A stretch of 32,000 nucleotides of DNA, taken from Schaalia meyeri. GTDB taxonomy: Bacteria; Actinomycetota; Actinomycetes; Actinomycetales; Actinomycetaceae. Positions within the stretch are counted from its first letter, which is position 1. Every line of letters starts with the position of its first letter. The notes under the pieces are model-generated. The model ran no database searches. It saw only the letters and a list, made by a program, of their open reading frames with translations, and had not been told where the DNA came from. Both the position numbers and the translations under genes were made by a program. This document shows, piece by piece, positions 1 through 32,000 of the stretch. The stretch is taken from contig NZ_FNLK01000008.1 in assembly GCF_900105015.1 (NCBI RefSeq), forward strand, positions 132,281 to 164,280. Reading direction: 5' to 3'.

Positions 1-267
1 CATGCGCCCGCGCGTGGTCACGCGCCCGGTCGTCGGGCGAATGATGGAACCCATAATCTTGAGCAGCGTGGACTTACCCGATCCGTTATGCCCCATCAGG
101 CCGACGGATTCGTTGAGACGAACGTCCACGCTCACGGAGTCGAGCGCGCGAAACTTTTGGACGCGGGACCGCGAGGAACGCAGCACGCGGTCCTTCACGG
201 AGGTGTCCCTGTGCAGCTGAAAGACCTTGGAAACGTTGTCCACTCGGACAACCTCGGGCATTGACAT
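1..267 (-). CDS. ABC transporter ATP-binding subunit of a glycopolymer exporter (Wzt/TagH-like); 5' part only, the gene runs off the left edge
   Basis: My translation of the minus strand from ATG 267-265 gives MSMPEVVRVDNVSKVFQLHRDTSVKDRVLRSSRSRVQKFRALDSVSVDVRLNESVGLMGHNGSGKSTLLKIMGSIIRPTTGRV, with Walker A GHNGSGKST. The start overlaps the TAA of the upstream permease (TAATG). It is absent from the ORF track because it has no in-window stop. Confidence 0.85.
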   Translation of the reverse strand, partial: MSMPEVVRVDNVSKVFQLHRDTSVKDRVLRSSRSRVQKFRALDSVSVDVRLNESVGLMGHNGSGKSTLLKIMGSIIRPTTGRVTTRGRM

Positions 268-1205
268 TACAGCTCCTGAGCGAAATTTCCCTCGAGGCGC
301 GCGAAAACGCGGTGCGCCCCAAAGATGAGGACGAGACCGATCACGGCCGCGAGGGCCAAGCGGGTCATGAGGTGCGTGGGGCAGGGCTGATCCGCCCCCG
401 CAGCCCACAGCGACCGCTGGAAGCCGAGAATAGCCAGCGTGATGGGGTTAGCGAGGTAGGCCTCGTGCACGATCGGATAGCTCGTGGCCAGCGCCCGCTG
501 CACGTAGCTGTAGGAGTACACGATCGGGGAGGCCCAGAACGCCAGGAAGGTAATGACCTCGATGAGGTGCTGAATGTCGCGCATATAAACGTTGAGCGCC
601 GACAGCGCCAGCGCGCACAGCGTCGCGTACAGGACCAGCACAATCAGGCTAAGCGGCAGGTAGGCCAGCTGGGAAACAGAGGGGACCGCCCCCGTGACAC
701 CGATCGCCACCAGCAGGACCACCAGTTGAATCGCAGAGTTGACCGCTGCGGTACCCAGGGTCGAGAGGGGAAAGATCTCGCGAGGCAGATAGACTTTCTT
801 GATCAGCCCGGAATTGGCCACGATCGACCCGGTTCCCCCGGTCACCGCTTCGAGAAAGAAACCCCAGGCCGTCAGGCCCGTGAACACGAAAATCGCGAAG
901 GAGGGGATGCCCCGGGAGGCCCCCAGGAACTGACCGATCACGATGAAGTAGATGAGCAGCTGGGAGAGCGGCTTGAACATCGACCACACGAACCCCAGGT
1001 TCGAGTCCTTATAGCGCGCCTTGAGCTCACGGTTGATGAGCAGACGCAAAAGCTCACGACGGTGCCAGATGTCGACAAAAGCACGCTTCGTTCCGGCCCA
1101 CAGACCTCTCTTGTCCCCCAGCTCGCGCAGGGGCTCTCCCTCGATGCGCGCCACTCGCACCTCAAGGGGTGACGAAGGGGATTGTGGCGTGGTTTCAGTC
1201 ATCAT
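267..1205 (-). CDS. ABC-2 type polysaccharide/teichoic-acid export permease (Wzm/TagG-like)
   Basis: 312-aa ORF. The N-terminal segment RRELLRLLINRELKARYKDSNLGFVWSMFKPL is typical of ABC-2 exporter permeases, followed by about 6 hydrophobic spans. GGAGATAG lies upstream of ATGATG at 1205. The gene is coupled to the ATPase gene downstream. Confidence 0.85.
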   Translation of the reverse strand: MMTETTPQSPSSPLEVRVARIEGEPLRELGDKRGLWAGTKRAFVDIWHRRELLRLLINRELKARYKDSNLGFVWSMFKPLSQLLIYFIVIGQFLGASRGIPSFAIFVFTGLTAWGFFLEAVTGGTGSIVANSGLIKKVYLPREIFPLSTLGTAAVNSAIQLVVLLVAIGVTGAVPSVSQLAYLPLSLIVLVLYATLCALALSALNVYMRDIQHLIEVITFLAFWASPIVYSYSYVQRALATSYPIVHEAYLANPITLAILGFQRSLWAAGADQPCPTHLMTRLALAAVIGLVLIFGAHRVFARLEGNFAQEL

Positions 1206-1237
1206 AACTCACTATCTCCGACCACATCGTCAGTCAT

Positions 1238-2206
1238 TCACTGACCGTATCGCTTCAGCGGGGAACGAACGCCCCTGCGCACGCCCCTCCACTTTTGAAC
1301 GTGGTAGGCGGGGTTTAAGAAGAAGCCGCTGATCTTGCGGCGCCTGCCGACCCCGCGGTCGCGGGCAAGACGCAGCGCGTCCTTCAGGATTCCCGTCGTC
1401 ACCATGCGGATCACCGTGGGGATCGAGGGCATCGCGACGTCGATCCCCACCTCGCGCAGTCCCTGGGTCTCCTCGAACATGCGATCGTCATATTCGGCCA
1501 CCGTCATCTCATTGGAGTGCATGACTGCGGCGCGAGGGGCGTAGGCCTTGATGTATCCGGCCGCGATGACGTCCCGCCCCAGCAGCTGGTCCTCCGCGTA
1601 GGAGACGTCGCGGTATGGGACCTCGCCGGTCAGCAAGTCCTTGCGGGCCGCGGAGTTCACGTCGGAATAGAAGGTAACGGCGTTTCTTACGCCCTCGTCC
1701 TGGATGAAGTCGTCGTCGTAGAACAGCGTGGTCCCAAAGCCCGGTCCGAACCCATTGAACACGCCCTTGATCTCGTATCGCAGCAGAGGAAAGGCATCGG
1801 GCCGGGGAATCTGCGATCCCATGACGGCGACGATTCGATCGGAAATCGCGAACGGCGCGGTGATCTCGTGCAGCCACCTGTCCGAGGCCGGGGTGGCGTC
1901 GTGCGTCAGGTAGGCAACGATGCGTCCCTTCGCCAGGTGCGCCCCGAGATTGCGGGTCTTGCCGTGCCCGAACTCGCTGTTTGGGATCTGGTGGAGGCGC
2001 ACACCCGGATACTTCGCGACAATGTCCAAAGTGGAGTCGGTGGAACCTGAGTCGATGACGACGATCTCGTAGGTACCGTCGAAGCGCTGGCTGGTCAAAG
2101 AGGCGAGGATCTCGTCAATATGCCGCTCACCGTTGTACGTCAGGATGACCACGCTCGCGTCCAGGGTGGCGTCTTGTCCGTCAACGAAGTGGGTCTCAGT
2201 GGCCAT
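1238..2206 (-). CDS. Glycosyltransferase family 2
   Basis: 322-aa ORF with a GT-A N-terminus, VVILTYNGERHIDEILASLTSQRFDGTYEIVVIDSGSTDSTLDI. No obvious TM segments. The start overlaps the epimerase stop by 11 nt. Confidence 0.85.
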   Translation of the reverse strand: MATETHFVDGQDATLDASVVILTYNGERHIDEILASLTSQRFDGTYEIVVIDSGSTDSTLDIVAKYPGVRLHQIPNSEFGHGKTRNLGAHLAKGRIVAYLTHDATPASDRWLHEITAPFAISDRIVAVMGSQIPRPDAFPLLRYEIKGVFNGFGPGFGTTLFYDDDFIQDEGVRNAVTFYSDVNSAARKDLLTGEVPYRDVSYAEDQLLGRDVIAAGYIKAYAPRAAVMHSNEMTVAEYDDRMFEETQGLREVGIDVAMPSIPTVIRMVTTGILKDALRLARDRGVGRRRKISGFFLNPAYHVQKWRGVRRGVRSPLKRYGQ

Positions 2207-3122
2207 GTGCTTGGATCTCCTGCCATGTTTTCGTGATCCCTTCGTCGAGCGGCGTCATCTCGAAAGGACCGAACTCTGCGTTCACGCGTTCCGTATTGAG
2301 GACGGATCCGTGCACGTAGGTTGAGGGGGTGGGAACGTGTTGAATCTCCGGGTTCGTCCCGGTAACTCGCCCGATGGAAGCGACAATCTGAGCGACGCTG
2401 GTGCCGTGTCCCGAGCCGATGTTGTAGATCGACCGGGTCGCACCCCGCTGGATCATGGTCGACACGATGGAGGCGAAGTCGCCCACGTAGATATAGTCGC
2501 GGAACATGCTCCCATCGCCCATGACGGTCAGCGGCTCGCCGCCCAGGACATGCCGCAGGAAAATGGGGATGATGCCCTGTCGCTTGTGCGGATTTTGCCT
2601 GGTTCCATACGGATTGGAGATGCGCAGGGAGGTCGAGTTCAGCCCGAACTTACGCGCAAAGAAACGCATGTAGTTTTCGATGGTGAGTTTGCCGATCCCA
2701 TAGGGGGAAACCGGAAGCGTGGGGTCGTCCTCGTGGTAGCTGACCTTGTCCTGGTCGCCGTAGATCGTGCCGCCGCTGGAGGCGAAGTACACGTGCTGCA
2801 CCCCAGCGTCCACGCACGCGCGGAAGAGGTCAATGCTGCCCTGGATATTCGTGCGCACGTCCAGCGTGGGGTCGTTCTCCGCCGTCGCAGGGTCCGTCGT
2901 CGAGAGCATGTGCACGACGATGTCCATCCCGCAAACGGCGCGCGATACGTCGTCGCGGTTGAGGAAGTTACCGTCGAAGGCCTCGACGCCGCGAGCGCTC
3001 CAGTGGGTTCCGTTGCCGAACATATCGAAGGCGCGGATCGTCGTCGCGTCGCCCTGCGCGAGCGCGTCGACCAGGTGAGAGCCGAGGAACCCGTTTCCTC
3101 CAACCACCAAAATCTTAGACAT
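2196..3122 (-). CDS. NAD-dependent epimerase/dehydratase (UDP-hexose 4-epimerase-like SDR)
   Basis: Rossmann motif MSKILVVGGNGFLGSHL and SDR catalytic YxxxK (SPYGIGK). I prefer the ATG at 3122 (MSKIL...), which overlaps the upstream stop by 8 nt. The longest ORF starts at 3137. Confidence 0.85.
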   Translation of the reverse strand: MSKILVVGGNGFLGSHLVDALAQGDATTIRAFDMFGNGTHWSARGVEAFDGNFLNRDDVSRAVCGMDIVVHMLSTTDPATAENDPTLDVRTNIQGSIDLFRACVDAGVQHVYFASSGGTIYGDQDKVSYHEDDPTLPVSPYGIGKLTIENYMRFFARKFGLNSTSLRISNPYGTRQNPHKRQGIIPIFLRHVLGGEPLTVMGDGSMFRDYIYVGDFASIVSTMIQRGATRSIYNIGSGHGTSVAQIVASIGRVTGTNPEIQHVPTPSTYVHGSVLNTERVNAEFGPFEMTPLDEGITKTWQEIQAHGH

Positions 3123-4419
3123 GCATGGCCTCCGCAAAGTCTGAGACGAACCGCCTGCCCGAGTCCTCCCAGCTGAGGGACTTCACCGAGGCCGCGGCGC
3201 GACGCGAGAGCTCCACCTGGTCGGACGCGTCAACGATGCGGATCAGCTCTGTTGCCAGGGCGCCGGGCGACAGGGGCACGTAATCGATATTGGGGTTGTC
3301 TGCGACCAGCCTGTTGTTGGGGCCATCGTTGACGACCGGGATCGTCCCGCAGGACAGCAACTCGAGGGGCAGCAGCGACAGATTCGTCAGCGACATGACG
3401 AGGGCGGCGGCGCACTGGTTGTACAGCGGGGAAAGTTCCTCGAGTTTCATGGCCCCGTGATTCACATAGTCGAAGGGGACCTTCCAGTCCGAGACATCCC
3501 ATCCCGCCATGTGGATGCGGATGTCGGGGCGGCGCTTCTTGACGTCGGCCAGCACAATGCACCCCAGTTCGAAGCCGCGGCGCATGGTGACCGGACGAGA
3601 GTAGAAGAAGAGGTCTTTGCGCCGCGCATCGTTCGTGCGCTGATAGAGCGACAGGTCCGTTGCGAAGTCAAAGGGGTGGGTCGTCATCCCGTAGTCATCG
3701 TGCAGCCTCTTAGCCAGCCACTTGCCCGCCGTGAACGCCTCGAAACCGAAGCGGTAGGTGTTTTCGGCGAGCTGATTCTCCGATCCGACGGGGTAGAAGG
3801 ACGGTTCGAAGTCCTGCACGAAGTAGAAGCGCCGAGCGTTGGAGGGGTCGAGGTAGGCGGGGTAGGCGGTCTCCCACCCCGTCGCAAAGATGGCGTCGAC
3901 GTCCGATCCCACCCCGACCGGCGGGTCGTAGAGGGCGTAGCTGGCTTTCAGGGACGGATAGGCGCTGGAACGCTCCACCATGTCGCGCACGCGCTGGGCA
4001 TCGACGGGAATCTTTTGCGCCCAATACAGGAATATCTTCACGCGGTGCCCAGCGGCCTCCAGATAGGACAGGAAGCGGAAGATGTTCTGGTGTCCTCCCG
4101 AGGACTCTCCGGGAGGTGACATGATCCACGCTGTCGTGTAGGGTCCCTCGCCGACGGCGCGCGGCTCGGTCTTCCAATGAGGTTCGCTCGCCCAGTCCAG
4201 CGCGGCCGCGTCAGAGAATTTAACGAGCATCTCCAGGGGGATGCTGCCCTTGCCTTTTCCCTTGCCGGAGTTCGCGATCTGGTTGCCCATGCCCTGCAGG
4301 AGCCGGGCGGTGGTCATGCGCACCCCGTGACGTCTGAGGTAGGAGGTGCCCTTCACGACCTTACGCACCAGAGGATTCGTCTGTGTCATGCTCGCCAGTT
4401 TAGCGGCTAACGGAACCAT
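3115..4419 (-). CDS. Glycosyltransferase, GT-B fold, WsaF-like (GT4-related)
   Basis: 434-aa ORF. The segment WIMSPPGESSGGHQNIFRFLSYLEAAGHRVKIFLY resembles the N-terminal donor-binding region of WsaF-type rhamnosyltransferases as I remember them. The C-terminal half has the E-rich GT-B pattern. The start is uncertain (4419 or ATG at 4389). Confidence 0.6.
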   Translation of the reverse strand: MVPLAAKLASMTQTNPLVRKVVKGTSYLRRHGVRMTTARLLQGMGNQIANSGKGKGKGSIPLEMLVKFSDAAALDWASEPHWKTEPRAVGEGPYTTAWIMSPPGESSGGHQNIFRFLSYLEAAGHRVKIFLYWAQKIPVDAQRVRDMVERSSAYPSLKASYALYDPPVGVGSDVDAIFATGWETAYPAYLDPSNARRFYFVQDFEPSFYPVGSENQLAENTYRFGFEAFTAGKWLAKRLHDDYGMTTHPFDFATDLSLYQRTNDARRKDLFFYSRPVTMRRGFELGCIVLADVKKRRPDIRIHMAGWDVSDWKVPFDYVNHGAMKLEELSPLYNQCAAALVMSLTNLSLLPLELLSCGTIPVVNDGPNNRLVADNPNIDYVPLSPGALATELIRIVDASDQVELSRRAAASVKSLSWEDSGRRFVSDFAEAMHV

Positions 4420-4467
4420 ACTCGGATGAGGGAGGCCCCAAGGTGCTGGGCGACGCTGTATCTTTAC

Positions 4468-5625
4468 TCACTTTCCCCCGCCGCGCGCTTGCGGACCGCA
4501 TTTCCTGACGCGCCGCAGGGCTCGCCTGCGCAGCGCGGCGGGGAGGGCCGCGATCCCCTGGGCGACGCCGCGGGAAGCCGGGCCACTAAAACCTGCGCGC
4601 GCGGCTCGGCCCAGGGAACGGGCCAGCGCCCTGGCGAACACGCGCCAGGGGGCGTGCTCGGCTGCCACGATCAGGCGGTTGCGCGCGTTGACGCGCGCAA
4701 ACATGGGCGAGGCGGCATCCGAGGAGGCGGCGTGCTCGTGATCGGCGATGGCGTCGCGCACAAAGCGCACGCCGTATCCGGCTTCGCGCAGCTTGTAGGA
4801 CAGGTCCGTGTCTTCGTAGTACATGAACAGGTCGGCGCGCATCCCGCCGACCCTATCCCAGGCGTCGCGCCGGATCGCGCACGCTCCCCCGCATACGCCG
4901 AACACGTCGGCGGGTGCGCTGAGCAGCGACGCCTCCTTCAGCCAGTCTCTGTCCTGCCCATTTCCGGACGCGTCCACCACGTTGCCGGTCGAGTTAACGA
5001 GGACCACCCCCTCCCCCGCCTCGGCCTCGGCCTCGCTGACCCGCACCCAGCGTTGACGCCCCTTCCCGCTCAACGCGTTAGCCTCGTCTTCGCGCGCGGG
5101 TCGGTACCTCCCGGCCAGGAGGAGTAGCGCGGTGGTGGCTCCCACCGCGGGGTCGCGCAGCGGCGTGAGGAGCGCGTCCAAAAATCCGTCGCGAGCCGTG
5201 GCGTCGTTATTGAGCAGGACCAGGGCGTCCTCGCCCATCCCGCGCGCGCCCGCCATGACGCCGGCTCCGAATCCGCCATTCTCTCCCGCGTCGAGAACCT
5301 CAACCTGCCCGCATTCGGCGATTGCCGCACCCTCCAGCTGCCCGTCTTTTTCCGTGTCTCCCCATTCGCCGCACCCTCCCGCGAGCGCGCGCAGCCCGGG
5401 CGCCTCGGCGCGCATGGCACTCAGTGAGCCGTCACCCGAACCGTTGTCGACCAGGACGAGGCGGTCGCCGGGGGCCAGCTGGGGAGCGATGGAATGTGCT
5501 GCCCGCAGGGTCAGGGCCGCGTTCTTCCAATTGACCAGGACGATGCGCGCGCTGGGGCGCGCGGCTCCCGGGGACGGGCAGGACGCCGTCACTCGCGGAG
5601 CGTTCGCTCCGGGCGGGGGGGTCAT
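4468..5625 (-). CDS. Glycosyltransferase family 2
   Basis: GT-A motifs IVLVNWKNAALTLRAAHSI, LVLVDNGSGDGS, LLNNDA and YYEDTDLSYK. The ATG at 5625 forms an ATGA overlap with the stop of the upstream GT4 gene. The 554-aa track ORF is an Arg/Pro-rich upstream extension overlapping that gene and was trimmed. Confidence 0.8.
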   Translation of the reverse strand: MTPPPGANAPRVTASCPSPGAARPSARIVLVNWKNAALTLRAAHSIAPQLAPGDRLVLVDNGSGDGSLSAMRAEAPGLRALAGGCGEWGDTEKDGQLEGAAIAECGQVEVLDAGENGGFGAGVMAGARGMGEDALVLLNNDATARDGFLDALLTPLRDPAVGATTALLLLAGRYRPAREDEANALSGKGRQRWVRVSEAEAEAGEGVVLVNSTGNVVDASGNGQDRDWLKEASLLSAPADVFGVCGGACAIRRDAWDRVGGMRADLFMYYEDTDLSYKLREAGYGVRFVRDAIADHEHAASSDAASPMFARVNARNRLIVAAEHAPWRVFARALARSLGRAARAGFSGPASRGVAQGIAALPAALRRRALRRVRKCGPQARGGGK

Positions 5626-6740
5626 CGCGCGCCTGCCAGGGATTCGTACAGGCGGGCGTGGGAGGCGGCCGAGGACTCCCACGTGAAGTCGCGGGCGTGC
5701 TCGCGTCCAGCCGCGCTCAGGCGATCGTGATCGGGGCCTGCGGCGGCTTGAAGCGCCTCGGCCAGGGCGTGGGGGTCGGTGGCAGGTGCCAGCAGTCCCG
5801 CGTCGGCCCCGGTAATCTCCGCCATGCAGGTGCCTTCGCTGGTGACGACGGGGGTCCCGTGTGCCATGGCTTCGAGGACGGGCAGGCCAAAACCCTCCCA
5901 GATGGAGGGGAAGGTAAAGACGCGCGCTCCGGCGTAGGCGCACGCCAGGTCTTCGTCGTCCAAGCGTCCCAGGACGTGGACGCGGGAGGCGGGCAGGTCC
6001 GCCTCGGTGGGATCCTCCCCCCACCCCGCGGGTCCCACGAGGACCAGGTCCAGCTCCGTGGTGGGGGCCAGTGCGCGGTATGCCTGAATCAGGGTGGGCA
6101 GGTTCTTGCGGGGTTCGCGGGTCCCGACCCACAGGATGTACGGGCGGTTCAGGGTGTGGCGGGCGCGAAATGCCTCGACCTGCTGGTGGGTGACGGGCGT
6201 GTGCGTCAGGCCGTGAGGGATGACGCTGATGAGGTCCTCATCGATTCCGGCTTCCACGCAGTCTGCGGCCGTCGCCTGGGAGGGGACGATGACGGCGTCG
6301 GCGTGCTTCTTCGTCGCCGCCAAGGCGCGACGAAAGTAGGCGGCCCCGTGGGCGGTGAAATGGCTCGCCTCGCGCAGGAAAGCGACATCGTGGACGGTGA
6401 CAATCAGGGGTCGAGACGTTGGGGGAATCGCCCAGGTCGTCGCGTGAACCACGTCGGCTCCCCGGCCCGATCCCGCTCCCAGCACTCGATCCACGCCGGG
6501 GATCCCCAGCCGATCCCACGCGGCGTACAGCGCGCGGCGCGGCAGGGCGCAGCTGCGCACGGGGATGGACAGGCCAACCTGCTCCGGCCGCTCTGCTCCC
6601 CTCCCGTGGCGCGCAGCGATACCGATGGCGTTTACTCCCTGGGCGGCCAGGCGCGAGGCGACCTCCACGATGTAGCGCCCCGACCCGCCGGGCACGCTCT
6701 GCCACATCTGCTCCACAACCATTCCGACGCGCACGCTCAT
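5622..6740 (-). CDS. Glycosyltransferase family 4 (GT-B, mannosyltransferase-like)
   Basis: 372-aa ORF with the N-terminal SVPGGSGRYIVEVASRLAAQG and the C-terminal GT4 signature FTFPSIWEGFGLPVLEAMAHGTPVVTS. It is the first gene of the minus-strand operon. Confidence 0.85.
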   Translation of the reverse strand: MSVRVGMVVEQMWQSVPGGSGRYIVEVASRLAAQGVNAIGIAARHGRGAERPEQVGLSIPVRSCALPRRALYAAWDRLGIPGVDRVLGAGSGRGADVVHATTWAIPPTSRPLIVTVHDVAFLREASHFTAHGAAYFRRALAATKKHADAVIVPSQATAADCVEAGIDEDLISVIPHGLTHTPVTHQQVEAFRARHTLNRPYILWVGTREPRKNLPTLIQAYRALAPTTELDLVLVGPAGWGEDPTEADLPASRVHVLGRLDDEDLACAYAGARVFTFPSIWEGFGLPVLEAMAHGTPVVTSEGTCMAEITGADAGLLAPATDPHALAEALQAAAGPDHDRLSAAGREHARDFTWESSAASHARLYESLAGAR

Positions 6741-6746
6741 GCCCTC

Positions 6747-6752
6747 ACAATA
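6747..6752 (-). promoter_or_regulatory. Candidate -10 hexamer TATTGT, positioned for a leaderless transcript of the GT4 gene starting at 6740
   Basis: The minus strand reads CACTATTGTGAGGGCATG. The hexamer fits TANNNT, and its last T is 6 nt before the A of the ATG. That is the usual spacing for actinobacterial leaderless mRNAs. Confidence 0.35.
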
Positions 6753-6796
6753 GTGGACGCGACGGTCTCGTCGGAGGTCGCGCGCGCATCATGCCC

Positions 6797-6802
6797 TACA
6801 AT
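6797..6802 (+). promoter_or_regulatory. Candidate -10 hexamer TACAAT for the plus-strand glycopolymer/lic operon
   Basis: TACAAT lies 34 nt upstream of ATG 6836. A transcript starting about 7 nt downstream would make 6836 the first ATG, which supports that start choice. Confidence 0.4.
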
Positions 6803-6835
6803 GAGGGAAATCCATCGCCACGACCGGGGACCGTC

Positions 6836-7981
6836 ATGCCTGTTTCTCTCTCCTCCACACCAATCCGCGTCCTGATGGACGCCACCGCGATTCCCGCGAA
6901 CCTGGGGGGTGTGGGACGCTACGTGGATGATCTGGTACCCGAACTGGAAAACCAGGGCGTGAAACTGACGATGGCCGTGCAGGAGCGCGACGCGGAACAC
7001 TTCGCCAGGCGCTTGCCATCCGCTCGCATCATTCCCATTTCCCCGCGCTTCGAATCGCGCCCGACGCGCATGGCGTGGGAGCAGACGGGCCTCCCCTCCC
7101 TCGTTCGCAAGGTTCGCCCCGACGTCCTTCACTCCCCGCACTACACGTCGCCGCAGTTCCCGGGCGCGCCTGTCGTCATCACCCTGCACGACGCGACTTT
7201 CTTCTCTCACCCCCAGGCCCACTCGCGCCTGAAGCAACGCTTCTTCACGTACGCCATCCGGCGGGCGATCCGCCGCGCCTCGGCGCTGGTGGTCCCATCT
7301 GAGGCAACGCGCGACGAGACGATCAAGTACGCGGGCGGGGACGCCTCCCAGTTCTACGTCGCCTATCACGGGGTGGACCGGGCGATCTTCCACCCGGTGG
7401 ATGACGCCGAGCGCGAGCGCGTGAAGGAATCCCTCGGGCTGGCGGGGCGAGACTACATCGGTTTCCTGGGCACGCTGGAGCCCCGTAAGAACGTCCCGAA
7501 CCTGGTACGAGGATGGGTGAAGGCCGTGTCCGAGCGCCCGGATCCCCCCGCCCTGGTCCTGGCCGGCGGAAAGGGGTGGGACGAGGACATCGACCCGGCC
7601 CTGGCCTCGGTCCCCCATCAACTGACGGTGCTGCGCCCCGGCTACCTGCCCCTGGAGGACCTGCCCGGTTTCCTGTCGGGTTGTCTCGTCCTGGCCTACC
7701 CGTCGATCGCGGAGGGCTTCGGGCTGCCCGTCCTGGAAGCCATGAGCTGTGGAGCCGCGACGCTGACGACTCGCCTGACCTCCCTGCCCGAGGTTGGCGG
7801 GGACGCCGTGGAGTACTGCGACACGGACCCCGATTCCATCGCCCACGCGCTGGCCGCCCTGCTGGAGGCCCCGGCGCGGCGCGCCGAATTGAGTGAGGCC
7901 GCTATCCAGCGCGCGAGCGAGTTCACGTGGGAACGCGCTGCCCAAGTCCACGCACAGGCCTACCGCGCGGCCGCCGCCTGA
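6836..7981 (+). CDS. Glycosyltransferase family 4
   Basis: MPVSLSSTPIRVLMDATAIPANLGGVGRYVDDL, followed by the C-terminal AYPSIAEGFGLPVLEAMSCGAATLTT (GT4 E-x7-E region). The 520-aa track ORF begins inside the divergent gene and was trimmed. ATG 6791 is an alternative start. Confidence 0.85.
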   Translation: MPVSLSSTPIRVLMDATAIPANLGGVGRYVDDLVPELENQGVKLTMAVQERDAEHFARRLPSARIIPISPRFESRPTRMAWEQTGLPSLVRKVRPDVLHSPHYTSPQFPGAPVVITLHDATFFSHPQAHSRLKQRFFTYAIRRAIRRASALVVPSEATRDETIKYAGGDASQFYVAYHGVDRAIFHPVDDAERERVKESLGLAGRDYIGFLGTLEPRKNVPNLVRGWVKAVSERPDPPALVLAGGKGWDEDIDPALASVPHQLTVLRPGYLPLEDLPGFLSGCLVLAYPSIAEGFGLPVLEAMSCGAATLTTRLTSLPEVGGDAVEYCDTDPDSIAHALAALLEAPARRAELSEAAIQRASEFTWERAAQVHAQAYRAAAA

Positions 7982-8020
7982 CCAATCCCCATCACACAGA
8001 TAGCACGAGGAAAGAACTCC

Positions 8021-9574
8021 ATGGCCCCCGCCGATCTTCCCAGCAGTGACACCGAGGAAAAAACCACCATCCTCTCCCGCATCCGCTTTCGTCCAACGCG
8101 CCGCCAGTGGCGAATCCTCGCCGTCATCGCCCTCATCGCCTCCGTGTTCGGGACGGGCGTGGCGTGGGCCGTTTCCTCACCGATTGGCGCCTCACCGGAC
8201 GACGACTATCACCTGGGGTCCATATGGTGCACTCCCCCGCTGTCCAAATCGGGATGCGCGACGGGATACACGGACAAGAACACGTACGGCCCTATCGTTC
8301 CCGAAACGATCGCATCAAACCACGTTGCGTGCTACGCGTTTCACGGGCAGGATTCCGCCGCCTGCGTCAATAAGCTCTCCGACGAACGCTCGGTCGTGAC
8401 CGACCGCTGGGATGACGGAAACTACCCGTGGGGTTACTACCAGTTCCACCACCACTTCATCTCTCATAACACGCACCGCGCAGCCCTGGTCATGCGCGTC
8501 ATCAATCTGAGCATCGCCCTGATCCTGCTCGGGAGCATCGGCGCACTCATGCCGCCTTTCCTGCGTCGCGGCTACGTTCTGGCGATGCTGGCCGCCTGGA
8601 CTCCCATGGGGATCTACTTCATCGCCTCGAACAATCCCTCGTCGTGGGCGTTCAGCGGCGTCCTTGCCTTCGCCGCGGGATTGTGGTCCGCCACCCACAC
8701 CGACGGCTGGCGCCGGTGGGCTCTGATGGGCACGGCCGCGGTGGGCGCGCTCCTGGCGTGCACGTCACGCGCAGATTCGGCGTTCTTCCTTTTCGTCGTC
8801 TCCATGGCCCTGGTTTTCGCGGTTCGCTGGCGACGCAACCGTTGGCCCGAGGGGGTGCTCGCGGCTGTTTCGTCCGTCGTCGGCATTCTCGTCATGAATT
8901 CCACGAGCATGGCTTCCAACAACCTGACGTCGACGAATGCCGCCAAGATGTCCTTCATTCAGGCGCTCGCGGCAAATCTGCATTCCCTCCCCCAGTTCTT
9001 TTCCGGCTTCTACGGGTATCGCTGGGGACCGGGATGGATGGACGTGTCCTACGACGGCTCCGTGTCGACGGTTGGCCTCCTTGTCAGCGGCGCCGTGATT
9101 ATCGCCAGCGCGCGATGCTGGTCATGGCGCAAGGCGATGACCGCGCTGATGGTGGTGGGGGCGATGGCGGGGGTCCCCACGGCCCTGGGCATTCTCCAGA
9201 GGTTCAACAACGTAATTGACTACCAGCCCCGCTACATGATGCCGCTGCTGGCTGTGTTCTTCTTCTTTATGCTCACGATGGATCGACGCGATCGCACTCT
9301 CACGCGCCCGCAGGCATCCACGCTCGGGGTTCTGCTGGGCGGGATGCACTTCTACGCCCTGTTTGTGCTGCTGCTGCGCTACACGCACGGTTCCGCGGCG
9401 ACTAACACTCTCAACCTGAGCAAGACGGCGGCGTGGTGGTGGAAAAACGCGCCGATCGGCCCGAACATGGTGTGTTTAATCGGCTCCGTTTCCTTTATCG
9501 CAGCCCTGGCTCTCTCTCTGCTTTTAACGCGCGAGGAGCCGCTGGGGCGGGGAAGCGCCGCGGCTGAGGCTTGA
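8021..9574 (+). CDS. Large polytopic membrane protein, DUF2142-like / GT-C-like putative extracytoplasmic glycosyltransferase
   Basis: 517 aa with more than 10 hydrophobic spans. An acidic motif directly follows TM1 (SSPIGASPDDDYHLGSIWC), as in DUF2142 and GT-C families. GAGGAAAG sits upstream of the ATG. Confidence 0.6.
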   Translation: MAPADLPSSDTEEKTTILSRIRFRPTRRQWRILAVIALIASVFGTGVAWAVSSPIGASPDDDYHLGSIWCTPPLSKSGCATGYTDKNTYGPIVPETIASNHVACYAFHGQDSAACVNKLSDERSVVTDRWDDGNYPWGYYQFHHHFISHNTHRAALVMRVINLSIALILLGSIGALMPPFLRRGYVLAMLAAWTPMGIYFIASNNPSSWAFSGVLAFAAGLWSATHTDGWRRWALMGTAAVGALLACTSRADSAFFLFVVSMALVFAVRWRRNRWPEGVLAAVSSVVGILVMNSTSMASNNLTSTNAAKMSFIQALAANLHSLPQFFSGFYGYRWGPGWMDVSYDGSVSTVGLLVSGAVIIASARCWSWRKAMTALMVVGAMAGVPTALGILQRFNNVIDYQPRYMMPLLAVFFFFMLTMDRRDRTLTRPQASTLGVLLGGMHFYALFVLLLRYTHGSAATNTLNLSKTAAWWWKNAPIGPNMVCLIGSVSFIAALALSLLLTREEPLGRGSAAAEA

Positions 9575-9624
9575 CTGCTCGGGGCCGAGGAGACGCGGAT
9601 TCTGCGAGACAGCAACACCCTGCG

Positions 9625-9653
9625 TTCACAAAATGAACAAAAGGTGCTAAGCT
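9625..9653 (+). promoter_or_regulatory. Candidate sigma-70-type promoter for the lic genes (-35 TTCACA, 17-nt spacer, -10 TAAGCT)
   Basis: Located in the 125-bp, visibly lower-GC spacer between the DUF2142 gene and the LicC-LicA fusion gene. It is followed by the SD AAGGGGGAGAG and ATG 9700. Confidence 0.4.
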
Positions 9654-9699
9654 CGAACACGCAGTAATCAAACCGTCGAATGAACGAAAGGGGGAGAGC

Positions 9700-11535
9700 A
9701 TGCCTCCCTCCACCACAGGCCCCCTCACCGAGCCCCAGTTCAACATCCTCTCCGCTCTGCTCGAGAGGGAGCGCCCGCTGACCCAGCGCACCCTGTCAGA
9801 GGTCACCGGCATGAGCCTGGGTCGCGTCAACACCGCGACCCGCGAATGCGAAGCCCTGGGATACATCAACGATCGCGCGATCACGCGGTCCGGCCGCGAG
9901 GCCCTGGACCCCTACCGCGTCACGGGCGCCGTCATCATGGCCGCCGGCACGTCCTCCCGCTTCGCCCCCATCAGCTACGAACGCCCCAAGGGCACGCTCA
10001 AGGTGCGCGGAGAAATACTGGTCGAACGCCAGATCCGTCAGCTCCACGAAGCCGGTATCACCAACATCACGATGGTGGTCGGCTACAAAAAGGAGTACTT
10101 CTTCTACCTCGCGGATAAGTACGGGGTCACCATCGTCGTCAACCGCGAATACGCCACCCGCAACAACAATGGCTCCCTGTGGCTCGTGAAGGATCTCCTG
10201 GACAACACCTACGTGTGCTCCTCCGATGACTACTTCACGACCAATCCCTTTGAGCCCTACGTGTACAAGGCCTACTACTCGGCGAACTTCGTCAAGGGGC
10301 CCACGCCCGAGTGGTGCATCAAGGTGGGCCCTGCCGACAGGATTACGGGCGCGACCGTGGGCGGCGCTGACGCGTGGGTCATGCTCGGTCACGTCTACTT
10401 TGACCGCGCCTTCTCCGAGCAATTCCGTGCCGTCTTGGAGCGCGTGTACTCGCTCCCGGAGACCGCGTCGAAGCTGTGGGAGGCCATCTACCTGGACCAC
10501 ATCAAGGCATTCGACATGGTGATCCGCCGATACCCGGAAGGCGTCATCCACGAGTTTGATTCGGTCGATGAGCTGCGCAGCTTCGATCCCCTGTTCATGG
10601 AGAACGTCGACTCGGAGGTCTTCGATCACATCGCCGCTACGCTTCACTGCGCGAAGTCGGACATCCGCGACTTCTATCCGCTTAAGCAGGGCATCACGAA
10701 CCTGTCGTGCCACTTCGCTGTGGGCGACGCCGAGTACGTGTATCGCCATCCCGGCATCGGCACCGAAAAGATCGTGAACCGCGGCGCCGAATTCGCGGCC
10801 CTGCGGCTGGCAGCAAAGCTGGGCATTGACGACACCTTCGTCGCGGGCGACCCGGGATCCGGCTGGAAGATCTCACACTTTGTGTGCGGCGTTCGCAACC
10901 TGGACGTCACCAGGGACGAGGAACTTCGCTCTGCCATGGAAATGGACCGCGCGCTGCACTCCTCGGGGCAGGTCCTTGATCGCTGCTTCGATTTCATCGC
11001 GGAGGCCGACCGCTACGAGGGGCTGCTCAAGCAGTTCGGACCGATTGACGTGCCCGGCTTTGAGGAGCTTCGCGATAAGGTGGCGCGCCTGAAGGCATTC
11101 GCCGACGCCGACGGCTTTGAGGTGGTGCCCTCCCACAACGATTTCTTCCCGCCCAACTTCCTGGTGGCGCCCGACGGCGCGATCAGTCTGATCGACTGGG
11201 AGTACGCGGGCATGTCGGACGTGGCAGCAGACTTCGGCACGATGGTCGTGTGTACGCCCGAGATGACCCGCGAGCGCGCACGGGCCGCCCTGGAGTTTTA
11301 CCTGGGCCGCGTACCGACCCAGCACGAGGAGCGCCACTTCTTCGCCTACGAGGTCTTTGCGGGGTGGTGCTGGTACGTGTGGGCGCTGGTCAAAGAGGCC
11401 GAGGGGGACGACGTGGGCGAGTGGCTCTACACCTACTACTCGCACGCGACGCGCACGCTTGATGCCCTGCTCGCCTCGTACGAGGCCTCCTCCAGCCCTC
11501 GCGACACCGCTCCTCGAGGGGGTGAATCGGCATGA
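9700..11535 (+). CDS. Tri-domain protein: N-terminal winged-helix (MarR-like) domain, LicC-like CTP:phosphocholine cytidylyltransferase, LicA-like choline kinase
   Basis: The wHTH-like region is LTEPQFNILSALLERERPLTQRTLSEVTGMSLGRVNTATRECEALGYI. The nucleotidyltransferase region is GAVIMAAGTSSRFAPISYERPKGTLKVRGE...VVGYKKEYF...NREYATRNNNGS. The kinase region is GITNLS, Brenner motif SHNDFFPPNFLV and choline-kinase motif IDWEYAGMSD. Confidence 0.85.
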   Translation: MPPSTTGPLTEPQFNILSALLERERPLTQRTLSEVTGMSLGRVNTATRECEALGYINDRAITRSGREALDPYRVTGAVIMAAGTSSRFAPISYERPKGTLKVRGEILVERQIRQLHEAGITNITMVVGYKKEYFFYLADKYGVTIVVNREYATRNNNGSLWLVKDLLDNTYVCSSDDYFTTNPFEPYVYKAYYSANFVKGPTPEWCIKVGPADRITGATVGGADAWVMLGHVYFDRAFSEQFRAVLERVYSLPETASKLWEAIYLDHIKAFDMVIRRYPEGVIHEFDSVDELRSFDPLFMENVDSEVFDHIAATLHCAKSDIRDFYPLKQGITNLSCHFAVGDAEYVYRHPGIGTEKIVNRGAEFAALRLAAKLGIDDTFVAGDPGSGWKISHFVCGVRNLDVTRDEELRSAMEMDRALHSSGQVLDRCFDFIAEADRYEGLLKQFGPIDVPGFEELRDKVARLKAFADADGFEVVPSHNDFFPPNFLVAPDGAISLIDWEYAGMSDVAADFGTMVVCTPEMTRERARAALEFYLGRVPTQHEERHFFAYEVFAGWCWYVWALVKEAEGDDVGEWLYTYYSHATRTLDALLASYEASSSPRDTAPRGGESA

Positions 11536-12506
11536 TTACACGCCACGGAGGTAAGCGCTTTGGCATCTTTTCGGGCGCCCTGTGGGGCCTGGATACGGTG
11601 GTTCTGGCGATCGCTCTGGCGATGACGCCCTTTGCCTCGTTCGGGCAGTCGGCGCTGGCCGGGGCGGTCCTGCACGACGTCGCGTGCGCCCTGATCCTGC
11701 TGGCGTACATGGCGATTCGCGGGCGCCTGACGGACACGGTTCGGGCGCTGCGCACCCGGCCGGGGCGCGCGGTGATTGCGGCGGCCCTGCTGGGAGGCCC
11801 ATTCGGCATGAGCGGGTACCTGATTGCGATCGATAACATCGGACCGGGTCCAACCGCCATCATTTCGACGTTCTATCCTGCCCTGGGGACCCTGTTGGCC
11901 TTCGTCCTCCTCAAGGAACGCATGGCGCCGCGCCAGATCATGGCTCTGCTGGTGGCCCTGGCTGCGATCGTGGCGACCGGTTGGTCGGCGACCTCGGAGT
12001 CGGTCGAGGGCGGTAACGCCATCCTGGGTGTCGCGGGCGCATTGGCGTGCGTCATCGGGTGGGGGTCCGAGGCCGTCATCCTCACGTGGGGCATGCGCGA
12101 CGAGGCCGTGGATAACGAGGTGGCCCTGCAGATCCGCGAATCGACTTCTGCTCTGGTCTATCTCTTTGTCGTCGCGCCCATCACCGGTGTTTTCGGCTTC
12201 ACGCTGCACGCCCTGGGTCACCTGTCAGCGGGCGTGGCGCTGCTCGCCGGCCTGGCGGGGACGGCCTCGTACCTGTTCTATTACAAGGCCCTGTCGTTGA
12301 TCGGCGCGTCGCGCGGCATGACGCTGAATATCTCGTATTCGGCGTGGGCGGTCATCTTCGCTCTCGCGCTGCAGGGAACGGTGCCCACCGCGTTCCAGGT
12401 CCTGTGCTGCGTCGTCATCCTGGTGGGGACGATCCTGGCGGCGACCTCCTCGTGGGGTGAGCTGCTTCCCAAGCGCACGGCTACCGTCAGCGATGACCAG
12501 CCGTGA
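11532..12506 (+). CDS. DMT/EamA-family permease, LicB-like putative choline importer
   Basis: 324 aa with about 10 TM spans in two EamA-like halves. An ATGA overlap joins it to the LicC-LicA gene, and licD genes follow immediately. Confidence 0.75.
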   Translation: MITRHGGKRFGIFSGALWGLDTVVLAIALAMTPFASFGQSALAGAVLHDVACALILLAYMAIRGRLTDTVRALRTRPGRAVIAAALLGGPFGMSGYLIAIDNIGPGPTAIISTFYPALGTLLAFVLLKERMAPRQIMALLVALAAIVATGWSATSESVEGGNAILGVAGALACVIGWGSEAVILTWGMRDEAVDNEVALQIRESTSALVYLFVVAPITGVFGFTLHALGHLSAGVALLAGLAGTASYLFYYKALSLIGASRGMTLNISYSAWAVIFALALQGTVPTAFQVLCCVVILVGTILAATSSWGELLPKRTATVSDDQP

Positions 12507-12541
12507 GACAATGGCTGGTGGGCGCGCGTGCGCCCACCAGC
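12473..12541 (+). repeat. Copy A of a duplicated junction (last 11 codons of the licB-like gene, stop, GC hairpin)
   Basis: By hand alignment to 13487-13551, 60 of 65 aligned positions are identical, with one 4-nt indel. The offset is 1014 nt. Confidence 0.9.
12515..12540 (+). other. GC-rich hairpin: 11-bp perfect stem CTGGTGGGCGC / GCGCCCACCAG with loop GCGT
   Basis: Read directly from the sequence. It lies 9 nt after the licB-like stop and 11 nt before the GGAGGA of licD1. No T-tract follows, so its role (terminator, attenuator or RNA-processing/stability element) is open. Confidence 0.6.
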
Positions 12542-12560
12542 CACCCCACCCGGAGGACTT

Positions 12561-13520
12561 ATGACAACACCCCGCAGTGACCTGCGTAAGCTCCACATGC
12601 TGCTGACCTTCATCCTGGCCGAGTTTGATCGGGTGTGCTCACAGATCGGCGTCACCTATGCGCTCTACGGCGGCAGCACGATCGGGGCGGTCCGCCACGG
12701 CGGTTTCATCCCGTGGGACGACGACATCGACGTCTTCATGATTCGTCAGGACTACGAACGCTTCCTGCGTGAGGCCCCCGATCTCCTGGCCCAGGGGTTC
12801 CGCATCGACAATCAGCGGACGGTGCCCCGCTACCATCTATTGTTTTCCAAGCTCGGCCTGGACGGGACCGTGTTTCTCTCTCAGGGGGAGGTTAACCCCG
12901 ACTACACCCCTCCGATTTTCCTGGATATTTTCCCGCTGGACGCTGTTCCCAGCGATCAGCGTCGCTTCCGTGCGATGCGCCGCCGGACCTGGTGGTGGGG
13001 GCGCCTGCTGTTCCTGTCGGGCATTCCGACGCCGAAACTGCCGGACATGGCGCCGTGGAAGCGATCCCTGGTGCACGCGGTCACGCGAACGGCGAACGTG
13101 GCGTTGCGGGCCTGCCGCCTGTCCCCCGTCGCGCTGTATGAACGCTGGGAGAAGGCGGCCCGGTCGGCCGAAGACGAAGCGACGGACACCTACACGGACT
13201 TCACGATGCGCGACCCGCAGAACTGGATCGTTCGCCGCGACGAGTTGCTGCCGACGCGCCGCGTTCCTTTTGAGGCTATCGAGGCCCCGGTCCCCCGCGA
13301 CGTGGAGGCGTTGCTGACGCGAGGCTACGGCGACTACATGCGGATTCCTGACCCTGCCGACCGCCTCACCCACCTGCCAGAAAAGATCCTCTTTGGCAGC
13401 TACGATCCCGACCGGGGAGGCGTCCCGGACCTCCTGGCACCCCGCGACCCGGCGGATTCGTCCCCCGGGGACGCGAACACGACCACGCACACGGCTACCG
13501 TCAGCGACGACCAGCCGTGA
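12561..13520 (+). CDS. licD: LicD-family phosphotransferase, paralog 1 (phosphocholine or other phospho-alcohol transferase)
   Basis: YALYGGSTIGAVRHGGFIPWDDDIDVFMIRQDYERF and the C-terminal RGYGDYMRIP. GGAGGA at 12552-12557 precedes ATG 12561. It carries an extra disordered tail of about 35 aa ending in TATVSDDQP. Confidence 0.9.
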   Translation: MTTPRSDLRKLHMLLTFILAEFDRVCSQIGVTYALYGGSTIGAVRHGGFIPWDDDIDVFMIRQDYERFLREAPDLLAQGFRIDNQRTVPRYHLLFSKLGLDGTVFLSQGEVNPDYTPPIFLDIFPLDAVPSDQRRFRAMRRRTWWWGRLLFLSGIPTPKLPDMAPWKRSLVHAVTRTANVALRACRLSPVALYERWEKAARSAEDEATDTYTDFTMRDPQNWIVRRDELLPTRRVPFEAIEAPVPRDVEALLTRGYGDYMRIPDPADRLTHLPEKILFGSYDPDRGGVPDLLAPRDPADSSPGDANTTTHTATVSDDQP

Positions 13521-13551
13521 GACAATGACGGGTGGGCGCGCACCCACCAGC
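13487..13551 (+). repeat. Copy B of the duplicated junction (last 11 codons of licD1, stop, decayed hairpin)
   Basis: See copy A. The stem is reduced here to GGTGGG/CCCACC by a 4-nt deletion and one substitution. The same GGAGGACTTATG follows at 13565-13576. Confidence 0.9.
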
Positions 13552-13573
13552 TATCATCCACAGTGGAGGACTT

Positions 13574-14431
13574 ATGGCGACACCCCAGAGCGACCTGGCC
13601 AAAGTGCAGAAGCTTCTGACGTTGATCCTGGCCGAACTCGATCGTGTCTGTCAGCTCATCGGGGTTTCCTACGCGATCTACGGAGGCACCGCTATCGGCG
13701 CGATTCGCCACGGCGGTTTCATCCCGTGGGACGACGACATCGACGTGATGATGACGCGCACCGACTACGAGCGCTTTCTCGTTCAGGCGCCCCAGCACAT
13801 GGATGAGCGCTTCCGCTTGGACAACACCCGCACGCGCGACGACTTTCCGTTCATGTTCACGAAGATGGTGATACCCGGGACCCTGCTCGTCCCAGAAGCG
13901 GCCCGTGATTCGACGTATCGGATGCCGTTTTTCCTCGACATTCTCCCCCTGGATGAAATTCCCTCCGACGAGGAGGCTTTCCGTGCGATGTCTCGCGCGT
14001 CCTGGTGGTGGGGGCGCCTGCTGTTCCTGCAGGGAACTGCTCGCCCCTACCTCATCAATCCGCCCGCATGGAAAAAAGCCCTGATTTATTCGGCGACGAC
14101 TGTGGCGCATCTGGGGCTCAAGGCGCTTCGCGCAACCCCGCGCAGCCTGCAGGCCCGCTGGGAACGTGCCGTTCGTCGTTACGAGGGGGCGGGGACGGGA
14201 GTGTACGCCGACTTTACGATGCGTGACCCGCAGCATTGGATCGTGCGTGAGGAGGAGTTTTTCCCCACCCGCCGGGTTCCCTTCGAGGATATTACCGTGA
14301 TGATCCAGCATAGCTACGACGCCCTGCTACGCCGGGGGTACGGTGACTACATGCAGTTGCCACCGCCGGACAAGCGCTACAACCACGCCCCCGCCGTCGT
14401 TGATTTCGGCCCGTACGAGTCCATCCTGTAA
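13574..14431 (+). CDS. licD: LicD-family phosphotransferase, paralog 2
   Basis: YAIYGGTAIGAIRHGGFIPWDDDIDVMMTRTDYERF and RGYGDYMQLP. GGAGGA at 13565-13570 precedes ATG 13574. Confidence 0.9.
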   Translation: MATPQSDLAKVQKLLTLILAELDRVCQLIGVSYAIYGGTAIGAIRHGGFIPWDDDIDVMMTRTDYERFLVQAPQHMDERFRLDNTRTRDDFPFMFTKMVIPGTLLVPEAARDSTYRMPFFLDILPLDEIPSDEEAFRAMSRASWWWGRLLFLQGTARPYLINPPAWKKALIYSATTVAHLGLKALRATPRSLQARWERAVRRYEGAGTGVYADFTMRDPQHWIVREEEFFPTRRVPFEDITVMIQHSYDALLRRGYGDYMQLPPPDKRYNHAPAVVDFGPYESIL

Positions 14432-14458
14432 TCCGCCCCCCCTGTTGATCGGACACAC

Positions 14459-15358
14459 ATGAGCGCAGCAGATCCCGCAACCCTGGCAGCCATTCAGCGC
14501 ATCACCAAGCGGTGCCTGGCTGAAATCGACCGCGTCTGCACTCTCCTGGACATTCGCTACGTCGCCTACGGAGGGACCGCGATCGGAGCGGTCCGGCACG
14601 GGGGGTTCATCCCGTGGGACGACGACGGGGACGTGTGCATGCCGCGCGCGGACTATGAGCGCTTCATTGCCGAGGCCCCCGCCGTTCTCGGCGAGGAATT
14701 TTTCGTTGCTTCCCCGTCATCTCACTCCGACTATCCAATTAGCTTCGGTGTGCTCGGCCTCAAGGGGTCGGAGTTCATATCAAAGGTCGCCAAGGATAGG
14801 CCGTTCCGCATGCCCATCGGCGTGGATCTGTTCGTGCTCGATGAGATCGCCGACTCCCCTGCCCGCTTCCGTTCGCAGATGCGGGGAACATGGCTGTGGG
14901 CGAGGCTCATGTTTCTTCGCTCGATTCCGTGCCCCCCAACGGGACTGCCCACGCCGGCTCGACAGCTCGCGGCGGTTGCGATGGCCAGCGCCCACTGGGG
15001 CATGCGGTTGCTGCGCGTGACCGAGGCATCCCTGTACCGCCGGTGGCTGAAGGCGGCCCTCAAGGGGCGGGCAGAACCCCAGAAGGCGGCCGATGGGACG
15101 ACCCTCTTCGGCGACTTTTCGACGCGCGATCCGCGCCGCTGGAGCGCCTCGGAAGCGGAGCTTTTCCCCGCGCGCACCGTTCCCTTTGAGGACATGACGA
15201 TCCGCATTCCCGCCGCGTACGACGTCATCTTGACTCGGGGATACGGCGACTACATGCGCATCCCCGACCCGCAGGAGCGCGTCACCCACGAGCCTTTCCG
15301 CATCGTGTTTGGTCCTCACGATCCGGGTCCCGCAGCTCCGGGGGGTGAGGGCGTGTGA
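14459..15358 (+). CDS. licD: LicD-family phosphotransferase, paralog 3
   Basis: YVAYGGTAIGAVRHGGFIPWDDDGDVCMPRADYERF and RGYGDYMRIP. The acidic motif is DDDGD, where the other three copies have DDDID. Confidence 0.9.
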   Translation: MSAADPATLAAIQRITKRCLAEIDRVCTLLDIRYVAYGGTAIGAVRHGGFIPWDDDGDVCMPRADYERFIAEAPAVLGEEFFVASPSSHSDYPISFGVLGLKGSEFISKVAKDRPFRMPIGVDLFVLDEIADSPARFRSQMRGTWLWARLMFLRSIPCPPTGLPTPARQLAAVAMASAHWGMRLLRVTEASLYRRWLKAALKGRAEPQKAADGTTLFGDFSTRDPRRWSASEAELFPARTVPFEDMTIRIPAAYDVILTRGYGDYMRIPDPQERVTHEPFRIVFGPHDPGPAAPGGEGV

Positions 15359-16710
15359 CAGGCAAAGAGACCACAGTATTTCCCTCTGGGGAGTCGGGAA
15401 GCGACGGGGAGGTCCATGCCGACGTTGCCGAGGACGCGCGCAAGTCGCGCGGGCAGCTAGGCAGGGACTACCTGTGGAACACGGCGGCCTCCCTGATGTC
15501 GAGCCTCGCGGTCATCATCATGGGCGTGGCGATCGTGCGTTCGGGGACCACCGAGTCGTTCGCCCGAGCCCAGTACGGACTCTTCACCCTGGCGCTGGCC
15601 ATCGGCCAGCAGTACCAAACTGTCGGCATGTACGAGGTGCGCACATTCCACGTCACCGACGTGCGCAGGCGCTTCGACTTCGGCACCTACCTGTCGACGA
15701 GGATCCTCACCTGCTTCGTTATGGTTGCCCTCATCGGCTACCACGCCTGGGACGTGTCGCTTAAGGACCCTTATCCGGCATTGACGGTCATTGGTTCCAT
15801 AGCGTTCTTGCGCATTTTCGACGCCTTCGAGGACGTGTACTACTCCGAGTTCCAGCGCTCGGGACGCCTTGACATCGCGGGCAAAGCCTGCTTCGCCCGC
15901 ATCTTCACTACGACGATGCTGTGGTCGGTCCTCTACTGGGTGACCCAGGATCTCCTCGTATCTACACTCATCACGTTCGCAGTGACCTGCGTCATCCTCT
16001 TAGTTGTCTACGGTGCGCCGGCGCGCGGCATGTTCTCGCTGCGCCCCTCGATCGCGCTGGGCGCCGTCGGTCGGATCCTGTGGGAGTGTTTGCCCCTGTT
16101 CGTCGCCGCATTCCTCAACCAGTACTTGGCGAATGCTCCGCGTTTCGCGATCCACTCGACTCTCGGCGACGAGGAGCTCGGCGTTTTCGCCATCGTCTTT
16201 ATGCCGGCCATCGCAATCAACATGCTCTCCCTCTTCGTCTTTCGCCCACTTCTGACTCGCATGGCGCTGCACTGGGCGGAGGGAGACCGCAGCACATTCA
16301 TGGCGATCGTCCGGCGCGGCCTCGCAACCACCGGCCTCGCCTTTTGTCTCGTCGCCGCCGTGACCTACGTGGTCGGCGCTCCCCTGCTCTCCCTCGTTTT
16401 CGGAACCGATGTGTCCGGCTATGTCCGCGAGCTCATGGTCCTGGTCTTGGCCGGCGCCCTCAATGCTGCCGGCGTTATTCTCTACTATGCTCTGGCCACG
16501 ATGAGGCGCCTGAGGGCAGTCCTGGCCGCGTACGCCGTTGCGGCCGCGTACGCCTACGTGACCACGCCGCTGCTAACGGAATCGCTAGGTATGCTCGGCG
16601 CTTCGGTTGCCTACGCCACAATCATGACTCTGCTCGCCCTGCTCTTCGGCCTCATCATGGTAGTTTCGCTGCGGCAGCGTCGTGAGGAAACGGAGCCCAC
16701 TGGTGATTGA
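15355..16710 (+). CDS. MOP-superfamily polysaccharide/teichoic-acid flippase (Wzx/TacF-like)
   Basis: 451 aa with about 12-14 TM spans and an N-terminal YLWNTAASLMSSLAVIIMGVAIVR typical of Wzx-type flippases. The GTG start forms a GTGA overlap with the licD3 stop. Confidence 0.7.
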   Translation: MTGKETTVFPSGESGSDGEVHADVAEDARKSRGQLGRDYLWNTAASLMSSLAVIIMGVAIVRSGTTESFARAQYGLFTLALAIGQQYQTVGMYEVRTFHVTDVRRRFDFGTYLSTRILTCFVMVALIGYHAWDVSLKDPYPALTVIGSIAFLRIFDAFEDVYYSEFQRSGRLDIAGKACFARIFTTTMLWSVLYWVTQDLLVSTLITFAVTCVILLVVYGAPARGMFSLRPSIALGAVGRILWECLPLFVAAFLNQYLANAPRFAIHSTLGDEELGVFAIVFMPAIAINMLSLFVFRPLLTRMALHWAEGDRSTFMAIVRRGLATTGLAFCLVAAVTYVVGAPLLSLVFGTDVSGYVRELMVLVLAGALNAAGVILYYALATMRRLRAVLAAYAVAAAYAYVTTPLLTESLGMLGASVAYATIMTLLALLFGLIMVVSLRQRREETEPTGD

Positions 16711-16896
16711 TTGTACTCGCGCGGCGCCGCACGCTTCGCTCCGCGCTCGGCCTGCCTATCCCGGGCGCTGCGGTAGCGGGAGTGCGATGCGTTTGTGGGG
16801 CCGGGCCTCTTTCGCAGTGATGCCTATCGCGGTGATACGAGGCCGCCCGCACCCGTACAGCCCGGATCGTTGCCAGCCACTGACAAGGAGCAGTGA

Positions 16897-18036
16897 ATGC
16901 GTATTGCGTTCGTCGTGAACAGCTATCCGCCCCGGCTGGGCGGATTGGAGTCCCACATTTACCACCTGTCGGTATCCCTGGCACGGTTGGGGCACCAGGT
17001 GTACGTGCTGACCATTTCCGATGAGCCGGGTCATCGCACCCAGGAGCGGGTCGACATCCGCACCAATCGGCGTTATTTCCCCATCGCGGACATCATCAGC
17101 TTCCCCGCCGTGGGAACGACTCGCCAGATCGCGCGCTTCCTGAAGCGAGAGAGCATCGACGCCGTCAGCGTGCACACGCGGTTCTTCCCCATGAGCTTCG
17201 TCGGGGTCCGCGCCGCACGCAAGGCGGGTATCCCGGTCATCCACACGGAGCACGGGTCGGGGTTTGTCGCCTCCTCGTCGCCCGTCATCAGATCGGCGTC
17301 GCGTGCGGTTGACGTGACGATGGGACGCTACGTGCTGCGCCACGCGGACCGCGTGCTGGGCGTGTCCGAGCAGGCCGCCGCTTTCGCCTCACGCCTGGGC
17401 GGGGTGAACACTCAGGTGTTCTACAACGCGATCACGCCGCCCGCGCGCCGCTCAGTGCCGATCAATGATCGCCACCGTCACCTGGTCTTCGTTGGCCGCA
17501 TGGTCCCGGGAAAGGGCTGGGACACGTTTATCGAGGCCGTGGCGCGGCTGCGCGAGGCGGGTGCGCAGGTGAGCGGCGAACTGCTGGGCACGGGCGCCGA
17601 CCTTGAGGCCGCACGCGCGCTCATTGCGCGGCGCGGCCTCACCGAGCAGGTCTGCGCGCCGGGTCGCGTGAGCGCCGACGAGGTCCGTTCCCGTCTGGCC
17701 GGTGCGACCCTCGTGAATCCCACGGTGTTGTCTGAGGGCTTCCAAACGACGCTGCTGGAGGCCCTCGCTGAACGCGGGCGCGTCGTCACCTTCACCGTCC
17801 CGGGGGCGCGGGTCCTGGCCGAGCAGGGAAATCCGGTGATCATCACCGCCGAGAGGACGGTCGATTCGCTGGTCGCCACCCTGCGCGATTTCCTGGAGGC
17901 CCCGCCGCCCCTGGGGGAGCCCGACCTGATCGACGCCTGGACGTGGCCGGTGCGGGCACGCGAGTACGCGGCCATCGCCTCGTCGCTGATCGCGGGTTCT
18001 GGCCCCGATGTCCCGCACCCCCTGGCCCCACACTGA
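16897..18036 (+). CDS. Glycosyltransferase family 4
   Basis: MRIAFVVNSYPPRLGGLESHIYHLSVSLARLGHQVYVLT, with AAGGAG upstream of the ATG and a C-terminal GT-B half (SEGFQTTLLEALAERG). Confidence 0.85.
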   Translation: MRIAFVVNSYPPRLGGLESHIYHLSVSLARLGHQVYVLTISDEPGHRTQERVDIRTNRRYFPIADIISFPAVGTTRQIARFLKRESIDAVSVHTRFFPMSFVGVRAARKAGIPVIHTEHGSGFVASSSPVIRSASRAVDVTMGRYVLRHADRVLGVSEQAAAFASRLGGVNTQVFYNAITPPARRSVPINDRHRHLVFVGRMVPGKGWDTFIEAVARLREAGAQVSGELLGTGADLEAARALIARRGLTEQVCAPGRVSADEVRSRLAGATLVNPTVLSEGFQTTLLEALAERGRVVTFTVPGARVLAEQGNPVIITAERTVDSLVATLRDFLEAPPPLGEPDLIDAWTWPVRAREYAAIASSLIAGSGPDVPHPLAPH

Positions 18037-18219
18037 GGCTCTATCCTCGCGCCCTCCTTGACGAAAAGGGGCGCCCGTACCGGCCAGCGGCAGCCCGCCT
18101 GCGAGGCGCGGTGTTACGCCGCCTCACCCTTCACCTCATCCGGTGAAACAGGCACGTGCCCACGGCGCGCGGTTACACGAGCCGGGGGCGTGGCCGCGCC
18201 AATGAATATTCCCCGCGCA

Positions 18220-19077
18220 TCACCCGGCGTAGGGCTGGTCGCCCACCCATTCCGCGGAGCGGACGTGCGCGGGCGGGCGCTGGTCCTCAGGGGGGATGCG
18301 CTGCCAGTCGCCGTAGTAGTCGCGCAGGATTTTCTCGGCCTGTGCGGGGATGGCGAAGCGCCGTCCCTCGAAGCTCGCCGTGCGCGTCGGGAAGAGTTCG
18401 TCGGGCCGGATGGTGTTCCGGCTCATGACGTCGTCGACCAGCAGCACCCAGCGTTCGTTATCCTCCTCGCTTACCTGCGAGCGGTGACAGCCCTGGGCCG
18501 TCTCGTCTTGCCTGCGTGAAATGGCATAGAGATTGGCAAAACGCGTGATCGGGTACAGCAGGTACTTGATGGCGCGACGCGCAGCGGACGTGGCGTATCG
18601 CGGGTTCGATGCCGCGATGTACTTCCACCACACCAGCCGGTGTTCCTTCCGCGCCGCGCGGTGAACGTGCGGATCGGTCACGTCGACGCGCTCGAGCGGG
18701 AAAATGTCGACCCACAGCCCCAGGGTGCCGGCCGATTCGTCGAGGAATGACTCAACGGCCCGAGTGCGCGTATCGACCAGCTTGCAGTAGGAGTTGATTG
18801 ACGTGCGATCCCGGTAGCTCGCCAGCGCATAGTGCTCGCCGAGCGCCCCTTCCTGCCACAGGCGATAGAGCTTCTCGTAGTCGTCGCGGGGCATGTAGAC
18901 GTCGATGTCGTCGTCCCACGGGATGAAACCGCGATGCCGCAGCGCCCCGATGAGCGTTCCGTACGCCAGCGCATAGGACAGTTGATGGTCGCGGCAGACG
19001 CGATCGAGTTCGGAGAGAATATCCAGTTCAATCGCCTTCACCTGGCGCGCCTCAAGTTGGGTCATCGGCTCTCTCAT
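18220..19077 (-). CDS. licD: LicD-family phosphotransferase, paralog 4 (opposite strand)
   Basis: YALAYGTLIGALRHRGFIPWDDDIDVYMPRDDYEKL and the C-terminal DYYGDWQRIPP. The start is uncertain: ATG 19077 (MREPMTQLEAR) is chosen, 19065 and 19188 are alternatives. Confidence 0.85.
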   Translation of the reverse strand: MREPMTQLEARQVKAIELDILSELDRVCRDHQLSYALAYGTLIGALRHRGFIPWDDDIDVYMPRDDYEKLYRLWQEGALGEHYALASYRDRTSINSYCKLVDTRTRAVESFLDESAGTLGLWVDIFPLERVDVTDPHVHRAARKEHRLVWWKYIAASNPRYATSAARRAIKYLLYPITRFANLYAISRRQDETAQGCHRSQVSEEDNERWVLLVDDVMSRNTIRPDELFPTRTASFEGRRFAIPAQAEKILRDYYGDWQRIPPEDQRPPAHVRSAEWVGDQPYAG

Positions 19078-19242
19078 CGTGTCGAATTGAGGGGTTGTGA
19101 ACTGGTGTCCAGGGTAGTACACCGCCGCGGGCGTGCGCACTTCCTTCCCTCTCCTGGGCCCTTCGGACATAGGGGCCTGGCCGCGCACGGCGACCGTAAC
19201 GGGGTTTCGTCACCCTTAGATCGGGCCACACAAATCCCCATT

Positions 19243-19254
19243 TTGTCCAGACAA
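19243..19254. promoter_or_regulatory. Candidate HutC/GntR operator: palindrome TTGTC-CA-GACAA
   Basis: Inverted repeat read directly in the licD4/gntR divergent spacer, 100 nt upstream of the gntR ATG. It matches 9 of 12 positions of the DasR/NagR dre core TGGTCTAGACCA as I recall it, and the mismatches are symmetric. Confidence 0.4.
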
Positions 19255-19353
19255 TAGGTTTAGCGCGTCGCTCCGGGGAACAACACCAGCGCTGATACCA
19301 TGTAGCCCTAACAATTTATCAAATCCGTTGTGCCGCCACACGAAAGTCTCGCC

Positions 19354-20118
19354 ATGCCACGATCAGCCGCCGCAGCGACGCCCCCTTACATCCCCGACAT
19401 TACGCTGGACCGATCCTCCCCGGTCCCCCTCTATTTCCAGATCTCGGAACCCATCGCGCAGCTCATTAATTCCGGCACGCTGCCCGCCGATACTCGCTTG
19501 GAAGACGAGTTATCCATGGCCGCCCGCCTGCACGTCTCGCGCCCCACCGCCCGCCAGGCCCTCCAGCGACTGGTGGATCGCGGCCTGCTGACGCGCAGGC
19601 GCGGCGTCGGCACGATCGTGTCGCCGCGCCACGTCCACCGCCCCATGGAGCTCACCTCCCTTATGCGCGACCTCGTGGAGGCCGGGCACAAAGTTCACAC
19701 GACAATCCAGCGCTACGAGGCCCGCCCGGCCACCGCACGGGATGCCGACGCTCTCGGAACCGACGAGGGAACGCTCATCGTTAGCATCGAACGCACGCGT
19801 TTTGCGAACGATGAACCCATCGCCGTGCTCACCAACTTCATCCCCGCAGACATCGCCCCAACAATGCAGGAACTCACGTCAGGCTCCCTCTACGAGTTGA
19901 TGCGCGAGCGCGGCGTCACCCTGGCCTCGGCCCGCCAGGTGATCGGAGCGCGCAACGCCACGGCCAAGGAAGCCAAGCTCCTATCCGAACACCGCGGCGC
20001 CGCCCTGCTCACAACGCAGCGCACGACCTACGATCCCTCGGGGCGGATCGTGGAGTACGGCGACCACATCTACCGCGCGTCCCGATACTCCTTCGAGGCG
20101 AACCTTTTCGCGCAGTAG
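19354..20118 (+). CDS. GntR-family transcriptional regulator, HutC subfamily (wHTH plus UTRA effector domain)
   Basis: PLYFQISEPIAQLINSGTLPADTRLEDELSMAARLHVSRPTARQALQRLVDRGLLTRRRGVGTIV, then a UTRA-like C-terminus (IERTRFANDEPIAVLTNFIP...YRASRYSFE). ATG 19354 is preferred; the track ORF begins at GTG 19330. Confidence 0.85.
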   Translation: MPRSAAAATPPYIPDITLDRSSPVPLYFQISEPIAQLINSGTLPADTRLEDELSMAARLHVSRPTARQALQRLVDRGLLTRRRGVGTIVSPRHVHRPMELTSLMRDLVEAGHKVHTTIQRYEARPATARDADALGTDEGTLIVSIERTRFANDEPIAVLTNFIPADIAPTMQELTSGSLYELMRERGVTLASARQVIGARNATAKEAKLLSEHRGAALLTTQRTTYDPSGRIVEYGDHIYRASRYSFEANLFAQ

Positions 20119-20153
20119 CCTCCTCAAAACTCTGCTTATTGCCCGACAGGCTG

Positions 20154-20175
20154 GCACGGGTTAGCCTGCCCGTGC
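20154..20175. terminator. Hairpin between convergent genes (stem GCACGGG/CCCGTGC, 8-nt loop); possible bidirectional terminator
   Basis: Read directly in the 85-bp spacer between the gntR stop (20118) and the fucosidase stop (20204). There is no clear U-tract on either strand. Confidence 0.35.
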
Positions 20176-20203
20176 GCACCGCTGCGGGTCGTCGCTCCCC
20201 ACC

Positions 20204-21601
20204 TCACGCCCGAGGAGCGACGACGACGAGGGGGAAAGCCCGTCCGCGAGCATCCCTCAGCGGCTGTTCCCCGGCGCGCACGCTCAGGCTCATCCCGTCC
20301 CACGAGCACTCCCCGCCCGGCGTGAGGGCCGCGGCCCGCGAGTAGTCAAAGCCCGTCGGCAGCCCGCCGACCCGACAGGCGAGGGAATCGGCCACCACGG
20401 CGACACGGTCATCGTGGGCGAGAAGGCGAACCCAGACCTCGTCCGAGCCCCCCACCGAGCGCGCGCTCGGCACGGGGCTGGCCTTTGGGGCCAGCGCTTC
20501 CGCTCCCACCAGCTCCGACCCAAACAGGTCGTTCCACACGCCCATGTCCTCCAGGCACTCGCGCTGGCCGCGCGGGATGATCCCATCCGCGCGCGGGCCG
20601 ACGTTGAGCAGGAGGCGACCGCCTCGCGAGACCACGTCCACCAGGTGACGGACGGCCGCGGCACCCCCGAGGTAGTGGTGTTCTCCCTCGGCGCGGTTAT
20701 ACCCGAAGGACTGGCCGATGCCTCGGCAGTTCTCCCAGGGCTTTCCACTGGCCTCCGATTCCCCCATGTGCTGGTACTCGCTGGTCAGGTAGTCCGCGTG
20801 AACACCGCCGTAGCGGTCGTTCGTCACCCCCTCGGGGCGGGCCTCGTAGAAGTATTCGAACAGCGTCCCCAGCCCGTAGGCCCCAAAGTTCTTGCCGTCG
20901 TCCGGCCAGTCGATGTCGTTCCAGATGAGGTCGGGCTCGTAGCGGTCGATCAGGTCCCGCACGTGCAGGAAGCAGTACCGGGCGTAGTCGGCGTCCTTCG
21001 GGCGACACAGATCCGTGCAGTCCTCTTCGGAGAGGATGGGCCGCGCGGGCCGATAGTGCCAGTCCAGGCCGCCCGAGTAGTACAGTCCCACGCGCAGTCC
21101 CACCTCCCGTGCGGCATCCGTAAAGCCCGCCACCAGGTCGGCGCGGGGGCCCCGACGAACCGTGTTCCTCGCGCCCGTTTCCGGCGCGTCCCACAAGGTT
21201 ACGCCGTCGTGGTGTTTCGTCGTGAGCACCGCATAGCGCCCGCCCGCTCGGCGGAACAGGCGCATCCATTCGGCGGGGTCCCACGCATCCGGATCCCACG
21301 CGTCCAGGAACGCGTCGTAGGAGGCCGCCCCGTACAGATCCCGGTGGCGCTCGGCCGCCGGGGAGCCCGGGATGCGAATCGTATTGAAGTACCACTCCGC
21401 GTAGGAATTGTGCGTAAACCACGCCTCCCAGTCGTCCTCGACGCCCAGCTCACCGTGGTCCTCCGCCCACGCGGGCACCGAATAGGGACCCCAGTGGACG
21501 AAAATACCCAACGGGGCGTCCTGAAACCACCGCGGCGTCGGCCTCGTCAACGCGCGCCAGCGCTGGTCGTCGCCCGTTTCACGCCGTTCCACGCCCGTCA
21601 C
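20204..21601 (-). CDS. Alpha-L-fucosidase, glycoside hydrolase family 29, apparently cytoplasmic
   Basis: The GH29 N-terminal signature is WFQDAPLGIFVHWGPYSVPAW, followed by TKHHDGVTLWD and LIWNDIDWP. GTG 21601 forms a GTGA overlap with the upstream permease stop. The track ORF extension to 21814 overlaps that gene and was trimmed. No signal peptide is present. Confidence 0.9.
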   Translation of the reverse strand: MTGVERRETGDDQRWRALTRPTPRWFQDAPLGIFVHWGPYSVPAWAEDHGELGVEDDWEAWFTHNSYAEWYFNTIRIPGSPAAERHRDLYGAASYDAFLDAWDPDAWDPAEWMRLFRRAGGRYAVLTTKHHDGVTLWDAPETGARNTVRRGPRADLVAGFTDAAREVGLRVGLYYSGGLDWHYRPARPILSEEDCTDLCRPKDADYARYCFLHVRDLIDRYEPDLIWNDIDWPDDGKNFGAYGLGTLFEYFYEARPEGVTNDRYGGVHADYLTSEYQHMGESEASGKPWENCRGIGQSFGYNRAEGEHHYLGGAAAVRHLVDVVSRGGRLLLNVGPRADGIIPRGQRECLEDMGVWNDLFGSELVGAEALAPKASPVPSARSVGGSDEVWVRLLAHDDRVAVVADSLACRVGGLPTGFDYSRAAALTPGGECSWDGMSLSVRAGEQPLRDARGRAFPLVVVAPRA

Positions 21602-22425
21602 CGCCCTCCGAACGCGCCCAGGGTGACGCCCTTTTCCAGCTGCTTTTGCAAGAACACGACCAGCAGGATCGACGGGATCGTCGTCATGGTGACTGCGGCC
21701 ATCAGCGGCCCCCAGTCGGTGCCGCGCTCGCCCGAAAACATCTGTAGGCCCAGCGGAATGGTCGCCAGAGACGAATCCTTGACCACGATCAGGGGCCACA
21801 GGAACGTCGACCAATACTCGATGAACGCGAACACGCCCACGACCGTAATCGGAGCCTTGAGCAGGGGAAGCAGGATCTTCGTCAGGATCTGCCAGTCGCC
21901 GCAGCCGTCAATGCGCGCCGCCTCCTCGAACTCGAGCGGCAAAGACATGAGGAACTGACGGATCAGGAACGCCCCGAAAGCGCCGAACGCGAAGGGGACG
22001 ATGAGGGCGAAATAGGAGTTCACCAGGCCCGCACGCTGCATGCCGATGTACAGGGGGATCACCAGGACCTCCTGCGGCAGGACCAGCGTGCCCAGGAACA
22101 GCATGAAGAGGTGGTCGCGCCCCCTAAAACGCAGCCGCGCAAAGGCGTAGGCGGACAGGATAGACACGATGACCACGAGGGCCGCGCCGGACAGCGACAC
22201 GATGAACGAGTTCAGGACGACCCGCCCGAAGGGAATCGAACGCAACGCGGAGGGGTAGTTATCCCACGCAACCTCGCTCCCCACGGGGCTGATGCCCGAC
22301 GTGAACACCTCGTTGGTCGGCTTCAGCGACGTGGCGACCATCCAGGCGAAGGGAAACAGGAACGCGACCGCAATCAGCCCCAGGAGGATCACCGAAATGA
22401 CCGTTGATGCACGCTTCTTACGCAT
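21598..22425 (-). CDS. Carbohydrate ABC transporter permease (MalG/BPD_transp_1 type)
   Basis: 275 aa with 6 TM spans and the EAA loop EEAARIDGCGDWQILTKILLPLLKAP. Confidence 0.9.
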   Translation of the reverse strand: MRKKRASTVISVILLGLIAVAFLFPFAWMVATSLKPTNEVFTSGISPVGSEVAWDNYPSALRSIPFGRVVLNSFIVSLSGAALVVIVSILSAYAFARLRFRGRDHLFMLFLGTLVLPQEVLVIPLYIGMQRAGLVNSYFALIVPFAFGAFGAFLIRQFLMSLPLEFEEAARIDGCGDWQILTKILLPLLKAPITVVGVFAFIEYWSTFLWPLIVVKDSSLATIPLGLQMFSGERGTDWGPLMAAVTMTTIPSILLVVFLQKQLEKGVTLGAFGGR

Positions 22426-23407
22426 CGTAGTTCACCCACTTTTTCTGCCCCGCGAACTGCAGAGCCGTCACCGTCATGACAATCACGAAGAGCACCCACG
22501 CCATCGAGGAGGCGTAGCCGAGCTTGTCGAAAGAGAAGCCGTTGCGGTACAGGGACAACACGATCGTGTTGGTCGATTCACCGGGGCCTCCCAGCGTCAG
22601 GAAGTACGGCTGTGCGAATACCTTGAACGCGCCGATGATCGTCATGACCGTGCAGAAGAACACGGTCGGGGAGATCATCGGGAACACGACCTTAAAGAAG
22701 CGCTGGGCACCCGTGCAGCCGTCGATCGTCGCCGCCTCCAACACCGACGTGTTGAGGCCGTTGAGTCCGGCCGTCAGCACCACGATGTTGTAACCCAGGC
22801 CCTGCCACAGGCTCATCACCAGCAGCGACCCCATCGCCAGTGCGGGGTGGTTCAGGAACGGGACCGGCGAGATGCCCACCTTCTCCAGCGCAGAGTTGAC
22901 GACGCCCTGGTCGGACAGCAAGAGACGCCAGATCAGCGCGTTGCCGACCATCGGGGTGACAACCGGGATAAAGAAGATCACGCGCAGGACGCGGCTGAGC
23001 CACTCCGGCACCCTTTGAAGCCAGTAGCTGAGGCCCAGGGAGATCACCAGGTTCGCCGCCGTGTAGCACGCCGCAAACACGACGGTGTTGCGCATGACCG
23101 TCCAAAAGGCGGGGTCCTCGCCGCTGAGCATGCGCCGGTAGTTCTCCACGCCAACGAAGCGCCCGCCCCCGAAGAGGGACCAGTCGTAGAAGGAGATCGC
23201 CAGCGATGCGATCAGGGGAAGGACGATGAACAGCAGGAAGCCGCTCATGCCCGGCGTCAGATAGGCCAGGGCTCGCAACCCTTCGCCGCGTTTGCCCCCG
23301 TCGCGCGCCCTCGCGTTCCGCACGTTCTTGGAGGCCCTTGCTCCTCCCCCGCCCGTCGCGGCGCCAAGGGGCGCGCTGCGATCAGGTTTCGCCATGTCAA
23401 CGCTCAT
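22418..23407 (-). CDS. Carbohydrate ABC transporter permease (MalF type)
   Basis: 329 aa with the EAA loop LEAATIDGCTGAQRFFKVVFPMISP. GAAAGGTGAG lies upstream of ATG 23407. There is an 8-nt overlap with the next permease gene. Confidence 0.9.
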   Translation of the reverse strand: MSVDMAKPDRSAPLGAATGGGGARASKNVRNARARDGGKRGEGLRALAYLTPGMSGFLLFIVLPLIASLAISFYDWSLFGGGRFVGVENYRRMLSGEDPAFWTVMRNTVVFAACYTAANLVISLGLSYWLQRVPEWLSRVLRVIFFIPVVTPMVGNALIWRLLLSDQGVVNSALEKVGISPVPFLNHPALAMGSLLVMSLWQGLGYNIVVLTAGLNGLNTSVLEAATIDGCTGAQRFFKVVFPMISPTVFFCTVMTIIGAFKVFAQPYFLTLGGPGESTNTIVLSLYRNGFSFDKLGYASSMAWVLFVIVMTVTALQFAGQKKWVNYDA

Positions 23408-23545
23408 CGGGTGTGCTCACCTTTCCATCATGTCAGCCACAGCCAACCCCACGCGCATCAACGAAGCGGCGCGGACGCACACGCCCCCGGCAAGGCCGAA
23501 GTTACAAGCGGGTTGCCTCCGGCCTCGCCGAGTGATCGGTGGCAC

Positions 23546-24796
23546 TCAGCCGGCGGAGTTTTGCAGCTCAGTGAGGATCTCGGAAGCGGTCTTCGTGCCT
23601 CGGAAGCCCTCGGGCGAATACTGCTGGAAGGACGTGTTGATCTGGTTCCACGTCGTGGTGGTCACCAGCGGGGTACCGTGTTCGAGGAGGGTGCGCACGG
23701 CCTGGGCGCTGTCCTCGGGCTTGTTCGCAGCCCACCTCCCCATCGCGGACTCAACGGAGGGGACGGTGCCCTGTTTTTCCGCGACCGCGCCGATGACCTC
23801 GGGGGTCACCAACTGCCTCAGGACGTCGAACGCGGCCTGCTTGTCGGGGCAGGACTTGGCGATACCGAAGCCGGAACCCTGGATGACCGCTCGCGGCGTA
23901 CCCGTCGGCGTGGGGATCGTGGCGACGCCAAGCTTGTCTCCCAGGGATTTCTCGAAGGTTCCGTACATCCAGGGACCATCGATCAGCATGGCCGCTGTCC
24001 CTGACGTGAACGCGCCCTGCGCCGGGCCGTCGTTGTCGGCCGCGTTGGGGGCAACCGCCACCTGCTCCTTGAACGCCAAGTCAAACGCGAACTGGACGCC
24101 CTGGACGAACTTCGGGTCCGTCAGCGTGTTCTTACCGTCCTTGGACACGTCTCCGCCGAAGGCGATTCCAAAGTCGCCGGCCGCGTTCGCCAGGAGGAGC
24201 GGCTTGACGGCCATGCCGTAGTTTCCATCCCCCGTCAGCGCCTTCGCGTCCTTGAGGAACTGCTCCGTGGTGTACGAGGTTGTGGGCGCGCTGCGCCCCG
24301 CCTTCTCGAACAGCTCACGGTTGTAGTACAGGACGTCGGGCTCGGCGTCGTACGGCAGTGCCAGGACCTTGCCGTCCACCGTCATCCCCTGCATCATCGC
24401 GGCGTTATAGTCGGATGCCTTGATGCCGGCGGCGTCCATGTAGGAGTCGAGGGGTTCGAGCAGGCCGTACAGCTCCTGCGCGCGAGCGGCCTGGGTGGTG
24501 AGGATGCAGGGCGCGTCGGAGGTGACCATGCGGGTCTTCACCTTGGTCCAGTAATCGTTGAAGGACGGGCCATCGAAGCTCAGGGTGAAGTTCGGGTCCT
24601 TTGCCTTGGCGGCGTCCACAAAGGACTGCCATTGGGCCCGGTCGTTGTCCGTGGAAACCCACGTGTACATCTGGTGGACCCGGTCGCTACCGGAGCCGCC
24701 GGTCGCGCCGGTTCCCGAGCCGCACGCGCCTGCGAGAAGAGCGAAGGCCGAGGCCGCAGAACCGAGCATGAGGAGTTTGGAGGTAGTGGGGCGCAT
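23546..24796 (-). CDS. Extracellular solute-binding lipoprotein of the sugar ABC importer
   Basis: MRPTTSKLLMLGSAASAFALLAGACGSG has a signal peptide and a lipobox (LAGAC). AAGGAG lies upstream of ATG 24796. The track ORF extension to 24895 was trimmed. Confidence 0.9.
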   Translation of the reverse strand: MRPTTSKLLMLGSAASAFALLAGACGSGTGATGGSGSDRVHQMYTWVSTDNDRAQWQSFVDAAKAKDPNFTLSFDGPSFNDYWTKVKTRMVTSDAPCILTTQAARAQELYGLLEPLDSYMDAAGIKASDYNAAMMQGMTVDGKVLALPYDAEPDVLYYNRELFEKAGRSAPTTSYTTEQFLKDAKALTGDGNYGMAVKPLLLANAAGDFGIAFGGDVSKDGKNTLTDPKFVQGVQFAFDLAFKEQVAVAPNAADNDGPAQGAFTSGTAAMLIDGPWMYGTFEKSLGDKLGVATIPTPTGTPRAVIQGSGFGIAKSCPDKQAAFDVLRQLVTPEVIGAVAEKQGTVPSVESAMGRWAANKPEDSAQAVRTLLEHGTPLVTTTTWNQINTSFQQYSPEGFRGTKTASEILTELQNSAG

Positions 24797-24831
24797 GTCG
24801 CGCTCCTTCCTGTTCGGGGCACGAGGCGTTC

Positions 24832-24843
24832 TGCGTCGACGCA
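24832..24843. promoter_or_regulatory. Perfect 12-bp palindrome TGCGTCGACGCA; candidate operator of the SBP-permease-fucosidase operon
   Basis: Read directly, 36-47 nt upstream of the SBP start codon in a 283-bp non-coding spacer. Confidence 0.35.
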
Positions 24844-25079
24844 CGCCGCCTCTTAGTAGCGTGCATCGAGGATACTTTCCTGTGTGTACCGTCATTCGTC
24901 ATCGACAATTGACAGGGCAACCATACCCGTACCTGAGTTGGGCACACAAGAGGAAGTTCAAATTTTCTAACAAGTGGCAATTGGCGCTGCTCCGCTGTTA
25001 AGCGACACATTCACACGGGTGGCAGCATCTTTGACCCGACGCACACAGAATCTGTCAACCTGCCTGCCGCCCGTGTCGA

Positions 25080-28000
25080 TTACGCGCGGGAGCGCCCCTC
25101 CCCCAGCGCGCCTCGCACCGCATCGTCCAGGGGCATGCCAGCGCTGCCGAGAATCCGCTCCAGGTCCTCTAACGCGAAGTGCGAGGGACCGGCCAGGAAG
25201 GCGACCATCGCACCCACCTCGCCCGGGTCGACGCCGACGCGGGATGCCCACGCGCGCCGGTACAGGCGCAGCTGGGTCACAAAGTAGGCGATCTTGTCCG
25301 GCTTCGTGCTGGCCGTGACCGGCTGGCCGCTCTTCCAGTCGACCACCAGGTAGCGCGGCCCGTCGCCGCCCGTACGCTCAAACACCGCGTCGATGCGCCC
25401 CTGGACGGACACGCCGCCTACCTCCACGGAAAAGGCCTCCTCGATAGCAATCGCCCGATAGTCGGCCAGCTCCGTGCCTACGAACGTGCGGAAGTTAGCC
25501 CGCAGCCTCTCGAGCAGCCCGCGCTCCGCCTCCGTCAGCAGGGCCTCGTCGCCCCCGCCCTCGCCGCCGGACAGCGCACCGTCCACGCCCGGCGAGGCCA
25601 TGGAGGGATCGGCGTCGGGGGCGACCTGGGCGGCGATGTGAAGTTCCCGCTCCGCCCACGCGTGAAACACCGTGCCGAGCGCGGACAACGAACTGGGTTT
25701 GCTCGGCATCGGCCGACGCATGTCCCGGGCGAACTCCTGTGAATCCTGCAGCAGCGCAGACACGGAGGTGGCCGGAACGCGCTCGGCCCACAGGTCCACG
25801 ACCGGCGTCTGTTGGCCCCGGCGATGCTCCTCGATCAGGGCGACCGTATCCCTCACGGCGGGGTCATCGCCCAGCTGCTCCAATGCCTGATACACGTCCC
25901 CCTCGCCCACCAAGGCGCGAATCTGCCCCTCCACGGCCGCCGCCGCACCCGCAACCCGCCGACGCGACGGCCCGGGCTCCTGCGGGAAAGTCGCCGAGGA
26001 AGTGCCGCTGACCAACGCCGCCAGGTCCGCCTCGCCCGGCCTCGGGGCAAGGCAGCATGCCCCTGCGCCGGACACAGGCGCAACCCCCGTGCCGCGCCAG
26101 TGCCCCCCGGCCCACACGCTGCGGTCGCTCACGCCCGCGAGGGAGCCATCCGCCGGGTCCGGGGAATCGCCGAACAGCTGGTCGCGGGTCTCCATAAGGT
26201 AGCGCGACGGCTGCTTCACCGACGAACCCGTGCGATACAGCCAGGAGCCCACCAGCAGCTGGGCGCTGCGCGCCCGCGTCATGGCCACGTACGCCAAGCG
26301 GCGTTCCTCCCGTTCCGCGTGAACGCCGAGGGCGCGCCCGTACTCCTCTTTGATCCACTTCGAATACGCAGCTGACGGCTTCGGTTCGCCCTCCACGTCC
26401 AGGTCGAAGGGAGGCAGGTCCGCGCGGTCTCCGCGCAGGGGGTGAGGCAGCGCGCTGGAATCCGTCAGCCACGCCGTGTCGGTCGGCGGCTCGTCCAGCC
26501 ACGACACGGTATTCCTCTTTCCGTGCGAAGGAAATACGCCGTCGCTCATGCCGAACACGACGACGCAGTCCCACTCGAGTCCCTTGGATGCGTGCACCGT
26601 CATGATTTGCACGGCGCGCGGATCCGGCTCGCCCAGGGGCGCCTCAAGCCCGTCCTCGCGGTCCTCCGCCATGCGCAGGTACGCCAGGAATGAGGCCAGG
26701 GACGCGCCCGGCGTGTCCCTCTCGTAGGCGGCGGCCACCGAAACGAACTCATCCAGCGCGGCGCGCCCGCCCATCGACAGCGGATCCGCGATCACGTCGT
26801 CCAAGGTCCCCATGATGAGGATCGCTCTTTCGACCTGCTCCACGACGCCGCGCCCGACCCCCGCGCGCACCGCGCGCAATCGCTCGCCCAATAACCGCAC
26901 GCGTCGCACGGCCTCGTCGCTGATCGCGGGGCGACCGTCCGCGTGCCACCCCGCCTCCGGCGGAGCATCCACCGCGTCGAGGAGCACCGCCTGGTGGGGG
27001 CTGGCCCCCTCGCGGCGCGCCAGGGCGCGCGCCCAGTCCCCCAGGGCAATAAGGTCCGCCGTCCCCAGGTCGATGCCCGCCAGCAGGCGGGCGAGCCACG
27101 GGGAAGCGCCCACGTCGTACGCCAACTCCAAGGAAGCCCGAACGTCCTGGACTGCCCCCTGGTCAAGCAGCCCTCCCAGGCCGACGATCTGAGTCGGGAC
27201 GCCCGCCTCGCGCAGCGCGGCGTCCACGAACGCAAAATCCTTGCGGCGCCGACACAGCACGGCCACCGTGCGACGCTTCCCCTCCTCCGACGCCTGGGAG
27301 CGGACGCGCTGGACAAAGTCGACGACCACCCCCAGAGCATCCTCGTAAAAGGGCGCGTAGGCGACCTCGACGTGCCCCTCGCCCGCGCCCGGTCGCGGCA
27401 CCAGCACCGGCGACCGCGCATTGAGCGCCTTTTTCCCCTCCTGGTAAGAGGCGACCTCGCGCAGGGGCGCCGCCACTCGGTTCGCCGCGTCCAGGATCGA
27501 AGAATCGTTGCGCCACGCGGTCGACAGAGTGAGGGTTAGCCCCGCCTCCATTTGGGCGCAGCAGAATCGATCGAGAAAGGACTCCAGGGACGAGGCCGAG
27601 GCCCCCCTCCACCCGTAGATCGCCTGATTCGGGTCCCCCACCGCGGTGACCGCGTGATCGCCGAACAGCATGGACAACAGATCCATCTGAATGACGGAGG
27701 TGTCCTGAAACTCGTCCAACAGGACGGCGCGGAACTCGTCACGCAGTGCGCTGCGCACCGCCGGGGCCTCGCGCACGATGCGCGTCGCGAGGACCAGCTG
27801 GTCGGAAAAGTCCAGGAACCCCATGTCTCGCTTGCGCTGCTGATACGCCTCGATGGGGCCGAGAAACGCGATGCGGCGGCGATTCGCGCGCAGCAGACGG
27901 CGCGCGTCATCGTTGGTCTGGCCCACCTGCTCCAGCTCCCGCCCGAACTCCTCCAGCGCGGAGCGGGCGCTCCCTACCGTGTACCCGTGCTCGGCGATCT

Positions 28001-28517
28001 CCCCAGCCAGGTGAAGGATGTGTCCGACCGCACCCAGCGGCGTGAGTGAGTCGTCCAGGTCGGTGGGCCACGCCTCAACGATCTGGAGCATGACGTCCAT
28101 GGCACCGGCCTCGGAGAGCATGGAAAAGTCCGGGTCGATGCCGATGCGCATTCCGTGTTCGGAGACGATGCGCTCCGCGAAAGAGTTATAGGTCAGGGAC
28201 ACGGGTTCCTCGTCCAGGCGGCGCCTCAGCTGCGGCATCGCCTGTGCCAGCAGGCGAATGCGCGCCCGCAGGCGGTCCCCCAGCTCGCCGGCGGCCTTGC
28301 GGGTGAAGGTCAGGCCCAGGATCGACGAGGGGCTCAGGTCCGGGTGATTGGCCAGGAGCCACAGCACCCTCATCGACATGGTTTCGGTCTTTCCCGACCC
28401 GGCACCCGCGACGACCAGGAGGGGCCGGCGCGGGGCCTCAACCACGCGCACCTGCTCCGGCGTCGGGTTCTTCGACTCGTCGACGATCCTTTGGATCTGG
28501 GTTGCGCTCAGCAGCAT
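25080..28517 (-). CDS. adnB: AdnB-like helicase-nuclease subunit (UvrD/Rep SF1 motor plus C-terminal RecB-type PD-(D/E)XK nuclease)
   Basis: Walker A is LLVVAGAGSGKTETM, motif II is LLDEFQDTS, and the nuclease motif is GRIDAVFER...YLVVDWKSGQ. GGGAGAGGA lies upstream of ATG 28517. The extension to 28715 overlaps adnA and was trimmed. Confidence 0.85.
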   Translation of the reverse strand: MLLSATQIQRIVDESKNPTPEQVRVVEAPRRPLLVVAGAGSGKTETMSMRVLWLLANHPDLSPSSILGLTFTRKAAGELGDRLRARIRLLAQAMPQLRRRLDEEPVSLTYNSFAERIVSEHGMRIGIDPDFSMLSEAGAMDVMLQIVEAWPTDLDDSLTPLGAVGHILHLAGEIAEHGYTVGSARSALEEFGRELEQVGQTNDDARRLLRANRRRIAFLGPIEAYQQRKRDMGFLDFSDQLVLATRIVREAPAVRSALRDEFRAVLLDEFQDTSVIQMDLLSMLFGDHAVTAVGDPNQAIYGWRGASASSLESFLDRFCCAQMEAGLTLTLSTAWRNDSSILDAANRVAAPLREVASYQEGKKALNARSPVLVPRPGAGEGHVEVAYAPFYEDALGVVVDFVQRVRSQASEEGKRRTVAVLCRRRKDFAFVDAALREAGVPTQIVGLGGLLDQGAVQDVRASLELAYDVGASPWLARLLAGIDLGTADLIALGDWARALARREGASPHQAVLLDAVDAPPEAGWHADGRPAISDEAVRRVRLLGERLRAVRAGVGRGVVEQVERAILIMGTLDDVIADPLSMGGRAALDEFVSVAAAYERDTPGASLASFLAYLRMAEDREDGLEAPLGEPDPRAVQIMTVHASKGLEWDCVVVFGMSDGVFPSHGKRNTVSWLDEPPTDTAWLTDSSALPHPLRGDRADLPPFDLDVEGEPKPSAAYSKWIKEEYGRALGVHAEREERRLAYVAMTRARSAQLLVGSWLYRTGSSVKQPSRYLMETRDQLFGDSPDPADGSLAGVSDRSVWAGGHWRGTGVAPVSGAGACCLAPRPGEADLAALVSGTSSATFPQEPGPSRRRVAGAAAAVEGQIRALVGEGDVYQALEQLGDDPAVRDTVALIEEHRRGQQTPVVDLWAERVPATSVSALLQDSQEFARDMRRPMPSKPSSLSALGTVFHAWAERELHIAAQVAPDADPSMASPGVDGALSGGEGGGDEALLTEAERGLLERLRANFRTFVGTELADYRAIAIEEAFSVEVGGVSVQGRIDAVFERTGGDGPRYLVVDWKSGQPVTASTKPDKIAYFVTQLRLYRRAWASRVGVDPGEVGAMVAFLAGPSHFALEDLERILGSAGMPLDDAVRGALGEGRSRA

Positions 28518-28536
28518 CGCTCTGTCCTCTCCCACG

Positions 28537-31500
28537 TCACTCCACCACCTTGCGGCCACGCTCACGTGCCGGGCACAGCCGGTCGAACGAGCAGTATCGG
28601 CATGCCTCCTGCGAGGGGGTCGCCTCGAAGTTGGGGCCTCGCGCGCACGCCGCCACCCGGCGGACGTCCGCATGCCATTCCGCCAGTTCCTCCCCCTCCA
28701 ACGCCCGCTGGTCAAAGATCTGCGGTTTCGCGCCGCCGAGCAGGGCGATTCGCGCGCCCGCGACGTCCTCTCCAGAGGCCAGCAACGCCATCTGGTACGC
28801 GGCCAGCTGCGGGTTCGCCTGAACCCCCGCCCGCGTGTATCCGCGCTTTCCCGTCTTCAGGTCCGTGACGCGCACGCCCTGCCCCGTGTGTTCCACGCGG
28901 TCCATGCGCCCGCGGATGGTCACCCCCTCGACCCGGCCGCTCACCGGCTGTTCGACCTCGACGGCGCCGGGCACCCCCGCCACATAGTTCGCCAAGTTGT
29001 TCACAACGTCGCGGGCGTGCCGGTCGGCCACGCGCCCCGCCCACGTGTCCAGGTTGTATCCCAGCTCCTCGATGCGCGCCTCGAGGGCGCAAGTCAGCTC
29101 CTGGGCGTTTCCGTGCGGGTGTTCCTCGGCCACCGCGTGGATCAGCGTACCCAGGCTTGCGGCCGCGTTCGACGGCCTATCCGCCCCGATCGTGGTGAGG
29201 AACCAGCGCAGCGGGCACGTCAGGGCCCGCTCGAACTGCGAGGGAGAAAGCACGATCTCACCCGCATACGACCGGGCCGTCGTCACGGTCCCACCGGCGC
29301 CCAGCCATCGATGGGGATGGGCCGAAGCGACGCCCTCGCGCGCCAGCAGGGCCAGCAGTGTGGCGGCCAGCTCGCTGTCCGCCGGGTCGCCGAGTGCACC
29401 AGCCCGCGCCCGCAGGTCCGCGATGTGCCCCGACAGGGACAGCGGCGCGTCCACCCGGTCCACGGGAACCACATCGTCGACGCGTGGGGTGCCGGCCAGG
29501 CGCGCCACCAGGTCGAACAGCACCGAGGGGGCGGCGTCCTCTGAGCGAACCGCGCCGACGTGCACGATGCTTCGTGCCCGCGTCACGGCCGCGACAAACA
29601 GCCGATACTCGTCGTCCACGACCGCGCGGCGGGCAGCCCGCGCCGAATCGACGAGATGCTCGCGACCGTCCTCGCCCACGCACGTGCGCCCCGCGCCGAT
29701 GTCCGCCAACAGGTCGGCACGCAGGATACGGTCGCGCAACCGCACGTTCGGCCACGCACCATCCTGCAGGCCGGCGAGGACGACGACCTCCCAGTGACGC
29801 CCCATGGCCTGCGCGGGCGTGAGGACCTCAACGCCGCCCGGGCGCACGCCCACGCGGGAAATCGTGTCGATGGGGACGCTTCCCGACACCAGCTCAGTCG
29901 CGAAGCGAGCCGCGTCGCCCGTCGGATTGCGCTGCTCCCACACGTCGGCCACACGCATCAGGGCCACCACGGCGTCCAGCTGGTCGTCGTACCATCCCGA
30001 GGATGCATCGGAGGCGATGGCCCGCGAGCGCCACTCGTCCGCGACGCAGGCTGCCTCCCAGAGGGACCACAGGCACTCCTGGGGACGCCCGCCCCCCTGC
30101 CTCCCCAGCTCCCACAGGCGCGCGGCTCTCTCCAGCGGCTCAGCGAGGTCGTTCGCCACCCGGATGCGCCCGCCCCCGCCCTGGATGCCCCGTTCCAGGG
30201 CGGGCCGCCACGTGGATGGATCATCCACGAGGTCAACCATCGTCAGCGGGACCGGCGCGTCCTTGTCGCCGGATACCTGGGCGGCCAGGGCGCGCTCGGC
30301 GTTGAGCCTGCGCAGGATGCGGCGGACGGCCAGGGGGTCGGCTCCCACGAGGGGCGAGGGCAGGAGGCGCTCGGCCAGCTCGCGGCGCGCGTCGGCCTCG
30401 GTGTCGGTGAGGCCTATGGGCAGGGTCACGAGGTCGAGCAGGAGCCGCGTCGTGGGCTGGGCGGCGAAGTCGAAGGCGTGCCCGCCCCCGGCCAGGGGAA
30501 CGCCGCCGCGAGCGAGGTAGCGGCGCGTGTCGGCGACCATCGACGCGCTGCGCACGATGACGACCTGGTCCGTGAAGTCAATGCCGTCGTGCAGGTGGTG
30601 CGCGCGAATCGCCCGCGCGATCAGCGCCCCCATCTGTGAGGGCGTGGCCCCCAGGTGCGTGACGAGCCGCCCCGCCTGCGCTCCGGCCGCAACGTCGGCA
30701 TCGCGTCGGGCGGGCGAACCCGACTGGGCGATGCGCGAGCATGCGGCGCGCGCCACGGTGCGCACCGCGCGCGAGGTTCTATACACCTGCCCCAGTTCCG
30801 AGATCTCGACGCCGAGGAGGGAGGCGAGGCGGCGGTCCAGGTGCGGCTCGCCCCCTCGGTATCCGGCGACCGCCACGTCGGAGTCCGAGAAGGCGACGAT
30901 GCGCGCGCCCGCGCGCCTACAGGATTCCAGTAGCGTGAGGGTCGAGGGAGTGCAGTCCTGCAGGTCATCCACAATGACGACGTCGGGCACCGGGAGGGGC
31001 GCCTCAACGCCGAGCGCCGGACCATCCGTCTCCCACCTGCGGATCAGGTCGGCGGCGAGGGACTGGATGCGCGACAGGTCCACGCGCAGGGCCAGTGGAT
31101 ACTCTATGGAACGCTCGGGTCCCTCCTCCAGGGCGGCCACGATCGCGCCCGCCCCCTCCCACTCGGGCCTGCCGAACCTGATCCCCGCTCGCGTCAGGTC
31201 AGCAGCGTTCATCCCGGCCTCGCCCACGCGGGCCACCAGGTCACGCAGCTCCGCACGGAAAGCCGGCATGGCGCGCATCTGCGGGCCGATTTCTGGCGGC
31301 CACGGCGCGCGTACGGAGTCGAGCAGTTCCGCCAGCATCTGATCCTGGGCGGCTCCCGTCACCAGCTCGACCCCATGGAGCGGCGCGGCGCGCTGGGTGC
31401 GCCACGTGGCCACGACCTGATACGCGAAAGAGGCGGGCGTGCGCACCGGGCGCACCACGGACGGCCCGAGGGCCTGGGCTTGAGGCGTCAGGGCATCGGC

Positions 31501-31722
31501 GCGCGTACGGTCGGGCGTCACAATCAGGGCGGAGAGGCCGTCGCCCACCGCGCGCTCAAACACCGCGAGCGCACAGGTGCTGCGCCCCGAGGACGGGGCG
31601 CCCCGGGCGATCACGTCACCCGCCCGCGCGGCCTCGCAAATCGCCTTCTGCTCCCGGTTCAGTTCGGGCAGACGCCACCAACCGGCGGGCCGACTCCGCA
31701 ATCTGACCTCGATTTCGCTCAT
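28537..31722 (-). CDS. adnA: AdnA-like helicase-nuclease subunit (degenerate SF1 motor plus C-terminal RecB-type nuclease with a Cys cluster)
   Basis: The UvrD-like layout has Walker-A-like GAPSSGRST and motif-II-like VIVDDLQDCT. The nuclease motif is GRMDRVEH...VRVTDLKTGK. The C-terminal Cys pattern is CRYCSFDRLC, with an upstream TCPLRW. It lies directly upstream of adnB, as in mycobacterial adnAB. Start is ATG 31722 (MSEIEVRL). Confidence 0.8.
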   Translation of the reverse strand: MSEIEVRLRSRPAGWWRLPELNREQKAICEAARAGDVIARGAPSSGRSTCALAVFERAVGDGLSALIVTPDRTRADALTPQAQALGPSVVRPVRTPASFAYQVVATWRTQRAAPLHGVELVTGAAQDQMLAELLDSVRAPWPPEIGPQMRAMPAFRAELRDLVARVGEAGMNAADLTRAGIRFGRPEWEGAGAIVAALEEGPERSIEYPLALRVDLSRIQSLAADLIRRWETDGPALGVEAPLPVPDVVIVDDLQDCTPSTLTLLESCRRAGARIVAFSDSDVAVAGYRGGEPHLDRRLASLLGVEISELGQVYRTSRAVRTVARAACSRIAQSGSPARRDADVAAGAQAGRLVTHLGATPSQMGALIARAIRAHHLHDGIDFTDQVVIVRSASMVADTRRYLARGGVPLAGGGHAFDFAAQPTTRLLLDLVTLPIGLTDTEADARRELAERLLPSPLVGADPLAVRRILRRLNAERALAAQVSGDKDAPVPLTMVDLVDDPSTWRPALERGIQGGGGRIRVANDLAEPLERAARLWELGRQGGGRPQECLWSLWEAACVADEWRSRAIASDASSGWYDDQLDAVVALMRVADVWEQRNPTGDAARFATELVSGSVPIDTISRVGVRPGGVEVLTPAQAMGRHWEVVVLAGLQDGAWPNVRLRDRILRADLLADIGAGRTCVGEDGREHLVDSARAARRAVVDDEYRLFVAAVTRARSIVHVGAVRSEDAAPSVLFDLVARLAGTPRVDDVVPVDRVDAPLSLSGHIADLRARAGALGDPADSELAATLLALLAREGVASAHPHRWLGAGGTVTTARSYAGEIVLSPSQFERALTCPLRWFLTTIGADRPSNAAASLGTLIHAVAEEHPHGNAQELTCALEARIEELGYNLDTWAGRVADRHARDVVNNLANYVAGVPGAVEVEQPVSGRVEGVTIRGRMDRVEHTGQGVRVTDLKTGKRGYTRAGVQANPQLAAYQMALLASGEDVAGARIALLGGAKPQIFDQRALEGEELAEWHADVRRVAACARGPNFEATPSQEACRYCSFDRLCPARERGRKVVE

Positions 31723-31800
31723 GACGCAATACTGGCAGACCCCACCCGCATCTGTGGCACATATGATGGCCACGACGATTTTTCCCGGCAAGGAGCAAAC

Positions 31801-32000
31801 ATGGAGATCTTTATCGGCATTCGAGGGGGCGCGCGCCAGCTCAGCCTCGACGTCAACCTGACCGAGGAGCAGCTCATCTCGAGAGTGGACGAGGCCGTCT
31901 CCCAGAACGCCCTCCTTCACCTCACCGACACCAAGGGACAGCGCGTCCTGGTCCCCGCCCACGCGATCGGATACGTGCAGATCGCCAGCAAGGCCGAGCG
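31801..32000 (+). CDS. DUF3107-family small protein, 5' part only (runs off the right edge)
   Basis: My translation is MEIFIGIRGGARQLSLDVNLTEEQLISRVDEAVSQNALLHLTDTKGQRVLVPAHAIGYVQIASKAE. This matches the conserved actinobacterial DUF3107 pattern (MEIKIG...L.L.D.KG...LVP...I.Y). AAGGAG lies 6 nt upstream. It is absent from the ORF track because it has no stop in the window. Confidence 0.7.
   Translation, partial: MEIFIGIRGGARQLSLDVNLTEEQLISRVDEAVSQNALLHLTDTKGQRVLVPAHAIGYVQIASKAE

What the first reader, a model, noticed from the sequence alone, without database searches (positions are those of the whole stretch)
9625..19077. Complete lic-type choline uptake/activation/transfer module with four LicD paralogs inside an actinobacterial wall-glycopolymer locus
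Seen in sequence: one contiguous block encodes a LicC-like cytidylyltransferase and a LicA-like kinase (fused), a LicB-like DMT permease, and four ORFs with the LicD signature (GG..IGA.RH.GFIPWDDD.D plus C-terminal GYGDYM/YGDW). GT2/GT4 glycosyltransferases, a flippase and an ABC exporter flank them. Established: in Streptococcus pneumoniae and Haemophilus influenzae the lic genes import choline, make CDP-choline and transfer phosphocholine onto teichoic acid or LOS, with one LicD per decorated position. Phosphocholine display drives host mimicry and recognition by CRP and PAF receptor. Inference: this high-GC organism decorates a cell-wall polysaccharide at several positions or on several acceptors. 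Four paralogs in one locus is unusually many. LicD relatives also transfer other phospho-alcohols such as ribitol-P, so the paralogs need not share one donor.
Basis: partly seen in the sequence, partly recalled or inferred. Interest (0 to 1): 0.7.

Follow-up and report, generated by a model that had tools for sequence, protein, structure and literature searches.

The report
Choline-decoration operon with four LicD transferases
This stretch of the oral bacterium Schaalia (Actinomyces) meyeri carries a complete set of genes for taking up choline and attaching phosphocholine to a cell-wall sugar polymer. It has four transferases where relatives have at most two, and its first enzyme carries a DNA-binding domain that probably switches the operon on and off.

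Summary
The window is Schaalia meyeri chromosome, 100% identical to CP066065.1. Bases 9700-19188 encode these genes:
- a fused LicC-LicA enzyme, whose best solved-structure matches are pneumococcal LicC and LicA;
- a LicB permease that keeps all 10 functional residues of pneumococcal LicB;
- four intact LicD-family transferases (Pfam E 1e-32 to 3e-43);
- a MOP-fold flippase and a GT4 glycosyltransferase.

These sit inside a glycosyltransferase and Wzm/Wzt exporter locus. The choline reading is well supported by sequence. The chemistry is untested.

Four LicDs is high. In 80 related species-level loci, 0-2 lie near licCA. The four are old, separate orthogroups. S. meyeri merges two alternative cassettes seen in its nearest relatives, with a 59-nt repeated junction marking the join.

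LicCA carries a conserved N-terminal winged helix. An inverted repeat, tGTTCA-N24/25-TGAACa, overlaps the licCA promoter in 67 of 77 loci across two phyla, where about 1 is expected by chance. It is absent where the winged helix is lost. This suggests an enzyme that also represses its own operon.

Lic genes in Actinomyces were already reported in 2023, so the module itself is a modest novelty. The regulatory fusion appears undescribed.

The parts
9624..9658 (.). Inverted repeat GTTCA-N25-CGAAC overlapping a -35-like TTCACA and a -10-like TAAGCT. Proposed operator and promoter of the lic operon.
   Evidence: GTTCA and GAAC are invariant in 8 aligned Actinomycetaceae upstream regions. The 34-35-nt repeat lies upstream of licCA in 67 of 77 loci, at 3.95/kb against 0.045/kb elsewhere.
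9700..11535 (+). licCA: winged helix (aa 9-72), LicC-like CTP:phosphocholine cytidylyltransferase (aa 76-299) and LicA-like choline kinase (aa 327-588). Its stop overlaps the licB start.
   Evidence: Pfam. PDB matches 1JYK 9e-35 and 4R77 5.5e-26. Residue maps. The winged helix is conserved in 11 Actinomycetaceae proteins and modelled at pLDDT about 90 with helix-helix-helix-wing-helix topology.
11532..12506 (+). licB, a DMT/EamA choline permease.
   Evidence: EamA E 1e-16. Its only PDB match is LicB 7B0K, 2.7e-32. W17, H43, Y109, W167, E170, R191, Y233, Y236, N252 and Y255 are all conserved (residues from PMC8890701).
12469..12527 (+). Copy 1 of the 59-nt junction repeat: the last 36 nt of licB plus the spacer.
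   Evidence: 92% identical to 13483-13541, whereas the flanking licD coding DNA is about 75% identical.
12561..13520 (+). licD_a (the ORF opens at 12528; annotated start 12561 after the ribosome-binding site GGAGGA). Its 3' end reads into a remnant of the licB 3' end.
   Evidence: PF04991 E 3e-35. Orthologues at 77-79% in L002 and L004. The C-terminus ...TATVSDDQP is the same as that of LicB.
13483..13541 (+). Copy 2 of the 59-nt junction repeat. It marks the left edge of the inserted licD_b-licD_c-wzx block.
13574..14431 (+). licD_b.
   Evidence: PF04991 E 7e-35. Orthologues at 85-86% in L001 and L003, and this orthogroup is the most widely represented among the Actinomycetaceae loci.
14436..14442 (+). 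Poly-C tract in the licD_b/licD_c spacer.
   Evidence: C7 here and in CP066065, C6 in CP012072 and two metagenome contigs. It is the only homopolymer of 7 or more in 9500-19400.
14459..15358 (+). licD_c. Its stop overlaps the start of the next gene.
   Evidence: PF04991 E 1e-32. Orthologue at 87% in L001. Its 90%-identity cluster has 3030 members.
15355..16710 (+). Wzx-like MOP-superfamily flippase, a functional analogue of TacF.
   Evidence: No sequence-family match. Foldseek top 50 are all MATE, MurJ or WzxE, from a low-confidence model. Homologues lie within 10 kb of licCA in 25 of 46 full-flank loci.
16897..18036 (+). GT4 glycosyltransferase of the type-2 cassette.
   Evidence: Pfam GT4/GT1. 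81% identical to the L002 gene that directly follows licD_a there.
18220..19188 (-). licD_d (annotated start 19065 or 19140). It converges on the GT4 gene and diverges from a GntR gene.
   Evidence: PF04991 E 3e-43. It is the most divergent paralogue, 34% identical to licD_a. Orthologue at 78% in L002.
8021..9574 (+). DUF2142 membrane protein. A weak WsfD-like match hints at a membrane hexosyltransferase; the GT-C fold is my assumption and was not tested.
   Evidence: PF09913 E 2.7e-39. Weak NCBIfam WsfD match, below cut-off. Found next to licCA only in Actinomycetaceae loci.
267..7981 (.). Glycan backbone genes: ABC-2 (Wzm) permease 267-1205(-), GT2 1238-2206(-), epimerase 2196-3122(-), WsaF-like GT 3115-4389(-), GT2 4468-5625(-), GT4 5622-6740(-), GT4 6836-7981(+).
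   Evidence: Pfam. Gene calls, and the Wzt ATPase with a Wzt_C domain just left of the window.

Best explanation
**What it is.** A Lic-type phosphocholine decoration operon embedded in a cell-wall polysaccharide locus of Schaalia meyeri.

1. LicB imports choline with protons.
2. The C-terminal LicA domain of LicCA phosphorylates the choline.
3. The central LicC domain couples phosphocholine to CTP to give CDP-choline.
4. The four LicD transferases move phosphocholine from CDP-choline onto sugar hydroxyls of lipid-linked glycan intermediates at the inner face of the membrane.

**Two routes (inferred from synteny in relatives).**
- LicD_b and LicD_c work with the adjacent MOP flippase on a unit that is flipped across the membrane.
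- LicD_a and LicD_d work with the GT4 enzyme on a glycan that leaves by another route, probably the Wzm/Wzt ABC exporter.
- S. meyeri therefore displays phosphocholine at more positions, or on two glycans.

**Origin of the four genes.** They arose by insertion of a 3.4-kb 'licB-3' remnant, licD_b, licD_c, wzx' block into a 'licD_a, GT4, licD_d' locus.

**Regulation (inferred from comparative genomics).** The N-terminal winged helix of LicCA binds the tGTTCA-N24/25-TGAACa repeat that straddles the -35 and -10 elements. The enzyme would then repress its own operon, with occupancy set by a ligand of the enzyme domains (choline, phosphocholine, CTP or CDP-choline).
For: **Family membership.** Pfam matches. 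The best and near-exclusive solved-structure matches are pneumococcal LicC, LicA and LicB.

**Choline specificity.**
- LicB keeps 10 of 10 functional residues (PMC8890701).
- LicA keeps T29, D176, N181, D194, E196, Y197, W251 and W254, and Y268 becomes W (PMC4364537).
- LicC keeps D107, W136, W191, E216 and D218.

**LicD integrity.** All four keep the WDDD.DV acidic motif and 50 invariant columns. All four are intact in every S. meyeri genome or contig examined that reaches that far; four contigs end within the start of licD_a or in licB.

**Operon structure.** The licCA/licB and licD_c/wzx junctions overlap by 4 nt.

**Only one local donor pathway.** No other nucleotidyltransferase, PEP mutase or CDP-ribitol/glycerol synthase is present in the window.

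**Cassette origin.**
- The four LicDs form four orthogroups.
- Type-1 and type-2 loci exist in the nearest relatives.
- The blocks are collinear with those loci.
- The 59-nt junction repeat is 92% identical.

**Regulation.**
- The winged helix is conserved in Actinomycetaceae and in 7 of 9 distant homologues, and is modelled at pLDDT about 90.
- The operator is present in 67 of 77 loci against about 1 expected (P about 5e-115 from background density).
- It is absent in the 4 loci with a weak or missing winged helix (Fisher P 1.6e-4).
- Extra copies lie just upstream of licB in L015 and L041.

**Literature.** Oral Actinomyces react with the anti-phosphocholine antibody TEPC-15 and carry Lic-1 homologues (PMC10434233).
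Against: - No chemistry exists. No phosphocholine-bearing glycan of any Actinomyces or Schaalia has been described (PMC10434233), and I found nothing on S. meyeri.
- The LicC pocket differs from pneumococcal LicC at D192 (E here, as in the phosphonate enzyme PntC), D105 (S) and Y190 (L) (PMC6697681). LicA E213 is T.
- LicD donor specificity cannot be read from sequence, and Mf1 also accepts CDP-ethanolamine (PMC11982090).
- The two-route assignment rests on a handful of related loci. Only one of them (L002) is type 2.
- The flippase model has low confidence.
- licD_d has no operator nearby.
- The repeat overlaps promoter elements, so part of its conservation could reflect the promoter itself.
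- Half-sites 29-30 bp apart are unusual for winged-helix dimers.
- Many of the 77 loci are close relatives of each other (71 distinct sites).
Confidence: 0.7

Rival explanations
1. Mixed donors. One or more of the four LicD paralogues transfers a different phospho-alcohol or phosphonate (phosphoethanolamine, 2-aminoethylphosphonate, ribitol- or glycerol-phosphate). The donor would be made elsewhere in the genome, or by a LicC domain with relaxed specificity.
For: - LicD-family enzymes use other donors. FKRP is the only solved LicD-like structure matched, and only over the DxD region.
- Mf1 transfers phosphoethanolamine from CDP-ethanolamine (PMC11982090).
- LicD-like genes sit in phosphonate clusters of Atopobium and Olsenella, which also carry lic genes (PMC6697681).
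- The LicC pocket here has E at the D192 position and S at D105.
- LicD_d is very divergent, at 34% identity, and is transcribed separately without the operator.
Against: - LicCA is the only activating enzyme in the 32-kb window.
- All four orthogroups occur next to licCA-licB in other species.
- The fused kinase and the LicB pocket look choline-specific.
- A phosphonate needs no kinase.
Confidence: 0.2
2. Redundant mosaic. The four genes are a by-product of recombination between serotype-like cassettes. Only a subset is expressed or has an acceptor in S. meyeri, so the count says little about the number of decorated positions.
For: - The locus is clearly a merger, with a repeated junction.
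- L004 shows a broken hybrid licD between licD_a and wzx, so decay does occur in this region.
- G+C is lower (0.60-0.65) than in the flanks (about 0.69-0.72), as in variable surface-polysaccharide loci.
Against: - All four are full length with intact catalytic motifs.
- They are 99.4-100% conserved across five S. meyeri genomes or contigs.
- Each is 77-87% identical to its orthologue but only 34-53% to its paralogues, so each has been kept as a distinct gene.
Confidence: 0.12
3. Membrane lipid synthesis. LicCA makes CDP-choline for phosphatidylcholine, as reported for the Treponema denticola LicCA fusion (from my own knowledge), rather than for glycan decoration.
For: The same LicC-LicA fusion order as in Treponema. 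Many Firmicutes licCA loci have no LicD within 10 kb.
Against: - Four LicD transferases, a flippase and glycosyltransferases are co-located, and several are translationally coupled.
- No CDP-alcohol phosphatidyltransferase is present in the window.
Confidence: 0.04

Closest known systems
Streptococcus pneumoniae lic1/lic2 loci (licA, licB, licC, licD1, licD2, tacF)
   Same: - The same four activities, with direct sequence homology for LicA, LicB and LicC.
- Multiple LicDs.
- A MOP flippase encoded beside the licD genes.
- Decoration of a lipid-linked wall glycan before export (PMC13385700, PMC4364537).
   Different: - LicC and LicA are fused here and carry an N-terminal winged helix.
- There are four LicDs rather than two.
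- The flippase has no detectable sequence similarity to anything in the PDB sequence set.
- There are no tarI/tarJ genes.
- The glycan genes point to a Wzm/Wzt-exported polysaccharide rather than a ribitol-phosphate teichoic acid.
Lic-1 homologues reported in Actinomyces viscosus and A. gerencseriae (PMC10434233)
   Same: The same family of bacteria and the same pathway inferred by homology. Those species react with TEPC-15.
   Different: That survey did not cover S. meyeri and did not mention the fusion, the winged helix, the number of LicDs or the cassette structure.
Haemophilus influenzae lic1 (licA-D)
   Same: A single operon for uptake, activation and transfer onto a surface glycan.
   Different: - Haemophilus has separate genes, one LicD, and phase variation through a tetranucleotide repeat in licA (from my own knowledge).
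- No such repeat is present here. There is only a C6/C7 polymorphism in an intergenic spacer.
NadR and BirA, enzymes that are also repressors
   Same: - The logic and, for NadR, the domain order match: an N-terminal helix-turn-helix, then a nucleotidyltransferase, then a kinase, next to a transporter gene (from my own knowledge).
- A conserved palindromic site sits at the protein's own promoter.
   Different: No homology is claimed or tested. The half-sites are about 30 bp apart. DNA binding and the controlling ligand are untested.
Phosphonate tailoring (PntC plus LicD-like transferases) of Atopobium and Treponema (PMC6697681)
   Same: A LicC-like cytidylyltransferase works with LicD-like transferases. 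The D192-equivalent is Glu, as in Tde-PntC.
   Different: - No PEP mutase gene is present.
- A choline kinase is fused and a LicB permease is adjacent.
- Similarity to Tde-PntC (6PD1, 1.8e-8) is far weaker than to LicC (9e-35).

Membership tests
Lic-1 phosphocholine pathway | LicB: a DMT/EamA permease with the aromatic choline box (W17, Y109, W167, Y233, Y255), Y236 and N252, and the proton-coupling residues H43, E170 and R191 | tested here: met
   EamA match. 7B0K is the sole PDB match, at 2.7e-32. 10 of 10 residues are identical.
Lic-1 phosphocholine pathway | LicA: a choline kinase fold with the catalytic Asp/Asn/Asp residues and an aromatic pocket for the quaternary amine | tested here: met
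   PF01633 scores 33.3 bits against a cut-off of 29. 4R77 matches at 5.5e-26. T29, D176, N181, D194, E196, Y197, W251 and W254 are kept, Y268 becomes W, V178 becomes F and E213 becomes T.
Lic-1 phosphocholine pathway | LicC: a cytidylyltransferase with a phosphocholine-sized pocket (small Asp at positions 105 and 192, aromatic box) | tested here: inconclusive
   The full-length match to 1JYK is 9e-35 at 32% identity. D107, W136, W191, E216 and D218 are kept. D192 becomes E, D105 becomes S and Y190 becomes L.
Lic-1 phosphocholine pathway | LicD: a PF04991 domain with the acidic DxD-type metal and nucleotide motif | tested here: met
   Four proteins, with E 1e-32 to 3e-43 over the whole model. 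WDDD.DV is invariant.
Lic-1 phosphocholine pathway | Phosphocholine is actually present on a surface glycan and depends on external choline | not testable with these tools
   No structural or antibody data for S. meyeri were found.
LicD1/LicD2 orthology | Phylogenetic grouping with characterised phosphocholine transferases rather than with FKTN/FKRP-type ribitol-phosphate transferases | not tested
   - Sequences of characterised LicD1, LicD2 and LicD could not be obtained with the tools.
- The only indirect evidence is Mf1 model scores of 54-82 bits, below the cut-off of 225.
- FKRP matches over 40 residues only.
TacF-type teichoic acid flippase (MOP superfamily) | MOP fold | tested here: inconclusive
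   The model has pLDDT 55 and pTM 0.60. The Foldseek top 50 are all MATE, MurJ or WzxE, with TM-scores mostly 0.4-0.56.
TacF-type teichoic acid flippase (MOP superfamily) | Sequence homology to TacF or to Polysacc_synt families | tested here: not met
   No Pfam match even at E 10, no NCBIfam match and no PDB sequence match at E 10. TacF may not yet be in the PDB copy.
Enzyme-repressor (NadR/BirA-like logic) | A DNA-binding domain fused to the enzyme and conserved across taxa | tested here: met
   HTH_24 and MarR_2 matches. Conserved in 11 Actinomycetaceae proteins and in 7 of 9 distant homologues. Modelled as a winged helix at pLDDT about 90.
Enzyme-repressor (NadR/BirA-like logic) | A conserved symmetric site at the protein's own promoter that co-occurs with the DNA-binding domain | tested here: met
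   Present in 67 of 77 loci against about 1 expected. Absent in the 4 loci with a weak or missing winged helix.
Enzyme-repressor (NadR/BirA-like logic) | Ligand-dependent DNA binding and repression | not testable with these tools
   Needs EMSA or footprinting and reporter assays.
Phosphonate tailoring (Pnt) | A PEP mutase (Ppm) gene fused or adjacent to the cytidylyltransferase | tested here: not met
   No Ppm-type domain in any gene of the window. A kinase is fused instead.

The most novel reading that the evidence does not exclude
LicCA is a three-function protein: choline kinase, phosphocholine cytidylyltransferase and transcription factor.

- Its N-terminal winged helix binds the tGTTCA-N24/25-TGAACa site over its own promoter, and in some species also the licB promoter.
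- Phosphocholine display would then be tuned directly to the supply of choline or CDP-choline.
- The circuit is shared by the 77 species-level loci analysed here, drawn from at least 570 genomic matches, in oral, gut and vaginal Actinomycetota and Bacillota (Actinomyces/Schaalia, Atopobium, Olsenella, Collinsella, Eggerthellaceae, Gardnerella, Lachnospiraceae).
- In S. meyeri it controls a doubled set of transferases that decorate two glycans or export routes.
Probability: 0.5. Interest if true: 0.65.

Novelty: new variant of a known kind. Interest (0 to 1): 0.5.

Why it matters
**Host interaction.** Phosphocholine on bacterial surfaces is read by the host through C-reactive protein, natural anti-phosphocholine antibodies and the PAF receptor. 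Oral Actinomyces have been known since the late 1990s to react with anti-phosphocholine antibody, yet the carrier molecule is still undefined (PMC10434233).

**A defined target.** This locus gives a concrete and genetically tractable candidate in S. meyeri, an oral commensal that causes actinomycosis. It comprises one activation gene, one permease and four separable transferases.

**Surface variation.** The mosaic structure shows that the licD region behaves like a serotype locus in oral Schaalia. That could drive differences between strains and species in immune recognition and phage adsorption.

**Regulation.** The conserved winged helix and operator suggest a simple, widespread way in which commensals couple phosphocholine display to choline availability. 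This can be tested directly with one purified protein and a 50-bp probe.

Tried and rejected
- **Promoter and terminator scan of 7900-20300.** Nothing above the shuffles, and the scan missed the licCA promoter.
- **RNA elements.** No Rfam family anywhere in the window. The licCA leader does not fold better than shuffles (z -0.37). I therefore rejected an RNA element as the explanation for the upstream conservation.
- **Short palindromes.** The inverted-repeat tool found none in 9540-9720. The site only emerged from cross-species alignment.
- **Sequence searches for the 451-aa protein.** Pfam at E 10, NCBIfam and PDB sequences all gave nothing. Its homologue search returned only proteins at about 75% identity, so the structure model is shallow.
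- **Winged helix alone against 1.84 billion representatives.** This gave 130 mostly short, probably truncated proteins and no insight into other fusion partners.
- **Operator near licD_d or elsewhere in the window.** Only chance-level matches were found.
- **Phase variation.** There are no tetranucleotide or long homopolymer repeats in the lic genes.
- **DUF2142 and flippase co-occurrence.** Not significant (Fisher P 0.054).
- **Phylogeny against characterised LicD1, LicD2 and FKTN.** Not possible, because those sequences were not retrievable.
- **Literature on S. meyeri or Schaalia phosphocholine, or on a winged-helix LicCA.** Nothing was found.

Full report
**Identity and gene map**

Exact protein look-ups place the window in Schaalia (formerly Actinomyces) meyeri. 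The lic region is 100% identical to CP066065.1 and 99.4-99.5% identical to three other S. meyeri genomes or contigs.

Third-position G+C picks one reading frame per locus. Pfam scans then give this map:

| Coordinates | Gene |
|---|---|
| 267-1205 (-) | ABC-2 permease; its Wzt ATPase with a Wzt_C domain lies just left of the window |
| 1238-2206 (-) | GT2 |
| 2196-3122 (-) | NAD-dependent epimerase |
| 3115-4389 (-) | WsaF-like glycosyltransferase |
| 4468-5625 (-) | GT2 |
| 5622-6740 (-) | GT4 |
| 6836-7981 (+) | GT4 |
| 8021-9574 (+) | DUF2142 |
| 9700-11535 (+) | licCA |
| 11532-12506 (+) | licB |
| 12561-13520, 13574-14431, 14459-15358 (+) | three licD genes |
| 15355-16710 (+) | 451-aa membrane protein |
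| 16897-18036 (+) | GT4 |
| 18220-19188 (-) | fourth licD |
| downstream | GntR regulator, alpha-L-fucosidase, a sugar ABC importer, an AdnAB-like helicase-nuclease |

The four LicD ORFs match PF04991 over the whole model, with E 1e-32 to 3e-43. They share 50 invariant columns, including RH.GFIPWDDD.DV and YGD.

The fused protein's best solved-structure matches are pneumococcal LicC (1JYK, 9e-35, residues 76-299) and LicA (4R77, 5.5e-26, residues 331-588). The permease matches only pneumococcal LicB (7B0K, 2.7e-32).

The 451-aa protein has no sequence-family match. A low-confidence model of it (pLDDT 55, pTM 0.60) matches only MOP-superfamily transporters, with WzxE and MurJ giving the best TM-scores (0.50-0.56). 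'Flippase' is therefore reasonable but not firm.

**Is the substrate choline?**

I mapped published functional residues onto the HMMER alignments.

- *LicB.* All seven choline-coordinating residues and the three proton-coupling residues of pneumococcal LicB (PMC8890701) are identical.
- *LicA.* The catalytic residues T29, D176, N181, D194 and E196 are kept. All four aromatic-box positions stay aromatic: Y197, W251 and W254 are identical and Y268 is W. V178 is F and the rim residue E213 is T (PMC4364537).
- *LicC.* The metal ligands and W136/W191 are kept. D192 is Glu, D105 is Ser and Y190 is Leu. Rice et al. (PMC6697681) suggest that these small Asp residues may provide room for phosphocholine, and note Glu at the equivalent positions in the phosphonate enzyme Tde-PntC. 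The LicC pocket is therefore the one soft spot.

A fused kinase and an adjacent choline permease argue against a phosphonate substrate. The window holds no PEP mutase and no other activating enzyme.

**How unusual are four LicDs?**

A genome scan with a LicCA alignment found at least 570 matches. I analysed the best 80, one genome per species. An HMM of the four LicDs finds 0-2 LicD ORFs within 10 kb of licCA in those loci and 4 in the window.

A neighbour-joining tree puts the four S. meyeri proteins in four separate orthogroups, each with orthologues in other species. Orthologue identities are 77-87%, against 34-53% between paralogues.

The closest relatives carry one of two layouts:
- licB, licD_b, licD_c, flippase (L001, L003);
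- licB, licD_a, GT4, then licD_d on the opposite strand (L002).

DNA comparison shows that the window is the second layout with a 3.4-kb block of the first inserted between licD_a and the GT4 gene, which are adjacent in L002. The left edge is marked by a 59-nt duplicate of the licB 3' end plus spacer. That duplicate is 92% identical, against about 75% for the neighbouring licD DNA, and it gives LicD_a the same C-terminal residues as LicB.

L004 has a broken hybrid licD at the same place. G+C is lower across the locus than in the flanks. The region behaves like a recombining surface-polysaccharide locus. All four genes are intact in every S. meyeri contig that reaches that far.

LicCA starts with a winged helix (HTH_24 E 1.7e-7, MarR_2). 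This is not a start-codon artefact:
- residues 9-72 are conserved in 11 Actinomycetaceae proteins that are 67-82% identical overall;
- the domain is detected in Atopobium, Collinsella, Gardnerella, Christensenellaceae, Hungatella, Lachnoanaerobaculum and Erysipelothrix homologues, 7 of 9 tested;
- it is modelled with pLDDT about 90 as helix, helix, helix, beta-hairpin, helix.

Aligning the DNA upstream of licCA from eight Actinomycetaceae showed only GTTCA.A and T....T.GAAC as invariant. They frame a -35-like TTCACA and a -10-like TAAGCT.

Across loci, the inverted repeat GTTC-N26/27-GAAC (34-35 nt; half-site tGTTCA) lies between 250 nt upstream and 40 nt downstream of the licCA start in 67 of 77 loci. 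Its density there is 3.95 per kb, against 0.045 per kb in the other 1.39 Mb of the same loci. About one locus would be expected by chance.

Further support comes from the exceptions and extras:
- The four loci whose N-terminal domain is weak or missing (Propionibacterium MAG, two Sutterella MAGs, Selenomonas) lack the site (Fisher P 1.6e-4).
- L050 has tandem licCA-licB pairs, and its site lies at the 5' end of the first pair.
- In L015 and L041 an extra site lies just upstream of licB.
- No Rfam family or stable RNA fold explains the region.

I read this as an operator for the fused winged helix, which would make LicCA an autoregulated enzyme-repressor. The caveats are real:
- many loci are close relatives of each other (71 distinct sites);
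- the site overlaps promoter elements;
- half-sites 29-30 bp apart are unusual;
- nothing shows binding.

I found no paper describing this fusion or site.

**Mechanism proposed**

Inferred from homology: choline enters through LicB. LicCA converts it to CDP-choline. The LicDs transfer phosphocholine to lipid-linked glycans in the cytoplasm.

Inferred from synteny:
- LicD_b and LicD_c act on a unit exported by the adjacent MOP flippase. Homologues of that flippase lie within 10 kb of licCA in 25 of 46 full-flank loci.
- LicD_a and LicD_d act with the GT4 enzyme on a glycan exported otherwise, probably by Wzm/Wzt. L002 has neither the flippase nor DUF2142.

Inferred from comparative genomics: the operon from 9700 to at least 16710 is transcribed from the promoter at 9626-9650 under LicCA control. 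licD_d is transcribed separately.

**Comparison with what is known**

The pathway is the Lic-1 pathway of S. pneumoniae and H. influenzae. Its presence in Actinomyces viscosus and A. gerencseriae, which react with TEPC-15, was reported in 2023 without any glycan structure (PMC10434233). GenBank already labels these S. meyeri genes as lic-1 and LicD genes.

What differs from the textbook loci:
- the winged helix-LicC-LicA fusion with its operator;
- four LicDs assembled from two cassettes;
- a flippase with no detectable sequence relationship to known families;
- embedding in an ABC-exporter glycan locus.

I rate the finding as a new variant of a known kind, with moderate interest.

Noticed in passing
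window 9624-9658, and upstream of licCA in L001-L080: A widely spaced inverted repeat, tGTTCA-N24/25-TGAACa, overlaps the licCA promoter. It is conserved in 67 of 77 loci from Actinomycetota and Bacillota and absent where LicCA has lost its winged helix. It is the likely operator of the fused DNA-binding domain.
   Followed up: yes
GenBank calls the protein either 'MarR family transcriptional regulator' or 'phosphotransferase'.
   Followed up: yes
window 12469-12527 and 13483-13541: A 59-nt direct repeat (92% identical) made of the licB 3' end plus spacer. It gives LicD_a the same C-terminal residues as LicB and marks the insertion of the licD_b-licD_c-flippase block.
   Followed up: yes
window 14436-14442: A poly-C tract in the licD_b/licD_c spacer is C7 in this strain and C6 in three other S. 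meyeri sequences. It is the only long homopolymer in the lic region. Any effect on licD_c translation is unknown.
   Followed up: partly
window 9651-9685: A second, degenerate half-site arrangement (GCTCGAAC...ATGAAC) overlaps the right arm of the operator and the ribosome-binding region. The TGAACGAAAGG part is conserved in the closest relatives. It may be a second site or just the ribosome-binding site.
   Followed up: no
L030 12134-13753; L050 6989-12670: Some Actinomycetaceae MAGs carry two licCA copies. In L030 the second copy follows licB and aligns over only 541 of 611 residues (the missing part was not located). L050 has two tandem licCA-licB pairs. This hints at a second activated substrate in those organisms.
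   Followed up: no
L079 9905-11644 (Selenomonas): Here LicC and LicA are separate ORFs split by a stop codon. There is no winged helix and no upstream repeat.
   Followed up: partly
L004 13721-14302: A truncated or hybrid licD lies between licD_a and the flippase in a close Schaalia relative. It is evidence of recombination and decay among licD paralogues.
   Followed up: partly
window 19354-24895: A GntR/UTRA regulator, an alpha-L-fucosidase and a sugar ABC importer (two permeases and a binding protein) sit directly beside the lic locus. This looks like a host-glycan foraging cluster.
   Followed up: no
window 25080-31962: Two large helicase-nuclease genes (UvrD-like plus PD-(D/E)XK domains) that overlap by 179 nt as called. 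They resemble the actinobacterial AdnAB double-strand-break resection pair.
   Followed up: no
window 14459-15358: The 90%-identity cluster of LicD_c has 3030 member sequences, against 5 for LicCA and 10 for LicB. This transferase is unusually conserved and abundant in public metagenomes.
   Followed up: no
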